Origin: Phycisphaerae bacterium
GTDB lineage: Bacteria; Planctomycetota; Phycisphaerae; SM23-33
Assembly: GCA_039683615.1 (NCBI GenBank)
Contig: JBDKRA010000021.1
Span: 1-64,000 of the forward strand
Reading direction: 5' to 3'
Length of the DNA stretch: 64,000 nt
The translations under genes and the position numbers were made by a program. Under the pieces are notes generated by a model. It was given only the letters and a program-made list of their open reading frames with translations, made no database searches and had not been told where the DNA came from. How positions within the stretch are numbered: the first letter of the stretch is position 1; every line of letters begins with the position of its first letter. Positions 1 through 64,000 of the stretch are shown here, piece by piece.

Positions 1-132
1 GCGTGGCGTGCCCTTCGGCCGCGAGTCGTGGGTAAAGCGAATGGCCGCAGAATGGGGCCTGGAAAGCACCCTCCGCCCCCGCGGCCGACCGAGAAACGCA
101 GAAAAAGGTACCTGACCCCTTTATTCCTCCCT

Positions 133-681
133 TTATTCCCCCTCCCACTGCGGCGGTTTCATTTGTCCCCTTATTCGCAGGGTGTATCTTTTGCCAATTC
201 CATTGAGTCCCACGCCCGAAATGACTGAGAAGATTTCTGCCTCCGCAACCCATCCCTTGTCCATCAACTTGGAAATCGGCGCGGCGTACCGTTCAGGCAC
301 ATAGCCAAGTTCTTTGACACGATTGAATATGCCCATCCTCGCACACACATGAACCACACGCCTGTTCTTTCGAACGAGGAGAATGGGCTGCTTCTCTCGG
401 CACTTCTTCACGAGACGCTGCTTGCCCTCGTCCATGATGCCTGCAACTAAAAGGCACGGTATCTCGTGGGGTACAAAACCGGAATCGAGCTTGGCCGGCC
501 TCCGGTGTCGCTCTTCTTCCTCTCTTGCCTTTTCTTTGCATCGAGCGTCTTCCGCTGCCAATTCTTCAGGGCTGGGGACTCTGTTCTTGCGTCTGCAAAT
601 TGGGCAGGGTTCCAATTGGCCGATTAGGCTGACGGGGGATTCCAGTTCTTCTCCACAACCTCTACAGGTGTAGATAATCAT
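133..681 (-). CDS. Hypothetical protein: N-terminal CxxC...CxxC zinc ribbon, C-terminal HIRAN-like region. GC is lower than neighbouring genes
   Basis: 182-aa ORF. N-terminus has CRGCG...CPIC. C-terminal half (LLVRKNRRVVHVC...LGYVPERYAAPISKLMDKGWVAEAEI) resembles the HIRAN pattern; domain call from memory only. GC roughly 52% against about 67% around it. Confidence 0.4.
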   Translation of the reverse strand: MIIYTCRGCGEELESPVSLIGQLEPCPICRRKNRVPSPEELAAEDARCKEKAREEEERHRRPAKLDSGFVPHEIPCLLVAGIMDEGKQRLVKKCREKQPILLVRKNRRVVHVCARMGIFNRVKELGYVPERYAAPISKLMDKGWVAEAEIFSVISGVGLNGIGKRYTLRIRGQMKPPQWEGE

Positions 682-1272
682 GGTCTTGCCCTTTCACCGG
701 AACGAAATGATGAAAGCATTGTAGAGCGAACTGGAGGCCAAGGCAAGGTCTGTCAGATTTGGCGAATTAACATCTCAAGTGTAACGCGGGGGTCTGGTGG
801 TTGAGGCACTTTGTGGGCCGATCATTCAAGGCAGTTGCCTGTGGACATTGCTGCTTCTGGGGCACGGGGAGCGGGGCAGATAGTGGTAAACGGGGTACCA
901 ACGTGCGCAGTTTGCAGAAGGACGCGATTGTTTGCGAAAACTCTCCAAAGCCCCCGAAAATGCACCGCAATAGCACCGCAAAAGCACCTCATCGCTGCGC
1001 CGGCTGTTGACCCAAGCGATCCGGTCCTGCGGCATGTTGCCCGGCGGCGGCAAGGGGGGCGACGCATCTGTCTCCCGAAATTTGCTGTGGCTGTGAAAAG
1101 TACAACAAAGTGCAAGGAAGCACAATGTGGTATAGGTGATGCTGGTTTGAGGTACGCCCGCTTCGTGGATTGGCGTCCTCCATGCCTTCGACATGCGCAC
1201 CTGAAGACGCCAAGCTGCAAGCGGCAGGGCTCTGTAGCTGACAGCTGAAAGCTGACAACCGATAGCTCTGTG

Positions 1273-3663
1273 CTATCCGTTGGTCACCGGCGGTGGGGCG
1301 GGGGACGGTTCCTCGCATACAGGCTGTTCCGAGCCGGCGATCTTCTGGCCCGGCAGGGCGGGGTAGGCGATGCGGCTGTGGTAGATGCCGCAGATGCTCT
1401 TGATGAGCGAGGCCTCGACGCGGTGCACTTCCTGGAGGGTCATTTCGCAGTCGTCGAGCTGCCCGTCCATCAGGCGCCGCGAGACCATGGTGTGCACCTG
1501 GTCCTCGATCTGTCCGGGCGTGGGGTTGGCCAGCGCCCGCACGGACGATTCGGCCGCATCGGCCAGCATGAGGATTCCCGCTTCTTTCGAGGCGGGCCTG
1601 GGTCCGCCGTAGCGGAACTCCTGCTCCTCGGGGGGGCGGTCGCCATTACTTTGGCGAGTGGCCTCGTGGTAGAAGTACTGCACCAGCGTCGTTCCGTGGT
1701 GCGTGGCGATGAACTGGTGCAGGACCTGCGGCAGGCCGTACTGGTGGGCCATCTCCAGCCCGTCCTTGACGTGGGCAATGATGACCAGCATGCTCATCGT
1801 CGGCGAGAGCCCCTCGTGGTTGGAGTCGCCGCCGGTGTTCTCGCTGAAATAGTGGGGTTTGTTGACCTTGCCGACGTCGTGATAGTACGCCCCCACCCGC
1901 GCCATCAACCCGCGGGCCCCGATGGCCTCGGCGGCCGATTCGCAGATAGCGCCCAGTTGCAGCGAGTGGTTGTAGGTGCCCGGGGCCTCCATCGCCAGAC
2001 GCTTGAGCAGGGGCTTGGAGGCGTCGCACCATTCCAGCAGCGTCATGCTGGTGGCCACGTCGAACATCCGCTCGATCAGCGGCAGGACGCCCTGGATGAG
2101 GAACCCCGCCAGCAGGGCGAAGCCCGCCGTCCAGGCGGCGTTGAGGGCGATGAACCGAAGCGGCACGTCGGCGGCAATGCCCAGCGCGGTCGTCGCCAGC
2201 AGCGCCACCAATGCCGCGACGGCGGAGACCTCGATGAGCTTGCTGCGCCGCCGCACCTCGTTGAGAAAGACGATGCTGCCGGTCATTCCCGCCAGCAGGA
2301 CCATCAGCAGATCGATGTCGCCGCGCAACTGCAGGACGGTCATCATCGCCAGGACGGTTCCCATGGCGATGGAGAAGCGGTGGTTGTAGGCGATGGTCAG
2401 GACGGTGGTGGTCATGATGACCGGCAGCACGACGGCGTGCGGGTTCCATCCCAGCCCCTGGACCATGATCTTGCTGACGGCCAGCATGCCCAGCATCACC
2501 ACCGTGACGCCCAGGCCCTGCCAGAGCGAGGTGATGACTTGCCTCTGGTACCGCCAGACGTAGCGGCAGAGCACGGCCATCAGCAGCAGCAGGATGCCCG
2601 CGCGGGCCGTGGCCCGGCGCCAGTGCGCCCAGGGGTCCTGCACGCTTTCCTGCTGGAGAAAGGCCTCGTGCTCGCGGGCCAGCAGCAGCAGGTCGTCCTG
2701 TGTCAGGGCCTTGGGGGCCGGGTCGCCGTCGCGGCGGCTGGCGCGTACCAGCACCTGCCCGGCGACGTACTTTTCGCTGGGCGGTTCGGCCTTGAGGCGC
2801 GTGACGCGCTCGTCGATGTCCTTGAGGCTGGCGCCGGTGTCCTTGAAGTACAGCGGCGGACTGCTGCCGACGAGCATCTTCATCAGATAGGTCCGGATGT
2901 CGGTGCGGATGGGCGCGTCGAAGACCAGGGCCAGGTGATCGGTCTCGTCGCCAACTTCGACCGAGCGGTCGGCCCGCACGAGGCTCTGGAGGTCCTTGGA
3001 CTCTCGCCCGCCGGGATACGACAGCCACACGTCGGTCACGGTACGTTTCATCTGCTCGGCGATTTCGGCGCTGTTGATGATGGCCGAGCTGCGCAGGCGG
3101 CCCTTGAGCTGGTCCACTTCGCTCTTGAACTTCTGCCGGCCCGCGGGCGTCAGGTACGGCGACCACGACGCCAGGCTCCGCCCGCCGTCCATGCCGAACT
3201 TCTTGAGCAGGGCCAGCGCCTGGGCCTGCCCCGTCGTCGGGACCATTCCCGACGCCGGCGCCGAGGCCGGCGGGGCGGGCATCAGCGAGGCAACCTCCAC
3301 CGCGGCAGGCAAGGCGGTCAGGTCCTCGATGATGTCCCTGGCCAGGCGCTCGTTGAAGGCGAACGTCGCCAGGGTGGACTGGTTGACGTTGCTGATGTAT
3401 TCCCGCAGCAGGTGCTCGGGCTGGGTCTGGAAGGCCACGCGGGAATGAATGTCCCCCGGAACGTATTGCCCGACCATGTACGGCAGCGGGTCGAGCGGGC
3501 GGCTGTCCAGCAGCAGCACCCCGCAGAAAAACACCACCGCCAGCAGCAGCCCGCGCGGACCGCCACCGTCGCGAAAGTGCAGCCAGGGATTGACCACGAT
3601 GGCGGCGGTGCGCCGGCGGATGTCCAGGCGGCGAGACCTCAACTTCTTCTTAAACGGCCACAT
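1273..3663 (-). CDS. pgpH: 7TM receptor with intracellular HD/HDIG metal-dependent phosphohydrolase (PgpH-like, possible c-di-AMP phosphodiesterase)
   Basis: 796 aa. Signal/TM at N-terminus, large extracellular region, seven hydrophobic helices, then an HD domain (HSLQLGAICE...YYHDVGKVNKPHYFSEN...IIAHVKDGLEMAHQYGLP). Sits directly downstream of phoH, as in the Bacillus yqfE-yqfF arrangement. Confidence 0.75.
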   Translation of the reverse strand: MWPFKKKLRSRRLDIRRRTAAIVVNPWLHFRDGGGPRGLLLAVVFFCGVLLLDSRPLDPLPYMVGQYVPGDIHSRVAFQTQPEHLLREYISNVNQSTLATFAFNERLARDIIEDLTALPAAVEVASLMPAPPASAPASGMVPTTGQAQALALLKKFGMDGGRSLASWSPYLTPAGRQKFKSEVDQLKGRLRSSAIINSAEIAEQMKRTVTDVWLSYPGGRESKDLQSLVRADRSVEVGDETDHLALVFDAPIRTDIRTYLMKMLVGSSPPLYFKDTGASLKDIDERVTRLKAEPPSEKYVAGQVLVRASRRDGDPAPKALTQDDLLLLAREHEAFLQQESVQDPWAHWRRATARAGILLLLMAVLCRYVWRYQRQVITSLWQGLGVTVVMLGMLAVSKIMVQGLGWNPHAVVLPVIMTTTVLTIAYNHRFSIAMGTVLAMMTVLQLRGDIDLLMVLLAGMTGSIVFLNEVRRRSKLIEVSAVAALVALLATTALGIAADVPLRFIALNAAWTAGFALLAGFLIQGVLPLIERMFDVATSMTLLEWCDASKPLLKRLAMEAPGTYNHSLQLGAICESAAEAIGARGLMARVGAYYHDVGKVNKPHYFSENTGGDSNHEGLSPTMSMLVIIAHVKDGLEMAHQYGLPQVLHQFIATHHGTTLVQYFYHEATRQSNGDRPPEEQEFRYGGPRPASKEAGILMLADAAESSVRALANPTPGQIEDQVHTMVSRRLMDGQLDDCEMTLQEVHRVEASLIKSICGIYHSRIAYPALPGQKIAGSEQPVCEEPSPAPPPVTNG

Positions 3664-3744
3664 TATCTTGATTCTCTACGTCGGCGGGGATATTGGCAAT
3701 GACAAATGCACTATGCGGCAGGTGAGCGATAGATTAAGCCGCTG

Positions 3745-3823
3745 AGGTCGCTGAGGACGCTGAGGGAAGAAGTTGTTTTATCTTCTCATATCCTCGGCGT
3801 CTTCAGCGACCTCAGCGGCTTAA
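3745..3823. repeat. Imperfect palindrome built from the GCTGAGGTCGCTGAGGACGCTGAG repeat unit; likely intergenic hairpin or terminator between phoH and pgpH
   Basis: ttaagccgctgaggtcgctgaggacgctgagg at 3745-3776 and its near-reverse-complement cctcggcgtcttcagcgacctcagcggcttaa at 3792-3823 (2 mismatches). The same unit recurs at 27012-27038 and inverted at 27603-27625. Confidence 0.7.
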
Positions 3824-3859
3824 TAGTCCATGGATACCTCTGCGACTGGCGATCGCGCG

Positions 3860-4795
3860 CTAGCGGCCCTCGCTTCGCCCATAGGCGTCGACGATATTCT
3901 GGACCAGCTTGTGCCGGACGATGTCCTCGCGGTCCAGTTCCACAAAGGCCAGGCCCTTGATGCCCGATAGGCGACGCTTGGCGTCGAGCAGGCCGCTGCC
4001 GGCCTCGGGGGGCAGGTCGATCTGGCTGTCGTCGCCGGTGACGACCATCTTTGAACCGTTGCCCATGCGAGTCAGGAACATCAGCATCTGCGAGGCAGTG
4101 GTGTTCTGGGCCTCGTCGAGGATGATGACCGAGTCGTTGAGCGTGCGGCCGCGCATGAACGCCAGGGGGATGACCTCGATCATGTCGTTGGCCATGAAGC
4201 GGCGGATCTGCTCGTAAGCCATCATGTCGTGGAGGGCGTCGAAGAGCGGCCTCAGGTACGGATTGACCTTGGCCTGCATGTCGCCGGGCAGAAAGCCCAG
4301 CTTCTCGCCGGCCTCGACAGCGGGGCGAGCCAGGATGAGGCGCTTGGCCTTTTCGTGCTTGAGCAGGTGCACCGCGTAGGCGACGGCCAGGTACGTCTTG
4401 CCGGTGCCGGCAGGGCCCGTGCAAAAGACCAGGTCGCAGGACTGCATGGCCTCGATGTAGCGTCGCTGTCCGGCGGTCTTGGGGCTGATGATCTGGCTTT
4501 CGCCGCAGACGTCGAGGCTGCCGGCCATCTCCTCGACGCTGCCGGCCAGCTTGACCAGCAGATCGGCGACGGTGTCGGGGGAGATGGGGCGGTTCTCTCG
4601 CAGCGTGCGCTGGAGTTCGTCGATGACGGCCGCGGCACGCGAGACGTTGCGGTTTCGCCCGGTGATGGTGACCTGTCCGCCGCGGGCGAAAATTTGCACT
4701 GCCAGCGCGTCGCGGATCATCTTGAGGTGCCGGTCGGCCTGCCCAAACAGCGCCGCGCGTTTCTCGGGCTGCTCTAGGGTGATGTTCAGTTCCAT
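3860..4795 (-). CDS. phoH: PhoH-like ATPase (PhoH/YbeZ family)
   Basis: 311 aa. Walker A GPAGTGKT, conserved PhoH core (LVFCTGPAGTGKTYLAVAYAV...ILARPAVEAGEKLGFLPGD...VVTGDDSQIDLP). Confidence 0.85.
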   Translation of the reverse strand: MELNITLEQPEKRAALFGQADRHLKMIRDALAVQIFARGGQVTITGRNRNVSRAAAVIDELQRTLRENRPISPDTVADLLVKLAGSVEEMAGSLDVCGESQIISPKTAGQRRYIEAMQSCDLVFCTGPAGTGKTYLAVAYAVHLLKHEKAKRLILARPAVEAGEKLGFLPGDMQAKVNPYLRPLFDALHDMMAYEQIRRFMANDMIEVIPLAFMRGRTLNDSVIILDEAQNTTASQMLMFLTRMGNGSKMVVTGDDSQIDLPPEAGSGLLDAKRRLSGIKGLAFVELDREDIVRHKLVQNIVDAYGRSEGR

Positions 4796-4798
4796 AAG

Positions 4799-5548
4799 CT
4801 ACCGTGCCGGGGAGGGCGTGATGCTGGTATCCGTGGCGCTCTGGGGGATGCCGCCGGCCACGGCCGCGGTGACGTTCTTGTAGATGTTATCATTCTTGAA
4901 GCCGGCCAGGTTGGCCGCCGCGGTTGTGGCGGGTTTGTAATAGGACACGTTCTTGTCGGCCGTCATCACCATGATGCCTTCCTGGTGGTTGGGACCCTTG
5001 GCGACGTTGGTGGGGTTCAGGTCCGCCATGATTACCACGCCCGGCGCCAGCGAATTGCTGCTGATGGCCGCGGGGTTGGTGTTCGTCCCATCGGAGGCGT
5101 AAGGCCACTGGATGCCGTACGAGAAGTTGCTGCGGCTGACCCATCCGTACTTGTCGCTGCTGCTGCGCTGGGCCCAACCGCTGTCGCCGGGGCATTTGAA
5201 GGCCGAGTCGGGGACGTACTGTTCGGCGATCAGCCGCCAGACGTTCTGCATGGCGTTAGGCTTGGCGCTGTCGAGCGTGTTGACGTCGTTGGAGGTGCCC
5301 ATGGCGGCGGTGTTCGGGTCGCCCGAGGTGAACACCATCGGAAAGGCCTGCGTTCCTCCGGAGGAGTTGGCGCTGGTGGCTTGCCAGCTCGCCACCGCTT
5401 TGGCAATGGTCGACAGGTTCGTCAGGCATGCCGTGCGCCGGGCATCGCGGAGATTGTTGCTGATGACGGGCACCAGGATGGCCACCAGCACAAGGATGAT
5501 GGATATCACCACCAGCAACTCGACCAGAGTAAATGCACGCTTTGCCAT
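4799..5548 (-). CDS. Prepilin-type N-terminal cleavage/methylation domain protein (DUF1559-like pseudopilin, Planctomycete type)
   Basis: N-terminus MAKRAFTLVELLVVISIILVLVAILVPV (class III signal / N-methylation motif) followed by a T/N/S-rich region. Confidence 0.7.
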   Translation of the reverse strand: MAKRAFTLVELLVVISIILVLVAILVPVISNNLRDARRTACLTNLSTIAKAVASWQATSANSSGGTQAFPMVFTSGDPNTAAMGTSNDVNTLDSAKPNAMQNVWRLIAEQYVPDSAFKCPGDSGWAQRSSSDKYGWVSRSNFSYGIQWPYASDGTNTNPAAISSNSLAPGVVIMADLNPTNVAKGPNHQEGIMVMTADKNVSYYKPATTAAANLAGFKNDNIYKNVTAAVAGGIPQSATDTSITPSPAR

Positions 5549-5741
5549 GGATACCTCTCCTTGCGGGGCCTGGGGGGTGGGAGGTTAGGTTTGCCTACAC
5601 ATATTATCGCACGGGATCAAACGCACAAACAGGTTTTTTGCGATTGATTTCGGTAAAGACGGTCGCTCTGAACTAGAAGGGCTGAGCGACCCGGAGGCCG
5701 CCCAGCCCTTTATCTAGCTGGCTACAACTCTACTGCTGGAC

Positions 5742-6530
5742 TTAGTTGCCCAGGATGACCCAGTCGGTGTTCGCGCCGGGCAGCGTTACGGCACCACCGG
5801 TCACCACATGATTAGCCGAGTCGGCATAGATCTCATCGCCGTTAACCACCGAGTTCGGGGTTGAGGGCTGGTGGAAGATCACGTTGCCGGCCTGGGTCAG
5901 ATACGCCAGACCACTACCGTGGTTCTGGTATCCGGCCGGTCCAGCCACCACGGTGGTAGCCGAACGGGTGAGCATGTCGGCCATGAGCACGCCGGTGGGC
6001 TTCAGGGCCGTCGGGGTGGCCGTGTCGCTATCATAGGTGATAGCCGGATTGGCGCTGCTGGCCGTAGCGTCGGCGGCAGCAACCTTGTCAAAGGGGCACT
6101 GGATACCGTACGAGAACTCACGGTTGGTGGACCAGCCGTAGGGCTTGGTCGTATCGGCAACAACCCGCTGCTGCCAACCATTGGTCCCGCCGTCGCCGCC
6201 GCACTTGAAGGCGGTTTCCGGAACAAGGCCGGCGCCGATCAACTGCCAGACCTGGTTCATCGGGGTGACAGAGATCGTCGCTACGGTGGCCGCCTGCGTG
6301 TACGTGGTTGCATTGGGGTCGCCATAGGCGACGATCCTGGCGAACTGTCCACCGTTCTTGTTGTTATACTCTCTGAACGCTCCGCCGATCGTCTTGAGGT
6401 TGGTCAGGCAGGCCGTCTTGCGGGCCTCGGCCAACGCGTTGCCGATGACCGGCACGAGGATCGCCACCAACACGGCGATGATCGCGATAACCACCAACAG
6501 CTCAACTAGTGTAAACGCTTTACGCTTCAT
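5742..6530 (-). CDS. Prepilin-type N-terminal cleavage/methylation domain protein (DUF1559-like); tandem paralog of 4799-5548
   Basis: N-terminus MKRKAFTLVELLVVIAIIAVLVAILVPV...ARKTACLTNLKTIG, nearly identical to the neighbouring gene's N-terminus. Confidence 0.7.
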   Translation of the reverse strand: MKRKAFTLVELLVVIAIIAVLVAILVPVIGNALAEARKTACLTNLKTIGGAFREYNNKNGGQFARIVAYGDPNATTYTQAATVATISVTPMNQVWQLIGAGLVPETAFKCGGDGGTNGWQQRVVADTTKPYGWSTNREFSYGIQCPFDKVAAADATASSANPAITYDSDTATPTALKPTGVLMADMLTRSATTVVAGPAGYQNHGSGLAYLTQAGNVIFHQPSTPNSVVNGDEIYADSANHVVTGGAVTLPGANTDWVILGN

Positions 6531-7228
6531 GGTACCGCTCCCAATAATGCGCCGATAAGCAGATCAGGCTGATATCGTATCTATGAAGACATTTCGCGCC
6601 AGGTCTGCATCGACTCGGCCGCCAAAGCGGCCTGGTTTCGCTTCGCATTCAGCTTCAGGCTGAATACCCAGTCCATCACGCTTATGTCAACTTTTTGGCC
6701 CACCGATGGCCGCAAAGAGAGTAGAGGAATGGCCGGCGCATCCAGTCAGCTCGCGCTGCGAGAATGTCCCGACCCGGCTCCTTTAGCCGTCACATCGTTC
6801 GGTGGTAAAGGTGGGACAAGGAGAAATAAAACAAACATATAAGGGCATATAGCGTGCCTTGATCACCTTTGCCATATTAAATATACTCCGCGCTCCACAT
6901 GCGGGTCAACACCAAGACACCATTATTTTCTCTCCAAGAGTCTCCGGCGGCCAACGGCAAAAGCGGGAAAAACCCGGCAGGTGAAACTTCGCGGTAATTC
7001 GCTGTAAGAGCGTCAGATATGCCTGTTAATGTTCCATGCCGCTGACCGGTTTGCCGCGTGGCTGATTCGGATATTCCACAAATTCAATGAAAAATTTCCT
7101 TCAGTTGGCGACTGGACAGGTCGAAATTCAATTACACGCCGGTCTGTCCGCAGACCATTGACATCCCCTCGCGCCGCCCATACCTTGCACGCGATGCACT
7201 GCAATCACCTAATGGAGCCCTGCCGCTG

Positions 7229-8674
7229 ATGCCGGACGTGAACGCCATTGCCGCCAAGCTCGCCCAACACGGTCAATCGCACCTGCTTCGGTTTTACGAT
7301 GAGCTTCCGCCGGCGCGTCAGGCGGCCTTGCTGAACCAGATCGAACAGATCGACCTGGACGAACTCGGCCGCCTGGTCGCGCAGTACGTCCTGGCCGCTC
7401 CCGCCGCGGCCATCGAGGGAGAGATCGAGCCCGCCCCGGTGGTGTCTGCGCGGACGGGCGGTGACAGAATCGCCGCCGAGTTGTCAGCCGCACGGTTGCG
7501 CGGGCAGGAGCTGATCGCGGCGGGGAAGGTCGCGGCCTTTGTCGTCGCCGGCGGGCAAGGCACGCGGCTGGGCTTCGACGGGCCCAAGGGTTGCTTCCAG
7601 GCCACGCCGGTGGCGCACAAGCCGCTGTTCCAGGTCTTCGCCGAGCAGATTCTGGCCGCCTCGCGGCGCAGCGGCAAGGCCATCCCCTGGTACATCATGA
7701 CCTCGCCGCTCAACGACGCGGCCACGCAGGCGTTCTTCCGCCAGCAGAACTATTTCGGCCTTGATGGCGCCGATGTGTTCTTTCTGGTTCAGGGCACGAT
7801 GCCGGCTATCAGCCTGGGCTGCCCCGGCGGTCCGGCGGCGGGCAAGCTGCTGCTGGAGCAGCGCGACGCGCTGGCGACCAGCCCCAACGGCCACGGCGGG
7901 GCGATGACGGCCCTGCGGCAAAGCGGGGCGCTGGACGACATGGCGCGGCGCGGGATCGAGTTGATCAGTTATTTCCAGGTGGACAATCCGCTGGTGCGCG
8001 TGATCGACCCGCTGCTGCTGGGCCTGCACCACCTGCGCGGCGCCGAGGCCAGTGCCAAGAGCCTGCCCAAGCGCGATCCGATGGAGAAGGTGGGCAACTT
8101 CTGCCTCGTCGACGGCAAGGTCAGCGTGATCGAGTATTCCGACATGCCCGACGAACTGGCCCGCGCCACCATGCCCGACGGGCGCCTGCTCTACGGGGCC
8201 GGCAGCATCGCCATCCACGCCTTCTCGCGCACGTTCGTCGAGCGGCTGACCGCCGGCGGGCGAACGATGCTGCCCTTCCACCGCGCCGACAAGAAGGTGC
8301 CTTTCCTGGACGCCGCCGGCCGCCGCGTCGAGCCCGAGCGCCCCAACGCCGTCAAGCTGGAGATGTTCATCTTCGACGCCCTGCCCCTGGCGCGCCAGAC
8401 GGTGATTCTCGAGACCGACCGTAGCGAAGAGTTCAGCCCCATCAAGAACGCTACCGGTCTGGACTCGCCGGCCACCAGCCTGCACGATCAGGTGCGGCGT
8501 GCGGCCGCCTGGCTCGATGCCGCCGGCGTGAGCGTCCCGCGCGACGCCGACGGGCAGGTCGCCGCGGCGATTGAGATCTCGCCGCTGTACGCCGACAGCC
8601 CCGAGGCCCTGGCCGGTCGCGTCGACCCCAAGCTGGCGATCGCGCCGGGGCAAAGCCTGTACCTCGCCCCGTAG
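7229..8674 (+). CDS. UDP-sugar / UDP-N-acetylglucosamine pyrophosphorylase (UDPGP family, eukaryotic-type UAP1-like)
   Basis: 481 aa. Nucleotide-binding loop AFVVAGGQGTRLGFDGPKG, PWYIMTS motif, and a GH..A..G.. region typical of UTP-sugar-1-phosphate uridylyltransferases. Confidence 0.7.
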   Translation: MPDVNAIAAKLAQHGQSHLLRFYDELPPARQAALLNQIEQIDLDELGRLVAQYVLAAPAAAIEGEIEPAPVVSARTGGDRIAAELSAARLRGQELIAAGKVAAFVVAGGQGTRLGFDGPKGCFQATPVAHKPLFQVFAEQILAASRRSGKAIPWYIMTSPLNDAATQAFFRQQNYFGLDGADVFFLVQGTMPAISLGCPGGPAAGKLLLEQRDALATSPNGHGGAMTALRQSGALDDMARRGIELISYFQVDNPLVRVIDPLLLGLHHLRGAEASAKSLPKRDPMEKVGNFCLVDGKVSVIEYSDMPDELARATMPDGRLLYGAGSIAIHAFSRTFVERLTAGGRTMLPFHRADKKVPFLDAAGRRVEPERPNAVKLEMFIFDALPLARQTVILETDRSEEFSPIKNATGLDSPATSLHDQVRRAAAWLDAAGVSVPRDADGQVAAAIEISPLYADSPEALAGRVDPKLAIAPGQSLYLAP

Positions 8675-8692
8675 CAGCGGTAAGATGACCTT

Positions 8693-9550
8693 ATGACCCT
8701 GCCGCAAATCATCGCGTTCATCAACCCGGCCAAACCGGGCGTCAAGGAAAAGGTTGATGCCCTGCGCCCCTGGCTCAAGCAGCGCGTCGAGATCGTCGCC
8801 GAACTCAACTCCGGCGACGCGGTGCCGGACGATCTGCCCCAGGCCGGTCTGTGCGTGATTTTCGGCGGCGACGGCACGCTGCTGGCCGCGGCCCGCGCCC
8901 TGGCGCCGCGCGGTCTGCCGCTGCTGGGCGTGAACTTCGGCAAGCTGGGATTCCTCGCCGAGTTCAGCGTCGAGGATCTCCGCACGCATCTGGATGCGAT
9001 ACTGGCCGGCGAGGTGGTCGTCTCGCAGCGCATGATGCTCGACGTGAGTGTGTACGGAACGTGCCAGGACGGCCAATCGCCCGGCTTTACCTCGCTGGCG
9101 ACGAACGACGTAGCCGTATCGAGCGGATACCCGTTCCGCATGATCGAACTGACCGTCACGCAAGGCGCCGTGCATGTGGTGCGATACTACGGCGACGGCC
9201 TGGTCATCTCGACGCCCACCGGCTCGACGGGCTACAACATGTCCGCCGGCGGGCCGATCCTCGAGCCGACCATCGACGCCATCGCCATCACGCCGGTAGC
9301 CCCGCACACGCTGTCGATGCGACCGATCGTCGTGGCCAGCACGCAGCCCATCTGCATCACGGCGACGGCTGTAAATCCGGGAACGACCGTCAGCGTCGAT
9401 GGGCAGATCAACAGCCCGCTGTGCACCGGCAGCCGCGTGGAGATCCGCCGCAGCAACGTGCCGGCCCGGATCATCACGCACCCGCGGCGGACGTTCTTCA
9501 GCACGCTGACCGACAAGCTCGACTGGGGGAGCGACCCCCACACCCCGTGA
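8693..9550 (+). CDS. nadK: NAD(+) kinase
   Basis: 285 aa. GGDGTLL motif and NFGKLGFL...PTGSTGYNMSAGGPI, the canonical NadK/PpnK signatures. Confidence 0.85.
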   Translation: MTLPQIIAFINPAKPGVKEKVDALRPWLKQRVEIVAELNSGDAVPDDLPQAGLCVIFGGDGTLLAAARALAPRGLPLLGVNFGKLGFLAEFSVEDLRTHLDAILAGEVVVSQRMMLDVSVYGTCQDGQSPGFTSLATNDVAVSSGYPFRMIELTVTQGAVHVVRYYGDGLVISTPTGSTGYNMSAGGPILEPTIDAIAITPVAPHTLSMRPIVVASTQPICITATAVNPGTTVSVDGQINSPLCTGSRVEIRRSNVPARIITHPRRTFFSTLTDKLDWGSDPHTP

Positions 9551-9720
9551 CAACGCGGGAAATCACAAACCTCAAACTACAAAACCCAAACAAAAAGACA
9601 AACCACAAGAAACAAACAAAAGACATGCTCTTCCCATTCCTTTGTTTGAAGTTTCATCTTTGTCTTTTGAGGTTTGTTTGTGATTTGTGTTTTGGGTTTT
9701 GTAGCTTGTTTTCTTTCTGC
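9551..9720. repeat. Long A/C-rich imperfect palindrome (about 80-nt arms); candidate terminator or structured sRNA; same family as 21415-21545
   Basis: aaatcacaaacctcaaactacaaaacccaaacaaaaagacaaacc... is mirrored by ...ggtttgtttgtgatttgtgttttgggttttgtag. Lies between the nadK stop and the next gene. Confidence 0.6.
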
Positions 9721-9728
9721 GAGGCCTT

Positions 9729-10895
9729 ATGAAGACCATTGGCATCGGCCTGATCGGCTGTGGCGAACGAATACGAACTCTCATGGGCGCTTTGCTCACC
9801 GGCCGCGACGGCCTGGAAATCACCGCTATCTGCGACCCCTCCGACAAAGCGGTCGGCCGCGCGCGGCAGACCTTCGCCAAGAACGCCCGCGTCTATGCCG
9901 ACTATCACGACCTGGTTGCCGACGCAGCGGTCGACTGGGTGCTGGTGGGCTCGTGGAACTGCTTTCACGCCCAGCACGTGACCGCAGCCTTCCACGCGCA
10001 CAAGCACGTCTTCTGCGAGAAGCCCCTGGCCACGACGCTCGATGACTGCCTGGCGATGCGCGACGCGTGGCTGGCCGCTGAGAAGACCTTCGTGATCGGC
10101 TACACGCTGCGCTACTCGCCGCTGTACCGCAAGATTCGCCAGCTCATCCACGGCGGGGCCATCGGCGACCTGATCAGCCTGGAGTTCAACGAGACGCTGC
10201 CCTTCGGACACGGCGGGTGGATCCACGCCGACTGGCGCCGCCACAGCCGCAACGCCGGAACGCACCTGCTGGAAAAATGCTCGCACGACGTGGACCTGGT
10301 CAACTGGTACGTCGGGGCCCTGGCGTCGCGCGTGGCGTCATTCGGCGGGTGCGACTACTTCGTGCCCAAGAACGCCTGGCACGTGCAGCGGATCGGCCCC
10401 GCGCCCGACGGCAAGCAGCCCTACGGCGACTGGTGGGAAGTCATGGGCTACGCCAAGCCGCCGGCCGACTGCTTCGGCACCGACAAGGACATCGTCGACA
10501 ACCAGGTCGCGATCATCGAGTACGCCAACCGCGTCCGGGCGACGTTCCACACCAACCTGCACTCGGGCCTGCCCGAGCGGCGGATGTACATCTGCGGCAC
10601 CGAAGGCGCCATTCGCGCCGACTCGACAGCCGGGACGCTGCAGCTCGGCCGCATCGCCTGGGGCGCGCCGGTCGAGAGCATCCCCTTTAACAACGCCGGC
10701 GAGCATGCCGGCGGCGACGCGATCCTGGCTGCCGAACTGGCCGCCACCATGCTCGAAGGCGCCCCGCCGGTAGTCTCGATGGAAGAAGCTCTCAAGGCCG
10801 CCGTCACGTGCCTGGCCGTAGACAAAGCCTTAACCAGCGGCACTGTAGTAGACGTGGCCGAGAGCTGGAAGCGCTTCGGGATGATCGCCCGGTAA
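9729..10895 (+). CDS. Gfo/Idh/MocA family NAD(P)-dependent oxidoreductase
   Basis: 388 aa. N-terminal Rossmann motif IGIGLIGCGERI; EKPLATTLDDC consensus of the family. Confidence 0.75.
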   Translation: MKTIGIGLIGCGERIRTLMGALLTGRDGLEITAICDPSDKAVGRARQTFAKNARVYADYHDLVADAAVDWVLVGSWNCFHAQHVTAAFHAHKHVFCEKPLATTLDDCLAMRDAWLAAEKTFVIGYTLRYSPLYRKIRQLIHGGAIGDLISLEFNETLPFGHGGWIHADWRRHSRNAGTHLLEKCSHDVDLVNWYVGALASRVASFGGCDYFVPKNAWHVQRIGPAPDGKQPYGDWWEVMGYAKPPADCFGTDKDIVDNQVAIIEYANRVRATFHTNLHSGLPERRMYICGTEGAIRADSTAGTLQLGRIAWGAPVESIPFNNAGEHAGGDAILAAELAATMLEGAPPVVSMEEALKAAVTCLAVDKALTSGTVVDVAESWKRFGMIAR

Positions 10896-10896
10896 G

Positions 10897-10953
10897 GATC
10901 GGGGAACGGGGAGTGCGGGATTACCGGGATTTAAGGGATTAAGAGGATTAAGA
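10897..10953. repeat. GGGATTAC..GGATTTAAGGGATTAAGAGGATTAAGA repeat element (copy 1)
   Basis: About 45 nt nearly identical (4 mismatches) to 32696-32740; both sit immediately 3' of a gene stop. Confidence 0.6.
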
Positions 10954-10974
10954 CGAAGAGGTCAAAGAAGGGGT

Positions 10975-11002
10975 GCCACGCACAGCTCCGTTGTGCGTGT
11001 CC
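10975..11002. repeat. Small stable hairpin CACGCACA-N7-TGTGCGTG (hairpin family copy 1)
   Basis: gccacgcacagctccgttgtgcgtgtcc. Same consensus at 26962-26990 and 59578-59602. Confidence 0.6.
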
Positions 11003-11172
11003 CCGACGCGCTGCCCCAGCGCGGGGGCAAGTCGAAGATCCACCGCAGCACGCCCCGCCGCCAACTATCCGGTTGCCCCGGTTCCCGTTCTTTGTCTTTC
11101 CTCCCCATTCGTGACATTCGTGTTCTCTTGGGGCAGGGAAAACTCTTTGGCATCCCGCCGCCGTTTCGTAAA

Positions 11173-14100
11173 ATGCTCCCCATGAAGGTTGATCCCCGTT
11201 ACCTCACCAGCCAGGGCCCCCAGGTTTTCACCGGGGCGGAGATGTTGCTCAAAGGCGCCCTGGAGGCCGACGGCGGCGTACACCTGCTGGGCGGTTATCC
11301 CGGCAGCCCTGTCGCCGGATTTTTCGATTCCATGGCCCTGATCAAGGACCTGCTCAACGATAACGGTATCCGCGCCGTCATCAACCACAATGAGGCCCTG
11401 GCCGCGGCCATGCTCAACGGCACGCAGCTTCTGCCGGCCCGGGCGATCATCTGCATGAAGTCCGTCGGCGTGCACGTGGCGGCCGACGCCCTGGCGCTGG
11501 GCAACATGTCCGGCGCCAATCCCGCCGGCGGCGCTATCGTCATTTACGGCGACGACCCCTGGAGCGACTCGACGCAGGTCGCCGCCGACAGCCGCTATAT
11601 CTCCAGGCACCTGTACATCCCGACCATCGAGCCGGCGACGCACCAGGAGATCAAGGACTGGGTCAACCTGTCCTTCAAGCTCTCGGCCCGCAGCGAACTG
11701 TTCGCCGGGTTCGTGCTGACGACGAACCTGGCCGACGGCGGCGGCACCGTCGAGTGCAAGCCCAACCAGTACCCCGTTACGAACATGCTCAACCCGGTCG
11801 AGCTCGAGACCGCCCGGATCGACCTGGACAAGCGCGTCCTCCTGCCGCCCAAGACCTGGTGGCAGGAAGCCACTTTCGCCGACCGCTTCACCCGCGCGCA
11901 GGCCGCCGCCCGCGACCTCAAGCTCAACCGCCTGGACTACCCCTCCGACACGCGCAAGCCTGTGGGCTTCGTCGCGACGGGGCTGGCGTATTCGTACCTC
12001 GTTCAGTCGCTGTGGGAGATGGACCTGCTGGGCGAGTTCCCGATCCTCAAGTTCGGCCTGAGCTACCCCATCGACCCGGCCATGGTGCACCTGATGGCCG
12101 AGCAGGCCCAGCGCATCGTCGTCATCGAAGAACGCCGCGGGTTCATGGAGGAGCAGATCGGCCAGATCATCCTCCGCGACCGCCAGAGCGGACAACTGCC
12201 TGCCGACCTGGAACTCTGGGGCAAGAAGTTCCCCGCGCCGCTGCAGGGCATCCCCGACACGCGCGGGCTGCACCCCTCGATCATCACCGACCGCCTGGTA
12301 GCGCTGCTGCGAAGCCTCGGCGGCGGCAAGACGACGGTGGTTTTCCCCCCCGCCGCGGCGGAAGCCATCGACCGCGAGGCCGCCACGCTGGCCTCGACCG
12401 CCCAGGCCCAGACGCCCACGATCCCCGGGCGAACGCCGACCTTCTGCCCGGGCTGCCCTCACCGCGACTCGGCCAGCCTGTGCCTGGAGATCAAGCAGCG
12501 CTTCGCCGACAAGGCGTACATGGCCCGCAAGTACAAGCGGGGCCCGATTGACATGGTCTTCCACGGCGACATCGGCTGCTACACCATGCTGATGTTCCCG
12601 CCCAACACCGACTTGATGCACAACCTCTCGGGCATGGGCCTGGGCGGCGGAACGGGCTCGGGCGCCGACCCGTTCATCACCAACAAGCAAGCCGTGTTCA
12701 TGGGCGACTCGACGTTCTTCCACTGCGGGGCCCTGGGCATCTCGCAGGCCATCAAGCTCGGACAGGACATCACCTTCGTCATCCTCGATAATTCCACCAC
12801 CGCGATGACCGGCCACCAGACCACGCCGGGGCTGGACTTCGACGTGCTGGGCAACCCCACGGCGGTGCAGGACATCGAGGACGTGGTGCGCGGGATGGCG
12901 TCGCGCACCGACATCCTGGTGGCCCGCGTCGACCCGGAAAAGCGCGACGAATATGGCGAGCTGCTGGAGCGCACGTTCATGGCCGAGGGCGTCAAGGTCC
13001 TCATCGCCACCAAGGAATGCGGGATCACCCGCATCCGCCGCCAGCGCCGCCTGCAGCGCCAGACCCGCAAGGAGCTGGGGTACCTGCCCGCCTGGCAGCA
13101 CATGAACGTCAACACCGACGTCTGCCGCTTCTGCCTGGCGTGCGCCGAACTGACGGGCTGCCCGGGGCTGCGGCACGTGCAGACCGACTACGGCCCCAAG
13201 ATCGACACCGACATCACCGCCTGCGTCGACGACGGGGCCTGTCAGCGCATCGGGGCGTGCTGGAGCTTCGAGCGCGTGATGATCCACCGCCGCAAGGCCC
13301 CGCGCACGCGCGTGCCCGAACTGAACCTCGACGACATCCCCGAGCCCGAGAAGCGCGTCGTCGGCGACCTGTGGCGCTGCTGCCTGGCCGGCGTCGGCGG
13401 CCAGGGTGTCGGCCTGAGCACGCAGATCCTCGTGCGCGCCGCCCACAAGGAAGGCTACCCCGTCCTGTTCCTGGACAAGAAGGGCCTGGCCATCCGCAAC
13501 GGCGGCGTCACCAGCCAGATCGTCTACAACGTCACCGGCCAGCCCGTCACGGCGGTCATTCCTTTCGGCAAGGCCGACCTGCTGATCGGGGTCGACGCCC
13601 TCGAGGCGGTTCGCATGCTCGAGCCGCACGGCCGCATGCGCGCGGCGTCGAAAGACCAGACCGCCGCGGTGGTCAACACGCACAAGGTGCCCACCGTGTC
13701 GGGCCTGATGGGGCGCGAGGACTACGACGTCGAGCAGATGGAGCGCACGTTGCGTGAGTGTACGCGCGACGACGATTTCATGGCCCGCGACATCTCGCGC
13801 ATCTGCGAGGAGTACCTCGGCAGCAAGCTCTTCGCCAACATCATGATGCTCGGTTTTGCGTTCCAGAAGGGCCTGATCCCCGTCTCGATGCACTCGATGG
13901 CCTGGGCGATCAAGGACACCATCAAGACCGACATCCGCCGCAATCTCTATGCCTTTAACATGGGCCGCAAGCTCGTCGAGCAACCGGACCTCTTCCAGGG
14001 CCCGCCCGTCCGCGACGACTGGTCCAGCAAGCTGGAAGAATGTTGCCGCAACACCATCCGGCGCTATCGCGGCGGCCAGCAGCTCGCCGATGAGTTTCGC

Positions 14101-15918
14101 GCTGTCGCCGCCGCCGTGCTGACGGCCGGGGCCGACCTGGGCGAAACAATCAAGCGTGACTTTGTCATCCGCCTCTACGACACGATGCGCTGGGGCGGCA
14201 TCGAATACGCTCGCCGCTACGCCGACGCGGTGCTGACGACCTACCGCCGCGACAGCGCGGCGCGGCACTTCGCCGCCACGGCAGCGGTGGTGCACAACCT
14301 CGCCGCGGCGATGCTGGTCAAGGACGCGTTCTTTATCGCGGAACTCTCGACCAGCCCAGAGAAGTATGCCCGCGACCGCCGCAAGTACAACGTCAACCCC
14401 GCCAACGGCGACTGGATCGAGTACGTCCACCTGCTGCCGATGAAGCTCAAGCTCGGTCCCTGGCAGTGGCACTGGTGCAGCGCCATGGGCGACCGCGGCA
14501 TGCGGTGGCTGCGCGGGCTCAAGTTCCTCCGCAAGCTCCTGCCCTGGCGGCACCGCACCCGAAAGCAGTTCCTGGCGAAATACGAAGCCGCCGTCGCCGC
14601 CTTCCGCAGTGAAAGCGAAGAAGATTATCGCCGCGGCCTGGAGGCGCTGGCCGGCCGCCAGTGCATGGACTGCCTCATCCCCCGCTGCCGCGACGCCGGC
14701 TGTCCGCTCGAGGCCCCCGTGCCGGTCTGGCTCAACCTGGCGTACGAGGGCAAATGGTCGGCCGCCGCCGAGGCGCTGCACGAGGCCAACAACTTCCCCG
14801 AGTTCACCTCTCGCATCTGCCCCGCGCCCTGCCAGAGCGCCTGCAAGCAAAGCCACAGCGGCGGCCCCGTGCCGGTGCGCAGCATTGAGCGGCAAGTTAT
14901 CGATAAGGCGTTTGAAAACGGCTGGGTCAAGCCTCGCAAGCTCGCTGCGCCGACGGGCAAGAAAGTCGCCATCGTCGGCAGCGGCCCCGCCGGGCTGGCC
15001 GCGGCGCAGCAACTGGCCCGCAAGGGCCACGCGGTGACCGTCTTCGAGCGCGACGACGCGCCGGGCGGGCTTCTGCGATATGGTATTCCCGACTGGCGGC
15101 TGGACAAGGCCTTGATCGACCGCCGCGTCGATCAGTTGCGCGAGGAAGGCGTCAGCTTCCGCACGTTCGTGCAGGTCGGGCACGACCTGCCCGCCAACGC
15201 CCTGCGCGATGACTTCGACGCGATCTGCCTGGCCGCCGGCGCCGCGCGCCCGCGCGACCTGCGCGTCCCCGGGCGCGACCACACCGGTATCCACTTCGCC
15301 TGGGACTTCCTCGCCCAGCAGAACCGCCGTTCAGCCGGCGTGGCCGTCGAGTCCGCAGCGGCTATCGACGCCAAAGGCAAAGTCGTCCTGGTCATCGGCG
15401 GCGGCGAAACCGGCAGCGACTGCGCCGAGACCGCCTTGGCCCAGGGTGCCGTCGCCGTGCACCAGTTTGAAATTCTCTCCCCCGCCCAGGTGCGCCGCGA
15501 CCCGCTGCACGAAGGGCCGGCCCAGGTAACCCGCCACTGGTGCACCACCACCAAGGCCATCAACGCAAACGGCCAGAGCGGCCTGGAGATCGTCGCCAAC
15601 GAAGTGCGATGGGTTCAGTCCGCCGCCGGCCGGCAGATGGTCGACGTGGCCGGCAGCGAGTTCGTCCTGCGGGCCGACATCATCCTGCTGGCGCTGGGAT
15701 ACGAAGCAATATGCGACGGCGCCATCGTCTCGCAGCTGAACCTGGCCGTCGACCCGCGCGGGCGACTGGTGGTCAATGACTTCGCTGCCTCCGCCCCGGG
15801 CGTCTTCGTCGCCGGCGACCTGGCCAGCGGCCCGTCGCTGGTGGCCAGCGCGATAGACTCCGGCCGTCAGGCCGCCAAGACAATCGACGTCTATCTCCAG
15901 AATCTGAAGAAGAATTAG
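11173..15918 (+). CDS. Fused indolepyruvate/2-oxoacid:ferredoxin oxidoreductase (IorA+IorB-like, TPP and 4Fe-4S) with a C-terminal GltD/NfnB-like NAD(P)H-dependent FAD oxidoreductase domain
   Basis: 1581 aa from the ATG at 11173. N-terminus is IOR-family (GAEMLLKGALEA...GYPGSPVAGF, CPGCPHR TPP motif, Cys-rich CRFCLACAELTGCPG ferredoxin-like segment, gamma-like GVGGQGVGLSTQIL region). The last ~450 aa carry a Cys cluster (CMDCLIPRCRDAGCP...CPAPCQSAC) followed by KVAIVGSGPAGLAAAQQLARKGHAVTVFERDDAPGGLLRYGIPDWRL and VFVAGDLASGPSLVASAI, the glutamate synthase small-subunit fold. Confidence 0.7.
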   Translation: MLPMKVDPRYLTSQGPQVFTGAEMLLKGALEADGGVHLLGGYPGSPVAGFFDSMALIKDLLNDNGIRAVINHNEALAAAMLNGTQLLPARAIICMKSVGVHVAADALALGNMSGANPAGGAIVIYGDDPWSDSTQVAADSRYISRHLYIPTIEPATHQEIKDWVNLSFKLSARSELFAGFVLTTNLADGGGTVECKPNQYPVTNMLNPVELETARIDLDKRVLLPPKTWWQEATFADRFTRAQAAARDLKLNRLDYPSDTRKPVGFVATGLAYSYLVQSLWEMDLLGEFPILKFGLSYPIDPAMVHLMAEQAQRIVVIEERRGFMEEQIGQIILRDRQSGQLPADLELWGKKFPAPLQGIPDTRGLHPSIITDRLVALLRSLGGGKTTVVFPPAAAEAIDREAATLASTAQAQTPTIPGRTPTFCPGCPHRDSASLCLEIKQRFADKAYMARKYKRGPIDMVFHGDIGCYTMLMFPPNTDLMHNLSGMGLGGGTGSGADPFITNKQAVFMGDSTFFHCGALGISQAIKLGQDITFVILDNSTTAMTGHQTTPGLDFDVLGNPTAVQDIEDVVRGMASRTDILVARVDPEKRDEYGELLERTFMAEGVKVLIATKECGITRIRRQRRLQRQTRKELGYLPAWQHMNVNTDVCRFCLACAELTGCPGLRHVQTDYGPKIDTDITACVDDGACQRIGACWSFERVMIHRRKAPRTRVPELNLDDIPEPEKRVVGDLWRCCLAGVGGQGVGLSTQILVRAAHKEGYPVLFLDKKGLAIRNGGVTSQIVYNVTGQPVTAVIPFGKADLLIGVDALEAVRMLEPHGRMRAASKDQTAAVVNTHKVPTVSGLMGREDYDVEQMERTLRECTRDDDFMARDISRICEEYLGSKLFANIMMLGFAFQKGLIPVSMHSMAWAIKDTIKTDIRRNLYAFNMGRKLVEQPDLFQGPPVRDDWSSKLEECCRNTIRRYRGGQQLADEFRAVAAAVLTAGADLGETIKRDFVIRLYDTMRWGGIEYARRYADAVLTTYRRDSAARHFAATAAVVHNLAAAMLVKDAFFIAELSTSPEKYARDRRKYNVNPANGDWIEYVHLLPMKLKLGPWQWHWCSAMGDRGMRWLRGLKFLRKLLPWRHRTRKQFLAKYEAAVAAFRSESEEDYRRGLEALAGRQCMDCLIPRCRDAGCPLEAPVPVWLNLAYEGKWSAAAEALHEANNFPEFTSRICPAPCQSACKQSHSGGPVPVRSIERQVIDKAFENGWVKPRKLAAPTGKKVAIVGSGPAGLAAAQQLARKGHAVTVFERDDAPGGLLRYGIPDWRLDKALIDRRVDQLREEGVSFRTFVQVGHDLPANALRDDFDAICLAAGAARPRDLRVPGRDHTGIHFAWDFLAQQNRRSAGVAVESAAAIDAKGKVVLVIGGGETGSDCAETALAQGAVAVHQFEILSPAQVRRDPLHEGPAQVTRHWCTTTKAINANGQSGLEIVANEVRWVQSAAGRQMVDVAGSEFVLRADIILLALGYEAICDGAIVSQLNLAVDPRGRLVVNDFAASAPGVFVAGDLASGPSLVASAIDSGRQAAKTIDVYLQNLKKN

Positions 15919-16001
15919 CTGTCAGCTTTCAGCTATCAGCTTTCAGCCAATCGGCATAGCATGTAACTGAGAGTTGATAGCTTTTTCCCAAGGAGCCGGC
16001 A

Positions 16002-16676
16002 ATGAAGACCGTCAGCATCGCCGCACTGATCCTGGTCCTGTTGGGATTGGCCGCCACGATCGGCCTGTTCGCCTTTGAAGAGGGGCTCAAGCATGCCGGG
16101 TGTAATCTCGATGTCGCCGCCCTGGGCGTGTTGGTCGTGTGCCTGGTTGCGTGCATCATGGGATTTGTCTCGCTGCGTGAACCCGCCGGCAAGGTCGCTG
16201 CTATTCTGGGCGCGCTGCTGGTGGGTTTCTTTGCGTATCAATTCCTCAGAACCGATGTCTCGCCACAAGTGTCGAAAGCCCCGCCATTGCGTGCGCCCGC
16301 ACGGGTACAACCTGTTGCCCTTGAGGAAATGACCCCGGTCTCGCGCGACGAGTCGCCGCGCAATCAGGCCCCGCCCCGCCGCCAGGTAGTGGTCGTGATG
16401 CCCAAATCGCCGCCGGGAGAAGCTCGTTTTGAAGGCTTCAACGACCTGCGCGTCATCAGCACAGGACCGGTCGGTGGGCCTGTCGACAATCAGAACTACC
16501 AGCTCTACGTCGGCGGGTACGTCGGGCCGTTCATCGGTCCCGGCGGCTGCCAATGGTCGGGGCGGCACGCCTGGCCAGGCTCCCGTGTCGGCGGCGCGTT
16601 TTACCTTCGCTATGGCACGCCGCCGCAGGACGACTCTGGCGAAAACGTCACGGTCTACGGCGCCGGCGGGGAGTGA
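16002..16676 (+). CDS. Hypothetical membrane protein (3 predicted TM helices, Pro/Gly-rich C-terminal region)
   Basis: 224-aa ORF with hydrophobic N-terminal helices. Preferred over the overlapping minus-strand ORF 15936-16568 because it runs co-directionally with the downstream nth. Confidence 0.4.
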   Translation: MKTVSIAALILVLLGLAATIGLFAFEEGLKHAGCNLDVAALGVLVVCLVACIMGFVSLREPAGKVAAILGALLVGFFAYQFLRTDVSPQVSKAPPLRAPARVQPVALEEMTPVSRDESPRNQAPPRRQVVVVMPKSPPGEARFEGFNDLRVISTGPVGGPVDNQNYQLYVGGYVGPFIGPGGCQWSGRHAWPGSRVGGAFYLRYGTPPQDDSGENVTVYGAGGE

Positions 16677-16684
16677 CGCACGCC

Positions 16685-17350
16685 ATGAAGAAAGAATCCC
16701 CCGAGCACCTTCGCAAGCGCGCCGGCAAGATCATCGGCCTGCTCAAGAAGCAGTACCCTGACGCCGCCACGCGACTGTTCCATCACTCCCCGATGGAGCT
16801 GCTGGTGGCCACGATCCTGTCCGCCCAGTGCACCGACGATCGCGTCAACATCGTCACCGATACGCTTTTCAAGAAGTACAAGACGCCGCAGGACTACGCC
16901 AACGTGCCCCAGGACGTGCTCGAGGGCCAGGTCCGCTCGACGGGCTTCTTCCGCAACAAGGCCAAGAACATCCGCCTGGCCGCGGCGAAGATCATCAGCG
17001 ACTTCGGCGGCAAGGTCCCGGCGACGATGGCTGAGCTGCTGACGCTGCCGGGCGTTGCCCGCAAAACCGCCAACTGCGTGCTGGGCAACGCGTACAAGAT
17101 CGCCGAAGGCATCACCGTCGACACGCACGTGGCGCGTCTGAGCATCCGCCTGGGATTCACCGACAAAAAGAAACCCGACGCCGTCGGCATCGAACAGGAC
17201 CTCATGGAGATCGTCCCCAAAGACGATTGGATCCTCGTCTCGCACCTGCTGATCTACCACGGCCGCGCCACCTGCACCGCCCGCAAGCCGGATTGCGCGG
17301 GGTGTATCCTCAACACGCTGTGCCCATCGGCATTTCGCGTAGACGCGTAA
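16685..17350 (+). CDS. nth: Endonuclease III (DNA glycosylase / AP lyase)
   Basis: Helix-hairpin-helix region LPGVARKTANCVL, catalytic-Lys region, C-terminal 4Fe-4S ligands CTARKPDCAGCILNTLC; internal ATG at 16685 gives 221 aa. Confidence 0.85.
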   Translation: MKKESPEHLRKRAGKIIGLLKKQYPDAATRLFHHSPMELLVATILSAQCTDDRVNIVTDTLFKKYKTPQDYANVPQDVLEGQVRSTGFFRNKAKNIRLAAAKIISDFGGKVPATMAELLTLPGVARKTANCVLGNAYKIAEGITVDTHVARLSIRLGFTDKKKPDAVGIEQDLMEIVPKDDWILVSHLLIYHGRATCTARKPDCAGCILNTLCPSAFRVDA

Positions 17351-17353
17351 CGC

Positions 17354-18946
17354 CTAGAGTTTGCGCACGACCATCACCGTCACGTCGTCGACGGCCGTCT
17401 GTAGTCCGCTGAAGCGGTGGAGCCGCCAGAAGATGTGTCGGGTGATGCCCTGGGCGTTATAGCCGGCCGCGACGGCCTCGGAGACGGCCTCCTCCACGCG
17501 TCGCAGGCCGAAGGCCTCGTCGGCGAAGTTCAGCGCCTCGGTCAGGCCGTCGGTGTAAGCCACGACCGTGTCTCCGCTTTCGAGCACAAACATCTCGTGG
17601 CCCCAGTTGGCCTGGAGGTCCACCCCCAGAACGGTCCCGCCGCTCTTGAGGTGGCAGCAGGTTCCGTCGCGCACCAGCAGGGCCGGCGGATGTCCGGCGT
17701 TGGCGTAGGTGAACTGCCCGCTCTCGACCTCGATGACGGCATAGAACAGGCTGGCGAAATCGCTGATGAGCGTGTCTTCGCAGACGTCGCGGTTGACGTT
17801 GGCCAGCACCTCGGACATGTCGTAGACGTTCGAGGCGTGGGCATGCAGATAGGCCCGCATCGTGGCCATCAGCAGCGAGGCGCGGATGCCCTTGCCCACC
17901 ACGTCGGCCACCGCCAACGCCAGGTTGTTCTGCGGCAGGGGAAAGAAATCGTAGAAGTCGCCGCCCAGCTCGAAGCACGGAACGTACGCGGCGTGGATGT
18001 CGTATCCCTCGGCCGTCGGCGGCGTCTCAGGCATCATGCGGCGCTGGACGACGGCCGCCAGCTTGATCTGGCGGTCTACCTCGGCCAGGCGCAGGGCCTC
18101 CTGGTACAGCCGCGCGTTGACGATGGCGCCGGCGGCGCTGGCGGCGATGCTGGTCAGCAGCGAGATTTCATACCAGTCGAATGCCTCCTGCCGGTGCGTG
18201 TAGACGCGGATGACGCCCTCGGGCCGACCCTGGTAGATCAGCGGCACGCACAGGAGGCTGACGATTCCCTCGCGGGCCATCTCAGCGGGGTACAGAATGC
18301 GTTCGTCGCCCTGCACGTCGGGGACATAGATCGGCTGGCGCGACGTCACCACTTCCTGGTCGAGCTTGCTTTGGGCCAGCGGCACGGGCCCCTTGGCCAG
18401 ATACTCCGGCCCCAGCCCCTCCGCCGCGGCGATCTGAAGCTCCGTGCGGTCGTCGCTGAGCAGCCGCACGGCGCAGGCCTTGATCTTCATCAGGTCCACC
18501 ACTGTCTTGGTCACCAGCGCCAGCACGCTCTTGAGGTCGCGCTTCGAGGTGAACTCGGCCGTAAGGCGGTAGATGGCCGCCAGCTCCTCCACGCGACTGC
18601 GCAGGCGTTTCTGGGCCAGGGCCAGTTGCGTGACGGTCTGGGCAGTGATTTCGGTGAACCGCGTCAGCCAGTTACGGGCGGCAGCGCTGAGCCGCGATGC
18701 GGGGCGCGGATATAGCAGCACGACGCGGGCGGCCTGCTCGCCGTCGACCATGACCGACCCTTCAAACCGCACCTGCTGCGACGTCTGGGGCGGGCGCTGG
18801 CCGGGCGTCTCGAGCAGGTCCCCCTCGCTCGAGCAGATCCAGACCTGCCCGCCGCAAGCCTCGCCATAGGCGCGCTGCACCGCTTGCACTGTCTCCAGGG
18901 ACAGATATTCGCCGACTGCAGGTTTTTTGGGGGGGTTCTCGGCCAT
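17354..18946 (-). CDS. GAF domain-containing PP2C-type Ser/Thr phosphatase (SpoIIE/RsbU family)
   Basis: 530 aa. C-terminal PP2C motifs (GDFYDFFPL, VVGKGIRASLLMATMRAYL, YTDGLTEALN); N-terminal half is GAF-like. Confidence 0.75.
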   Translation of the reverse strand: MAENPPKKPAVGEYLSLETVQAVQRAYGEACGGQVWICSSEGDLLETPGQRPPQTSQQVRFEGSVMVDGEQAARVVLLYPRPASRLSAAARNWLTRFTEITAQTVTQLALAQKRLRSRVEELAAIYRLTAEFTSKRDLKSVLALVTKTVVDLMKIKACAVRLLSDDRTELQIAAAEGLGPEYLAKGPVPLAQSKLDQEVVTSRQPIYVPDVQGDERILYPAEMAREGIVSLLCVPLIYQGRPEGVIRVYTHRQEAFDWYEISLLTSIAASAAGAIVNARLYQEALRLAEVDRQIKLAAVVQRRMMPETPPTAEGYDIHAAYVPCFELGGDFYDFFPLPQNNLALAVADVVGKGIRASLLMATMRAYLHAHASNVYDMSEVLANVNRDVCEDTLISDFASLFYAVIEVESGQFTYANAGHPPALLVRDGTCCHLKSGGTVLGVDLQANWGHEMFVLESGDTVVAYTDGLTEALNFADEAFGLRRVEEAVSEAVAAGYNAQGITRHIFWRLHRFSGLQTAVDDVTVMVVRKL

Positions 18947-19132
18947 GGATTGGTTGCCTCGGGGTTATACCACATTCTGTAACCCGCCGGAAGAGGATAC
19001 GGACCATGGGAGATGAAGGCGGTCTCTCGTATTGACCGGAATAGGTCAAAGAACCGCGCCGGGGCATTTGCGGTTGCGGCCGGAGCGGAATGCGTCTATC
19101 TTAGCGTCAGCAATGGCCTTGAAGGTAGAGGC

Positions 19133-19699
19133 ATGTCCATGACAAACCAGGAACCGCCCGACTTGATCGACCGCTGTCGCCGAGGCGACCAGGCGGCGTT
19201 TGATGCGTTGTACGCGCGGCATGCGCCGCGGGTGGCGGCGTTTCTGCTGCGCAGCGGGTTTGTGCAGGCCGACGCCGAGGACTTGGCCCAGGAAACATTT
19301 CTGCGGGCCTACCGCGGGCTGGACACGTACGACGCGGCGCGCGGGGGCTTTGGCGGCTGGATCGGCGCCATCGCGCGAAATGTCGCGCGACGGCATTGGG
19401 CGCGGCGCGTGACGCCGGAGAATTTCGACCCGGACCTGGCGGACGATATCTTTGCCTCCGACGGCGACGAGGCCCCCCAGCAGGCGATGACGGCAGAGCA
19501 GTACGAGGCGGTGCGCCTCTGCCAGAGCGCCTTGCCGCGCGAGTTGCAGCGGCTGATTTATCTGCGGTACGTCGAGGGGCGCAGTATGCGCGGCGTCTCT
19601 CAGGCGATGGACCTGCCCGAAGCTACCGTGCGCCTGCGCCTGACCGGCGCGTACGGGATGCTGCGGCGGTGCCTGCGCGAGAAAGGTTTCGCGGTTTGA
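19133..19699 (+). CDS. ECF-type RNA polymerase sigma-70 family factor
   Basis: Region 2 (FDALYARHAPRVAAFLLRSGFVQADAEDLAQETFLRAYRGLDTYD) and region 4 (LPRELQRLIYLRYVEGRSMRGVSQAMDLPEATVRLRL). Confidence 0.8.
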   Translation: MSMTNQEPPDLIDRCRRGDQAAFDALYARHAPRVAAFLLRSGFVQADAEDLAQETFLRAYRGLDTYDAARGGFGGWIGAIARNVARRHWARRVTPENFDPDLADDIFASDGDEAPQQAMTAEQYEAVRLCQSALPRELQRLIYLRYVEGRSMRGVSQAMDLPEATVRLRLTGAYGMLRRCLREKGFAV

Positions 19700-19746
19700 T
19701 TTATGCGCTGTCGGGCCGCGGACGGATATAGAAGACAGAGGACGCT

Positions 19747-20874
19747 ATGAACGAGGCTCAGCAACAACCTCAAGACGCGCTGGAATCGCTGCTGCGAAAG
19801 AGCGGCGCCCGGCAGGCCCTCCAGCAGGCCCACGCGGGGCAGGCCCCGGCCATGGGGCAGGAGATCGCGGACATGACACAAGCGCAAGAACCTCCCTCCG
19901 ACCAACCCCCCGCGCCGCTGCCGGAAGTGGACGAGCCCATCCCCGTCGACCCGCGAAAGTTTGGCGCCAACACCTGGCTGAGCCGTCTGATCCCGCTGTC
20001 GGTGGCCGCGGCGCTGGCGGTGGTGGCTGGAATCCTCCTGTACAACTATCGCAACACCGACGCCGGCAAGAACAAGGACATCCAGGCGCTCAAGGCGCGA
20101 CTGGTGCAAGCCGATGCCGCCAACGCCCTGGCCAGAAAGTCCATCGGCGAACAGGAAAGCGCCATCCAGCGCCTGCAGGGGGAAAAGGCCCAGGCTGACG
20201 AAGACCTTGCCAAGCTCAAGGTCGAATTGCAGAACGCCCGACTGCAGGGGGCCTCGGACAAGACGCGCGCCACGCAATTGGGCGAGCAGGTCGCCCAGCT
20301 CCGCAAAGACCTCGATGAGTCGCAGAAACTCAACGCCCAGCGCCAGGCGCAGGCCGAAGAGCTCAGCGCGAACATGGCCGCGATGGTCCGGGAAGTCGAC
20401 GCCAAGAAAGACAAGAACGAGAAGATCCGCGAGGAACTTCAGCGGACCATGGCCGAGTATCACCAGGGCATCGCCCAGCAGAACAACGCCGTCCGCCAGT
20501 ACCAGGCCCTGCGACAGCAGTATGCGGCCCTCTTCGAAAGCGCCCAGCAGGCGTACCTGGGCGTCAAGGGCGGGCAGAATGAAAGTCTCGACGCGCGGCA
20601 GGCGGCCCTGAAGCGGTCCAACCTGCTCAAACGATTGACGGCGCTGCGGCAGCAATCGATGTCCGAGGCCGGCCGCAGGGCCTTGGAAACCAGCGAAGTG
20701 CTGTTGACGCGCCTGGGGATGGTCAACGCGGCGATGCCCGCCGAGGTGCAGGAGTTCCAGTCGCTGCTCAAGCGCAGCGGCGTGGCCGACCAGATCGATG
20801 CCGTCCTGGCCGGCGCCGTCGAGAGCGAAGCCCTGCGAGGCTGGCTCTTTGAAGCGAAGATGATCCTGGGCTGA
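19747..20874 (+). CDS. Coiled-coil membrane protein (one TM helix then a long coiled-coil); possible atypical anti-sigma or partner of the upstream ECF sigma
   Basis: 375 aa. TM segment LIPLSVAAALAVVAGILLY followed by heptad-rich, Q/A/E/K-rich sequence; located 48 nt downstream of the sigma factor. Confidence 0.45.
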   Translation: MNEAQQQPQDALESLLRKSGARQALQQAHAGQAPAMGQEIADMTQAQEPPSDQPPAPLPEVDEPIPVDPRKFGANTWLSRLIPLSVAAALAVVAGILLYNYRNTDAGKNKDIQALKARLVQADAANALARKSIGEQESAIQRLQGEKAQADEDLAKLKVELQNARLQGASDKTRATQLGEQVAQLRKDLDESQKLNAQRQAQAEELSANMAAMVREVDAKKDKNEKIREELQRTMAEYHQGIAQQNNAVRQYQALRQQYAALFESAQQAYLGVKGGQNESLDARQAALKRSNLLKRLTALRQQSMSEAGRRALETSEVLLTRLGMVNAAMPAEVQEFQSLLKRSGVADQIDAVLAGAVESEALRGWLFEAKMILG

Positions 20875-20886
20875 CGAGGACCCACC

Positions 20887-21414
20887 ATGCGAATCAGACT
20901 ATGGCAATGTGCGATGATTGCGGCCGCCGCCGGCATGATGGGATGTGCCTCGATGAAGGAAATGCAGTTTCCCAAGATGCAGATGCCGTGGCAGAAGAAA
21001 GCTCCCCCGGTCGAAGCGGCCGCCCCGCCGATGACGAGCGTCAAACCCGCCGAGGCGATGGCCACCTTCCATGAAGGACTTGCGCTGCTGGCCGAGCTGC
21101 ACTACGCCCAGGCGGCGGTCAAGTTCCAGTCAGTCGTCAACCCGCTCGACGAGGCCGGCGACCGCAAGCACGCCAGCGAGGCGTTCTTCTGGCTGGGCTA
21201 CTGCTGCGAGAAACAGGGCATGATCGACAAGGCCAAGCCGCTCTACCAGCAATTGGTCAAGGTCTACGGCGACACCCCGGCCGCCGACCTGGCCCGTCAG
21301 CACTTGGCCGACATCGGCGCCGGCGCAGTTCCGCCGGCCCCAGCGCCTCAAGCGCCGGCCGACCTCGAGGCGCGATATCCCGCGTCGACCCAACCGGCGG
21401 TGGAAGTGAAATGA
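20887..21414 (+). CDS. Lipoprotein with TPR-like (YbgF-like) C-terminal domain
   Basis: Lipobox AAAAGMMGC; TPR-like FFWLGYCCEKQGMIDKAKPLYQQLVKVYGDTPAADLA. Confidence 0.5.
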   Translation: MRIRLWQCAMIAAAAGMMGCASMKEMQFPKMQMPWQKKAPPVEAAAPPMTSVKPAEAMATFHEGLALLAELHYAQAAVKFQSVVNPLDEAGDRKHASEAFFWLGYCCEKQGMIDKAKPLYQQLVKVYGDTPAADLARQHLADIGAGAVPPAPAPQAPADLEARYPASTQPAVEVK

Positions 21415-21545
21415 CCCCAAATCACAAGCTCCAAACCACAAAAGCAAAGAACCAGGCAACAGACTGCAAATCTCAAGACAAATTCCTACGGGACAGATGA
21501 GGATGTTTGCTCTTTTGTCGTTCTTTGAGGTTTAGCTTCTTGTTT
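21415..21545. repeat. Long A/C-rich imperfect palindrome, second copy of the 9551-9720 family
   Basis: ccaaatcacaagctccaaaccacaaaagcaaagaacc ... ggttctttgtagtttgtgattcc. Arms share the aatcacaa.ct.caaac.acaaa motif with 9551-9720. Confidence 0.6.
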
Positions 21546-21599
21546 GTTCTTTGTAGTTTGTGATTCCCCGCCTCGTCGGCGGGCGGGTACTATGCCCTC

Positions 21600-22463
21600 A
21601 TGAAATTGCGCCCTTACAGTCTTTCGCAGATGCAGTTCGACGATTTCTCGCTGGCGGGGTACAGCGTCGCCGGCGAGGAGACCATCATCATCGCCCCGGA
21701 ACTGGACTGCTGCTTTGACATCGGCAAGTGCCCGCGCGAGGCCCTGGCCGTCAATCACGTGCTGCTCTCGCACGGCCACGCCGACCACGTGGCCGGGCTG
21801 ACGTACTATTTCGCCCAGCGCGATTTCCAGGGCATCGAGGGCGGCACGGCGCTGGTGCCGGCCAATCTTGTCGGGCCGCTGGAAGACCTTATGAGCGCCT
21901 GGGGGCGCGTCGAGGGGCACGTCCCGCCGCACCGGTTCGTGGGGATGGTCGCCGGCGACGATTTCGAAGTCCGCCGCGGCCTCATCGTGCGGGCATTCGA
22001 GAGCAATCACATTCGCGGCTCGCTGGGCTTTTCCATCATCGATGTGCGCAAAAAACTCAAGAGCGAGTTCGACGGCCTGACCGGACCCGAGCTGGTTGAA
22101 CTCAAGAAGCGCGGCGTGCAGATCGACCACCGCATCGAGGTGCCGCTGGTGGCGTTCCTGGGCGACACCGGTCCTGCGCCGTACAAGAACCTGCCCCACG
22201 TCGCCAACGCCAAGGTGCTGCTGGCCGAGTGTACGTTCTTCGACGCCGAGCATCTCAGCCGCGCCCGCGCCGGCCGCCACACGCACGTGCAGGACCTGCC
22301 CCGCGTGCTGGAGGGCATGAACAACGAGCACATCGTGCTGATCCACGTGACCCGCCGCACCAACATGACCGAGGCCCGCAAGCTCCTGCGCCAAACCCTG
22401 CCCGCCGCCACGCTGGAACGCATCCACTTCCTCATGAGCCGAAAGTACATCGAGGAAGAATAG
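21600..22463 (+). CDS. MBL-fold metallo-hydrolase (RNase Z / beta-lactamase superfamily)
   Basis: HxHxDH motif LLSHGHADHVAGL plus downstream His/Asp ligands. Confidence 0.7.
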   Translation: MKLRPYSLSQMQFDDFSLAGYSVAGEETIIIAPELDCCFDIGKCPREALAVNHVLLSHGHADHVAGLTYYFAQRDFQGIEGGTALVPANLVGPLEDLMSAWGRVEGHVPPHRFVGMVAGDDFEVRRGLIVRAFESNHIRGSLGFSIIDVRKKLKSEFDGLTGPELVELKKRGVQIDHRIEVPLVAFLGDTGPAPYKNLPHVANAKVLLAECTFFDAEHLSRARAGRHTHVQDLPRVLEGMNNEHIVLIHVTRRTNMTEARKLLRQTLPAATLERIHFLMSRKYIEEE

Positions 22464-22618
22464 AGGCCGCGCCATCCGGTGCATTTGCGCTGGAAATAGT
22501 TTTTCGGCCCGAGTAGTCTGTGGCAGTCCTCTCCCGCGGCTTGGTTCGACGGGGCGGGAAATCCCTGTTGAAGTGGGAAGAACAGACGCGTGCGTCTGAC
22601 GTTTGAAAGGAGTTCGCC

Positions 22619-23209
22619 ATGGACTGGTGGAACGCTCTGGGAAACCCCGCGAAGGTTTTCTACTGCATGGCCGCGTTCTTCAGCGTCTTCCTGGTCTGGC
22701 AGATCATTGCCGCACTGCTGGGCTTCGGGGGAGATGACGACGGCCACGTCGATCACGGCGATGGGGACCATCATGATGCTGCGGCCTCGACTGCCGCCTT
22801 CAAGCTGCTCAGCGTGCGGTCGGTGGTGACGTTCTTCACGCTGTTCGCCTGGGCCGGCGCGCTGTATCTGACGCCGCCCGACGCCGTGCCGCTGTGGCGG
22901 GCGATGACGTGGGGCCTGCTCTGGGGGCTGGTGGGCATGGTCGTCGTGGCGACGATCTTCTACATGATGCGCCGCCTGACCGAGAGCGGCAATGTCTCCG
23001 TCAGCCAGTGCGTCGGCAGCAACGGCACAGTGTATCTTGATATCCCCGCCGGCGGTTGCGGACAGGTGCGGGTGCTGCTGGGCGGGCGCGTCAGCTTTAT
23101 CAAGGCCCGCGCCGCCGCTTCAGAGAATCTCAAGGCCGGCACGGCTGTGACCGTCCTTAAAACCATCGACTCGACGACCGTTGAAGTCGGTCCGGCCGAA
23201 TCCGTCTAG
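22619..23209 (+). CDS. NfeD-like membrane protein (partner of SPFH/flotillin proteins)
   Basis: 196 aa. N-terminal TM helices then a C-terminal OB-fold-like segment (GTVYLDIPAGGCGQVRVLLGGRVSFIKARA); immediately upstream of the flotillin gene. Confidence 0.6.
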   Translation: MDWWNALGNPAKVFYCMAAFFSVFLVWQIIAALLGFGGDDDGHVDHGDGDHHDAAASTAAFKLLSVRSVVTFFTLFAWAGALYLTPPDAVPLWRAMTWGLLWGLVGMVVVATIFYMMRRLTESGNVSVSQCVGSNGTVYLDIPAGGCGQVRVLLGGRVSFIKARAAASENLKAGTAVTVLKTIDSTTVEVGPAESV

Positions 23210-23220
23210 GAAGGAAACCC

Positions 23221-24741
23221 ATGGAACTGTTAATGCTTTCGGCGTCGCTGCTGGCACAGGACGAAGGTTCTCCGCGCGGGCTGATCCTGACGATCCTCCT
23301 GGCGATCGTCGCGCTGGTGCTGTTCATGACGCTGGTCAATCGGTACAAGCGCTGCCCGGCCAACCGGATCCTGGTGATCTACGGCAAGACCGGCAGCGGG
23401 GCAGCCAAGTGCGTCCACGGCGGGGCGGCGATGGTCTGGCCGCTGATCCAGGCGTACGAGTACCTCGACCTCGAGCCTTTCGTCGTGCCCATCGATCTGA
23501 GCAACGCCCTCTCGCGCGAGAACATTCGCGTGACCGTGCCCACGACGGTCACCGCGGCCATCAGCAACGAGCCGGGCATCATGCAGAACGCGGCCGTGCG
23601 ATTGCTGGGCCTGACCCGCTCGCAGATCCAGGACCAGGCCCAGGACATCATCCTCGGCCAGATGCGAGCGGTGCTGGCGACGATGCGCATCGAAGACATC
23701 AACCGCGACCGCCAGGCCTTTCTGGCGGCCGTCAACGACTCCGTCAGCGGCGAGCTGGAGAAGATCGGCCTGGCGCTGATCAACGTCAACATCCGCGACA
23801 TCGACGACGAGTCGGGATACATCGTCGCCCTGGGCCGCCGCGCCGCCGCCGAAGCGATTAACCAGGCCAACATCGACGTGGCCGAACAGGAAAAAGTCGG
23901 GCAGATGGGCGTGGCCGAGCGCAACCGCGACCAGCGCGTCGCCGTGGCGGCCGCCACGGCCGAGGCCAAGATCGGCGAGGCGACCGCCGAGCGCAACCGC
24001 CGCCAGAAGACGGCTGCCCTCGAAGCCGAAGCGGTCAACGCCGAGACGGCAGCCGAGGCCCAGAAAGCGGCCTATCGCGCCATCCAGTCGGTCGCCGAGC
24101 AGGAGGCCCGCAACAAGTCCGAGTCGGCTTCCCGCAGCGCCGACGGCGCCATCCGCGTCGCCGAGCAGATCGCCCAGAAGCAAGCCGAAGAAGCCAAGGC
24201 CCTGCGCGAGCAGGCCAGGCTCAACGCCGAGATCATCGTGCCCATCAACATCCAACGCGAGAAGGTCGTCATCGCCGCCGACGCGCGAAAGCAGGAAGCC
24301 ATCCGCATCGCCGAGGGCGAGGCCGAGGCCACCATCAAACGCATGACGGCCGAGGGGCGCGGCATCCAGGCTGTGCTGGGCGCCAAGGCCGAAGGATACA
24401 AGAGTCTCGTCGAAGCCTGCGCGACTGCCCAGCAGGCCGCCGGGCTGCTGCTGATCGAGAAGATGCAGGAGATCTCGGCCATCCAGGCCCAGGCCATCAA
24501 GGATCTGCCCATCGAAAAGATCGTCGTCTGGGACGGCGGAGGCAACGGCGGCGGCGGCGGAATCGAGGGCCTAGGCCGCCGGCTTATGGGCGTTCTGCCG
24601 CCGATCCACGAACTGGCCAAGCTGGTAGGCCTGGAACTGCCCGAGTACCTGGGCAAAGCCTCCAGCGAACCGAAGGCAGACGCCCCCGCCACGGCGGTGG
24701 TGCCCGACATTGTCGAAAAGAACGTTCCGCCCCGGGCGTAG
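23221..24741 (+). CDS. Flotillin-like SPFH/band-7 domain protein (FloA/YqiK type)
   Basis: 506 aa. N-terminal membrane anchor, SPFH core, long A/E/K/Q-rich coiled-coil (EAEAVNAETAAEAQKAAYRA...). Confidence 0.75.
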   Translation: MELLMLSASLLAQDEGSPRGLILTILLAIVALVLFMTLVNRYKRCPANRILVIYGKTGSGAAKCVHGGAAMVWPLIQAYEYLDLEPFVVPIDLSNALSRENIRVTVPTTVTAAISNEPGIMQNAAVRLLGLTRSQIQDQAQDIILGQMRAVLATMRIEDINRDRQAFLAAVNDSVSGELEKIGLALINVNIRDIDDESGYIVALGRRAAAEAINQANIDVAEQEKVGQMGVAERNRDQRVAVAAATAEAKIGEATAERNRRQKTAALEAEAVNAETAAEAQKAAYRAIQSVAEQEARNKSESASRSADGAIRVAEQIAQKQAEEAKALREQARLNAEIIVPINIQREKVVIAADARKQEAIRIAEGEAEATIKRMTAEGRGIQAVLGAKAEGYKSLVEACATAQQAAGLLLIEKMQEISAIQAQAIKDLPIEKIVVWDGGGNGGGGGIEGLGRRLMGVLPPIHELAKLVGLELPEYLGKASSEPKADAPATAVVPDIVEKNVPPRA

Positions 24742-24856
24742 CAGTTTCTTTGTTTATCGAACAACTGCTAAGCCGCAAGCGGCGAACCAATAAAAAGCGG
24801 CCCCTGTCGGACGTTCAGGGGCCGCTCATCTGCGCCGATGGTGCAGATGCGAAGCT

Positions 24857-25282
24857 TCAGAGCTCCGCGGGGGCAGCGTCGGCAATGGGGATGGTGTCGA
24901 TGGGGCGGTGGGCGGAAGGATCTTCGTTGACCTCGTGCCAGAATCGCACGCGGCCCTCGCCCAGGGCCCAGCAGAGGCGTATCTCGCGACCGGCGGCAAG
25001 GCTGGGGAAATCGACTGCCCCGCGCGACCAGTCGGTGATCTCGACGCCCAGGTCGTCGAGTTCCTGCAGGCAGCAGCGGATCCGGGTGACCGAGTGCGTC
25101 AGCAGGCCTTCGGTGCGACGGCGGACGTCGTCGTCGGACCCGCCGGCCTCAAGCGTTTCCTGATACTCGCCGAGGCGCTGGTAGTCGTCGACGATATCGG
25201 CCACCACCCGGGTCAGCAGCACCAGCGAGCGGTTGGCGTGCTCGATGCTGAAGTACCGCCGCCTCGCCCGGGCCGGCCTCAC
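24857..25282 (-). CDS. DUF2203 family protein
   Basis: RYFSIEHANRSLVLL...VDFPSLAAGREIRLCWALGEGRVRFWHEVNEDPSAHRPI matches my recollection of the DUF2203 pattern. Likely a GTG start at 25282; the longer ATG ORF (to 25540) adds an implausible Arg-rich leader. Confidence 0.5.
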   Translation of the reverse strand: MRPARARRRYFSIEHANRSLVLLTRVVADIVDDYQRLGEYQETLEAGGSDDDVRRRTEGLLTHSVTRIRCCLQELDDLGVEITDWSRGAVDFPSLAAGREIRLCWALGEGRVRFWHEVNEDPSAHRPIDTIPIADAAPAEL

Positions 25283-25448
25283 GTGCTGCGTCGCGTTGTT
25301 GAGTCTATTGGACACGCGAAAGTAACTATCGGCAAAACAGCACCCCCGACATGAGCCCGCCGCGGAAAAGGCCGAAATCCTCGCAAGTTCTTCATCTGCA
25401 TTTATTTGCATTTCCAACGAGGCCGCCGTCAGCGTAGAATTCGCAACA

Positions 25449-26384
25449 ATGTTCGGATTTCTCAACATCAACAAGCCGCCCGGGCCGACCAGCCACGACA
25501 TCGTGGCGGGCCTGCGCCGCCGGGCAGGCCGTGGCGCCAAGATCGGCCACGCCGGAACGCTCGACCCCTTCGCCCAAGGCGTGCTGGTGCTGTGCCTCGG
25601 ACACGCGACGCGGCTGGCCGACTACGTCCAGGCCGCTACCAAGAGCTACCGCGCGCAAGTCACCTTCGGCGCCGTCAGCGCGACCGACGATCCCGAGGGG
25701 CCCATCCGTAGCACGGGCGTCTCGCCCGTGGAATTCCAACCGGAGCAGGGGCAAGATGCCCCTGCGACTCATGGGCGAGACGCCCATGCTACTGTTCCAG
25801 ACGAATCTGCCGTGCGGGCGGCGCTGAAACAATTCACGGGAATGATATCCCAGGTGCCGCCTGCGCATTCGGCCGTGCATGTCGATGGGCAGCGCGCCTA
25901 CAAGCTCGCCCGCTCCGGCATGAGCGTCGAGCTTCAGCCGCGCAGCGTGAAGGTGTACGAGATCGCCCTGCTGAGTTACGACTGGCCGCACCTGGAGATC
26001 GACGTGCGCTGCCAGGCGGGCACGTACATCCGCTCGCTCGCGCGAGACATCGGCGCAACCCTGGGCGTGGGCGGTTACTGCTCCGCCCTGACGCGCACGG
26101 CCGTGGGCGAGTTCCGCCTGGAGAACGCTCTCGCCCCTGAGGCGGTCGATCTGTCGCGAGACCTCATCAATCCCCTGGTGGCCGTCCAACGCTTGCCGAA
26201 GTTGACGCTCGATGAAGAGCAGAGTAAGCGCATCACTATGGGCCAGCCGCTGCATCTTGCGGACGATCAATTGGCTGGAGCGGAAGAAGTGGTCCTGCTT
26301 TCCCCCGCCGGCGAGCTGCTGGCCTTGGCCCACCCCGGTCCGGCAGGCCTGCTCAAACCACGGAAGGTGTTTGTGAACGCGTGA
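25449..26384 (+). CDS. truB: tRNA pseudouridine(55) synthase
   Basis: MFGFLNINKPPGPTSHDIV...GHAGTLDPFAQGVLVLCLG with the catalytic Asp motif; carries an about 40-aa insertion compared with canonical TruB. Confidence 0.85.
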   Translation: MFGFLNINKPPGPTSHDIVAGLRRRAGRGAKIGHAGTLDPFAQGVLVLCLGHATRLADYVQAATKSYRAQVTFGAVSATDDPEGPIRSTGVSPVEFQPEQGQDAPATHGRDAHATVPDESAVRAALKQFTGMISQVPPAHSAVHVDGQRAYKLARSGMSVELQPRSVKVYEIALLSYDWPHLEIDVRCQAGTYIRSLARDIGATLGVGGYCSALTRTAVGEFRLENALAPEAVDLSRDLINPLVAVQRLPKLTLDEEQSKRITMGQPLHLADDQLAGAEEVVLLSPAGELLALAHPGPAGLLKPRKVFVNA

Positions 26385-26494
26385 GCTGAAGCGGCCTACC
26401 GACCCCGCGCAACGAAAAACGTTCCGCCGTAAAGGTCAGCGAATTGACAGGAAGGTCTTGATCTGGTCGAAGACCTGTCGGTCGCCGCGAATTT

Positions 26495-26941
26495 TCAGGT
26501 CGATGAATCCGCCAAAGAGGCGTGCTTCCAGACCGGCAGCTCGGGTAGCAGGCTCTGGGCTCGGCGGACGAGCTGGACGGCGATGCCCCAGGGGTCGCGG
26601 AGCATGGCGAACGTGTTGCCGTCGGCATCGGTGGTCGGCTCGTCGACGACGGCCGCCCCGGCGGCGGTCAGCGATTTGAATGTGCCTGGCACGTCCGCGC
26701 AGTCGAAGGCCACGTGCAGCGTCATCGGATGCAGCGCGGCGTAGTCGGGGATCCCGTCGGCGGGGCGGCTGTAGAGTTCCAGTACGCACCGCCCGGCCGC
26801 GTCGGCCAGGAACCGCCCGTTATGCGGCGGCGGGCCGGACCGCAAAATGCGCATCTCCAGATGCCGCACATACCAATCGGCCATCGCGGCCGCGTCCGGA
26901 ACGTTCAACGCCAAATGTTCGATGGAAGGCATGGGGAACAT
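26495..26941 (-). CDS. VOC family protein (glyoxalase / bleomycin-resistance / dioxygenase fold)
   Basis: IEHLALNVPD...HVAFDCADV...GAAVVDEPTTDADGNTFAMLRDPWGIAVQLV; the C-terminal tail is uncertain (alternative frame 26436-26789). Confidence 0.6.
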   Translation of the reverse strand: MFPMPSIEHLALNVPDAAAMADWYVRHLEMRILRSGPPPHNGRFLADAAGRCVLELYSRPADGIPDYAALHPMTLHVAFDCADVPGTFKSLTAAGAAVVDEPTTDADGNTFAMLRDPWGIAVQLVRRAQSLLPELPVWKHASLADSST

Positions 26942-27011
26942 GATAGTGGCATTACAGTCCGGGTGCTACGCACAACTCTGTTGTGCGTGTCTTTGGCGCG
27001 AACCGGGTAGT

Positions 27012-27038
27012 CGCCGCTGAGGTCGCTGAGGACGCTGA
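27012..27038. repeat. GCTGAGGTCGCTGAGGACGCTGAG repeat, left copy flanking the low-GC gene
   Basis: Perfect 22-nt inverted partner at 27603-27625; same unit as 3745-3823. Confidence 0.7.
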
Positions 27039-27118
27039 GAAAAGCAGAAAAGTGGTTGAAGAAGATATCGGCACTATTCATAATTTGTTTCGACTACCTG
27101 TGACTTAGGAGAATCGAA

Positions 27119-27589
27119 ATGTTTCACTTCATCAGACGTCTGCGGGAATCCCGAAAGCGGCGGAAGGAACAAGTGGAACAAGAGCGTGCCGCTGCCTTGG
27201 AGAAGTTCACGCAACGACAGATGAATCCGCAATACGACTTAATTGCGGAGATCTATGGCAAGCCGATCTCACAGTCGCTTCGTGCCCTCTATGACAACAA
27301 GGTGGAGATTCTCAAGGAAAACGTGGAGAAGATTGTCCCTGGGCAGTCCGAAGACAGGTGGTTGTGCATCTCGTGGTATGACCCCATGGATCGCGAACAT
27401 ATCGAAGAGCAATGGAATCCAGAGTCAAGATGTTACGAATTTGCCGATGACGGATCGGGCAGTAAATATGTCGTGGACCCGACTGATGATAATGCCCAGA
27501 TATACTACTTCGATCACGAAGGCCAAGAAATGAAACCTACAGGCGCAACGATGGTGCAATTCCTTTCTCTCGAAGAGTCACATGAGTAA
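27119..27589 (+). CDS. SMI1/KNR4 (SUKH-1) family immunity-like protein, low GC
   Basis: 156 aa. YEFADDGSGSKYVVDPTDDNAQIYYFDHEG fits the SUKH pattern (FADDGGGN...VYFxDHE). GC about 48% against a roughly 67% background. Confidence 0.55.
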   Translation: MFHFIRRLRESRKRRKEQVEQERAAALEKFTQRQMNPQYDLIAEIYGKPISQSLRALYDNKVEILKENVEKIVPGQSEDRWLCISWYDPMDREHIEEQWNPESRCYEFADDGSGSKYVVDPTDDNAQIYYFDHEGQEMKPTGATMVQFLSLEESHE

Positions 27590-27602
27590 TTGACTTTTTC
27601 TT

Positions 27603-27625
27603 CCTCAGCGTCCTCAGCGACCTCC
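27603..27625. repeat. Inverted copy of the GCTGAGG repeat, right flank of the low-GC gene
   Basis: cctcagcgtcctcagcgacctc is the exact reverse complement of 27016-27037. Confidence 0.7.
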
Positions 27626-27756
27626 CGCCTTCGCCAAGGCTTCGGCGAGGCAAGCAGCGGCTAATCCTGCTCCTGGATAGCGGCGAACAGTTTATAATCA
27701 GGGAACGAATTAACCTGCGGGTCCGTTTACTGGGGTGGCGGAAAGCGCTGCGGTGG

Positions 27757-28308
27757 ATGGCCGATAGGAAAGACTTTGAGACGATCGCCTTGCCTTGGCT
27801 TGACGCGGTGTACCGCGCGGTCGCGGCGCTGTGCCATGACCCCGCGACGGCTGAGGATCTGACTCAGGCGACGTTTCTCAAAGCCTTTGAAAACTTCAAG
27901 ACGTTCGAGCCGGGCACCAGTTGCCGCGCGTGGCTGATCCGGATTATGCGAAACGGCTGGATCGACCGCCTGCGACACCGGCAGGTGACGGGAACGCCGG
28001 TCGAACTCGACGAGAACCTGGTGGTCGCACGGCAAGAGCCGGAAGCGACGGCCTGGAGCGACGCGGAGGACCTGCTGGAGAATTTTTCGGACGAGCGGGT
28101 GATCGCGGCGCTGCGCCAGTTGACGGACGACCAGCGGCTTTGCCTGTTCCTCAGCGACGTCGAGGGGCTGGGGCAGGACGAGGTCGCGGCAATCATGGGC
28201 GTGGCGGTGGGCACGATCAAGAGCCGCACGCACCGGGCGCGGGCGATTCTCAAGGCAAAACTCGAGGCCCATGCCAACGAGCTTGGCCTGGGGCCGGGAA
28301 GACGATGA
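27757..28308 (+). CDS. ECF-type RNA polymerase sigma factor
   Basis: Region 2 (LTQATFLKAFENFKTFEPGTSCRAWLIRIMRNGWIDRLR) and region 4 (LSDVEGLGQDEVAAIMGVAVGTIKSRTHRARAIL). Confidence 0.85.
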   Translation: MADRKDFETIALPWLDAVYRAVAALCHDPATAEDLTQATFLKAFENFKTFEPGTSCRAWLIRIMRNGWIDRLRHRQVTGTPVELDENLVVARQEPEATAWSDAEDLLENFSDERVIAALRQLTDDQRLCLFLSDVEGLGQDEVAAIMGVAVGTIKSRTHRARAILKAKLEAHANELGLGPGRR

Positions 28309-29105
28309 TGCATCTGAATGCGGAACAATTTGAAGAGGCCCTGCTGGACGAGGCGCCTCACCGCGAGCACTTGGCGGGCTGCGCCCAGTGCCGCGAGGCG
28401 CTGGCGGGGATGCGCGCTCTGCGGGAGCGGCTGCGCACAGCGTACGAAGGCGTGCGGGCGCCGGCAGAGTTGGCGGCCCGCATTCGCAGGCAGACCGTCG
28501 GCATGAGCCAGCAACACGCGGGGCAAGCCTTGCCGTTGACGAAGCCGAGACGACACGCGGTGCGTTTTCCCCGCGTGTGGCGATATGCGTCGCTGGCGGC
28601 TGCGGCGATAGTGCTCGTGGCGGCGGGGTTGGTGATGCAACTTTGGCCCGCGGGTGCGACGGCTGCCCAGATCGAGCTGGCCCAGATCCATCAGCAGAAC
28701 GTTGCGGCGATGGCCGCCGGCGGCAGTAACATGCTCTGCGGCGACATGAGCGCGATGCGGGCCTTCGTCAAGGCCAGGACCGGCTGCTCGCCGCTGACGC
28801 CGTGCTGTGGGGCGGGCACCAACGTCGAGTGCTGCTGCGTGCAGAAGTTCCGCGGTCGGCCGGTGGGCTGCTTCGTGCTCAAGACGCCCAAGGGGCCGGT
28901 ATCGCTGGTGGTCGTGCCGGACAAAGTCGACACGCTGGGAATGACCACGTCGATCCAGGTCGACGGCCACGCCGCCCGGGGCAGTTCCGCCGCCGGCTCG
29001 AACATGCTCGCCTGCGGCGTGGGCGGCTACACCTACTGCGCCGTGGGCAACGTCGATCATTCGCAACTGGCCGACGTGATGGCCCAAGTCGTCAAGGGGC
29101 GCTAA
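28305..29105 (+). CDS. Anti-sigma factor with N-terminal zinc-binding (ZAS-like HxxxCxxC) domain, one TM helix, and a Cys-rich periplasmic domain
   Basis: Start ATGATG overlaps the sigma factor stop (28305). HLAGCAQC motif, TM segment YASLAAAAIVLVAAGLVM, C-terminal domain with CGDMSAM...CCGAGTNVECCC. Confidence 0.7.
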   Translation: MMHLNAEQFEEALLDEAPHREHLAGCAQCREALAGMRALRERLRTAYEGVRAPAELAARIRRQTVGMSQQHAGQALPLTKPRRHAVRFPRVWRYASLAAAAIVLVAAGLVMQLWPAGATAAQIELAQIHQQNVAAMAAGGSNMLCGDMSAMRAFVKARTGCSPLTPCCGAGTNVECCCVQKFRGRPVGCFVLKTPKGPVSLVVVPDKVDTLGMTTSIQVDGHAARGSSAAGSNMLACGVGGYTYCAVGNVDHSQLADVMAQVVKGR

Positions 29106-29146
29106 TCCCTAGGGCAGCCGCGGCCCGATGAAGGGGTTGAACGTTC

Positions 29147-29689
29147 ATGACCCGCGATGAATATCTGCTGCTGGACGACGAGGCCCTGATCGCGCAGTGC
29201 GATTTCCACGGCTATCGCGCCTCCGGACCCGGCGGGCAACGGCGCAACAAAGTCTCCACTGCCGTCCGGCTGGTGCATCGACCGACGGGGATCGTCGCCT
29301 GCGCCGAAGAGGCAAGATACCAGGCGGACAATCGCCGCCACGCCGTCTCGCGCCTTCGGATGCATATCGCCTGCGCCCTGCGGGAACCCGTCGAGCCCGG
29401 CGACCTGCGCGTGCCGGCGACGGTGAGCGAGTGCCTCTTTGTAGCCCGCGGCGGCCAGGCCGCCGGGTCGCTCCGCGTGGACGTCGGCCGACGGGACAAA
29501 CGCTTCTGGGCTGTCGCCGCATTCCTGCTGGACCTGCTCGAAGCCGCTGACGCCCGCGCCTCGGACGCGGCCGGGCGGATCGGCATCTCCACCGCCAATT
29601 TCACGCGGCTGCTATGCGAAGACAAATCGCTGCTCTCGGCCGCCAACGACATCCGCCGCAAACACAACCTCAAACCGCTGACGCCGTAA
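29147..29689 (+). CDS. arfB: RF-1 domain (GGQ-motif) peptidyl-tRNA hydrolase, ArfB/YaeJ-like ribosome rescue factor
   Basis: GYRASGPGGQRRNKVSTAVRLVH is the class-I release factor catalytic motif; protein is 180 aa and lacks codon-recognition domains. Confidence 0.6.
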   Translation: MTRDEYLLLDDEALIAQCDFHGYRASGPGGQRRNKVSTAVRLVHRPTGIVACAEEARYQADNRRHAVSRLRMHIACALREPVEPGDLRVPATVSECLFVARGGQAAGSLRVDVGRRDKRFWAVAAFLLDLLEAADARASDAAGRIGISTANFTRLLCEDKSLLSAANDIRRKHNLKPLTP

Positions 29690-29766
29690 TACAGAAACTG
29701 CTTGACGCTTCGCCGGGGCATGGATACAGTATGTGGCTTCGCACGGAACACTAATACGAGGTTGCC

Positions 29767-30006
29767 ATGAAGGCAGACATTCATCCCAAGTACATCGAAA
29801 TCAACGTCCGCTGCGCCTGCGGCGCGACGTTCAAGACCCGCTCTGCCGTTGGACACGACGTGCAGGTGGACATCTGCTCCAAGTGCCACCCGTTCTACAC
29901 CGGCAAGCAGAAGTACGTCGACACGGCCGGCCGCGTCGAGAAGTTCCAGAAGAAGTTCGGCGGCGACTACTTCAAGAAGCCCGTCGAAAAGAAAACCAAG
30001 AAGTAG
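29767..30006 (+). CDS. rpmE: 50S ribosomal protein L31 (Cys-containing, zinc-ribbon type)
   Basis: MKADIHPKY...CACGATF...[13 protein letters not shown]. Confidence 0.9.
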
Positions 30007-30072
30007 CTGCGATATATTGAAAGCGCCGACGCGGACAACCCGTCCCTCGGCGCTTTTTATATGGACGCGTTA

Positions 30073-30158
30073 GATTGCGGATTTGGGATTTCGGATTGCG
30101 GATTAGAAAGACGCATCCGACGGGGTTTTCCAATCCGCAATCAGAAATCCGCAGTCGG
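30073..30158. repeat. GATTGCGGATT-type imperfect palindrome between rpmE and prfA
   Basis: gattgcggatttgggatttcggattgcggatt ... aatccgcaatcagaaatccgcagtcgg. Confidence 0.55.
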
Positions 30159-30161
30159 AAC

Positions 30162-31265
30162 ATGGCCAATAACAACACCACATTGCTGCAGAAGCTCGCC
30201 GACCTCGACCAGTTGTATTCCGGCATCGAGGCGAAGATGAACGACCCGACGGTCGCCTCGTCCGGGGCGCGCATCGTCGAGCTGTCCAAGGAATACTCGC
30301 GCCTGGGGCGGCTGGTGCTGCCGTATCGCCGCTACCTCAAGCTGGCCGGCGACCGCGACCAGGCCCAGGCCATCCTCGACGACCCGGCCTCCGACGCCGA
30401 CATGCGCGAGCTCGCCCAGGCGGAACTGGACGAACTGGCCGCCGGGGCCGACGCAGCCCTGGAAGAGGTCAAAGGCCTGCTCGTCATGAGCGACGACGAC
30501 GAGATCGATTCAGTCATGCTCGAAATCCGCGCCGGCACCGGCGGCGACGAGGCCGCACTCTTCGCCCGCGACCTGCTGGACATGTACCGCCGCTACGCCG
30601 AACGCCGCGGGTGGAAGTTCGAGACGCTCTCCTTCAGCCCCAGCGAAATGGGCGGCCTGCGAGAAGTCGTCGTCAACGTCAAGGGCGAGGGCGTCTGGAG
30701 CCGCCTGGGTTACGAAGGCGGCGGCCACCGCGTGCAGCGCGTCCCGGTCACCGAGGCCCAAGGTCGCATCCACACCTCGGCGGCCACGGTGGCGGTGCTG
30801 CCCGAGCCCGAAGAGATCGACATCAAGATCGACTGGGACAAGGACGTGAACGAATATGTCAGCCGCGCCGGCGGTCCGGGCGGGCAGAACGTCAACAAGG
30901 TCGAGTCGGCCGTCAAGCTCGAACATAAAGAGACGGGCATCACCGTTTCGATGCGTGACGAGCAGTCGCAGCACAAGAACCGCGCCAAGGCCCGGCGAAT
31001 CCTCACCGCCCGCCTGTACGAGCACTTCACCAGCGCCCAGGCCGCCGAGCAGGCTTCGACGCGCAAGACGATGATCGGCTCGGGCGACCGCAGCCAGCGC
31101 GTCCGCACGTACAACTTCCCGCAGAACCGCTGCACCGACCACCGCCTCAAAGGCGAAGGCGGCGGGGCCAACTACAACCTCGACCGCATCATCTCCGGCG
31201 ACCTAGACGAAATCGTCGACGCCCTCATGACCCACGACAAGGCCCAGCGGCTGGCCAATCTGTAA
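30162..31265 (+). CDS. prfA: Peptide chain release factor 1
   Basis: 367 aa from MANNNTTLLQKL. GGQ motif (SRAGGPGGQNVNKVESAV); RF-1-type tripeptide region (...RVPVTEAQGRIHTSAATVAVLPE...) consistent with PxT/RF1. Confidence 0.85.
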   Translation: MANNNTTLLQKLADLDQLYSGIEAKMNDPTVASSGARIVELSKEYSRLGRLVLPYRRYLKLAGDRDQAQAILDDPASDADMRELAQAELDELAAGADAALEEVKGLLVMSDDDEIDSVMLEIRAGTGGDEAALFARDLLDMYRRYAERRGWKFETLSFSPSEMGGLREVVVNVKGEGVWSRLGYEGGGHRVQRVPVTEAQGRIHTSAATVAVLPEPEEIDIKIDWDKDVNEYVSRAGGPGGQNVNKVESAVKLEHKETGITVSMRDEQSQHKNRAKARRILTARLYEHFTSAQAAEQASTRKTMIGSGDRSQRVRTYNFPQNRCTDHRLKGEGGGANYNLDRIISGDLDEIVDALMTHDKAQRLANL

Positions 31266-31366
31266 TTTCAATTTCCAATCTTCTATTTCCAATTTATAAC
31301 AACTCAATCGAGCGGCTTATGAGGTATCGTTCTTGTCATTCAATTGGAAATTGCCAATTGGAAATG
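31265..31366. promoter_or_regulatory. Inverted pair of TTTCCAATTTCCAATT / AATTGGAAATTGCCAATTGGAAAT motifs: prfA terminator plus leader of the fucosidase gene
   Basis: atttcaatttccaatcttctatttccaattt at 31265-31295 and caattggaaattgccaattggaaatg at 31341-31366. The same 26-nt string occurs upstream of leuC (36111-36140) and a related one upstream of miaA (53176-53192). Confidence 0.5.
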
Positions 31367-31389
31367 CCTTCCCGTGAGGAGCCCGCACA

Positions 31390-32688
31390 ATGAAGAAGAC
31401 CGCCCCCGCCAAGTACCCCTACGATCCTGCCCACGAACGCCGCATCGCCTGGTGGCGCGACGCGCGGTTTGGCATGTTCATCCACTGGGGCGCTTACGCC
31501 GTGCATGGGCGCGGCGAGTGGGCCATGAACGTCGAACAGATTCCGGTCAAGGAATATGAAAAGTACGCCGACGCCTTCAAGCCCAGGCCCAACGCCCCGC
31601 GCGCCTGGGCCAAGCTCGCCGCCGAGGCCGGCATGAAGTACATGGTCATGACCGCTAAGCACCACGAAGGCTACTGCCTGTGGGATTCCAAGCTGACCAA
31701 CTTCAACTCCGTCAAGCGCGGCTGCGGGCGCGACCTGGTGGCCGAGTACGTCGCGGCCGCCCGCGAGTACGGCATGAAGGTCGGCCTGTACTACTCGCTG
31801 ATGGACTGGCATCATCCCGACGGCGCCCGCTGCATCGAGAACAAGGGCGCCTACAAGCGGTTCATCGACTTCACGCACGGCTGCGTCCGCGAGTTGATGA
31901 GCAACTACGGCAAGATCGACATCCTCTGGTACGACCTGAGCTGGCCGTTCATGAAGATCGAGGAATGGCAGAGCGTCAAGCTCAACGCGATGGCCCGCAA
32001 GCTCCAGCCGGAGATTCTGATCAACGACCGCTCGCTGACGCCGGAAGATTTCGACACCGGCTCGGAAGGGCACGTCAAGGGCGGTCTGCCGCAAGGGCGC
32101 GACTGGGAGGCCTGCATGACCACCACCGGCTCCTGGGGCTATGCGGCCAGGGCCAAACCATCGCAGTACAGCACGCCGGCGGGCATCCTGGACACGCTGC
32201 GGGCGGTGACGGCCGGGGCGGGCAACCTGCTGCTGAACATCGGCCCCGACGCCAAAGGAAACGTGCCCGGCCCGGCCGAAAAGGCCCTGCGTGACGTTGG
32301 CGCGTGGATGAAGAAGTACGGGGCCGAGGTGGTTTACGGCCACGTCGACCGCGTCCAGGGCACGGGCCTGCGCGACTCGTACACCCGCAAGGGCGACTGC
32401 CACTATATGTGGCTGTTCAACTGGACGCCCTTCGAGCGATCCATCGGGCGCATCCGCACGAGGGTCAAAGACATCACGCTGATCCCGGGCAACAAGAAGC
32501 TGCCTTTCACGCAGACGTACGACCGGCTGCTGATCAAGGGCCTGCCCGAGAAGAACCCCGACGAGACAGTCGGCGTGCCGCTGCTGAAGATCCGCTTCGC
32601 CGGCAACCCGCGACAGGATTTCGCCATCGGGCTCAAGACGATGGCCTTCGAACGCAAAGCCGCCAAGGCGGCGGCAAAGAAGAAATAG
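31390..32688 (+). CDS. Alpha-L-fucosidase (glycoside hydrolase family 29)
   Basis: WWRDARFGMFIHWGAYAV...YMVMTAKHHEGYCLWDSK...VGLYYSLMDWHHP...ILWYD matches GH29 catalytic-domain hallmarks. Confidence 0.8.
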   Translation: MKKTAPAKYPYDPAHERRIAWWRDARFGMFIHWGAYAVHGRGEWAMNVEQIPVKEYEKYADAFKPRPNAPRAWAKLAAEAGMKYMVMTAKHHEGYCLWDSKLTNFNSVKRGCGRDLVAEYVAAAREYGMKVGLYYSLMDWHHPDGARCIENKGAYKRFIDFTHGCVRELMSNYGKIDILWYDLSWPFMKIEEWQSVKLNAMARKLQPEILINDRSLTPEDFDTGSEGHVKGGLPQGRDWEACMTTTGSWGYAARAKPSQYSTPAGILDTLRAVTAGAGNLLLNIGPDAKGNVPGPAEKALRDVGAWMKKYGAEVVYGHVDRVQGTGLRDSYTRKGDCHYMWLFNWTPFERSIGRIRTRVKDITLIPGNKKLPFTQTYDRLLIKGLPEKNPDETVGVPLLKIRFAGNPRQDFAIGLKTMAFERKAAKAAAKKK

Positions 32689-32690
32689 AG

Positions 32691-32840
32691 CTGGGAGAGC
32701 GGGATTACGCGGATTTACAGGATTAAGAGGATTAAGAAGAATCGATTGGAAACAACAGGAAGTGCGCTTCTCTTGCTTGCCCTCTCTTGTTGTCAATCCT
32801 CTTAGTCTTCTTAATCCCGCTAATCCCGCTCTCCCCGTCT
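32691..32840. repeat. About 150-nt imperfect palindrome whose arms carry the GGGATTAC..GGATTAAGAGGATTAAGA element (copy 2 and its inverted partner)
   Basis: 32696-32740 gagcgggattacgcggatttacaggattaagaggattaagaag; reverse-complement-like arm at 32796-32840 caatcctcttagtcttcttaatcccgctaatcccgctctcccc. Confidence 0.6.
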
Positions 32841-32857
32841 TCGACCCGGAGTTCAAC

Positions 32858-34060
32858 ATGAACAAGACCGCAACGATCCTGACGTGTCTGCTCGGTGTGA
32901 TCTTCTTGTCAGCGATTGCCGTCGCAAAACCGCCGCGAGCATCGGTCAAGTACGGCCCGGGCAAGTGGGCCTCGTCGCGGCCGAGCAGTTGCCCCTTCGA
33001 GCCTTCCAAGGAGATCACGGGCCTGGAGTGGACCGGGCGCATGCAGACCTACACCGACGCCGACACGTGGTACCCCTCCTGGGCGGCCGACGGCAATCTA
33101 TACTCGCCATGGACCGACGGCGTCGTCAACGGAATGCGATGCTATTCGGTGCCCGGGCCGCTCAAGACCGGCAACGCCGTTATCACCGGCGAGGACCCGA
33201 TGAAGCTGACCGTCACGCCGCTGGGCGTGATCAAGGCGCTGGCCGAGCCGTACCAGGGCCGCTATCCCTGCGGCAGCCTGGTCTACAAGGGCGTGTGGTA
33301 CTATGCCACGTATGCACTGGACAAGGCGACGTATCAGTGGGACACGCTGGGGCCGATGGTGGGCTTTCGCGTATCGAAAGACTTCGGCAAGACCTGGACC
33401 GAGACGCCGCTGACGCCCGCCAAGCCGCTCTTTGGCGAGTCGGGCAAGAACGGTGGCAAGATCAAGATGGGCACGCCGCACGTGGTAGACTTCGGCCGCG
33501 ACATGCAGCACAGCCCCGACGGCAAGATGTACCTCGTCGGCCACGGCGCGACGCGCAAGGACGCTCCGTGTACGTGGGTCAGCGGCGACCAGATCTACAT
33601 GGCCCGCGTGACGCCCTCGCCGGAGAACATCAACGACATCAGCAAGTACGAGTTCTTCGCCGGCCACGACGCCAAGGGCCAGCCGATCTGGGCGAAGGAT
33701 TTCTCGCAGATCAAGCCGCTGCTGGAGTGGAACGAGCGACTGGGCTGCGTGACGATCACCTACAACGCCCCGCTCAAGAAGTACCTGCTCTGCACCACCA
33801 ACGGCGGGATTACCGGCGAGGGCACGTTCGACACGACGATTCTCGAAGCCGACGCCATCACCGGCCCCTATCGCCTGATCGCCCACTTGCCGGCCTTCGG
33901 CGCCCAGGCTTACTTCCTGAACTTCCCCAGCAAATTCATCAGCCCAGACGGCCGCACGCTCTGGCTGTGGTACTCCGCCAACTGGCAGCACAAGCTGCCC
34001 GCCGACCCGCCCGGCTCGCGCTACGCCTTGTGCGTGGTGGAACTGAAGCTGCTGAAGTAG
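32858..34060 (+). CDS. Secreted hypothetical protein, possibly a beta-propeller / sialidase-like glycoside hydrolase-related protein
   Basis: Signal peptide MNKTATILTCLLGVIFLSAIAVA; repeated SPDGK / W-rich beta-strand motifs; sits next to a GH29 fucosidase. Fold assignment is tentative. Confidence 0.4.
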   Translation: MNKTATILTCLLGVIFLSAIAVAKPPRASVKYGPGKWASSRPSSCPFEPSKEITGLEWTGRMQTYTDADTWYPSWAADGNLYSPWTDGVVNGMRCYSVPGPLKTGNAVITGEDPMKLTVTPLGVIKALAEPYQGRYPCGSLVYKGVWYYATYALDKATYQWDTLGPMVGFRVSKDFGKTWTETPLTPAKPLFGESGKNGGKIKMGTPHVVDFGRDMQHSPDGKMYLVGHGATRKDAPCTWVSGDQIYMARVTPSPENINDISKYEFFAGHDAKGQPIWAKDFSQIKPLLEWNERLGCVTITYNAPLKKYLLCTTNGGITGEGTFDTTILEADAITGPYRLIAHLPAFGAQAYFLNFPSKFISPDGRTLWLWYSANWQHKLPADPPGSRYALCVVELKLLK

Positions 34061-34061
34061 A

Positions 34062-34640
34062 TCAGTTCTGCTTGCCTTCGATGACGCACAGCAGGATTCC
34101 CGCGGCGATGGCCAAGCCCGGCTCAATGCGGCCTTTCGCTTCGGGGGCGAAGTCCAGAGCGATCTTCATCACGAAGGGATTGAAGTTCTGCTTGAAGGAC
34201 ATCACGTGGTCGTCGCCGATGGTGCCGCGATATTTCTGCGGCAGGATCAGCGCCGCGAACTCGACGAACCGGCGAACGAGCGCCAAGGCCGCGCTGTCCT
34301 CGACGATCTTGCCGACCTCGTTGTCCTGGGAATCGAGAATCTGCCACTCGTCGCGCACGATGCTCTTGAGCCCGCGGCGGCGCAGGGCGCCGAGCTTACG
34401 TCCGGTCGCCGACTCGACCACGTCATAGGCGCTGGAGAAGTCGATGATCTTCCGCGCCTTGATCTGCATCAGCTCGTCGGCCCGCTGCTCGTCGCGATAG
34501 ACGCGGATGTCTTCCTTGAGCTTGAAGGCCTTCATGTGCACGAAAGCCGCCAGAATGCCCTGCTCGTCGGTCACGTGTACCTTGGCGCCGGCGAACGTCA
34601 GCACCTTCCTGCGAAGCTGATACCCGCTGTACTCGAACAT
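34062..34640 (-). CDS. Hypothetical protein (possible tubby/LURP-one-like fold)
   Basis: 192-aa ORF with coherent codon usage on the minus strand; no motif I can name with confidence. Confidence 0.35.
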   Translation of the reverse strand: MFEYSGYQLRRKVLTFAGAKVHVTDEQGILAAFVHMKAFKLKEDIRVYRDEQRADELMQIKARKIIDFSSAYDVVESATGRKLGALRRRGLKSIVRDEWQILDSQDNEVGKIVEDSAALALVRRFVEFAALILPQKYRGTIGDDHVMSFKQNFNPFVMKIALDFAPEAKGRIEPGLAIAAGILLCVIEGKQN

Positions 34641-34757
34641 GCCATGGCTCCTTTATACCCGGTGTCATGGCCCTCTGCCGCTTGCGGCTTGGCAGTTGTC
34701 TGGTAAGCAGAAGCTGCCAAGCCACAAGCGGCAAGTGGCACCATGCCACCCAATCTT

Positions 34758-36104
34758 CTACTTCACGTCGCGGGGGTCGGCGATGTGTCCGGCGATGGCG
34801 CTGGCCGCCGCTGTCAACGGACTGGCCAGATACACGTTGGCTTCCTTATGGCCCATGCGGCCGGGGAAGTTGCGGTTGGTCGTCGCCACCACGGTGATCG
34901 GTTCGTTCGCCCGCCCGAAGGTGTCGCTGGGCCCGCCCAGGCACGCGGCGCAACCGGCCTGTCCGATGTTGCACCCGGCGGCTGCGAAGATCTCTCGCAA
35001 CGTCTTGTTGCCCATCTTGCAGCGGTCGAGGTCCTGGTCGGTCTCGATGGTCGCCGGCACGATGAACGTGGGCACCTTGACCTTGCGTCCGGCCAGCACG
35101 CCCGCGGCGGCCATGAAGTCAGCGATCTTGCCGCCGGTGCATGAGCCGATGTACGAGCGGTCGATCTTGACGGACTTCTTCTCTCGCGCCAGAGCCCGCT
35201 TGTCGGGCGAGTGCGGACACGCCACGGTGGGCTCGAGCGTGTCGGCGTCGAGTTCCATCACCGAGGCGTACTTTGCGCCGGGGTCGCTGGCGACAGCCTG
35301 GAACGGCTTGTCGGTGCGGCTCTTGACGAACGCGGTAGTCTTCTTGTCGGCTGCGATGATCCCGTTCTTGCCGCCGGCCTCGATGGCCATGTTGCAGATC
35401 GTGCAGCGCTCGTCGATGTCCAGGGCCTCGATCGCGGAGCCGGCAAATTCCATCGCGCAGTAGTTGGCGCCGTCGACGCCGATGCGCCCGATGATGTCGA
35501 GGATCAGGTCCTTGGCCATGCAGTACGCCGGCAGCTTGCCGTGCACGACGAACTTCATGCTCGCGGGCACCTTGAGCCAGAGCTTGCCCGTGCCCAGCAC
35601 GAATCCGGCCTCGGTGTTGCCGATGCCCGTGGCGAACTCGCCGAAGGCCCCGTGCGTGCAGGTGTGGCTGTCGGTGCCCAGCAGCAGCTCGCCCGGGCGC
35701 GTGTGGCCCATCTGCGGCAGGGCGACGTGACAGACGCCGCGGTAGGGCGTGTTGGCGGCGTCCTTGTACGGCGCGGGGCAGCCGGTCAGGCCGCTCTTGA
35801 CGAAGTCGGCGTCGTAGAAATGCTTGAGACCCTGGCTGTGCGCGAAGGCCCGCAGGATCTCGATGTTGCGATGGGCCTTGGGGTCGGCGGTGAAGATATA
35901 GTGGTCGGGAATGATGACGACCTTGTCGGCGTCCCAGACGCGGGCGGTCTTGCCGAACTCGGTCTGGAAGATGCCGATGGTCCCGGGCCCGCAGACGTCG
36001 TGCGTCATCAGCACGTCGACATCGCACCAGATATTTTCGCCGGGGCTGACACTGCCGCGCCCGGCGTGGCGGGCCAGGATCTTTTCTGTGATGGTCATGG
36101 ACAT
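34758..36104 (-). CDS. leuC: 3-isopropylmalate (or homoaconitate) dehydratase large subunit, aconitase-family catalytic domain
   Basis: 448 aa from MSMTITEKIL. GTDSHTCTHGAFG and SYIGSCTGGK Fe-S ligand motifs, NRNFPGRMG C-terminal motif. No adjacent leuD in this window. Confidence 0.8.
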   Translation of the reverse strand: MSMTITEKILARHAGRGSVSPGENIWCDVDVLMTHDVCGPGTIGIFQTEFGKTARVWDADKVVIIPDHYIFTADPKAHRNIEILRAFAHSQGLKHFYDADFVKSGLTGCPAPYKDAANTPYRGVCHVALPQMGHTRPGELLLGTDSHTCTHGAFGEFATGIGNTEAGFVLGTGKLWLKVPASMKFVVHGKLPAYCMAKDLILDIIGRIGVDGANYCAMEFAGSAIEALDIDERCTICNMAIEAGGKNGIIAADKKTTAFVKSRTDKPFQAVASDPGAKYASVMELDADTLEPTVACPHSPDKRALAREKKSVKIDRSYIGSCTGGKIADFMAAAGVLAGRKVKVPTFIVPATIETDQDLDRCKMGNKTLREIFAAAGCNIGQAGCAACLGGPSDTFGRANEPITVVATTNRNFPGRMGHKEANVYLASPLTAAASAIAGHIADPRDVK

Positions 36105-36110
36105 AATCGA

Positions 36111-36140
36111 TTTCCAATTTCCAATTGGCAATTTCCAATT
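36111..36140. promoter_or_regulatory. AATTGGAAATTGCCAATTGGAAATTGGAAA motif in the leuC 5' leader, 7 nt upstream of the start codon
   Basis: Reverse complement of 36105-36146 reads ttcaattggaaattgccaattggaaattggaaatcgattATGtccATG. The 26-nt core is identical to 31339-31364 upstream of the fucosidase gene. Confidence 0.5.
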
Positions 36141-36362
36141 GAACAATCGCTATGCTAAGGCCTGGAGGCGCGGATATCAACGCGCGCGAGGGCAATTAAA
36201 GCTCAAGCGTCTCCAAAAGACGTGTCACAGCGCCATCACCCATGGCCGTACCGACGACGGCGGGCGATTTCCTGCGGAAAAAATCGCGCGTTATTGAAGG
36301 CCGCTGCAGCCCTTGCCGACGAAGTTAATGAAGCGAAGCTGGAACCGCCGGGAGTATTTATC

Positions 36363-36710
36363 ATGGTTATCGCAAACAGCTCGGGCAGCGAACGTCGTCG
36401 GCACGGCCGCGTGAAAATGGAAGACTGCTTCCAGGCGGTCCGTCTGGACCCCGATGGCGTCAACACGATGGACACCCTCTCGGGTATCGACATCTCACGC
36501 AGCGGTGTGGGGGCGTTTTCCAGCCGCTCGTACTATCCCGGTCAGCGGCTGGTGATCTGCCTGCCGGTTGCCGGCAATCACGGGCATCGCAATCTCTACG
36601 CCACAATCGTCCGCAGCAGCGGCGTGCAGGGCGGCTACGCGATCGGCCTGAAGTTCGATTCGGCCTCGGCCGACCAGTGGGTGGGCGTCAGCACGCTGGC
36701 GGCGGCGTAA
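36363..36710 (+). CDS. PilZ domain protein (putative c-di-GMP receptor)
   Basis: 115 aa from the internal ATG. RRHGR...DISRSGVGAF fits the PilZ RxxxR / (D/N)xSxxG signature. Confidence 0.55.
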   Translation: MVIANSSGSERRRHGRVKMEDCFQAVRLDPDGVNTMDTLSGIDISRSGVGAFSSRSYYPGQRLVICLPVAGNHGHRNLYATIVRSSGVQGGYAIGLKFDSASADQWVGVSTLAAA

Positions 36711-36713
36711 AAG

Positions 36714-36746
36714 CATTTCCAATTTCCAATTTGGAATTTCCAATCT
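36714..36746. repeat. TTTCCAATTTCCAATTTGGAATTTCCAAT motif copy between the PilZ gene and the WD40/TPR gene
   Basis: agcatttccaatttccaatttggaatttccaatc. Confidence 0.5.
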
Positions 36747-36839
36747 ACTCATTGTCGGGTGGGGCGACACGCGCTGTTGTTGCTGGCGGGTCCCCATGGC
36801 GCTACCGACAGTGACGAACTCTGCCTTCGTTGCTCTATA

Positions 36840-39218
36840 ATGCTCCCTGTGAAGAAGAAGCGTACTTGGCCGCGGCGGCGATATCTCATCCTGGCGGGGG
36901 TTGTCTGTGCAGGCCTGGCCGTCGTGGGTATCGAACGGTGGACGCGCCCGCCGACGCCGGAGCAGATCCTGGCCCGGTGGTGCGGTGCGGCTGACCGTTC
37001 CATCGCCATCACATATCCACTCCACGGGACGGTCTTTCCGCCCGAACTGCCGGCGCCGACCTTTCGCTGGGTCGATTCTTCCGGCGCCGACACGTGGGTC
37101 GTGACAGCCGGCGCGGAGGGCAGGCAGGAGGTCAGCGCCCTGCTGTCGCAACCGCGATGGACGCCCCAAGAGCTGCAATGGCAGCGCCTCAAGAGCAGCG
37201 CCGCGCAGGCGCACGGGCGGGCGCTGGTGCTGGGCCTGCGCCGCGCCGACCTGTCCCGCGTGGTTTCGTTCGGGAATCTTGGTTTTCAGACCAGCACCGA
37301 CCCGGTTGGCGCGCCGATCTTCTACCGGGAGGTGAACCTGCCTTTCGTCGAGGCGGTGAAGGACCCGCGGCAGATCCGCTGGCGATTCGGGCCCGTCTCG
37401 TCGACCCGACCGCCGGTCGTGCTGGAGAACCTGCCCGTCTGCGGCAACTGCCATTCGTTCTCGGCCGACGGGAAAGTTCTGGGGATGGACATCGACTACG
37501 CCAATGACAAAGGCTCGTACGCGCTGGTGCCGGTCAAGAGCGAGATCGTCCTGGACAGCCAGTCGGTCATCACCTGGGCCGACTATCGCCGCGAGGATAA
37601 GGACCTGACGTTCGGTCTGCTATCGCAGGTCTCGCCCGACGGGCGGTACGTTGTCAGCACCGTCAAGGATCGCTCGGTGTTCGTGCCCATGCCGGACCTG
37701 GCGTATTCGCAATTGTTCTTTCCGGTCAAAGGCATCCTGGTGGTGTACGACCGCCAGAGCAGAACCTTCCGCCCGCTGCCCGGCGCCGACGACCCCGCGT
37801 ATGTGCAGAGCAATCCCGCCTGGAGCCCCGACGGCAAGGAGATCGTCTTCGCGCGCAGCCGCGCCTACCAGCTCCAGGGCGTCGGCAGCGAGACGCTGCT
37901 GCGCCCCGACCAGTGCGCCGAGTTCGTCCAGGGGCGCCGACAGTTCCACTTCGACCTGTGCCGCGTGCCGTTCAACGACGGGGCCGGTGGGGCGGCGGTC
38001 CCGGTCGAGGGCGCCGTCGACAACGGCATGAGTAATTACTTCGCGCGTTTTTCTCCCGACGGCAAGTGGATCGTCTTCTGCCGCGCCAAGAGCTTCATGC
38101 TCCTCCAGGCCGACAGCGAGCTGTACATCATGCCCGCCGCCGGCGGGGCGGCCCGGCGGATGCGATGCAACGTGGGCGGCATGAACTCCTGGCACAGTTG
38201 GTCGCCCAACAGCCGCTGGCTGGTCTTCGCCTCCAAGGCCGGCGGGCCCTACACGCAGTTGTGGCTGGCGCACGTGGACGCCTCGGGTGCCAGCAGTCCG
38301 CCGGTGCTGCTGGAGCAGTTCACCGCCGTCGATCGCGCCGCCAACATCCCGGAGTTTGTGTCGGCCGGTCCGCAGGCCATCGCGGCCATTCGCGAGCAGT
38401 TCGTCAACGACGTGTCGTACTTCCGATCGGGCAACGAGGCGCTGATGAGCGGCGACCTGGCCCGCGCCGAGGCCGCCTACGAGAAGGCCCTGCAGATCAA
38501 CCCCGACAACGTCGACGTGCACAACAACCTGGGCAATATCCTGGCCAACACCGGCCGCGGCGACCTGGCCCTGCGCCACTTGCGGCGGGTGGTCGAACTC
38601 GATCCGAACTATTTCAAAGCCTGGACGAGCATGGGCGCGGTGCTGGAAAACCGGCCCGGCGACCTGGGCGCCGCCATCGACTGCTATCGCAGGAGCATCG
38701 CCCTCAACGCCACCGACCCGGTGCCCCACACGCGACTGGCCGGATGCCTCTGGCGCCTTGGCGACACGCAAGGCGCCGTGGCCCAATGGCGGGCGGCCTT
38801 GAAGCTGTCGCCGGACCAGGTGGGTCCGCGCCTGTCGCTGGCCGCGGCCCTGGTGCGCGGCGGTCAGGCCGCCCAGGCCGTCGCCGAGCTCGATCAGGCC
38901 CTGGCGCTCAACCCCGCCGACCCAAAGGTCCGCGACACGCTGGCGTGGATTCTGGCCACGTCGACCGATCCGCGAGTGCTCGACGGCCCGAGGGCGGTGG
39001 CGCTGGCCGAAAAAGCCTGCCGGCTCTCCCCGACCCTCTCGCCGTACACGCTGGATACGCTGGCAGCCGCCTACGCCCAGGCGGGGCGATTTGCCGACGC
39101 GCTGGCGGCTGTCGAAAAGGCGATCGCGGCCGCCCGCGCGCAGCGCAGGGAACTGGTCGACAACCTGCTCCAGCGGCGGGACTGTTACCGTGCGAACAAA
39201 CCGTGGCGACAGGAGTGA
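36840..39218 (+). CDS. WD40-like (PD40 / TolB-type) beta-propeller + TPR-repeat protein, membrane-anchored or secreted
   Basis: 792 aa. N-terminal TM YLILAGVVCAGLAVV; repeated SPDGK.IVF propeller motifs; C-terminal half is TPR repeats (AEAAYEKALQINPDNVDVHNNLGNIL ...). Confidence 0.65.
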   Translation: MLPVKKKRTWPRRRYLILAGVVCAGLAVVGIERWTRPPTPEQILARWCGAADRSIAITYPLHGTVFPPELPAPTFRWVDSSGADTWVVTAGAEGRQEVSALLSQPRWTPQELQWQRLKSSAAQAHGRALVLGLRRADLSRVVSFGNLGFQTSTDPVGAPIFYREVNLPFVEAVKDPRQIRWRFGPVSSTRPPVVLENLPVCGNCHSFSADGKVLGMDIDYANDKGSYALVPVKSEIVLDSQSVITWADYRREDKDLTFGLLSQVSPDGRYVVSTVKDRSVFVPMPDLAYSQLFFPVKGILVVYDRQSRTFRPLPGADDPAYVQSNPAWSPDGKEIVFARSRAYQLQGVGSETLLRPDQCAEFVQGRRQFHFDLCRVPFNDGAGGAAVPVEGAVDNGMSNYFARFSPDGKWIVFCRAKSFMLLQADSELYIMPAAGGAARRMRCNVGGMNSWHSWSPNSRWLVFASKAGGPYTQLWLAHVDASGASSPPVLLEQFTAVDRAANIPEFVSAGPQAIAAIREQFVNDVSYFRSGNEALMSGDLARAEAAYEKALQINPDNVDVHNNLGNILANTGRGDLALRHLRRVVELDPNYFKAWTSMGAVLENRPGDLGAAIDCYRRSIALNATDPVPHTRLAGCLWRLGDTQGAVAQWRAALKLSPDQVGPRLSLAAALVRGGQAAQAVAELDQALALNPADPKVRDTLAWILATSTDPRVLDGPRAVALAEKACRLSPTLSPYTLDTLAAAYAQAGRFADALAAVEKAIAAARAQRRELVDNLLQRRDCYRANKPWRQE

Positions 39219-39440
39219 CCGCGCCGCCTGGACGCTGGCTGGTCATCATTATGAACTTCGGGATGGTCGTTTTCATTGAGTGCCTCCGCCGCGACTTTTC
39301 CCCTGCAACGGAGCGCTATCGCGGCGCGAATATGATTGAAATTCGGAGGCGGAAGGCACTATAACATTCACTATCGTGTGTGGAGCGGATTGGAGGAATC
39401 CAACCGCCAGGACCGGGAGCTTTTCCCGGGTCCCCAATAC

Positions 39441-39511
39441 TGGGGATTGGTGTAACGGTAGCACGACTGACTCTGGATCAGTTAGTCAAGGTTCGAATCC
39501 TTGATCCCCAG
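39441..39511 (+). tRNA. tRNA-Gln (anticodon CUG)
   Basis: Manual fold: acceptor TGGGGAT/ATCCCCA (U1:A72 as in bacterial tRNA-Gln), D-arm GTGT-AACGGTA-GCAC, anticodon stem ACTGA/TCAGT with loop CTCTGGA (U33, anticodon CTG), T-arm CAAGG-TTCGAAT-CCTTG, discriminator G. CCA not encoded. Confidence 0.8.
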
Positions 39512-39750
39512 GTCGTGCGAAAGGGCCGTCTCTGACGCTGTCCAGAAAGCTATGGGCGTCAGAGGCGGCCTTTCGTGTTTAGCATCGCCGCCACAGAACG
39601 GTCAAGATTTCTTGAAACAAATCGGCTGCGTGTGCGTCTCATCAGCAATGTCGGGCAGGGCCGGGCTTTTTCCGTGCCTTGGCGGTACGATACCCACGGA
39701 TGGCGTCTGCCATGCGATGCACGCGTCCACAATCACTTGGAGATTCGCTC

Positions 39751-42700
39751 ATGAATGCCTCTCGCTCGCTTCGCCCGGTCGTTTCGCTGCTGGTGCTGAC
39801 AGCCGTTGCCGCCGCGGCCTGGGCTGCTCCGCCCGAGCCTGCCAAGGCCCCCGACAAGGTTTACGTGCCCTACGACAAGCTCAAGGGCCTCCTCGACGAC
39901 GAAGGCCAGGGCGTCTTCCTGCCGTACAAAGATTTCCAGCGCCTCTGGCAGGCGGCCCAGGCCTCTCCGGCCGACGCCGCTGCCGCGCCGGGCGACTATC
40001 TGATCTCCACCGCCCGATTCAGCGGCGGCGTCGGCGGCGAGCTGGCGGCGCTCAAGCTCGAACTCACCGTCGACATCCTGGCCGAGGGATGGGTCAACGT
40101 GCCGCTGGGGCTTGGCGAGGCCGCCATCGCCCGTACCGCGATCCAGGGCGACGACAAGACCCAGCCGCTACTGCGCGTCGTGGACGGGCAGTATGTCCTG
40201 CTGGCCAAAGGCGCAGGGCGAAAGGTCGTGCAGATCGACTTCGTCCGCCAGATCCAGACGCAGCCAGGGCTGAACATCCTCGATCTGGCCCTGCCGCGTG
40301 CGGCCATCACCACCTTCGAGCTGGTCATTCCCGAGGAGAACATGAAGGTGGACGTCGAGCCGATGCTGGCAGCCACCACCAGCCAGGAAACCGCCGCCGG
40401 CAAGAGCGCCACGCGTCTGCAGGCGTTCCTGGGCGCGGCCCAGCGCGTCAAGCTCTCGTGGAAGCCCAAGACGCAGGCCGCCGCGGACCTGCAGCCGGTG
40501 ATCATCTCCAACCAGCTCCAGCACCTCTTGGTCACCGAGGCGCTGGTGTCGTATGACGTCACGTTCAACTACGAGATCCGCCGCCGCGGCGTCGACGCCT
40601 TCACCATCGAGCTGCCGGCGGGCTTCCGTGTCACCAGCGTCGAGGGCGCCAACATCGGCAAGTGGGATGTCGCCGACGCCCCAGCCGCCGCAGCCGGCGC
40701 CAAGGCCCCGGCCGGTCAACTGCTCAAGGTGAAGTTGTTTTCCGCCGTCACCGACAATTACACCCTCGTGCTCAAGATGGAGCGCCTGCTGAAGGAAACG
40801 CAGGTGGACCTGCCGCTGACGCCGGTGCTGACGCACGAGGTGCTGCGGCGCAGCGGTCTGCTGGCCGTGACGCACTCGCCGCGCCGGTCGGTGGAGCTGC
40901 GCGACCTCAAGAACCTCTCCCGCGTTGACACCGGTCGCCTGCCAGGCAACCTCAGCGGGCAAAGCGGCGCGACGGCGTACCAGTTCGTCTCGGCCGACTA
41001 CGCCGCCACCCTGGTCATCGGCACGGTTGAGCCTCGGGTGGCCGTGTTCCAGCAATGGTCGCTGGCGGTGAACGATTCGTGGCAGCAACTCCAGGGGAAC
41101 ATCAACTACAGCATCGAGCGAGCGGGCCTGTTCCGCATCTCGATGACGCTGCCTGAGCCCTGGGAGGTGCTGTCGGTGGGTCCGGCCGACGTCGTCGACG
41201 ACCACCAGTTCAGCGGCAAGGGCGACACGCGGCAGCTCAACATCCTGCTCAAGCGTGAGATCATCGGCAACGTCTCGCTGGCGATCCAGGCCCGCCGCCC
41301 GCGGGCCAAGCTCGACGACAGCGTCACCTTTACGCTGCCCCAGCCCGACAAGACGAACCTGCGCCACTACAGCGGGCAGTTCGTGCTGTACGTGCCCGCC
41401 CACCTCAGCGCCCAGGTCGAGCGGCTCGACCAGTTCCAGTCGCTGCCGCTGCGGCAGATCGGCCAGCGCGGCGCCTTCGGCATGGCGCCGCAAATGGCGT
41501 TCCAGTTCGGGGCCATCGCCGCCGACAAGCCCGCCGCGGCGATCTTCAAGATCGCCGTCAAGCCTTCGCAGGTCTCGGCCGTCGTGAACCGCCTGGTGAA
41601 CATCCAGCCCGGCGCGATCGTCGACCAGGCGGCTATCGCCTACACCGTGCTCTACTCGCCGCAGGATGTGTTCTACGTTCAGGTCCCGGTCGAACTGGCC
41701 GATGCGGGCCTGACCCTCACCGGCGAGAACATCAAGGAAACGCCCCGCGTGGACGCCCCGCCGGCTACCGGTCCCTCGCAGGGTTCGGCCGGCGAGGCCG
41801 CCCCCGCCACCGCCCCGGCGACCAAGGCCGGCGTCGTGTACTATAAGGTTGTGCTCCAGTCGCCGATGACGGGCACGTACTGGCTGTACACCAACGTGCG
41901 CCGCCCGTTCAAGGCCGGCGCGGTCGGCTCGGCCGCCACCGTCAACGTCGAGCCGATCCTCGCCGCCGGACGCCTGAGCGACCAGAGCGGCTTTGTCGCT
42001 ATCGCCAAGGGCGAGACGCTGGCTCTCGGCCAACCCCTCGCCAATAACCTCACCCCCGGCGACCCGACCAGCGCCGTCGACCTGCCTTACGCCCCGCACC
42101 GCGGCGCCGCTTCACTGGCGTTTCGATATACCCGCCCTCCGTTCGAGCTGTCGCTGCCGGTCGTGACGCAGGAAGAGGCGGCCGTCATCACGACGATGGC
42201 CACCGCGACGATCGTCGAGCAGGTGCTCGGCTACGACGGGCAGCTTAACGGGCGCGTCGTGTACCTCCTCAAGACCAGCAAGGGCGACCGCCTGCCCATC
42301 ACGCTGCACGGGGCCAAGCTCCGCCAGGTATTGCTCAATGGCGTCGAGGCGCCGGTCGAGGCCTCGACCGCAGCCGACCAGAGCATCGTGCGGCTGCCTC
42401 CCTCGGCCGGGCAGGTGACCAATGTCGTCCTGGACATCCGCTTTGGGCAAGACAAGGCCTCGGCGTCGAAGCTCGATGTGCCTTCGCTGCCCAAGGAGGT
42501 GGCCTTCCAGGTGACGCTGTGGCGGCTGTGGATTCCCGAGCAGGACATCGTCCTGGGCAACGACCGGGCGTTCTCGCCCGTTCGCGGCGACGGCGAACTG
42601 GCCATGCTGGCAAGCAACCAGCCCGTGCAGGTGACCTGGGCTCTGCCCGGTCAAGGGTGGGCGATGACCTTCCAGCGCCAAGGCGCGCCGGGGACGCTGT

Positions 42701-43038
42701 CGGTGACGACCGTCGGGCGCGAGGGCTTCGCCGTGGCGACCTGGCTGGTGGTGCTGGCCGCCGGAGCGGCCATGCTGAAGCTGCGGGGCTTCCCGCGACT
42801 GGTGATCGTGCTGGCGGCCATCGTGCTGCTGGCGGTGATCAACCTGTATTGGCCGCAGTTCGCCTTCCGCCTGGGTTGGCATGGTCTGCTGGCTGCGGTA
42901 GTGGTCCTGGCGCTGTGGGCGGGGCAGTGGTTCTTCGCCATGCTGCGCCGCCGCGCCGGCCGCGCCGGCAGCCCGCCGCCGATGCCCGTCGCAACGCCCG
43001 TCAGCGATCGGCCGCAGACGCCGGCAGGCAAGGAGTAA
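39751..43038 (+). CDS. Large secreted, C-terminally membrane-anchored protein (1096 aa), unit A of a triplicated module
   Basis: Signal peptide MNASRSLRPVVSLLVLTAVAAAAWA, conserved N-terminal block VYVPYDKLKGLL...FLPYKDFQRLWQAA, about 950-aa beta-rich region, 2-3 C-terminal TM helices (WLVVLAAGAAML...VIVLAAIVLLAVINLY...LLAAVVVLALWAGQWFF). Confidence 0.6.
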   Translation: MNASRSLRPVVSLLVLTAVAAAAWAAPPEPAKAPDKVYVPYDKLKGLLDDEGQGVFLPYKDFQRLWQAAQASPADAAAAPGDYLISTARFSGGVGGELAALKLELTVDILAEGWVNVPLGLGEAAIARTAIQGDDKTQPLLRVVDGQYVLLAKGAGRKVVQIDFVRQIQTQPGLNILDLALPRAAITTFELVIPEENMKVDVEPMLAATTSQETAAGKSATRLQAFLGAAQRVKLSWKPKTQAAADLQPVIISNQLQHLLVTEALVSYDVTFNYEIRRRGVDAFTIELPAGFRVTSVEGANIGKWDVADAPAAAAGAKAPAGQLLKVKLFSAVTDNYTLVLKMERLLKETQVDLPLTPVLTHEVLRRSGLLAVTHSPRRSVELRDLKNLSRVDTGRLPGNLSGQSGATAYQFVSADYAATLVIGTVEPRVAVFQQWSLAVNDSWQQLQGNINYSIERAGLFRISMTLPEPWEVLSVGPADVVDDHQFSGKGDTRQLNILLKREIIGNVSLAIQARRPRAKLDDSVTFTLPQPDKTNLRHYSGQFVLYVPAHLSAQVERLDQFQSLPLRQIGQRGAFGMAPQMAFQFGAIAADKPAAAIFKIAVKPSQVSAVVNRLVNIQPGAIVDQAAIAYTVLYSPQDVFYVQVPVELADAGLTLTGENIKETPRVDAPPATGPSQGSAGEAAPATAPATKAGVVYYKVVLQSPMTGTYWLYTNVRRPFKAGAVGSAATVNVEPILAAGRLSDQSGFVAIAKGETLALGQPLANNLTPGDPTSAVDLPYAPHRGAASLAFRYTRPPFELSLPVVTQEEAAVITTMATATIVEQVLGYDGQLNGRVVYLLKTSKGDRLPITLHGAKLRQVLLNGVEAPVEASTAADQSIVRLPPSAGQVTNVVLDIRFGQDKASASKLDVPSLPKEVAFQVTLWRLWIPEQDIVLGNDRAFSPVRGDGELAMLASNQPVQVTWALPGQGWAMTFQRQGAPGTLSVTTVGREGFAVATWLVVLAAGAAMLKLRGFPRLVIVLAAIVLLAVINLYWPQFAFRLGWHGLLAAVVVLALWAGQWFFAMLRRRAGRAGSPPPMPVATPVSDRPQTPAGKE

Positions 43039-43042
43039 CACC

Positions 43043-46000
43043 ATGAAGAACCTTCCGACGTGGCTGATCACCGTGGCTGTGCTGGCCGGCGTCGGCGCCG
43101 CCAACGCCCAGCAGCAACCCGCCGAAAAGGGCAACCTCTACGTGCCCTATCGCGACCTGGCCGCAGCGCTCGATCCGGCCGCCAAGAGCATCCTCATGGA
43201 CCGCGGCGAGTTCGCCGCCCTGCTCACCGCCGCCAAGGCCAACCAGGCCGCTGCCGACAGCCGCCAGCTCGGTCAGGTGACGGTTGCCCGCTATCAGGCC
43301 GACGTCACCGGCCAATCGTTGCGACTGACGGGCGACCTGGAAGTGATCTCCCTCAGCGACAGGCCTGTGGCGGTTCCGCTGGCGTTCGCGCGCCTGGGGC
43401 TGCTGAAAGTCACCCTCGACGGCAAAAGCGCCCCGCTGGGCTACGATGACGGGGCCCTGGTGCTGCTGGTGAGCGGCAAGGGCAAGCACGCCGTCACGAT
43501 CGAGGCCTCGGCCGCCTTGGCCGAGTTGCCCCTGTCGCGCTTTCCTGCCGGGGGCTTGCAGTTCGGCATCTCGATTCCCCCGGCCGTGGCGGGCACGATG
43601 ACCCTGACGGCGCCGGGCGACCTGGAGATCTCCACCTCGGCGGCCATGGGCAAGAGCGCCTACGACCGCGCGACCGACCGCACCCGCGTTGAGTTGACCA
43701 TCGGCGGACGCGACTCGGTGACGGCCGTGCTGCTGGGCAACGGCCGACAGGAAGCGCAGAAGCCCATCCTGCTGGGCGAGAGCACCAGCAGCGTCGAGGT
43801 CGAGACCGACAGCCAGACGCTGCACTGCCTGTACATGGTGGACGTGCTGCGCCGCAGCATTCGCGAGCTGCAGTTTGCGGTGGATGCGTCGTGGACGATC
43901 ACGGCCGTCACGTGCCCGGGCCTGGTGCGCTGGTCCGTCGAGGCGGGCAAGGGCGGCGCGAATATCCTGACCGTGCGACTGGGTTCGGCCAGCCGCGGAT
44001 TGCAGGCGCTGCACATCAAGGCCACCGCCGTGGAGAAGATCGGCGGCGACTGGCGCAGCCCCCGCGTGATCCTGCAGGACGCGGCGTTTCAACGGGGCTA
44101 CCTGCTGGTCAACACGCAGCGCGACCTGCGCGTGCGCGGACACGACCTGTCCGATGCCCGCCGCGAAGACGCCGGCGCCACGCAGGTCCCGGCGCTGTTT
44201 GGCCTGCTCACCGGGCGGCTGTACTATCACTGGGGGGCCGACTGGTCCGTCAAGCTGCGCACCGCCAAGGTGCCGCTGCGCCGCGAGAGCCAGGACCGCC
44301 AGCGCCTCGCCGTGGGCGACAAGAGCCTCACGCTGACGGGCGACTTCCAAGTCACGGCCGTGGGCAGCGAGATGTTCGACATGAACTTCCGCCTGCCGCC
44401 GGCGGCGTGGGAACTGGTAAGCGTGACGGTCAACGGCAGCGCCCAGGGCTTTGAGTATCACGTGACCGACGACCCGACGCCCGCGACGCAACCGGCCGCT
44501 TCGGCCCCGGCGGCGGGGCGGCGCCTGCGCATCGAGTTGGCGCGTCCGGTGCAGCCCGAGGCCGTGGCGAATGTGTCCGTCACGCTCCAGCACGTGCCGC
44601 AGAATTGGCTCTGGCGCGCCGGCAGCACGCCGCGCGTCATCGTGATGCCTCTGCTGGCGTGCCAGGCCGACCAGGTCTCCGGCGTCGTCAGCGTTTCGAC
44701 CTCGGACGATCTGGACGCAGCGCCCGACGCCGTGCTGGACGCCATCAAGGCCGTCAACGTCGGACGCATGACCTCGATGGGCCTGAGCTCCGATGTGCAG
44801 CTTGCCTGGACGTACGACCAGCAGCCCCCGGCCGCAAACGTGGCAGTGGCGATCAGCCGCCGCACCGCGCGACTGGCGGCCGAGTCCGTCGGCCTGGTTT
44901 CGCTGACGGCTGAACACATGCGCGGCCACTGGCGCGTGACGTACAACATCACCCGCGCCCGCACGGCTGAGCTGGCGCTGCTGGTCGACAATTCGCTTGG
45001 CGAAGAGGTGTCCATCGAAGTCCCCGGCCGGCGAATCGCTGCCAAGCGTCGCATCGAGGCTGGATTGAGGAAGGAAGATGCCGCAGAAAAGTTTATGACG
45101 CTGGAGGGATCAGAGAGATCGCAAGTACCCCAAGGCTACAGTCTCTGGAAGATCACGCTGGACGCCGAGGCCTCGGGACAGGTGGCCGTGGACGTGACGT
45201 ACAGCCGCCCGCTGCCGGTCAAGGGGTTCGCCCTGCCGCTGGTGCGGCCGTACGGAGCCGACCAGGTCACCGAGTACCTGGCGCTTCAGGCGGCTGAAGA
45301 GCTCGCTGTCGATGCCAAGGCCAACGCCGCCGGGCGGGGCATCGATAGCGCCGACCTGCCCTCTCTGCCCGAGAAGGCAGCCCGCCTGCTGGCGGCGTGG
45401 CGATTTGAAAACGGCGCCGCCGAGCCGGCGGTGAACGTCTCGACCACCGTGTACCAGACCGTCGCCATCCCTGCGGCGCTGGCGGGCTCGGCCGAGCTGA
45501 CGACGTATCTCGACAGCCAGGGCAACCAGCGCACGCAGGCGCTGTTCAAGCTCGTCAACGCGGGCCTGCAGTTTGTCAGCATCCAACTGCCCGCCAACGC
45601 GACGCTGTGGTCGATCACCGTCGACGGGCAACCGTCCAAGCCGCAGCGCGACACGACGGGCAACTACATGGTGCACCTGCCGCGCTCATCTCGCAGCCCG
45701 CTGGTAAAAGTGGTCTATGGCGCCACGGGCAACTCCGGCGACATGCACGCCTTGGCCGCGGCGTCGCTGCCGGGCGTGAAGATCAACACCGTCTCATGGA
45801 CGGTCCTGACCGCCCCGGGCTTCTGCATTACCGCCCAGGATTCCAACATGACTAGCGACGGGCTCTATAGCGTCGCCCCGGCATACCAGCAGATGACAGA
45901 GCTCTCTTTCGGGTTCAAGAGGGTCTCAGCAAACGTCATCGCGTCTTCACCTTACAACGCTCCGAGCAAGCGGCCTGACGGGGAAGTAACGGCCGAGGTC

Positions 46001-49000
46001 TCGATGGAGTCGCAAGCAATGCGCAAGGACGCAAAGAAGGAATCGGCCCCAGCGCAGAAACCGGCGGATCTGCCGGCTTCGGTTGTTCTAGACCACGGCC
46101 GCGGCTTGGTTGTCGCGGGCAGGTACACGCTGCCGGTGGAGCTCTCAGAGACCGGCGACTACGGCGACCGCGTCACGTTCAGCTCGCTCGACCCGCTGCC
46201 GCTGGCGGTGGGGATCACGCAGGAGTCGAGCCTCGACAGCTTCGCGCTGCTGGGGTTCGTTCTGGCGGGCCTGGCCGGGCTCTTGCGCGTCAATGCGCGG
46301 GCGCGGCAAAAGGCGAGGTTCATCATCGCCATCCTCATCGGCGCCAGCCTCGTAGCCGTGTGGTGGCAGGACGCGGCGCCGTTCATGAACGGAATGTTCT
46401 GGGCCGCGATGCTGCTCATTGTCTTCTACCCGGCGGTGGGCCTGGTGCGGATCATCCTTCGCGCCGTTCGCCCGCGGCCAATCCCTGTGCTGGCCCGCGC
46501 CGTGATGCTCCTGGCGGCGGTGTTGTTGATGGCCCAGTCCGCACGCGCGGGCGACGCCCAGGCCAACAATGCGCCTGTTCAAGCCGGCAAGCCTGTCGTG
46601 GCCCCGCTGGTCATCCCCTACGAGGGCGAGGCGGCCAAGGCCGACCAGGCCAAGAAAGTTCTCGTCTCGTATGCGAAGTTCGTCGAGCTCTGGAACGCCG
46701 CCCATCCCGACCAGGCCATCGACCTGGTCCCGGCCGCGGGCAAGCTCTGGCTGGCCGACGTGCGTTACGCCGCGGCCGTCAAGGGCGACACGCTCACGCT
46801 GACGCTGACCGCGCAGGCCCAAACGCTGGGCAAGGGCCTGGTGGTCGTGCCGATCCCGTTCGAGGGCGTGGCCCTGACGGCCGCTTCGCTCGACGACAAA
46901 CCCGTGCCCATCTCCTCCGGCGAGAAGGGCATGATGCTGACGCTGCCCGCCGCGGCCAAGGGCACGCTGAAACTCTCGGCGGTCACTACCGCCAAGCCGC
47001 AGGCGGGGCGGCCGACGGTCAACCTCACGCTGCCGCCGCTTCCGGCGGGCGTGATGACGGTAGCGCTGCCGGCCGACGACCTCGTGCTCGAAGTGCCCCA
47101 GGCCCAAGGCAGCCTCACCACCCGCAAGGCCGATGGCGGTGTCGAATGGACCGTTCCGCTGGGCCTGGCCCGCGCGCTGACGCTGCGATGGAGCCCCAAG
47201 GCCGGCGGGGGAACGGTGGACCGCACTCTGTCGGCCGCGGCCAACCACGACGTGAGCTTCAATCACTGGGGCATCATCGGCGCCACGCAGATGGTCTTCA
47301 CCTTCAGCGCCACCGACTACGACCAGTTCCGCCTGCTGGTTCCGGCGGGCATGAGCCTGACCACCCTGACCGGGGCAAACCTGCGCGACTTCGCCATCGT
47401 CGCGACGGCCAATACCGAGGGCCAGAATTACGACGTGGTGCTGGTGCGCCTGCACCGCCCCGCGGCCAAGACGTACGAGATGACCGCCAAATGGGCCGCG
47501 GCGCTTCCGGCGCTGGACAAGCCCTTCGCCCTGCCGCTGCCCCAGGCCGGCGACGTGGCGCGCGAAAGCGGCGCGGCGACCCTGCGCGTCGCCGGCGGCA
47601 TTACGCTCACCGAGATCGGCGTCGAGGGCGGGCGGCGACGCGGCTTGGGCGAGGGCGGCCGCAGCGGCGAAACCGCCGCCGACGCCACGCGCGAAGTCTC
47701 GTCCTACTACTGGCCGTACCGCCCCTTCGCCCTGACGCTCAAGCTGCACCGTAGCGAAACGCAGACCGCGGCCGTCGTGAACCAGCTTGTCCGCATCGAC
47801 GCGCGTCGCTGCCAGCTCCTGGTGCAGGCGAACCTGACGGCCAGGCGCGGGCGGCTGTTCGAGGCCTCGTTTGCCCTTCCCGACGGGTATGAGCTGCTCA
47901 GCGCGGCCGGGGCGGCGGTGGAAGATTTCCACGTCGAGCCCGCGCCGGCGGGGCGGCGGCTTTACGTGAACCTCCGCGGCGGTGCCACGAGCACCAGCCT
48001 GGCGCTGGTGCTGGTAAAGAGCCCGCTGAGCCTGGGGCGCCTCAGCGTGCCCAAGGTCACCCTGCTCGATACCGCCGGCGCGCCGCTGGCCGAGCAGACC
48101 GGGCGCCTGGCGGTGCAACTGGCCGCCTCGCTCGAGGCGCACACCCTGACCAGCGAGAACCTCGCCAGCGCCCCGCCGGCCCGCGTGCTGGATGGGTGGC
48201 TGGGCAGCGACGACATCCGCGCCGCCCAGTTCGCCTACCAGTACGACCGCCCGGCCATCGCCCTGGACCTGGACGTGCGGGCCAAGCCCACGCGAACCAG
48301 CGTCGAGGTCGTCGCCGGCGTGACCGTGCAGCCAACCGCCGCCTGGTACACCTACCGCCTGCGATACGCCATCAGCGGCTCGCCGATCGACCACATCAGC
48401 TTCACGCTGCCTTCGCAGTACGCCTCGCTGGCGGCCGTCACCTGCCCGGCCATGCGCAGCGTCAAGACCGAAGACGCCGGCGGCGCGCGGACGCGGTGGA
48501 CCGTCTCGCTGATCAACGAAGTCACCGGCGTGCTGGACGTGGCGGTGAACTTCGCCACGCCCATCACGGCCCAGACGACGGCCCTGACGGTGCCGCGCGT
48601 GGTCACGGCCGCCCCGGAAGGGTATCGCTGCGTGGTGGCCGTGCAGAATCTCTCGCGCCACGAGTTGTCGGTCGAGTCGGCATCGGAAATGTCGGCCCTG
48701 CCCGCCAGCCAGCAGCGCGACCTGCTCGGGGCCGCCCACGCGTCGCTGCAGTATGTCTTCCAAGCCTTCAGCGACACCTGGACGCTGGCCCTGAAGCTCA
48801 AGCCCGCCGAGCCCGCCAAACGCACCACGGCCATCATCGATCTGATGGCCATCGCGACGACGATCGACCTCGAGGGCAACAGCCGCTATGAGGTCGAGCT
48901 GATGCTGCAGAACCGCAGCGAGCAGTTCCTGCACGTCAAGGTTCCCCCCGAGTTGAAACTCTGGAGCGCGTACGTCGACGGCAAGGCCGTCAAGCCCGCC

Positions 49001-50617
49001 GCCGAGGGCGCCTCTGCCGGCGAAACGCTCATCCCGCTGATCAAGACCTCGGCGACGGGTCTGCCGTACTCGGTCAAGCTCTACCTGGCCGGGCGGGCCA
49101 GCGAGTCGCTGGGGCGCATCACCAAGATCACGCCCCCGAGCATCCGCATTATCGGGATCCCCGTCGAGCAGACCACGTGGAACCTGCAACTGCCCCGCGG
49201 ATACCGCTACAGCGAAGGCGGCGGAATGGCCAGGCGAGGCACCACCGACGACGAAGAGAAACAGGCCAAACGGGGAGAGGCGTATCGACTCGTGAGCCGC
49301 GTGGCCGCCCGGGGAAAACAAACCAAGCGCCTCCTCGACGCAGACGAATACTCCAGCGCCGGCAACGGCACGGGCTCGAACTCCTGGACAGACAACATTC
49401 GCCTGCAGAATGACAAATGGAACAAGAGTCGCGAAGAGGCGCGGCAGTTCATCGTCGAAAACCGCGAGACTCTGGGCCGCGAGGCCGAACGCCTCGAAAG
49501 GACGCTCACCGACGACTCCAACACCCAGTACGGACTGAACACGGTCTGGCAGCAGCGGCAGGAGCAGGCCGCCGCCGTCACCGGCGTTAACAACTTTCTC
49601 AACGGCTCGCTCAGCAACAGCGGAGTCTCGGACGCGCTGACCAATGAATGGCTCGGCCGATCCGCCGACTTCGTCACCCGCGCCAACGACGAGCAGCAGC
49701 GGCGCATCGCCGGCGAGCTGGAAAAGAACGACGCCGGCGGCAATGAGATCGTCGAGCGAGCCCTAGGCCGCAAGCTCCAGGAACAGGCCAAGGGCGGCGG
49801 GCGCGCCGGCATTGACGATGAGAAAAAAGAAGAAGCCCTCAAGGAACTCACCAAGCAGTTGGAAGACGAAGGTCGCCGGAACTTCGCCAAACAGCGCGTC
49901 CAGCTCCGCCAGCAGCAGGATGAACTGCAGTTCAACCGCCTCACCCGCAGCCAGTCCGACGGCAAGGACCTGGCCAAGAAGCCCGGCGGCAAGGGCAAGG
50001 GCGAGATGTACCACTTGCAGGGGGGCGCCAAATCGCCGCCGGCGGCGCCGCGGCCGGAACAGCCTCAGTCCTCTGATGGAAGCTGGGCTTACGATGGGCG
50101 CGGGCAGGCAAGAGCAGCGGGCGAACCGTTGGCATTGGGCGTGCGAGGCCCGGTCGCCGGCCAACCCGGCGGCGGGGGCCCCGCTCCGGTCGATAGGCCC
50201 GCGTCGGAACGCGCCGGCGACGCTATCCCCGCCCAGGCCGCCGTGGCGCTGGGCACCTTCTCTCTGCCGGTGAGCCTGCCCCGCGCCGACGGCGTGTCCA
50301 AAGACTTCGCCGGCAGCGGCAGCGACGTCAGCGTCACCATCTGGGCCATCAAGGACTCCACCGCCGGCGTGTGGGAATCGACCGCCGGGGCGGTCATCCT
50401 CCTGACGCTGCTGGCGCTGGCGCTGCGGATCTGGCGCCACGTGCAGCGCAGCGGACCCTCGGCCGGCAGTGCCGCGCGGATCGTGTCCTACGCGGTTCTG
50501 GCCGTCGCCGGATGGGTGCTCTGGGGCCTGGTGCCCGCCTTGGTGCTGACGGCTGTAGTCGCCGCCCTGGCCGAGGCGGCCCGCTACCTGCCCCAGCGCA
50601 AGGCCCGACAACTATAA
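43043..50617 (+). CDS. Giant secreted/membrane protein (2524 aa) made of two tandem fused copies of the unit found in 39751-43038, plus coiled-coil and G/P-rich C-terminal extension and terminal TM pair
   Basis: N-terminus MKNLPTWLITVAVLAGVGAANA + LYVPYRDLAAAL...GEFAALLTAA. Internal TM pair at about aa 1050-1110, then a signal-peptide-like MLLAAVLLMAQSARA followed by a second copy of the module (LVIPYEGEAAKADQAKKVLVSYAKFVELWNAA, about nt 46500-46700). C-terminal R/E/Q-rich coiled coil, G/P-rich region, TM helices at the end. Confidence 0.6.
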   Translation: MKNLPTWLITVAVLAGVGAANAQQQPAEKGNLYVPYRDLAAALDPAAKSILMDRGEFAALLTAAKANQAAADSRQLGQVTVARYQADVTGQSLRLTGDLEVISLSDRPVAVPLAFARLGLLKVTLDGKSAPLGYDDGALVLLVSGKGKHAVTIEASAALAELPLSRFPAGGLQFGISIPPAVAGTMTLTAPGDLEISTSAAMGKSAYDRATDRTRVELTIGGRDSVTAVLLGNGRQEAQKPILLGESTSSVEVETDSQTLHCLYMVDVLRRSIRELQFAVDASWTITAVTCPGLVRWSVEAGKGGANILTVRLGSASRGLQALHIKATAVEKIGGDWRSPRVILQDAAFQRGYLLVNTQRDLRVRGHDLSDARREDAGATQVPALFGLLTGRLYYHWGADWSVKLRTAKVPLRRESQDRQRLAVGDKSLTLTGDFQVTAVGSEMFDMNFRLPPAAWELVSVTVNGSAQGFEYHVTDDPTPATQPAASAPAAGRRLRIELARPVQPEAVANVSVTLQHVPQNWLWRAGSTPRVIVMPLLACQADQVSGVVSVSTSDDLDAAPDAVLDAIKAVNVGRMTSMGLSSDVQLAWTYDQQPPAANVAVAISRRTARLAAESVGLVSLTAEHMRGHWRVTYNITRARTAELALLVDNSLGEEVSIEVPGRRIAAKRRIEAGLRKEDAAEKFMTLEGSERSQVPQGYSLWKITLDAEASGQVAVDVTYSRPLPVKGFALPLVRPYGADQVTEYLALQAAEELAVDAKANAAGRGIDSADLPSLPEKAARLLAAWRFENGAAEPAVNVSTTVYQTVAIPAALAGSAELTTYLDSQGNQRTQALFKLVNAGLQFVSIQLPANATLWSITVDGQPSKPQRDTTGNYMVHLPRSSRSPLVKVVYGATGNSGDMHALAAASLPGVKINTVSWTVLTAPGFCITAQDSNMTSDGLYSVAPAYQQMTELSFGFKRVSANVIASSPYNAPSKRPDGEVTAEVSMESQAMRKDAKKESAPAQKPADLPASVVLDHGRGLVVAGRYTLPVELSETGDYGDRVTFSSLDPLPLAVGITQESSLDSFALLGFVLAGLAGLLRVNARARQKARFIIAILIGASLVAVWWQDAAPFMNGMFWAAMLLIVFYPAVGLVRIILRAVRPRPIPVLARAVMLLAAVLLMAQSARAGDAQANNAPVQAGKPVVAPLVIPYEGEAAKADQAKKVLVSYAKFVELWNAAHPDQAIDLVPAAGKLWLADVRYAAAVKGDTLTLTLTAQAQTLGKGLVVVPIPFEGVALTAASLDDKPVPISSGEKGMMLTLPAAAKGTLKLSAVTTAKPQAGRPTVNLTLPPLPAGVMTVALPADDLVLEVPQAQGSLTTRKADGGVEWTVPLGLARALTLRWSPKAGGGTVDRTLSAAANHDVSFNHWGIIGATQMVFTFSATDYDQFRLLVPAGMSLTTLTGANLRDFAIVATANTEGQNYDVVLVRLHRPAAKTYEMTAKWAAALPALDKPFALPLPQAGDVARESGAATLRVAGGITLTEIGVEGGRRRGLGEGGRSGETAADATREVSSYYWPYRPFALTLKLHRSETQTAAVVNQLVRIDARRCQLLVQANLTARRGRLFEASFALPDGYELLSAAGAAVEDFHVEPAPAGRRLYVNLRGGATSTSLALVLVKSPLSLGRLSVPKVTLLDTAGAPLAEQTGRLAVQLAASLEAHTLTSENLASAPPARVLDGWLGSDDIRAAQFAYQYDRPAIALDLDVRAKPTRTSVEVVAGVTVQPTAAWYTYRLRYAISGSPIDHISFTLPSQYASLAAVTCPAMRSVKTEDAGGARTRWTVSLINEVTGVLDVAVNFATPITAQTTALTVPRVVTAAPEGYRCVVAVQNLSRHELSVESASEMSALPASQQRDLLGAAHASLQYVFQAFSDTWTLALKLKPAEPAKRTTAIIDLMAIATTIDLEGNSRYEVELMLQNRSEQFLHVKVPPELKLWSAYVDGKAVKPAAEGASAGETLIPLIKTSATGLPYSVKLYLAGRASESLGRITKITPPSIRIIGIPVEQTTWNLQLPRGYRYSEGGGMARRGTTDDEEKQAKRGEAYRLVSRVAARGKQTKRLLDADEYSSAGNGTGSNSWTDNIRLQNDKWNKSREEARQFIVENRETLGREAERLERTLTDDSNTQYGLNTVWQQRQEQAAAVTGVNNFLNGSLSNSGVSDALTNEWLGRSADFVTRANDEQQRRIAGELEKNDAGGNEIVERALGRKLQEQAKGGGRAGIDDEKKEEALKELTKQLEDEGRRNFAKQRVQLRQQQDELQFNRLTRSQSDGKDLAKKPGGKGKGEMYHLQGGAKSPPAAPRPEQPQSSDGSWAYDGRGQARAAGEPLALGVRGPVAGQPGGGGPAPVDRPASERAGDAIPAQAAVALGTFSLPVSLPRADGVSKDFAGSGSDVSVTIWAIKDSTAGVWESTAGAVILLTLLALALRIWRHVQRSGPSAGSAARIVSYAVLAVAGWVLWGLVPALVLTAVVAALAEAARYLPQRKARQL

Positions 50618-50664
50618 GAACTTTCGCTCTGCCGTGAGGTTGAAGCACAAAGGGCTTCACTAGG

Positions 50665-52143
50665 TTGCAGGAGAGCGAGATGGACTATCCCAGGTTCGGG
50701 ACCGGGCGAGTCTTATTTGCGGCGATCACCGTGATGGCGATTTGGAGCAGCATTGCCTCGGGCCAGGCCCAGGCGCCGGTCGGTCCGAAAATCAAGATCG
50801 CCGTCCTGGGCGACTCGATCTCGACGCAGCCGCACTGGCCTGACCGGCTGGGCAAGCTGCTGGGCGAGGGATACGAGGTGAAGGCCTTCGCCGCAAACGG
50901 CACGGGCATCATCCGCTCGAACATCCGCTCGATCTGGCGGCGCTACGAGATGGCCCATGCCTGCCAGTGGCAGCCCAACGTCATGATCCTGATGTACGAC
51001 CACGCCGCCAGTCGCAAGGGCGAGTGGAACGAGAAGGCCTTCCTGGCCGACTACAAGGAACTCATCGCCCGCCTGCAGACGAAGGTCGCCTCCAAGCCCA
51101 AGCTCTACATCTGCCTGCCGATCCCGGCGATGGACGAGTGCTACTTCGGGATCGTGGCCGACACGCTCAACAACCACGTCGTGCCGGCGGTGCGAAAGGT
51201 GGCCGAGGAGACCGCCGTCCCGTTGATCGACACGCACACGCCCATCAAGGGCAAGGCCGACATGATCGGAATGGACGGCGTCTTCCCCACTGAGCGCGGC
51301 TATGCCACTATCGCCGTGACGGTCTACAAGGCGCTGACCGGCAAAGACGCCCCGCCCCAACCGGAAATCCTCGCCGCCGTGCCGGTGGTCAAGACCGCCA
51401 CGCCCGCCGAGCAGGCCGTCGAGGGATGGAAGGACAAGCCCGCCGCAGCCAAGGCCGAACTCACGGCCGCCATCGTGCTGGACCCCAAAGGTGACGGACC
51501 CGACGCCAAGCCCAACACCGACGACGATGCGTGGGGCTTCTGGTTCATGTTGGCCGACCCCACCCACCGCTACAATCGCCTGGACCTGCCGACCTGGACC
51601 ATGCCCGACGACCAGCGAAAGAACGGAATCCGCGACCCGAACTCGCCGGCCGGGCACCAGGGCAAAGTCACCGGCCCGATCGCCTCTTCGCTGCCGGACC
51701 TGATTGATTCGGAAGGATGGATCTTCCACACCGACTGGGACGGCCGCTACGAAGGCATCTGGGGCAACAAGCGGGCCAACTGCGTGCTGATGCATCCGTA
51801 CGTCGAGAAGAACGGCCACCACGCGGTCGCTGTCACATACACTGTGCCGGCCTCGGGCGTCTACACCCTCTCGGGCAAAGTGACGGACCTGCAGGTCGTC
51901 AACAACTACGTCAAGTGCGACGGGATCACGTGGAAGATCGAAATCGCCGAGGGCGGCGAGACTGGCGTGCTGTTGGGCAAGGGCCAGGCCGGCGACGGCC
52001 ACGGAAGACCCGATTCAACCGAGTTCAAGATCGAGAAGGTCAAGATCGGCGGCGGCAAGAACATCCGCCTGGTGATCCACCCCAACTTCTGGTGGGGCAC
52101 CGATCTGACGCGCATCGACTCCTTCAAGATCGAAAGGCAGTAG
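50665..52143 (+). CDS. SGNH/GDSL-family hydrolase with an additional C-terminal beta-rich domain, secreted
   Basis: Signal peptide then KIKIAVLGDSIS (GDS(L) block I), later SGNH blocks; 492 aa. Confidence 0.6.
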   Translation: MQESEMDYPRFGTGRVLFAAITVMAIWSSIASGQAQAPVGPKIKIAVLGDSISTQPHWPDRLGKLLGEGYEVKAFAANGTGIIRSNIRSIWRRYEMAHACQWQPNVMILMYDHAASRKGEWNEKAFLADYKELIARLQTKVASKPKLYICLPIPAMDECYFGIVADTLNNHVVPAVRKVAEETAVPLIDTHTPIKGKADMIGMDGVFPTERGYATIAVTVYKALTGKDAPPQPEILAAVPVVKTATPAEQAVEGWKDKPAAAKAELTAAIVLDPKGDGPDAKPNTDDDAWGFWFMLADPTHRYNRLDLPTWTMPDDQRKNGIRDPNSPAGHQGKVTGPIASSLPDLIDSEGWIFHTDWDGRYEGIWGNKRANCVLMHPYVEKNGHHAVAVTYTVPASGVYTLSGKVTDLQVVNNYVKCDGITWKIEIAEGGETGVLLGKGQAGDGHGRPDSTEFKIEKVKIGGGKNIRLVIHPNFWWGTDLTRIDSFKIERQ

Positions 52144-52221
52144 CGCCGGCTTCTGAGATCGCGACTACTTCTTTGGCGGCAGAAAGGTTCGTTTGTCCAG
52201 GACCTTGCCCGTTTCGTTGAT

Positions 52222-53154
52222 CTAATCCGCACTATCGAGAACCCGGTCCGCCAGATGCTCGGGCGTTTCGTCGGGTGCGGCGTCGAGCCACTGGACGGCG
52301 GCCCATCGGCGGTGCCAGGTACGCTGTTTTTTGGCCAGGCGGCGGGTGTTGATCTTGATCTGCTCGGCGGCCTCATCAAGGGTGCATCGGCCCTGGAGGT
52401 GCTCGATCATCTCGGCGTATCCGACGGCTTGGGCGGCCTGCATGCTCAGGCCGGCCGGTTCGGCCAGCAGGGCGGCGACCTCGTCGCGCAGACCCGCTTC
52501 GATCATGAGCTTCGCCCTCAGGTTGATGCGGCGGGCCTGGTCGGCCTTGTCGCGACGCAGGCCGATGAACGTACATTCGTACCGCGCCGCGCCGCCGGGG
52601 GCGTCCCACTGCTCCTGATGGGCGCTGATGGGCTTGCCCGTGACGCGATACACCTCCAGCGCCCGCACGATGCGGCGCTGATCGTTAGGATGGATGCGCG
52701 CGGCCGCCTCCGGGTCTACAGCTGCCAGCTCCACGTGCAGGGCAGCGAGGCCCTCGACGGCCGCACGGGCAAGCAACTCGCCGCGGACACCGGCGTCGGC
52801 CGACGCGCCTTCAAAGAGCCCTTCTGACAGGGCCTTGATGTACAGGCTCGTGCCGCCGACGGCCAGGATCGGCCGGCCCGCAGCGGCGATGCCGGCGACG
52901 GCCGCATCGGCATGGTCGAGATACTGCGCGACCGAGAAGCTCTCGCTTGGCTCGACGAGATCGATGCAGTGGTGGGGGATGGCCGCCCGCACGGCGGCAG
53001 GGGGCTTGGCCGTGCCGATGTCCATGCGGCGGTAGACCTTCATCGAGTCGACGCTGATGATGTGCCCGCCGCTTCGGCGCGCCAGCTCGCGCCCCAGCGA
53101 GCCCTTGCCGCTGGCGGTGCAGCCGAGGATAAAGGTGATCTTCGGGCGAGCCAT
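52222..53154 (-). CDS. miaA: tRNA dimethylallyltransferase
   Basis: P-loop ILGCTASGKGSLGRELA; ISVDSMKVYRRMDIGTAKP; LIGGTSLY-like LAVGGTSLYIKAL. Confidence 0.85.
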   Translation of the reverse strand: MARPKITFILGCTASGKGSLGRELARRSGGHIISVDSMKVYRRMDIGTAKPPAAVRAAIPHHCIDLVEPSESFSVAQYLDHADAAVAGIAAAGRPILAVGGTSLYIKALSEGLFEGASADAGVRGELLARAAVEGLAALHVELAAVDPEAAARIHPNDQRRIVRALEVYRVTGKPISAHQEQWDAPGGAARYECTFIGLRRDKADQARRINLRAKLMIEAGLRDEVAALLAEPAGLSMQAAQAVGYAEMIEHLQGRCTLDEAAEQIKINTRRLAKKQRTWHRRWAAVQWLDAAPDETPEHLADRVLDSAD

Positions 53155-53175
53155 GCCGCCACTGTACTCCCTTTC

Positions 53176-53192
53176 GATTTCCAATTTCCAGT
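53176..53192. promoter_or_regulatory. GGAAATTGGAAATCGA motif in the miaA leader
   Basis: Reverse complement of 53173-53192 gives aaaactggaaattggaaatcgaaaggg, 21 nt upstream of the miaA ATG; the same ggaaattggaaatcga string is upstream of leuC. Confidence 0.45.
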
Positions 53193-53211
53193 TTTCGTGA
53201 AGGGGCGAAGC

Positions 53212-54012
53212 TCAGGCCGGCGCCTTGGCGTTCTTTGCCTTCTGCACCATCGGGCGATAGAGGCTGTCGACGACGTTGCGGACGAACTGCTCGCTCGACA
53301 GGCCGTCGGTGGCTTCCTGGGGAAAGGAGGAGAGCGACTGGAAGTGGTCGGCCAATTCGGTGAAGACCTGCAGCCGGTTGTCGGCGTGGAGGGTTTCGCG
53401 GCGGAGCATGGCCTCGGCAGCCAGGCGCGCCTCATCGGCGGAGATCTTGTGGCGCAGGCGGGCTTCGAGGATGGGCCAGGCGCGGAAGGAGTTGAACTTG
53501 TCTTCGGCCAGTACGACGCTCAGGTCCGGTTCGTACGTCCGCGGGGAGGCCACGACGACCGTTCCGCCGGCCAGATCGCCGAGGCGCTGGCCGTGGCGGC
53601 TCAGGAGCATCGACAGCCCGCCGACGAGATACATCGCCGGTATCGAGTCGACGGGGCGCAGCAGGTTGCGGATCAGCACCTGGCTGAAGGTCAGGGGCAT
53701 GGCCTGGTTGTCCATGACGCGCAGGCCCAGGGCCTTCTTGCCCAGGGTCTGCCCGCCCCATCGCCACTCGAGCACCACGCCGTACCCGATGCCCACCAGG
53801 AAGACCAGGATACCGTACAGGGCGTTAATCAGCCCGCCCAGCAGCGGCGCCAGCGGGCTGAGCAACATCGAGAGGACAATGTAGAGCCCGATCTCGACAA
53901 ACAGGTCGATGAACCACGCGAGCATTCGGGCGGCCGGCCCGGCCAGCGGATACGAAAAGGCGTACCCTTCGGGCGTACGGATGACCAGCGTGTTGGTGCG
54001 GCGGCTAGCCAT
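53212..54012 (-). CDS. RDD family membrane protein
   Basis: LAWFIDLFVEIGL...RWGGQTLGKKALGLRV... is the RDD motif region; 3 TM helices. Confidence 0.65.
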   Translation of the reverse strand: MASRRTNTLVIRTPEGYAFSYPLAGPAARMLAWFIDLFVEIGLYIVLSMLLSPLAPLLGGLINALYGILVFLVGIGYGVVLEWRWGGQTLGKKALGLRVMDNQAMPLTFSQVLIRNLLRPVDSIPAMYLVGGLSMLLSRHGQRLGDLAGGTVVVASPRTYEPDLSVVLAEDKFNSFRAWPILEARLRHKISADEARLAAEAMLRRETLHADNRLQVFTELADHFQSLSSFPQEATDGLSSEQFVRNVVDSLYRPMVQKAKNAKAPA

Positions 54013-55066
54013 CGGCGTCTCCGGCGTCGCTGCGCCCGGCAAAGCCCAGCAGCAGCACCAGGCCTGTCAGTTCGATACAGCCGAAGGTGATCTTGGCCCA
54101 GTACGGCAGCACCGGCCAATGGTACTGCGAGATGAAGGCTTCGATGAGCCCGGCCCAGACCAGCATGACGGCCACGCCGATGATGAGGGTGACCAGGTCG
54201 GGCGCGACGCTTTTGAGCCGCGCCGAGAGGCGGTGGCGGTCGCCCCATCCGATGACGGCGCGGCCGAGCACGAGCCCGGCCTGACCGGCCAGGAAGATCG
54301 CCGGCAGTTCGATCGACCCGTGCGGCAGCAGCCACCCGACGAGGAACGTGCCCTCGCCGGCGCGGAAGTAGTCCAGCGTCACCGAGCCGAGGATCAGCCC
54401 GTTGTAGAACAGCATCACGATCGTGCCGACGCCCCAGGTGATGCCCAGCGCCATCGTGTTGATCGACACGCGCGTGTTGTGCGTCATGTACATGCCGGCC
54501 GCTTCGGTCTTGTGGCCGGCGAAGGGATTCTGCACCTGCTGCTCTTCGTGCTTGACGCGGTCTCGCGGGTCGCCCCGCAGATGCGAGAAGGGAAGGATGG
54601 TGGGCTTGCCCTCGGTGTCGATGGCCGTCAGGAGCGCTCCGATCAGCGCCGCGGCCAGCGAAACCGTCAGGGACAGCCAGAACGCATTGGCGTGCTTTCG
54701 GAACGTTTGCGGGAAGGTGTTGAAGAACCAGTGGACCGGGCGGACCCGCCGGCGCGGCGCGGCCGTCACGTGGATCACGGCGTATGCCCGGGCCACCAGC
54801 GCCTCGACGTGCGTTCGAAGTTGCGGTTGGGCGCAGAACGTGTCCAGGCGCGCCAGGTCGGCAGAGGCCCGCTCGTACAGGTAATGCAGCCGCCGCACCT
54901 GTTCGATCTGCGCGGCGAGGTAGTCGGCCGGCGGCTCTTGCCCCTCCGCGCGCTCGTGGCGCACCAGCCGCCAGGCCGGGTCGGTCTCGAGCATGCCCAG
55001 CATCGACTCGAGCTCCTGCCAGTACGGCTGCTCGGCGTCCACAAATTGTCGCAGGTCGATGATCAC
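54005..55066 (-). CDS. Stage II sporulation protein M-like / DUF95 family membrane protein
   Basis: 353 aa, GTG start overlapping the upstream gene's stop (GTGA). Multi-TM C-terminal half with FYNGLILGSV...LLPHGSIELPAIFLAGQAG, typical of the SpoIIM/DUF95 family. Confidence 0.6.
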   Translation of the reverse strand: MIIDLRQFVDAEQPYWQELESMLGMLETDPAWRLVRHERAEGQEPPADYLAAQIEQVRRLHYLYERASADLARLDTFCAQPQLRTHVEALVARAYAVIHVTAAPRRRVRPVHWFFNTFPQTFRKHANAFWLSLTVSLAAALIGALLTAIDTEGKPTILPFSHLRGDPRDRVKHEEQQVQNPFAGHKTEAAGMYMTHNTRVSINTMALGITWGVGTIVMLFYNGLILGSVTLDYFRAGEGTFLVGWLLPHGSIELPAIFLAGQAGLVLGRAVIGWGDRHRLSARLKSVAPDLVTLIIGVAVMLVWAGLIEAFISQYHWPVLPYWAKITFGCIELTGLVLLLGFAGRSDAGDADG

Positions 55067-56430
55067 AGGAGCTGCCTCTGCTTGACGGCCATGTATTGCG
55101 AGATCAATTGCGCGCTGAGCGTTTCGTTATCGAGTTGGTGGAAGCTGATCCCGCGGCGGCGGAGGGCGGCTTCCAGCTCGCGCAGGCGGCGCCACTGCAG
55201 GTGCCCGCCCAGGCCGGCGTAGATGTCCTCGACGCTGGCGGCCTCGCGCTCGAACAGCGGCGCCACGTCGGGGTTCTTCAGCGAGCTGACCAGCACCAGG
55301 TGCTGGCGGCTGACGACCCGCACGTGGTGGGCGAACTGCTCGGCGATGATCGGGTCGTCGAGGTTGGTCAGGATGATCAGCAGCGCGCGACGGCGGATGC
55401 GCGTGCGCACGAAAGAGAACAGCTCGCCGAAGTCCGGCGTGACGGCGCTGGGCTGGACGTTGAGCAGCGTGTCGCGGCACGCGCGGAAGTGCCCGCGCCC
55501 GCCGCGGGCCCGCAGAAAGCGGTCCACCTGCGTCGTGAAGGTCGCCAGGCCCAGCAGGTCCCCCTGGCGATGGGCGGCCATCGCCAGCACCAGCGAGGCC
55601 GTCACGAACCGTTCGAGCATGTTGGTCGTGCCGCCGAGGTCCTCCACGCCGTCGCCGCGCTCGGCGCCGGGCAGGGCGATGGCCCGCCCGCTGAGGCGCG
55701 ACGAGTCGATCAGCACGTACACTTCCTGCGTGCGCTCGATCTGGTAGATCTTGGTGACGGGGCGGCCTCGCTTGGCGGTGGCCTTCCAGTGAATGTCCGC
55801 GTAGCTGTCGCCGGGGATGTACGCGCGGAGCTTTTCGAAGTCGCGCCCCTGCCCGACCTGGCGCTGGGCGTGGACCCCGTAGCCGCCGCGGTTGAGAAAC
55901 AGCGCCGCCGCGCTGCGTCGCTCGGCGCCGAGGTTGGGGTAGACGCATATCTCTCCGTGGACAGGCAGAGCCTTGCGCATCGCCCACAGGCCCAGGGGCG
56001 AGGGTGTTTCGACCCAGCAGGTCTCCAGCGCGAACCGCCCTCGCCGCGCGGGGCGGCAGGTCCAGACGGCGTAGGCGCTGCTGGGGCCGCCCTGGGGCTT
56101 GAGCCTGAAGTCGATGTCGGCCTGGGGGCACGAGATCTCCGGCGGCAAGGCCAGCACCGCCCGCAGACGCAGGTCCCGTCCGCGCGAGTCGATGGCCACC
56201 AGCGTAATCTGGCCCTCGACGTCCCGCGTCAGGCGAGCCCCGTGCGGGGCGCTCATGCTCAGGCCGCCAAAGATGCCGATGGCGGCCGCGGCGTCGCCCG
56301 CGGCCACCAGCATCACGATCGCCAGGATGAGGATGACCGGCGTCGCCAGAGTCGGCGACAGCGCCGCCGCCACCGTCAGCGGGACGGCGGTCAAACCCAC
56401 CAGTCGGATCAGTCGGTTCTGCGGGGCCAT
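55063..56430 (-). CDS. DUF58 domain protein (VWA-like, MoxR-associated)
   Basis: N-terminal TM pair; DFEKLRAYIPGDSYADIHWKATAKRGRPVTKIYQIERTQEVYVLIDSS is the hallmark DUF58 block. Confidence 0.7.
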   Translation of the reverse strand: MAPQNRLIRLVGLTAVPLTVAAALSPTLATPVILILAIVMLVAAGDAAAAIGIFGGLSMSAPHGARLTRDVEGQITLVAIDSRGRDLRLRAVLALPPEISCPQADIDFRLKPQGGPSSAYAVWTCRPARRGRFALETCWVETPSPLGLWAMRKALPVHGEICVYPNLGAERRSAAALFLNRGGYGVHAQRQVGQGRDFEKLRAYIPGDSYADIHWKATAKRGRPVTKIYQIERTQEVYVLIDSSRLSGRAIALPGAERGDGVEDLGGTTNMLERFVTASLVLAMAAHRQGDLLGLATFTTQVDRFLRARGGRGHFRACRDTLLNVQPSAVTPDFGELFSFVRTRIRRRALLIILTNLDDPIIAEQFAHHVRVVSRQHLVLVSSLKNPDVAPLFEREAASVEDIYAGLGGHLQWRRLRELEAALRRRGISFHQLDNETLSAQLISQYMAVKQRQLL

Positions 56431-57395
56431 CAGCGCGGTACCGTGAGTCCTTGAAGAATGCGGGAGATCACTTCATCGACGGTCAGGCCTTCGATCTCGT
56501 ACTCGGGACGCAGGATCAGGCGATGCTGCAGGGCCGGACCGGCCATGTCGCGCACGTCGTCGGGGGTGACGAAGTCGCGCCCGGCGATGGCAGCGCTGGC
56601 GCGGGCGGCCGCCAGCAGCGCCTGCGTGCCGCGGGGCCCGGCGCCGACGAGCACGCTCTCGTGCTCGCGCGTCCCGCGGACGACGTCCACCACGTACGCC
56701 AGCAGCTCGTCCTTGACGATGATGGTCTGCAGGCAGCGGCGAAACGCCGCCAGGTGGCTGCCCTGGATGACGGCCGCGACGCCGCCGGCGTCGAGAACGG
56801 CCTCGGGCGACTGCGGACCGAGCATCCGCCGCGCCAGGGCCAGTTCCTCCTCGCGGGCGGGGCAGTCCATCATGATCTTGAGCATGAAGCGGTCTTTCTG
56901 GGCCTCGGGCAGCGGGTACGTGCCTTCGTACTCGATGGGGTTCTGCGTGGCGAAGACGGTGAAGTTGTCGCCCAGTTCGTGCGTCTGGCGGTCGATGGTG
57001 ACTCGGCGCTCCTGCATGGCCTGGAGCAGGGCCGCCTGCGTCTTGGCCGGGGCGCGGTTGATCTCGTCGGCCAGCAGGAAGCTGGTGAACACCGGCCCGC
57101 GCACGAGGGTGAACTGGTGGTTCTGGAAATCAAACACGTTGGTGCCGGTGATGTCGGTGGGCATCAGGTCGGGCGTGAACTGGATGCGCCCGAACTCGCA
57201 GCCCAGCACGCGGGCCAGGCACCGCACCAGCAGCGTCTTGGCCACGCCCGGCACGCCTTCGACCAGCGCGTGATTGCCGCTGAAGATCACGATCAGCGCC
57301 TGGTCGATCACCTTCTGCTGGCCGATGATGACTTTGCCCACCTCGGCGCGGGCGGCGGCCAGTACGTCCAGCAACTCTTTCACGGACACGTCCAT
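56430..57395 (-). CDS. MoxR-family AAA+ ATPase
   Basis: Walker A GVPGVAKT, Walker B/sensor region LLADEINRAPAKTQAALLQAMQE; 321 aa from MDVSVKELL (ATGA overlap with the downstream DUF58 gene). Confidence 0.85.
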   Translation of the reverse strand: MDVSVKELLDVLAAARAEVGKVIIGQQKVIDQALIVIFSGNHALVEGVPGVAKTLLVRCLARVLGCEFGRIQFTPDLMPTDITGTNVFDFQNHQFTLVRGPVFTSFLLADEINRAPAKTQAALLQAMQERRVTIDRQTHELGDNFTVFATQNPIEYEGTYPLPEAQKDRFMLKIMMDCPAREEELALARRMLGPQSPEAVLDAGGVAAVIQGSHLAAFRRCLQTIIVKDELLAYVVDVVRGTREHESVLVGAGPRGTQALLAAARASAAIAGRDFVTPDDVRDMAGPALQHRLILRPEYEIEGLTVDEVISRILQGLTVPR

Positions 57396-57399
57396 TGCG

Positions 57400-58716
57400 T
57401 CACTTCCTCTCTGCCAGAATCCGGCACATTGTTCTGTAGGCACTGACGAGCGTGCGATCATCGCCGCCGGCGGCCGCCGCGGCGGCGGTTCGCAACTGCG
57501 CGGCGCGGGCGTCGCCCGTGTCGCCGGCCTTGGCCGTTGAGGCAGCCTTGGCCGGGTGCGACCATTCACGGATGCACGTCGTCAGCAAGTCTCGCCGGCG
57601 GATGGCGCGGCGCAGCAGGCTCACCAGGGCGCTGATCGAGTCGCGCCCGGCGACGGCGCCGGTGTCGATAACGCCCTCGGGGCGGGCCACCTGCCCCAGG
57701 TGCGACAGGCTCTTCCACAGATACAGCCCCGCCACTACCGCCAGCGCCGCCAGGGCCGTCTCGAGATGGTGGCGGCGCAGCAGGGCCATCACCGTCAGTT
57801 CCGACTCGACGCCCAGGTGCGTCTCGTCGAACACCACAGCCGAGGCCGACGGGCCCAGCAGCCAGGCCAGCAGCCGCGGACTGCGGCGGTGTCGCAAGCC
57901 TTCATTGCTCAGGAAGAAACTGTCGCTGCACAGCACCAGCGTGCCGCGGCCCATGGGGCGTTCCATGATGGCCGCCCCCGCGTCAGTGCGATAGATCACC
58001 TTCCAGGACGGGTCCTTGGGCTCGAGGTACAGCCCGCCCAGCCAGCTCACTTCCTTTTCGGCCGCCAGCGGCGCGCTGAGTCGGGCCTGTTTGCGGACGA
58101 GGCTGTGGCGCGTGTCTTTTCTTTCGCGCAGCTCGGTCTCGGGGGCCTTGTGGACCCCTACGGCAAAACGCCATCGCGGCCCCAACTCGATATTGCGGGG
58201 GGCGTCGAAATCATCGGAATCGCTCCGGGACGAAGCCGAGGCCGGCTTGCTCGTCGCGGGCTGGCTCGTGCTGCCCGAGGCCGGACGGCTCTTGCTCCGC
58301 GCGGGGCGCGACGCGGAGCGGTCCCAGTCCGCCGCATCCCAGGAATCGGCTTGGTGCACCAGGGCGATCACCAGCCGTCCGCCGCCGTTGACGAACCGCT
58401 CGAGCCCCTCGACGGCGTCGGCTCCCTGCGCGCCGTCGAACCGGTTGCCGCTTTCGCCGGCCAGGATCATCGTCTTGCGCTCGCCATCGCCCAGACGCTC
58501 CAGCGCATCGATATTGCGACTGACCGACAGGCCCGGCAACGCGGCGAAGCTGTCATAGAGCGCCTTGATGCCCATCGGATCGGCGCGGTACGAGGAATAC
58601 GGCGGGTAGACGTCGCCGCGGCCGAGGCGGCCGACGAGCAAGTCCACCATGGCCGCGGCGAAGGCCACCGCTGCCAGCAGCACCGCCACGCGCAGGACGC
58701 GATCAAACTTCGACAT
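57400..58716 (-). CDS. DUF4350 domain protein (membrane-anchored, extracytoplasmic)
   Basis: N-terminal TM VLRVAVLLAAVAFAAAMV; conserved position between the DUF4129 and MoxR genes; S/R/P-rich linker. Confidence 0.5.
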   Translation of the reverse strand: MSKFDRVLRVAVLLAAVAFAAAMVDLLVGRLGRGDVYPPYSSYRADPMGIKALYDSFAALPGLSVSRNIDALERLGDGERKTMILAGESGNRFDGAQGADAVEGLERFVNGGGRLVIALVHQADSWDAADWDRSASRPARSKSRPASGSTSQPATSKPASASSRSDSDDFDAPRNIELGPRWRFAVGVHKAPETELRERKDTRHSLVRKQARLSAPLAAEKEVSWLGGLYLEPKDPSWKVIYRTDAGAAIMERPMGRGTLVLCSDSFFLSNEGLRHRRSPRLLAWLLGPSASAVVFDETHLGVESELTVMALLRRHHLETALAALAVVAGLYLWKSLSHLGQVARPEGVIDTGAVAGRDSISALVSLLRRAIRRRDLLTTCIREWSHPAKAASTAKAGDTGDARAAQLRTAAAAAAGGDDRTLVSAYRTMCRILAERK

Positions 58717-60640
58717 GCGATCGCATCCTTTCCTGGTTGGCGGTGAAAGAGTTCAGGATCGTGTCGCTGACGTCATGGAGGCCGTACCATGTGTACTCGA
58801 AGAGGTTGACGTTCTCGGCGAAGGCGCCTAGCAGCTCGCCGGCGACGTGCTCGCGTCGCTGCAGCTCACGGCGATAGTCCCGGTTGCTTTTGAACTTCTG
58901 GATCCGGATCAGCCCTCGCTGGGCGAGCTGCTTGAGGCTGGCCAGGTACATCGCCCGTAGCGCCAGTCGCAGCTCGCCGCGGGCCAGCAGCTCGCCGGCC
59001 ATCGTCATCCATCCGTCTTCGGTGAGGGCATCGGCGGTGACGGTCTCGTCGGCGACGTCGGGGGCAGGCTCGCTGCCCGCGGCCGGCGCGTCGGCGTCGT
59101 CATCGCTCTTCTTTCGCCGCGCCAGGATCAGCTTGACTGCCAGCACGATCACCGCTGCCGCCACCACCGCCAGGGCCACGTACAGCAGCAGTTTGATGAT
59201 GATCGATCCGCCGCCGATACCGGCGCCGCTGCCGAAGCTGCTGCTGCCGCTGTCGCCGGAGGGCGAATCCTTTGGCCGGCGGGCGGGCTCCTCTTCCATA
59301 AGCTCGCGCAACCACTGGCGAAATTCCTTCCAGAGATCGCGCACGGCCTGGAAGAACCCGTTGGTCTTTTCCGTCAACCATCCAAAGAACGAGGCGGCTT
59401 TGCTTTTGTCGGCCTTGTCTTCATTGGCGCTGCGCCAGTCATATTCGCTGCGCTGGAGCGTCTTATCGATGCTCTGATCGAGCTGATCGGCCCGCGAGGC
59501 CGCTTTGCCGCTCTCAGATGGCGTGGGCGTCCCCAAGGGACAGGTCTCGCCCATGCCCCCCGGCCTCAGACCTTCACGATCAGGGACACGCACAACGGGG
59601 TTGTGCGTGGCACCCGTCTCGCCCATGCCACAGGCGGGTGCGGCCGCCAGGCTGACCGCCAGGGCAGCGGCGGCAGCGACCAGTAGGGGGGCCCCGCGGC
59701 GCAGGACGTGGCGGCGAATCTGGGCCAGCAGGTCTTGCCCCGTGAACTGCGCCTGGCCGTAGAAGCATCGCAGCACGTACAGGGCCTTGACGACCGGATC
59801 GATGCACAGGAACGTCAGGGCCGCGGCGATGGCAAAGAATGTCGTGTTCAGCAGCGAGTCGACGCTCAGCGTCAACGATGTCTCCCATCCCGTGAGCATC
59901 CGCAGCAGATACGGTAGCAGGCCCAGCGCGATGCAGACGTTGATGAAGACCACGCACGTCAGCACCGCCACGATCAACAGGGCGGCTGCATGCGTGGAAA
60001 CGCTGAAGAACACTGCCCGCCACGCCTGCCGCAGCAGCGGTCCGGCCGCCTGGCCCGCAGCGGCCAGCGCCAGCAGGTTCTGGCAGAACGCGTACAGCCA
60101 GACCAGCAGTCCCCAGGCGACGACCGTCCAGGGCAGGACGACCAGCATGACGTAGCCGACCGTGACGTTGTTCTCGGCGGCGATCATCATCAGCGGGACC
60201 GCCGGCAGCAGCAACTGCAGCGGCTGCACGATCGCGTGGAACACTCCGGTGCGGGCTGCGTCGCGCCAGGAAGTCGCGCCGGCGGGCCGGCCGCCGTTCT
60301 GCACGGCAGTCATCAGGCGCCGGCAGAACGCGCCTTGCCAGATTTTCATCCACAGGTAGAGCAGCGCCAGGCCCAGGGCCAGGGGCGTGCCTCGCGCAGC
60401 GGCGCTGTTGGCATAGAGCATGTACGACCAGAAGTACAGCAGCGCCGCCACGAAGGGCAGCGCCCCGGCGTAATATCGCCACAGAGTCCCCGGGGCCGCG
60501 ATGCGCAGCAGATGGATGGCCTCTTCGACCATCTGCAGTGCCGCGGGGGCGCCCGAAGCCCTGCCGCGCGGGCGCGCGGGAGCCCGCCCCGGCGACGAGA
60601 CCGTCGCCCCGGAGGACAGGTTGTTCGATGCGCTGCTCAT
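58703..60640 (-). CDS. Polytopic membrane protein with C-terminal DUF4129 domain
   Basis: 645 aa, 8 or more TM helices. C-terminus LRLALRAMYLASLKQLAQRGLIRIQKFKSNRDYRREL...NVNLFEYTWYGLHDVS matches the DUF4129 pattern. Contains an in-frame 72-nt insertion (59544-59629). Confidence 0.6.
   Translation of the reverse strand: MSSASNNLSSGATVSSPGRAPARPRGRASGAPAALQMVEEAIHLLRIAAPGTLWRYYAGALPFVAALLYFWSYMLYANSAAARGTPLALGLALLYLWMKIWQGAFCRRLMTAVQNGGRPAGATSWRDAARTGVFHAIVQPLQLLLPAVPLMMIAAENNVTVGYVMLVVLPWTVVAWGLLVWLYAFCQNLLALAAAGQAAGPLLRQAWRAVFFSVSTHAAALLIVAVLTCVVFINVCIALGLLPYLLRMLTGWETSLTLSVDSLLNTTFFAIAAALTFLCIDPVVKALYVLRCFYGQAQFTGQDLLAQIRRHVLRRGAPLLVAAAAALAVSLAAAPACGMGETGATHNPVVRVPDREGLRPGGMGETCPLGTPTPSESGKAASRADQLDQSIDKTLQRSEYDWRSANEDKADKSKAASFFGWLTEKTNGFFQAVRDLWKEFRQWLRELMEEEPARRPKDSPSGDSGSSSFGSGAGIGGGSIIIKLLLYVALAVVAAAVIVLAVKLILARRKKSDDDADAPAAGSEPAPDVADETVTADALTEDGWMTMAGELLARGELRLALRAMYLASLKQLAQRGLIRIQKFKSNRDYRRELQRREHVAGELLGAFAENVNLFEYTWYGLHDVSDTILNSFTANQERMRSHVEV
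59544..59629. mobile_element. 72-nt in-frame insertion inside the DUF4129 gene, flanked by 14-nt direct repeats and carrying a CACGCACA...TGTGCGTG hairpin element (MITE/REP-like)
   Basis: gtctcgcccatgcc at 59544-59557 and again at 59616-59629 (spacing 72 nt). Between them cagggacacgcacaacggggttgtgcgtggcacc. The protein shows GMGET repeated 24 aa apart. Confidence 0.55.
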
Positions 60641-60650
60641 GGAAGCTCGC

Positions 60651-60947
60651 TCAGCCGCCGGCGTGGAACGTGTCGGGCAGCCTTCGCAATATCTCGCCCA
60701 GGTAATGAAAGAACATCCACGCGATCAGCAGGCTCGTCAGGGCCAACAGGGCGGCCCCGGCGCCGCGCAGCAGCCCGCTGCCCCGCCGCCGAGGCGCCGC
60801 CAGAGCCGCCAGACACGCGGCACAGATCACGCGCCCGTCGTGTTCGGTGACGCACTCGCGGCAGAAGAACCGCCGGCACTGCGGGCAGCGTGCGGCCGCC
60901 TCGCGCGAGGCGTGGTGGAAGCAGCGCTGATGCGTCAATGCGTTCAT
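60651..60947 (-). CDS. Zinc-ribbon (CxxC-x4-CxxC-x9-CxxC) membrane protein
   Basis: MNALTHQRCFHHASREAAARCPQCRRFFCRECVTEHDGRVICAAC then one TM helix; ATGA overlap with the upstream gene. Confidence 0.5.
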   Translation of the reverse strand: MNALTHQRCFHHASREAAARCPQCRRFFCRECVTEHDGRVICAACLAALAAPRRRGSGLLRGAGAALLALTSLLIAWMFFHYLGEILRRLPDTFHAGG

Positions 60948-61426
60948 GGCGTTGTCGGTCCCGGCGCCGCCGGAGGGTTCTGCTGCTCGCGCAGGATCAG
61001 CGGCCCCATCGCCCGGAGGAACTTGCGCGCTTGGCGCACCCGCGTCAGCGCGCCCACCTGCCAGAATTGTACGGCGGTGTGAATCGTGCAGCAACACGTC
61101 GGCCCGGCGGCGATGTTAAACGCCAGCGCCAGCATGAACAGGGCCGGCGGAACCACCAGGATCAGCCGCGCCCAGCGGTCGTCGGCCACGAACGGCCAAG
61201 GCAGCAGCGCCAGTGCCAGGATGGCGAAAACGACGCTGCACCGCGTGCCGGTCGAGGTCTGGTGCACCGTGACGGCGCGGATGTCGCGGAAGAAGAAGCG
61301 GCGATAGTTTTCCACGAAGGGCCAGTACCACGGGCACGTCACCGACAGCAGGTGATCGCTGCCCCGCAGCAGGCGGCTGCGGCCGATTCGGGCAGAACCG
61401 GGCGCGCGAGTGTAGGCGTTGTCCAT
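60944..61426 (-). CDS. Hypothetical multi-pass membrane protein
   Basis: 160 aa, 3-4 hydrophobic helices, tightly packed between two zinc-ribbon genes in the same operon. Confidence 0.4.
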   Translation of the reverse strand: MDNAYTRAPGSARIGRSRLLRGSDHLLSVTCPWYWPFVENYRRFFFRDIRAVTVHQTSTGTRCSVVFAILALALLPWPFVADDRWARLILVVPPALFMLALAFNIAAGPTCCCTIHTAVQFWQVGALTRVRQARKFLRAMGPLILREQQNPPAAPGPTTP

Positions 61427-61427
61427 G

Positions 61428-62033
61428 TCAGGCCCCCGCTTTGCTGTAGAAGAACCAGGTCCAGCAGAATATCTGCACCACGCCCAGGATCAGCGCGAGC
61501 AGTCGCCGCAGGCCGCTGCCGCCGAGCAGGCTGGGCGGGCGGCGCCAGAAAATGAAGCACATCACTACGGCCGCCGGCGCCCCCAACAGCGAGGGGAACA
61601 GCCCCAGCACCAGCGGGACGACGGCCAGGCTCAGGCAGATCTTGTCGTACAGCACCCGGGAGTTCTGCAGGTTCACCATGCCCTCTTTGGGCTGGTCCAG
61701 GCACTGCGGACAGTAGTGGCGCTGCCCGACGCGCACGTCGCAGAGGTCGCAGAGGAACCGCCCGCAACGGTCGCACGGGACGGATGCCTGTTTGTTGGGG
61801 TGGTAAAAGCAACCGGCCTGATCGTCGCTGAGGAGCGTGCGTCCGCTACGTCCGGCCTCGTGCGGACGAGCCGCGGCGGGAAACACCCACGCCATCTGGA
61901 GGGTTCCGCAGGAGGGGCAGGGGATCGGTTCATCACGATTGCAGAGGTCGCCCGGCAGCAACGCATAGCACTTGCCGCAGCGAGCTGCCGCCGAGGCGGT
62001 CGCTTGAGCACTGACGTATGAACCGGCACTCAT
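61428..62033 (-). CDS. Double zinc-ribbon membrane protein
   Basis: 201 aa from MSAGSYV. CGKCYALLPGDLCNRDEPIPCPSCG and CDRCGRFLCDLCDVRVGQRHYCPQC (same CxxC-x4-CxxC-x9-CxxC spacing as 60651-60947), then 2 TM helices. The 415-aa ORF in the track merges this with an upstream out-of-frame region. Confidence 0.5.
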   Translation of the reverse strand: MSAGSYVSAQATASAAARCGKCYALLPGDLCNRDEPIPCPSCGTLQMAWVFPAAARPHEAGRSGRTLLSDDQAGCFYHPNKQASVPCDRCGRFLCDLCDVRVGQRHYCPQCLDQPKEGMVNLQNSRVLYDKICLSLAVVPLVLGLFPSLLGAPAAVVMCFIFWRRPPSLLGGSGLRRLLALILGVVQIFCWTWFFYSKAGA

Positions 62034-62659
62034 GGATGGTTGATCGCGGCGATAATGATCACGACGACGATCCCGACCAGGTACACCGCGCCCAGTCCCA
62101 GACCGATCCACCCGCAGATCCTGCCGGCCTTGGCAAGACCCGCCGATGAGGGAGCCACGCCGCCGGCTTCGATCTGGCGCTGGGCCATGTTCGAGAAGAT
62201 CACCGCCAGGATCCCGCAGATGAGCCCGGGCAACCCATAGCAGAGGCAACCGGGGATCGACAGAATCCCCAGCACCAGTGCGGCGACGCTGTAACCGCTG
62301 GTGCGCTCGCCCACCGCCCAGGGGCCCTGCAGCGGCGGCGCCACGGGCGTGCCTTCCTGCACCTGCTGAACAAAGGCCGGCTTGCACGTGGCACAGATCC
62401 AGCGCCCTTGGTACTGGATCATGTCGTCGGTGGAGCAGTACAGCCCGCACTGGCTGCACAACTCCTGTCGGGGCGGGGCGCCCGGCGACGCGGCGGCCGT
62501 CTCGCCGGCTTGCACCGCGCTCCAGGTCTGCCAGTTGGGCATGCCCTGATGCCAGACCAGCGTGTTGATGGTGATGGTGCCGCTGTCGACCAGCGACTGA
62601 AATGTTTCCTGCGACACCGGCCCGCTCTGCCTGCCGCCGTTGGCATAGTACCAGTCCAC
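62030..62659 (-). CDS. GYF-like (DUF4339-type) N-terminal domain + zinc ribbon + C-terminal two-TM (DUF4190-like) protein
   Basis: MDWYYANGGRQSGPVSQETFQSLVDSGTITINTLVWHQGMPNWQTW resembles the DUF4339/GYF motif; CSQCG...CATC zinc ribbon; C-terminal hydrophobic pair. Stop overlaps the next gene's ATG (ATGA). Confidence 0.5.
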   Translation of the reverse strand: MDWYYANGGRQSGPVSQETFQSLVDSGTITINTLVWHQGMPNWQTWSAVQAGETAAASPGAPPRQELCSQCGLYCSTDDMIQYQGRWICATCKPAFVQQVQEGTPVAPPLQGPWAVGERTSGYSVAALVLGILSIPGCLCYGLPGLICGILAVIFSNMAQRQIEAGGVAPSSAGLAKAGRICGWIGLGLGAVYLVGIVVVIIIAAINHP

Positions 62660-62897
62660 CCGGAATCCCTTTCAAAAAGGCATTGAGAGAGGAAACTTAT
62701 TCAGGAAGTTAGACCAACTTGAGGCTACTGTCAATGGTGGCAGTGATGTGGGGCAGCCCCTCAGCTATATGGACGAAAAATCGCGGCGGAGGCACTAAAT
62801 GAAAGGTTCACTCCGGGGTCTGGGGCGGGGCCCCAGGTCTGCACGGGGCCTGTAACGCTCCCGGTAATGGGGCATGAACCGAATGAAAAGCCAATTC

Positions 62898-63482
62898 TTA
62901 TATCCACGGAAAGATCGCGCCGAGGATGATCAGCGCCGAGGCGCCGGCGATCTCGGCATAGCGGCCGATCGCTTTACCCAGCCGGCGCCCGATCAGCGTG
63001 CCGGACATGCTCATCGCCCCGGCCACCAGGCCGATGACCACCGAGGGCCAGACGACGTCGCTGACCTGCTTGAGGCCCATGGAGATCCCCACCACCAGCG
63101 CATCGACGCTGGTGGCCAGCGACAGTGCGATCAGCGACCATCCACGCGTGGGGTCTTTGGCGATGCGCCCATGCTCGATGGCGTGCTCGGTCTTCTCCGC
63201 CGCGGCGCCGGGATGCGACTTGAGCGCCTCGTAGAGCATCTTGACGCCCAGGGCAATCACCAGCACGGCAGCGATATAGGCGCCGACATCTTTGAGCAGC
63301 CCCGCCAACTCGCGACCGGCAAAGCTCCCGGCCAGAGGCATAAGGAACTGGAAGAGGCCCATGTGCCAAGCCAGGCGGAATATCTGCCGCCGCCCGTGCC
63401 AGCGCACGCCAATAGCCATCGAGACGCTCATCGCGTCCATGCCCAAGCCGGCGGCCACCATCAAGATTGCCCAGATCTGCAC
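62898..63482 (-). CDS. mntP: Manganese efflux pump MntP
   Basis: 194 aa, 6 TM; MDAMSVSMAIG and duplicated half-motifs typical of MntP/YebN. Confidence 0.7.
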   Translation of the reverse strand: MQIWAILMVAAGLGMDAMSVSMAIGVRWHGRRQIFRLAWHMGLFQFLMPLAGSFAGRELAGLLKDVGAYIAAVLVIALGVKMLYEALKSHPGAAAEKTEHAIEHGRIAKDPTRGWSLIALSLATSVDALVVGISMGLKQVSDVVWPSVVIGLVAGAMSMSGTLIGRRLGKAIGRYAEIAGASALIILGAIFPWI

Positions 63483-63498
63483 GGGTCAGCGCCGCGGC

Positions 63499-64000
63499 TT
63501 ATTCGCCGGCGACCTTGATCAGCGAGTGGACGTTCCGCCCGGAGAGCTTCTGGCGGCCGGGCAGGAAACACAGTTCCACGACGAAGGCCACGCCGACGAT
63601 CTGGGCCCCGAGCTTCTCGACGAGGTTGCAGGCGGCCTCCATCGTGCCGCCGGTGGCCAGCAGGTCGTCCATCATGAGCACTCGCTCGCCGGGGGCGAGG
63701 GCGTCGGCATGGATCTCGATGCTGTCGGTGCCGTATTCGAGCTCGTAGCTGATGCTCAGGGTCTTGGACGGGAGTTTGCCGGGCTTGCGGATAGGCACGA
63801 ATCCCGCACCGAGCCGGCAGGCGGCGGCGGCGCCGAAAATGAAACCGCGGCTCTCGATGCCCACCACGGCACGGATGCCTTTGTCGCGGAAGGGCGCCAC
63901 CAGGTCGCCGATGCACTGGTCCATGGCCTCGGCGCTGGCCAGCAGCGGCGTGATGTCCTTGAAGATGATCCCGGGTTTGGGGAAGTCCGGGACGTCGCGA
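63499..64000 (-). CDS. apt: Adenine phosphoribosyltransferase (5' end lies beyond the window edge)
   Basis: PRT motif VLMMDDLLATGGTMEA; upstream in-frame sequence ...DFPKPGIIFKDITPLLA continues to position 64000 with no start, so the ORF-track start at 63924 is internal. Confidence 0.75.
   Translation of the reverse strand, partial: RDVPDFPKPGIIFKDITPLLASAEAMDQCIGDLVAPFRDKGIRAVVGIESRGFIFGAAAACRLGAGFVPIRKPGKLPSKTLSISYELEYGTDSIEIHADALAPGERVLMMDDLLATGGTMEAACNLVEKLGAQIVGVAFVVELCFLPGRQKLSGRNVHSLIKVAGE

Follow-up and report, generated by a model that had tools for sequence, protein, structure and literature searches.

A predicted 2-oxoacid:NAD(P)+ oxidoreductase formed by fusion of an indolepyruvate-type oxidoreductase to a GltD-type flavoprotein in Phycisphaerae

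A long open reading frame in a 64-kb stretch of DNA from a Phycisphaerae bacterium (the whole stretch analysed, hereafter the window) raises the question of whether an oxidoreductase of the indolepyruvate type (IOR) and a flavoprotein of the type of the glutamate synthase small subunit (GltD) are truly encoded as one polypeptide and, if so, what such a protein would do. The initial annotation, made from the sequence alone, had proposed both the fusion and a self-contained 2-oxoacid:NAD(P)+ oxidoreductase activity. As described below, Pfam and NCBIfam domains together with the predicted fold bear out an IOR-type 2-oxoacid:ferredoxin oxidoreductase (OFOR) and a GltD-type module in a single polypeptide, and those points of the annotation that were open to checking all held. 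The positions of the gene, its domains and its neighbors are listed in Table 1.

The gene lies within a single open reading frame on the forward strand (10993..15918) that offers ATG codons at 11173 and 11182. The second is the more likely start, since a database protein identical to the product (P0001, 100% identity) is 1578 amino acids long and the homolog consensus, drawn from 28-46 homologs, opens with MKVDPRF; the start at 11173 adopted earlier is for these reasons not favored. Residues are numbered here from 11182, except that the Pfam and NCBIfam boundaries run from 11173 and are converted by subtracting 3. ATG 11173 falls within the -10 box of a sigma70-like promoter match, a class of match observed twice against 0.5 expected in shuffled sequence. 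As this -10 box ends 8 nt upstream of ATG 11182, the mRNA of the fusion gene may be leaderless. An Rfam scan found no regulatory RNA family near the gene.

Table 1. Positions of the fusion gene, its parts and its neighbors in the window.
Feature	Position	Strand	Evidence or remark
NAD kinase gene	8693..9550	+	conserved upstream neighbor in the fused clade
GFO/IDH/MocA oxidoreductase gene	9729-10895		between NAD kinase and fusion gene in the window
Sigma70-like promoter match TTGGCA-16-TAAAAT	11147..11174	+	10/12; consensus match only
Whole fusion gene	11182..15918	+	1578 codons plus stop; likeliest start ATG 11182 (MKVDPRY...)
OFOR domains I and II (aa 1-410): TPP pyrimidine-binding with GGYPGSP, and transketolase-C-like	11182..12411	+	TIGR03336 IOR_alpha, AF2, Foldseek
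TPP diphosphate-binding domain, OFOR domain VI (aa 411-635)	12412..13086	+	Pfam TPP_enzyme_C, E 1.4e-12
Ferredoxin-like domain, OFOR domain V (aa 640-700)	13099..13281	+	7 invariant Cys
OFOR gamma / CoA-binding domain, domain III (aa 739-929), GxGGxG G737-G744	13396..13968	+	
DUF6537 helical domain (aa 997-1156)	14170..14649	+	Pfam; typical of single-chain IOR-family proteins
Fusion junction (aa ~1147-1160)	14620..14661	+	junction alignment; profile match to GltD
GltD N-terminal Fe-S domain (aa 1158-1247)	14653..14922	+	Pfam Fer4_20, E 1e-16
FAD and NAD(P) region	14959..15864	+	FAD site VGSGPAGLAAA; NAD(P) site GGGETGSDC...VHQFEIL, E1430 invariant
Endonuclease III-like gene	16553..17350	+	conserved downstream neighbor; no evident functional link

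The N-terminal ~1157 residues form a complete IOR-family OFOR with all of its domains present in Pfam and NCBIfam. In 11173-based numbering, Pfam recognizes TPP_enzyme_C (466-610), POR (742-932) and DUF6537 (1000-1159), and the NCBIfam models IOR_alpha (TIGR03336) and PRK13030, the latter describing the single-chain IOR family, span 19-693 (E 1e-85) and 38-1149 (E 8e-128). Scores lie under the curated cutoffs of the IOR models (IOR_alpha, 288 vs 650.9; IOR_beta, 78 vs 205.8; PRK13030, 428 vs 816), and the unfused relatives from the PVC group likewise fall under the PRK13030 cutoff (454-474 vs 816). A phmmer search of the PDB gave no match for the OFOR part, and the best 60 of 283 matches in a profile search of the PDB were all C-terminal, with none on the OFOR part. 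Support for the OFOR fold therefore comes from the predicted structure, in which residues 1-410 have an AF2 pLDDT mostly above 85 and the OFOR part resembles OFOR alpha subunits by Foldseek (8ys5_A, TMt 0.69; 5c4i, TMt 0.55-0.61). The gamma (CoA-binding) domain is present, and the overall predicted fold is that of an OFOR.

Cofactor ligands in this part are invariant, as judged over 28-120 homologs plus unfused relatives. The TPP motif GDS-X25-DN, with G508, D509 and N537 invariant, matches the OFOR signature GDG-X(24-27)-N(N), and the four cysteines of the TPP-proximal [4Fe-4S] cluster (C422, C425, C466 and C613) show 100% conservation among relatives, fused as well as unfused. The ferredoxin-like domain has seven cysteines at atypical spacing (C648-x2-C651-x2-C654-x5-C660-P ... 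C681-x5-C687-x5-C693), compared with eight in the usual two CxxCxxCxxxCP motifs that hold two [4Fe-4S] clusters, and may differ from these in the number and type of its clusters. This seven-cysteine pattern is common to the whole PVC single-chain subfamily, including the unfused relatives. Only five positions in the entire OFOR part discriminate between the clades; as none of them lies in the ferredoxin domain, a fusion-specific adaptation of that domain was rejected.

By sequence and predicted fold, the C-terminal ~420-430 residues are a complete GltD-type Fe-S flavoprotein. Pfam identifies Fer4_20 (1161-1250) and Pyr_redox_2 (1263-1564, both 11173-based), and the adrenodoxin-reductase-like FAD and NAD(P)H domains carry both dinucleotide motifs. 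Ligands for two [4Fe-4S] clusters (C1161, C1164, C1169 and C1174, with C1213, C1217 and C1221) are 100% conserved. The best NCBIfam model for the module is TIGR01317 (glutamate synthase small subunit), which covers 1160-1576 (11173-based) at 459.6 bits, above its cutoff of 447.7, and so accounts for the designation "glutamate synthase small subunit" used by NCBI; the TIGR01316 cutoff was not passed. Matches to small subunits of glutamate synthase (GltS) reach E 1e-99, compared with 4e-61 for NfnB. When aligned by structure, the B. subtilis GltS small chain is 38-40% identical to the module over the full length of the latter, and identity to betaproteobacterial GltS beta is 48-49%. The two-part layout first described therefore stands, with part sizes of ~1180 and ~450 residues revised to ~1157 and ~420-430. 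The motifs picked out at the outset (CPGCPHR, GSGPAGLAAA and the Cys clusters) all occur in the protein and do not vary among its homologs. Family-wide invariance extends to the TPP motif, to the cysteines of the OFOR (4+7) and GltD (4+3) parts, and to the motifs that bind FAD (GxGxxG) and NAD(P) (GGGxxG); selection thus acts on both halves as redox enzymes.

At the junction, homology to unfused IOR proteins stops near residue 1157 and the match to the GltD profile starts near residue 1147, leaving no linker. Predicted multi-domain models of residues 640-1578 (pTM 0.77) and 1-1160 (pTM 0.83) are confident and likewise contain no low-confidence linker, and pLDDT is 77-91 through the junction. 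The last 40-110 residues of the DUF6537 region, which unfused relatives keep, are exchanged here for the GltD module, and the first 30-40 residues of free GltD are absent, with DUF6537 packing in their place. The coding frame has no stop codon between ~14500 and ~14800, and re-examination of the junction, recommended in the initial annotation, disclosed no missed stop or frameshift. There is virtually no chance that a lost stop, a frameshift or a chimeric assembly produced an artificial read-through at ~14600, as many studies and independent assemblies have yielded the identical architecture, in at least 120 independent clusters of proteins and in the genomes of ~66 species, the junction is conserved with few gaps, and GC3 is uniform (0.87-0.96) over the entire reading frame.

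These clusters (defined at 90% identity) agree in length as well as in architecture, and the carriers, counted as GTDB species genomes, are all metagenome-assembled genomes (MAGs) of uncultured Planctomycetota/Phycisphaerae, a lineage of sediment, groundwater and peat. Fused proteins account for one full-length representative among 1.84 billion representatives of 50%-identity clusters. They are monophyletic (24 of 24 in a neighbor-joining tree), and their sequences show the fusion to have had one evolutionary origin. Among the 150 best representatives no other OFOR-GltD fusion was found, and the long proteins with the closest GltD modules were all GltB-GltD glutamate synthases.

The nearest unfused relatives, from Phycisphaeraceae and Verrucomicrobiia, are 48-50% identical and end at the junction region. 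They belong to the single-chain IOR-family OFORs with DUF6537 (PRK13030/PRK13029), exemplified by a 1238-residue "DUF6537 domain-containing protein" of Poriferisphaera sp. WC338, a group that is 46-50% identical over residues 1-1157. These proteins share with the fusion protein the domain order I-II-VI-V-III-DUF6537, the 4+7 cysteines and the TPP motif. They differ in ending 40-110 residues past the junction with a GYREVRYPK-type tail and no flavoprotein module, and presumably use free ferredoxin. To our knowledge these single-chain proteins are biochemically uncharacterized, and a literature search for "DUF6537" returned no match. We also considered whether orthologs are split into two genes. 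In the 15 closest unfused loci no GltD gene adjoins the IOR gene; at one of them (L072) a GltD-like gene of the NfnB/TIGR01316 type lies 4 kb away on the opposite strand with unrelated genes between. A split-gene ancestor was rejected on these grounds. Because the unfused relatives stop at the junction and lack an adjacent GltD gene, the fusion represents a single domain accretion rather than a merged operon.

As for function, the sequence makes it reasonably likely that the protein is a single-polypeptide, ferredoxin-independent, CoA-acylating 2-oxoacid:NAD(P)+ oxidoreductase, whose electron path, direction and coenzyme we infer as follows. The IOR-family core would, in keeping with its family membership, decarboxylate a 2-oxoacid on TPP and transfer the acyl group to CoA. 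The two electrons would exit singly through the TPP-proximal [4Fe-4S] cluster and then the ferredoxin-like domain, along what we assume to be an intramolecular or inter-subunit wire, and would gather on the FAD of the GltD module for hydride transfer to NAD(P)+. The GltD module would then run opposite to its direction in glutamate synthase. With the 2-oxoacid/acyl-CoA+CO2 couples near -500 mV and NAD(P)+ at -320 mV, electrons would run downhill along the proposed path. Transfer to NAD(P)+ would forgo the ~180 mV that ferredoxin-linked enzymes conserve, and a more elaborate coupling is therefore conceivable.

The acceptor is probably NAD+. The Arg-Arg pair of the NADPH-dependent A. brasilense GltD (LYRRDR) aligns here with Q-F, followed by the invariant E1430; this acidic residue, of the kind found in NADH-type sites, makes NAD+ likelier than NADP+. 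The FE(L/I)LP motif also occurs in eukaryote-type fused GltS sequences, a class that uses NADH (PMC8097209). The coenzyme call is drawn from one motif, and both the Arg pair and the Glu are missing from the closest solved relative, the small chain of B. subtilis GltS.

Gene neighborhoods were compared for a redox partner. Within ~6 kb of the fusion gene, the 68 fused loci show no recurring ferredoxin, GltB or other redox partner, nor a protein of the NfnA/PyrK type, which would carry [2Fe-2S] and a second FAD. When neighbors in 83 loci were clustered, the recurring genes were limited to those for NAD kinase, endonuclease III, UDPGP and PhoH and one that is prepilin-like, with no recurring ferredoxin, NfnA, GltB, aminotransferase or acyl-CoA synthetase. 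NAD kinase lies within 600 bp of the fusion gene in 23 of the 68 fused loci and is specific to the fused clade; this adjacency may be inherited gene order and was not counted as functional evidence.

These loci bear on three other readings of the protein. In the first, the GltD-type FAD would act as that of NfnB does, making a bifurcating, confurcating or branched enzyme that couples NAD(P)(H) with 2-oxoacid/acyl-CoA and with a third partner, either ferredoxin or a different carrier. NfnB/SudA and the GltD-like domains of NfnABC/StnABC have the same fold and the same cofactor set, but there the FAD bifurcates and depends on a second branch, supplied by NfnA or by the NfnBC/StnBC subunits, and neither an NfnA/PyrK-like protein nor any other such partner was seen near the gene in the 68 loci. 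NfnB-type sequences also resemble the module less closely than true GltD does, as the E values and the outcomes for TIGR01317 and TIGR01316 indicate, and we regard this reading as unlikely.

In the second reading the direction is reversed, and an NAD(P)H-fed 2-oxoacid synthase would carboxylate acyl-CoA reductively, its GltD module feeding the OFOR as it otherwise feeds GltB. OFORs are reversible in principle. The characterized GltD-type systems listed in PMC8097209, moreover, all move NAD(P)H electrons uphill into low-potential clusters. Electrons would nevertheless have to climb ~180 mV with no extra driving force, and the window and related loci contain no CO2-fixation context, which makes this direction very unlikely.

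The third reading links the protein to glutamate synthase: the C-terminal module would dock on GltB, and 2-oxoacid oxidation or NAD(P)H would feed glutamate synthesis. Passage of the TIGR01317 cutoff and the identities to GltS chains given above speak for it. However, no gltB gene is present in the 64-kb window, and no GltB-sized family recurs beside the gene in the 68 fused loci. The residues missing from the start of the module, replaced by DUF6537 packing, also argue against docking, and a tethered enzyme of ~1150 residues would need to fit the GltS assembly. GltS beta is a free subunit of ~470-490 residues encoded and assembled with GltB, whereas the module is the C-terminus of a 1578-residue protein; unlike the GltD chains of B. 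subtilis (7mfm_I) and A. brasilense (6s6s_G), it is not a free subunit and has no GltB in view. GltD of known synthases takes electrons from NADPH, while the fused module is predicted to pass them toward NAD(P)+. We consider a link to glutamate synthase more improbable still than the reversed direction.

It is doubtful that the protein is either a new bifurcating or confurcating 2-oxoacid enzyme, in which the FAD links NAD(P)(H), a further carrier and an OFOR chain of very low potential, or a module docked on GltB. The former would open the possibility of NAD(P)H-assisted reductive carboxylation or of a split between ferredoxin and NAD(P)H; in the latter, 2-oxoacid oxidation would directly power glutamate synthesis.

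For the favored 2-oxoacid:NAD(P)+ oxidoreductase, two known systems offer a comparison. Eukaryotic pyruvate:NADP+ oxidoreductase (PNO) reportedly combines a PFOR-type core with a cytochrome-P450-reductase-type FMN/FAD module that has no Fe-S clusters. Like the fusion protein, PNO of Euglena gracilis and Cryptosporidium parvum is an OFOR fused at its C-terminus to a flavoprotein; in this joining of PFOR with an NADPH flavoprotein, the pyridine nucleotide NADP+ takes the place of ferredoxin as acceptor (PMC6856725). The protein described here differs in its IOR-type core, in a GltD-type module with two extra [4Fe-4S] clusters and in its bacterial hosts, and Pfam and NCBIfam detected no flavodoxin or FNR-type domain in it, so it does not qualify as a PNO. 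In the 2-oxoglutarate:NADP+ oxidoreductase (KGOR) of Azoarcus evansii, the flavoprotein subunit is classified in the GltD/NfnB superfamily (PMC10134865), and by that classification an OFOR with such a flavoprotein likewise reduces NADP+ directly. Only the principle is shared: KGOR is multi-subunit, with a KorAB-type core and a separate flavoprotein in the NsoC-like rather than the true-GltD clade, whereas the fusion is a single chain with an IOR-type core. Full-text literature searches found no description of an OFOR-GltD fusion, in agreement with the initial annotation; its implication of novelty must be tempered in that PNO and KGOR make the principle less unprecedented.

Public databases name the fused proteins "glutamate synthase small subunit", "FAD-dependent oxidoreductase" or "indolepyruvate ferredoxin oxidoreductase", so that nitrogen assimilation or steps that depend on ferredoxin are likely to be assigned wrongly in metabolic reconstructions of these MAGs. 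A 2021 review (PMC8097209) gives GltS, DPD, Nfn and AegA/YgfT as the enzymes that GltD-type modules serve, and the predicted activity, if true, would add another partner to this short list. A compact single-gene 2-oxoacid:NAD+ oxidoreductase may also be of interest for pathway engineering. If the prediction is correct, this Phycisphaerae lineage would oxidize a 2-oxoacid to acyl-CoA with NAD(P)+ by means of one lipoate-independent polypeptide. Such an enzyme would be a bacterial, Fe-S-wired counterpart to eukaryotic PNO and a third solution beside the multi-enzyme 2-oxoacid dehydrogenase complexes and the ferredoxin-dependent OFORs.

The fusion gene, placed at 11173-15918 in the initial annotation, proved to be a single open reading frame on the forward strand, translated without an internal stop, but its start was probably misplaced. 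ATG codons at 11173 and 11182 are both candidates, and we favor 11182 as the probable start because P0001, a database protein of identical sequence, has 1578 aa, the consensus of 28-46 homologs begins MKVDPRF, and the -10 box of a sigma70-like promoter match overlaps the ATG at 11173 and ends 8 nt before 11182. This promoter-like -35/-10 pair so close to the probable start suggests a leaderless or near-leaderless transcript. At the 14550-14650 junction, where a missed stop or frameshift had been considered, the coding frame continued without a stop at around 14500-14800, and GC3 was uniform (0.87-0.96) across all 600-nt slices of the gene.

The fusion is real. In a word-indexed search, proteins of 1523-1632 aa with the same Pfam set and 59-72% identity to the query filled at least 120 clusters at the 90% identity level; as these were drawn from NCBI, ENA, JGI and Logan assemblies, a read-through or sequencing artefact at about 14600 is ruled out. 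When one genome per GTDB species was scanned, 320 relatives were returned, the best 80 of which included about 60 full-length fused genes and 6 clipped by contig ends, all in MAGs with the labels Planctomycetota, Phycisphaerae or Planctomycetales. Searched exhaustively, 1.84 billion cluster representatives at 50% identity yielded one full-length fused representative (P0085) and fragments, among them P0121, which stands for a 54%-identical sub-lineage with a full-length member (P0303) of 1567 aa. The remaining matches covered either the OFOR alone, up to query position 757-759 (aa about 1157), or the GltD module alone, from 757-760 onward. The 24 fused proteins sampled for a neighbor-joining tree of the OFOR part all fell in one clade, with unfused Verrucomicrobiia-type proteins as its sister.

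Pfam, NCBIfam, solved-chain matches and Foldseek agreed with the initial description of an OFOR followed by a GltD-like C-terminus, which was correct in substance. The best solved-structure matches of the C-terminal module were the GltS small chains of B. subtilis (7mfm_I, E 1e-99) and A. brasilense (6s6s_G, E 1e-73), followed by NfnB (4ylf_B, E 4e-61). The OFOR part scored below all curated IOR cutoffs in NCBIfam, as did its unfused PVC relatives, and by these profiles its resemblance to IOR is at the family level only. AlphaFold2 models built with a 46-sequence family alignment were confident for both aa 1-1160 (pLDDT 84.0, pTM 0.83) and aa 640-1578 (pLDDT 86.2, pTM 0.77), and the protein is confidently predicted to be compact. 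For the N-terminal model, Foldseek ranked PFORs (E about 1e-12) and OFOR alpha subunits (OorA, TMt 0.69) highest; because the domain order differs (here I-II-VI-V-III), global TM against PFOR was low.

Features of the fusion gene, its neighbors and its product. Residues count from ATG 11182, NCBIfam coordinates from ATG 11173; conservation of each cofactor site across 120 family members is complete or at least 99%.
Feature	Position	Strand	Remark
UDPGP-family gene	7229-8674		further upstream
NAD kinase gene	8693-9550		further upstream
GFO/IDH/MocA oxidoreductase gene	9729-10895		upstream flank
Fusion gene ORF	10993..15918	+
Sigma70-like promoter match	11147-11174	+	TTGGCA-16-TAAAAT; consensus match only
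Endonuclease III-like gene	16553-17350		downstream flank
TPP_enzyme_C	aa 463-607		Pfam
POR (gamma)	aa 739-929		Pfam
DUF6537	aa 997-1156		Pfam
Fer4_20	aa 1158-1247		Pfam
Pyr_redox_2	aa 1260-1561		Pfam
IOR_alpha	19-693		NCBIfam, E 1e-85
PRK13030 (single-chain "IOR family protein")	38-1149		NCBIfam, E 8e-128, 428 bits, below 816 cutoff
TIGR01317 (glutamate synthase small subunit)	1160-1576		NCBIfam, 459.6 bits, above 447.7 cutoff
TPP motif			cofactor site, GDS-X25-DN
TPP-proximal [4Fe-4S] ligands	C422, C425, C466, C613		cofactor site
Ferredoxin-like domain Cys	C648, C651, C654, C660, C681, C687, C693		cofactor site
Gamma-domain motif			cofactor site, GxGGxG
GltD-module Cys	C1161, C1164, C1169, C1174 + C1213, C1217, C1221		cofactor site
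FAD motif			cofactor site, GSGPAG
NAD(P) motif			cofactor site, GGGxTGxDC

The seven Cys of the GltD module follow the GltD/DPD pattern for a pair of [4Fe-4S] clusters; in that pattern the fourth ligand of one cluster is not a Cys (PMC8097209). In the OFOR part, unfused relatives share the 4+7 Cys pattern, and just five positions separate the fused clade from the unfused one, none within the ferredoxin domain. One of the five, Cys434 (codon 12481-12483), lies near the TPP-proximal ligands and is present in 99% of fused proteins, with Leu in 15/15 unfused ones. Across the whole PVC single-chain OFOR subfamily the ferredoxin-like domain (13099-13281) has unusually spaced Cys, 7 rather than 8; where unfused relatives have a Pro following the last of these, fused proteins have W, S or D.

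The closest unfused relatives (48-50% identical) belong to Phycisphaeraceae, including a Phycisphaera mikurensis MAG and the cultured Poriferisphaera sp. WC338, and to Verrucomicrobiia. They could be aligned to aa about 1157, beyond which their remaining 40-110 residues form a "...VExVxGYREVRYPKM..." tail; in fused proteins this tail gives way to CMxCxNPRCxExGCPL, the motif of the first GltD cluster. The profile match to full-length GltD chains (7mfm, B. subtilis; 6s6s, A. brasilense) begins at aa 1147-1149, corresponding to GltD residue 33-35, and the first 30-40 residues of free GltD and the DUF6537 tail have therefore both been lost. The junction has no linker, and its predicted pLDDT is 77-91 throughout. 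When split orthologs were sought, a GltD gene adjoined the OFOR gene in 0/15 unfused loci; a GltD-like gene at one locus (L072) was rejected as a split partner, being NfnB-type (TIGR01316, 573 bits), 4 kb off and on the other strand with unrelated genes between. The nearest free GltDs came from Betaproteobacteria (Propionivibrio, Hydrogenophilus; 48-49% identity) and Omnitrophica and were ordinary beta subunits of glutamate synthase; the long proteins bearing the closest modules were eukaryote-type GltB-GltD synthases. From the junction, the absence of split genes and the nearest free GltDs, the fusion seems to have arisen once, when a PVC-type single-chain OFOR captured a true gltD-type module.

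A single polypeptide contains both OFOR core and GltD-type module in full, with all redox ligands conserved and no partner gene recurring beside it. The OFOR core would carry out TPP-dependent decarboxylation and CoA acylation, and two sequential one-electron transfers would run from the proximal cluster through the ferredoxin-like domain to the two GltD clusters. FAD would then gather the electrons and pass a hydride to NAD(P)+, the GltD module serving as the needed one-electron/two-electron converter. The proposed flow would be downhill, from 2-oxoacid/acyl-CoA+CO2 couples at around -500 mV to NAD(P)+ at -320 mV. The activity originally predicted, a self-contained 2-oxoacid:NAD(P)+ oxidoreductase, is supported as far as computation can go. 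The most novel alternative, a bifurcating or branched enzyme or one coupled to GltB, seems quite improbable.

An acidic residue ending the second Rossmann strand generally favors NAD(H). In the alignment, Q1428-F1429 stand in place of Arg-Arg in the NADPH-dependent GltD of A. brasilense (LYRRDR) and are followed by an invariant E1430 (VHQ(F/L)E(I)LP). The FE(L/I)LP motif also occurs in many bacterial TIGR01317-type GltDs and in eukaryote-type fused GltS sequences; the fused GltS of eukaryotes uses NADH (PMC8097209). On these grounds we consider NAD+ the likelier acceptor, with modest confidence.

Gene neighborhoods were compared at 68 distinct fused and 15 unfused loci. Neighbor clustering across these 83 loci showed recurrence only of NAD kinase, endonuclease III, UDPGP, PhoH and a prepilin-like gene. 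Beside the 68 fused genes there was no recurring ferredoxin, NfnA/PyrK-like protein, GltB, aminotransferase or acyl-CoA synthetase, and the fusion gene therefore looks monocistronic and self-sufficient. NAD kinase lay upstream within 600 bp in 23/68 fused loci and within 6 kb in 33/68, and endonuclease III downstream in 37/68; both were near 0/15 unfused loci. The NAD kinase adjacency is suggestive of pyridine-nucleotide metabolism, but may simply be inherited gene order. In the window a GFO/IDH/MocA gene is inserted between NAD kinase and the fusion gene, and is absent there from the other loci; their sole other match to it, at L060, was weak (28% identity), about 5 kb downstream and on the opposite strand.

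Elsewhere in the window, ORFs 39616-43038 (1140 aa) and 42902-50617 (2571 aa), on the forward strand directly downstream of a tRNA (39441-39511), have coding-like GC3 (0.88) and no Pfam match at E<=1e-4. A reverse-strand run at 53212-60724, encoding MoxR-type AAA ATPase, DUF58, SpoIIM-like, RDD-family and DUF4129-containing proteins, resembles a MoxR-associated cluster. At 34062-36149 (reverse strand), an aconitase-family large-subunit-like ORF (463 aa) and an adjoining 197-aa ORF, unrelated to the fusion gene, may form an isopropylmalate or homoaconitate isomerase.

The pyruvate:NADP+ oxidoreductase (PNO) of Euglena and Cryptosporidium carries a P450-reductase-type module, whereas the flavoprotein here is GltD-type. 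Together with the 2-oxoglutarate:NADP+ oxidoreductase of Azoarcus evansii, whose flavoprotein subunit falls within the GltD/NfnB/DsrL/NsoC superfamily (PMC10134865), PNO (PMC6856725) already establishes that an OFOR can be wired directly to a pyridine-nucleotide flavoprotein, and the fusion is not a categorically new system. What is new is that an IOR-type single-chain OFOR is combined with a true-GltD-type module, that the two are joined covalently without a linker, and that the setting is bacterial (Planctomycetota). One review lists GltD-like modules in GltS, DPD, NfnB/SudA and AegA/YgfT (PMC8097209), and another, on Nfn fusions, names no OFOR fusion (PMC6405883). Full-text literature searches turned up no mention of an IOR-GltD fusion or of DUF6537, consistent with the initial remark that the architecture is not known to have been characterized. 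Public names for the 1570-1620-aa fusions (P0001, P0049, P0115 and others) are "glutamate synthase small subunit" or "FAD-dependent oxidoreductase", although only their C-terminal third exceeds the TIGR01317 cutoff, and the mis-annotation is systematic. The fusion is relevant to work on OFORs, Fe-S flavoenzymes and PVC metabolism, and helps to correct annotation.

Follow-up and report, generated by a model that had tools for sequence, protein, structure and literature searches.

Strings of beta-sandwich domains that end in a membrane anchor are known from the integrin alpha legs (thigh, calf-1, calf-2) and from the MG arrays of alpha-2-macroglobulin (A2M) and CD109. Domain folds of a similar kind are found in ribophorin I/Ost1 and PIG-T, which have one TM helix, and in the N-domain of the M1/M61 aminopeptidases (LTA4H, ERAP1, APN, tricorn F3) and TAF2. 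In the Bradyrhizobium cytochrome b/c1 precursor FbcH, cleavage at an internal signal yields two subunits of the same complex in a 1:1 ratio, and viral polyproteins processed by signal peptidase likewise join a polytopic protein, an in-frame signal peptide and an exported domain. Here we describe two adjacent genes, A and BC, encoding three large units (A, B and C) in a 64,000-nt stretch of a Phycisphaerae metagenome-assembled genome (contig JBDKRA010000021.1), referred to below as the window.

The resemblance of the units to the first group of systems is one of fold. Foldseek searches with the model of unit B returned integrin alpha legs, ribophorin I and the LTA4H N-domain, and overall the fold matches are to beta-sandwich arrays akin to integrin legs, ribophorin I/Ost1, PIG-T and the M1 N-domain, at the level of single domains only and with TM-scores of 0.32 or less. 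The integrin and MG array matches reach E values of 1e-7 to 8e-11 over ~800 columns, but the family has no beta-propeller head, thioester or A2M Pfam domains and the likeness is generic to beta-sandwich arrays. Unlike ribophorin I/Ost1 and PIG-T, the units are bacterial, have three TM helices and three internal repeats each, and are more than twice as large; the Ribophorin_I HMM (PF04597) matched neither A, BC nor any of 40 diverse family members. No STT3/PglB-type or transamidase gene is found among the window neighbours scanned, and the pair has no conserved neighbours. A module resembling the M1 N-domain occurs three times per unit and in membrane-anchored form, whereas the thermolysin-like catalytic domain of the M1 aminopeptidases is missing and there is no Peptidase_M1 match. 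Neither HExxH nor CxEQ (C[GL]EQ) motifs are present in A or BC. The units thus lack catalytic motifs, and we read them as non-enzymatic.

By analogy with ribophorin I/Ost1 and PIG-T in OST and GPI transamidase, and with the N-domain in M1 peptidases, the units could be substrate-handling platforms in which beta-sandwich walls, periplasmic and close to the membrane, hold unfolded exported proteins or glycans. We regard this as improbable: there is no relation at the sequence level, the TM-scores are low, no catalytic partner gene is conserved nearby, and the fold is a common one that matches integrins, ITIH1 and alpha-2-macroglobulins as well.

BatD (PF13584) and the DUF4139/DUF4140 (MuiA-like) proteins share with the units a signal peptide, a beta-rich exoplasmic region and a C-terminal TM segment. 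The first-pass annotation had proposed a DUF4139/BatD-like homology, but the corresponding HMMs have no match at E ≤ 1 in A, BC or the 40 diverse members. The pair also does not lie within a BatD operon (MoxR-DUF58-BatA-BatB-BatC), and MoxR/Bat genes are not conserved neighbours in 71 loci. Pfam and NCBIfam searches with A and BC gave nothing real, Pfam gave nothing consistent across the 40 diverse members, PADLOC returned zero matches, and PDB sequences had no match to the A1 profile at E ≤ 10. This agrees with the earlier statement that the family has no nameable motif. All copies are annotated ‘hypothetical’, and literature searches covering planctomycete envelope complexes, ribophorin in Planctomycetes, internal signal peptides and fbcH yielded no mention of the family. 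It is therefore new in the sense that no described family or system exists under which to file it; no new mechanism is demonstrated.

Three paralogous units in two genes

The annotation had proposed three paralogous units, two of them fused head to tail within the 2524-aa ORF, and both points are borne out. In pairwise BLASTP, A aligns with unit C (BC residues 1183–1794) with 23% identity over 656 columns (E = 9e-22) and with unit B (BC residues 8–516) at E = 9e-12, and units B and C align at E = 1e-12. A profile of unit A picks up BC-type proteins in their second half, at E ~1e-100. Judged from these alignments the kinship of the three units is far beyond chance. The BC frame contains no stops and no frame changes, also near position 46500, and GC3 is 0.88 over the whole ORF. 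A, B and C are thus three distantly related paralogs, the last two of them in one uninterrupted frame. Each unit has the same layout of signal peptide, N-terminal motif, ~950-aa all-beta ectodomain and C-terminal membrane helices, which, apart from the number of helices, is the arrangement described earlier, and the ectodomains are all-beta in the AlphaFold2 models of units A and B. The coordinates are listed in Table 1.

Table 1. Features of the A/BC locus and its flanks, in window coordinates.
Feature	Residues and details	Position (nt)	Strand	Basis
tRNA-Gln	upstream of gene A	39440-39512		
Gene A	unit A, 1095 aa	39751..43038	+	ORF and translation
Unit A signal peptide	1-25, predicted cleavage AWA/APPEP	39751..39825	+	sequence reading
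Unit A N-terminal motif	36-71, KVYVPYDKL...GVFLPYKDFQRLWQAAQA	39856..39963	+	
Unit A all-beta ectodomain	80-989	39988..42717	+	
Unit A internal repeats	three, ~180 aa each	R1 40498-41034, R2 41035-41568, R3 41569-42186	+	
Unit A membrane anchor	992-1065, three TM helices	42724..42945	+	hydropathy
A/BC coupling junction	AAGGAG in A 3′ end; A stop TAA 43036-43038; BC start ATG 43043	43026..43045	+	
Gene BC	units B and C, single 2524-aa frame	43043..50617	+	ORF and translation
Unit B signal peptide	1-22, predicted cleavage ANA/QQQ	43043..43108	+	sequence; hydrophobic segment 4-20
Unit B N-terminal motif	32-68, LYVPYRDLAAALDPAAKSILMDRGEFAALLTAAKANQ	43136..43246	+	
Unit B all-beta ectodomain	~75-1060	43265..46222	+	AlphaFold2 model
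Unit B disordered low-complexity insertion	~957-1027	45911-46123	+	AlphaFold2 model
Unit B membrane anchor	1067-1139, three TM helices	46241..46459	+	hydropathy
Putative internal signal peptide / fourth hydrophobic segment	1143-1169, RPRPIPVLAR-AVMLLAAVLLMA-QSARA	46469..46549	+	
Unit C N-terminal motif	1189-1222, LVIPYEGEAAKADQAKKVLVSYAKFVELWNAAHP	46607..46708	+	
Unit C ectodomain	1223-2440	46709..50362	+	BLASTP to unit A
Unit C charged Q/E/K/R-rich insertion	~2062-2400, ~340 aa	49226-50242	+	composition from sequence
Unit C membrane anchor	2445-2513, three TM helices	50375..50581	+	hydropathy
GDSL/SGNH hydrolase	downstream of BC	50665-52143		

The reading frame of gene A is open already from a TTG at 39679, and the ATG at 39751 is preceded by GGAG ~10 nt upstream. 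The ORF boundaries given before are correct, but the product has one residue fewer than the 1096 aa stated. It is identical to the MAG protein LLG01_10450, labelled ‘hypothetical’, and the BC product is identical to LLG01_10445. In the window the two genes are 4 nt apart, with a Shine-Dalgarno sequence inside the 3′ end of A, and relatives show A/BC overlaps of 4–8 nt. The signal peptide of unit A has a positive n-region (R5, R8), a hydrophobic core (hydrophobic segment 6–27) and a small-x-small site, a layout shared by its homologs. Unit A contains no cysteine, and its AlphaFold2 model has a pLDDT of 82. Unit B was modeled as BC residues 25–1224 (pLDDT 78), with residues 933–1003 in model numbering falling below pLDDT 50. 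The insertion of unit C sits within its last beta domain, between the conserved flanks TTW.L.LP.GY.Y and Y.LPV.LP.

The N-terminal motif, with the consensus xYVPY...(L/V)PY.(E/K)F..LW, is present in three copies and is the most conserved element of the family. In an alignment of 40 sequences at 20–26% identity P40 is invariant and Y38, Y41, L44, V55, P58, Y59, L65 and W66 are nearly so; among 60 orthologs of unit A the invariant residues are V39, P40, Y41, Q53, F56, F62 and W66. The unit B motif conserves V34, P35, D38, L51, R54, L60, L61 and A64 (50 homologs), and in unit C P1192 is invariant and Y1193, L1216, W1217 and P1222 are nearly invariant (50 homologs). AlphaFold2 predicts a beta-alpha-beta-alpha fold for the motifs of unit C (pLDDT 76–86) and unit B (pLDDT 62–86, in a model that also contains the C motif), while the motif of unit A has low pLDDT in a monomer model. 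The higher values in the joint model suggest a contact between motifs, but the difference in unit or alignment could also explain them.

Membrane anchors and the B-C junction

Each unit was earlier said to end in a TM hairpin. Hydropathy and the AlphaFold2 models instead give three hydrophobic C-terminal helices per unit, and the loops that follow helices 1 and 3 are rich in R/K. In the model of unit A the helices span residues 990–1010, 1014–1033 and 1035–1072, the loop charges read from the sequence obey the positive-inside rule, and the anchor is followed by a tail, RRRAGRAG...P-rich up to the stop, that is predicted to be cytoplasmic. The anchor of unit B, with its periplasmic loop W.P..T.FANGAF, is conserved across the 50 homologs. 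In unit C the hydropathy profile consists of segment 2445–2465 and a 34-residue stretch, 2480–2513, interrupted at GLVP, and the loop charges point to a cytoplasmic tail, RYLPQRKARQL. No polar or charged residue is conserved within the helices, and a channel or transporter role was set aside for this reason.

The units had also been described as surface proteins, and a cell-surface adhesin or S-layer-like giant protein would fit their large size, signal peptides and Ig-like beta-sandwich arrays; a few BC homologs even bear autotransporter-associated PF12951 repeats. We nevertheless consider this very unlikely. Three alpha-helical TM anchors with positive-inside loops are typical of the cytoplasmic membrane, and neither A nor BC contains a signal for outer-membrane or cell-surface sorting (beta-barrel, PEP-CTERM, T9SS CTD or LPXTG). 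Unit A is moreover ~50% identical across Phycisphaerae, and exposed adhesins are usually less conserved than this. Given the anchors and the lack of a surface sorting signal, an inner-membrane-anchored periplasmic location is the better reading, and from the sequences we strongly infer a three-helix inner-membrane topology.

With three helices, unit B would end in the cytoplasm, and a fourth hydrophobic segment is therefore needed to re-export unit C. The topological oddity seen earlier at the B-C junction is thus removed. Such a segment is present: in frame after the helices of unit B, BC continues with the R-rich RAVRPRPIPVLAR, then AVMLLAAVLLMAQSARA ending at the predicted signal peptidase I site ARA/GD (between nt 46549 and 46550), a 20-aa linker and the LVIPY... 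of the unit C motif. By a simple script heuristic (not SignalP), residues 1143–1169 have the features of a Sec-type cleavable signal peptide, i.e., a positive n-region, a hydrophobic core of 7–15 residues, a polar c-region and small residues at −3/−1. The same script finds the n-, h- and c-regions in all 50 homologs compared, in which the core has a median of 13.5 residues (7–12 in many) and is followed by small-x-small sites, and distant loci preserve the layout likewise. Lipobox-like Cys residues occur in the segment in 8 of the 50 homologs, a frequency about that of the N-terminal signals. The conservation of these features makes cleavage by signal peptidase I plausible, and we consider it slightly favoured, bearing in mind that small-x-small sites are frequent in Ala-rich, high-GC proteins and that cleavage was judged by a home-made heuristic. 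In architecture BC resembles FbcH, joining a TM protein, a putative in-frame signal peptide and an exported domain; processing into subunits of one complex would be a further parallel. The two are unrelated in sequence, and in contrast to FbcH the halves of BC are paralogs of each other and of the separately encoded unit A.

Alternatively, the internal segment could be a permanent fourth TM helix. BC would then stay a single polypeptide of ~270 kDa that crosses the membrane with 4 + 3 helices and carries two giant domains in the periplasm, in the manner of transporters that have two large loops there, and A would pair with it as a third leg. We see this as a real, if lesser, possibility. The frame is uninterrupted and B and C are always fused; AlphaFold2 predicts helical structure for the segment (model residues 1125–1150), which suits an uncleaved TM equally; and a permanent tether would account for the absence of separate B and C genes in relatives. 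On the other hand, many homologs have a core too short to form a stable TM helix, the segment always has the polar c-region, small-x-small sites and Pro/Ala-rich linker of the N-terminal signals of A and B, and the lipobox-like Cys variants likewise speak against a permanent helix, as does its pLDDT of 38–56 against 83–89 for TM1–3 of unit B.

A check for an internal ribosome-binding site and start near 46504 had been proposed as well. The Met is there, as codon 1155 at nt 46505–46507 (not at 46504), but it is absent from most homologs and no purine-rich Shine-Dalgarno sequence lies upstream. We therefore rejected internal initiation at M1155.

Distribution and gene neighbourhood

In 37 of the loci examined, gene A is followed by BC as one ORF of 2300 aa or more; the sample is skewed towards Phycisphaerae because the genome scan used alignment A1. 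BC gave 96 protein matches, nearly all of 2300–2900 aa and down to 18–23% identity, and the unit A profile search retrieved 5302 cluster representatives at E ≤ 1e-3. A together with fused BC occurs in Phycisphaerae, in cultured Planctomycetia and in MAGs labelled Opitutia, Victivallales and Thermodesulfobacteriota, although MAGs assigned to phyla other than Planctomycetota may carry the wrong taxon label. Among cultured strains, Maioricimonas rarisocia Mal4 has a pair of 1194 and 2698 aa (Mal4_24940 and the gene downstream, CP036275.1 at about 3.298–3.310 Mb), and Thalassoglobus neptunius (KOR42_03140) also carries the pair. By these sequence comparisons the A/BC pair is old and widespread in Planctomycetota, and it appears to be vertically inherited.

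A fused gene of ~2500 aa is thus the rule, which is at odds with the recent fusion proposed before, and split orthologs, which the annotation had proposed to look for, were not found: in no relative examined are B and C split at the junction. The three broken BC copies are interrupted in other places, namely residues 1469 and 1796 and one unlocalised position (L036); the short matches, P0084 (1469 aa) and P0085 (1796 + 650 aa), resemble frameshifts or assembly gaps. The window does derive from a MAG, and a recent fusion, sequencing frameshift or assembly artefact could in principle have produced its long frame. With the fused gene in 37 independent loci, complete genomes of cultured strains included, and the junction conserved down to ~20% identity, we practically discount this.

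Gene A is apparently split in one complete MAG chromosome (CP070806); if this is real, an intact A is not always required.

The flanking tRNA-Gln and SGNH hydrolase noted earlier are both present, but they are not conserved neighbours, and no gene family recurs beside A/BC in 71 loci. In the window, a MoxR-DUF58 cluster grouped with RDD, SpoIIM, DUF4350 and DUF4129 genes lies ~2.6–7 kb downstream on the opposite strand. A functional tie to the tRNA-Gln, the SGNH hydrolase, a TPR/PD40 protein or the MoxR-DUF58 cluster was rejected because none of these is conserved beside the pair. BatA/VWA genes were seen near the A/BC pair of one relative. An Rfam search for a regulatory RNA upstream of gene A yielded the tRNA alone.

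Proposed assembly and its significance

The explanation we prefer, with confidence somewhat short of even, is that A, B and C form an inner-membrane-anchored periplasmic assembly encoded by an ancient two-gene operon with no conserved partner gene. A Sec-type signal peptide would export each unit, exposing the beta-alpha-beta-alpha motif and the ~950-aa all-beta ectodomain, the latter predicted to comprise three repeats of ~180 aa, each resembling in fold the M1-aminopeptidase N-domain and ribophorin I. The three C-terminal helices would hold the unit in the cytoplasmic membrane with its C-terminus in the cytoplasm. The B-C fusion would have retained the original signal peptide of unit C, which may restart translocation after the third helix of B and carry unit C into the periplasm, where a signal peptidase I cut at ARA/GD would most likely separate B from C. 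With A translationally coupled to BC, and B fused to C, the units would be supplied at a fixed 1:1:1 ratio and at a single insertion site. They would then probably assemble, perhaps via the N-terminal motifs, into a scaffold of the envelope without enzymatic activity. That they form one complex seems to us an evenly balanced proposition; a scaffold role is possible but doubtful. A more specific version, which we offer as an unlikely but concrete one, is that A/B/C form an obligate pseudo-threefold, inner-membrane-anchored and periplasm-spanning complex, made via a signal-peptidase-cut membrane polyprotein and specific to Planctomycetota and relatives. It could serve as a structural element of the planctomycetal envelope, for instance by setting the width or shape of the enlarged periplasm or by holding crateriform structures in place.

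The cell envelope of Planctomycetota is unusual, and the majority of its proteins are uncharacterised. The A/BC pair amounts to ~3600 codons. It was found in each of the two classes sampled, Phycisphaerae and Planctomycetia, cultured strains among them, but no Pfam or NCBIfam model and no solved structure matches it. Its design of three paralogous legs, two of which are joined in every case by what is probably a retained signal peptide, predicts a cleavage site, a periplasmic location and 1:1:1 stoichiometry. Cleavage of the internal signal would make BC a widespread natural case of a polyprotein processed by bacterial signal peptidase I; otherwise BC would be a polytopic protein with two periplasmic domains of ~1000 aa each, and either outcome informs membrane-protein biogenesis. 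Should the pseudo-threefold arrangement prove true, the pair would constitute a new envelope machine as well as a rare case of natural polyprotein processing by signal peptidase in bacteria.

Gene layout and the three units

Two large plus-strand ORFs, which their composition marks clearly as coding (GC3 0.88), follow a tRNA-Gln gene in the window, which has a G+C content of 60–70%. They are gene A, encoding unit A, and gene BC, encoding units B and C. AAGGAG is found within the last codons of ORF A, before the ORF BC start codon (ATG). Each product has an identical counterpart in a Planctomycetaceae-labelled MAG, annotated there as “hypothetical protein” (LLG01_10450 for A, LLG01_10445 for BC). 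A long GC-rich inverted repeat (GGCCGTCTCTGACGC ... GCGTCAGAGGCGGCC, then TTTCGTGTTT; 39524–39578) directly after the tRNA looks, from its sequence, like a terminator between tRNA-Gln and gene A. The terminator scan did not pick it up because of its long loop.

Coordinates of genes and membrane anchors
Feature	Position	Strand	Remarks
tRNA-Gln(CTG)	39440-39512	+	5′ of gene A; long hairpin follows
ORF A	open from 39679; ATG 39751	+	1095 aa; ATG preceded by GGAG
ORF A stop	43036-43038	+	
ORF BC	43043-50617	+	2524 aa; uninterrupted by stop
Three-helix C-terminal anchor, unit A	residues 992-1065		hydropathy, AlphaFold2
Three-helix C-terminal anchor, unit B	BC residues 1067-1139		hydropathy, AlphaFold2
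Three-helix C-terminal anchor, unit C	BC residues 2445-2513		hydropathy
RDD	53212-54042	-	
SpoIIM	54005-55126	-	
DUF58	55063-56472	-	
MoxR AAA_3 ATPase	56430-57581	-	
DUF4350	57400-58752	-	
DUF4129	58703-60724	-	

The triplication proposed in the first-pass annotation is real: pairwise BLASTP aligns A with BC residues 1183–1794 (E 9e-22) and 8–516 (E 9e-12), and the first half of BC with the second (E 1e-12). A profile from 60 unit A orthologs matched BC-type proteins mostly via their second half, placing unit A nearer to C than to B. The same architecture recurs in all three: a signal peptide with a predicted small-x-small end (AWA↓AP in A, ANA↓QQ in B, ARA↓GD in C), a linker of 10–20 residues, a conserved block, a beta-rich region of ~950 aa and C-terminal hydrophobic helices. 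No other part of the family is as well conserved as this block, xYVPY-(~12)-(V/I)(L/F)(L/V)PY-x-(E/K)F-xx-LW-x-AA; among aligned sequences at 20–26% identity, P40 (unit A numbering) is invariant and Y38, Y41, L44, V55, P58, Y59, L65 and W66 nearly so.

The last beta domain of unit C contains a Q/E/K/R/N-rich insertion of ~340 aa (49226–50242; BC residues ~2062–2400), in which homologs keep the motifs NW..FN.KL, FLN..A.N.G.AE..RN and L.DNR..R.F. At the equivalent position unit B has a disordered insertion of ~70 aa and unit A almost none. A distant BC homolog of 2720 aa (locus L002, 10001–18163) carries an extra pair of hydrophobic helices (residues ~990–1044) in unit B, upstream of the usual three-helix and signal junction, followed by a low-complexity stretch of ~270 aa; thus, the insertion site in unit B tolerates large additions. 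PF12951 (autotransporter-associated beta-strand repeat) is an additional domain in longer BC homologs of 2688–2835 aa (P0039, P0040 and P0075; P0046 is so named by JGI) and is absent from BC of the window.

Membrane topology and the B/C junction

Three helices, not the hairpin originally described, close each unit according to hydropathy and both AlphaFold2 models. The loops after helices 1 and 3 are Arg/Lys-rich in unit A (KLRGFPR, RRRAGRAG) and unit B (RVNARARQKAR, RAVRPRPIPVLAR), and the helix 2–3 loop is not. This charge pattern predicts the order out-in-out-in, with every unit ending in the cytoplasm. One further hydrophobic segment would then be required to carry unit C into the periplasm, and the signal-peptide-like AVMLLAAVLLMAQSARA fills exactly this role. 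The junction, previously considered odd, is therefore topologically coherent.

All 50 homologs in the alignment, and four distant loci inspected by hand, show the same order at the junction: the three-helix anchor, a loop rich in R/K, a short hydrophobic core, a polar small-x-small stretch, a Pro/Ala/Gln-rich linker and the (V/I)(I/V)PY motif. Among the 50 homologs the core has a median of 13.5 residues and frequently just 7–12, a length in keeping with the h-region of a signal peptide and on the short side for a helix that spans the membrane stably. In the model of BC 25–1224 the pLDDT is 38–56 for the internal signal (residues 1143–1169) vs. 83–89 for the unit B helices. A lipobox-like Cys occurs in the internal signal (8/50) about as often as in the N-terminal signals (6/60 in A, 12/50 in BC). 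An internal translation start at M1155, within this signal, is unlikely, as no Shine-Dalgarno sequence precedes this Met and it is not conserved among homologs.

We conclude from these features that the internal segment is probably the original signal peptide of unit C, which survived the joining of B and C. Its cleavage by signal peptidase I is predicted as slightly more likely than not; the main alternative, that BC stays uncleaved in an otherwise identical arrangement, is quite possible. Bradyrhizobium FbcH, a cytochrome b/c1 precursor with an internal signal, is the closest known bacterial precedent.

Age and spread of the fusion

A recent fusion had been one suggested reading. In 37 of the 71 loci collected, an A gene is immediately followed by one BC ORF of 2300 aa or more (4 nt gap, or 4–8 nt overlap), and the 96 BC homologs, nearly all 2300–2900 aa, reach identities as low as 18–23%. 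Only three contigs are broken, none where B meets C (after residue 1469 in P0084, after residue 1796 in P0085, unlocalised in locus L036); frameshifts or gaps in the assembly are the apparent cause. The pair is found in Phycisphaerae and Sedimentisphaerales MAGs, in the cultured Planctomycetia Thalassoglobus neptunius (KOR42_03140) and Maioricimonas rarisocia (Mal4_24940, then a 2698-aa gene), and in MAGs with the putative labels Opitutia, Victivallales and Thermodesulfobacteriota; a profile search gave 5302 cluster representatives at E ≤ 1e-3. By these comparisons the B-C fusion is ancient, and a recent fusion or artefact is refuted.

In a complete MAG chromosome (CP070806.1, Phycisphaerales bin1297; loci L057/L001 and L063) the ortholog of unit A lies in two pieces. 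Just the C-terminal ~540–600 aa adjoin BC (around 4.42 Mb), and a 427-aa ORF whose start matches unit A residues 10–224 lies ~320 kb away (around 4.106 Mb), reflecting either rearrangement or misassembly.

No recurring gene was found beside the pair in the 71 loci; the tRNA, SGNH hydrolase, TPR/PD40 gene and MoxR-DUF58 cluster are incidental neighbours. The six-gene minus-strand cluster at 53212–60724 starts ~2.6 kb downstream of BC, converges on it and is not kept beside the pair in relatives. An alpha-L-fucosidase gene lies upstream of A/BC in the window (31378–32688) and in L006 (2218–3549), the nearest of the other relatives studied (unit A 66% identical), which is probably residual synteny confined to close relatives. 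Elsewhere in the window (10885–15918, plus strand) a 1677-aa fusion protein with TPP-enzyme, POR, DUF6537, Fer4_20 and Pyr_redox_2 domains joins a 2-oxoacid:ferredoxin oxidoreductase-like region to a glutamate-synthase-small-subunit-like flavoprotein.

Predicted fold and a possible envelope scaffold

The AlphaFold2 models (pLDDT 82 for unit A, 78 for BC 25–1224) have all-beta ectodomains. Unit A lacks Cys and contains three internal repeats of ~180 aa (hhalign probability 96% for R1~R3, 88% for R1~R2); two strands of ~24 residues occur in every repeat. Foldseek matched integrin alpha legs and alpha-2-macroglobulins with TM-scores ≤ 0.32, hence a likeness at the domain level only. Neither HExxH nor thioester motifs occur in A or BC, searches of Pfam, NCBIfam, PADLOC and PDB sequences gave no match for the family, and family alignments show no conserved polar residue in the transmembrane helices. 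Together these findings favour a role in binding or scaffolding over that of an enzyme or channel. Minor alternatives are a ribophorin-like client-handling platform, which is unlikely, and a surface adhesin, which is very improbable. The N-terminal motif of unit A modelled alone has no strands (pLDDT 38–55); modelled together, the B and C motifs are each predicted to form beta-alpha-beta-alpha (pLDDT 62–86), which suggests that the motifs may interact with one another.

As our best overall explanation, held tentatively, the ancient A/BC operon would supply three paralogous, inner-membrane-anchored periplasmic legs in a fixed 1:1:1 ratio. B and C would be synthesised as a polyprotein and separated at the internal signal peptide, and the three legs would assemble into a non-enzymatic envelope scaffold. 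Since no described family or system fits A/BC, we rate the family and its architecture, not a mechanism, as new. The pair makes up a large putative envelope module that occurs throughout the phylum and lacks annotation, and its biogenesis has an unusual feature that lends itself to testing.
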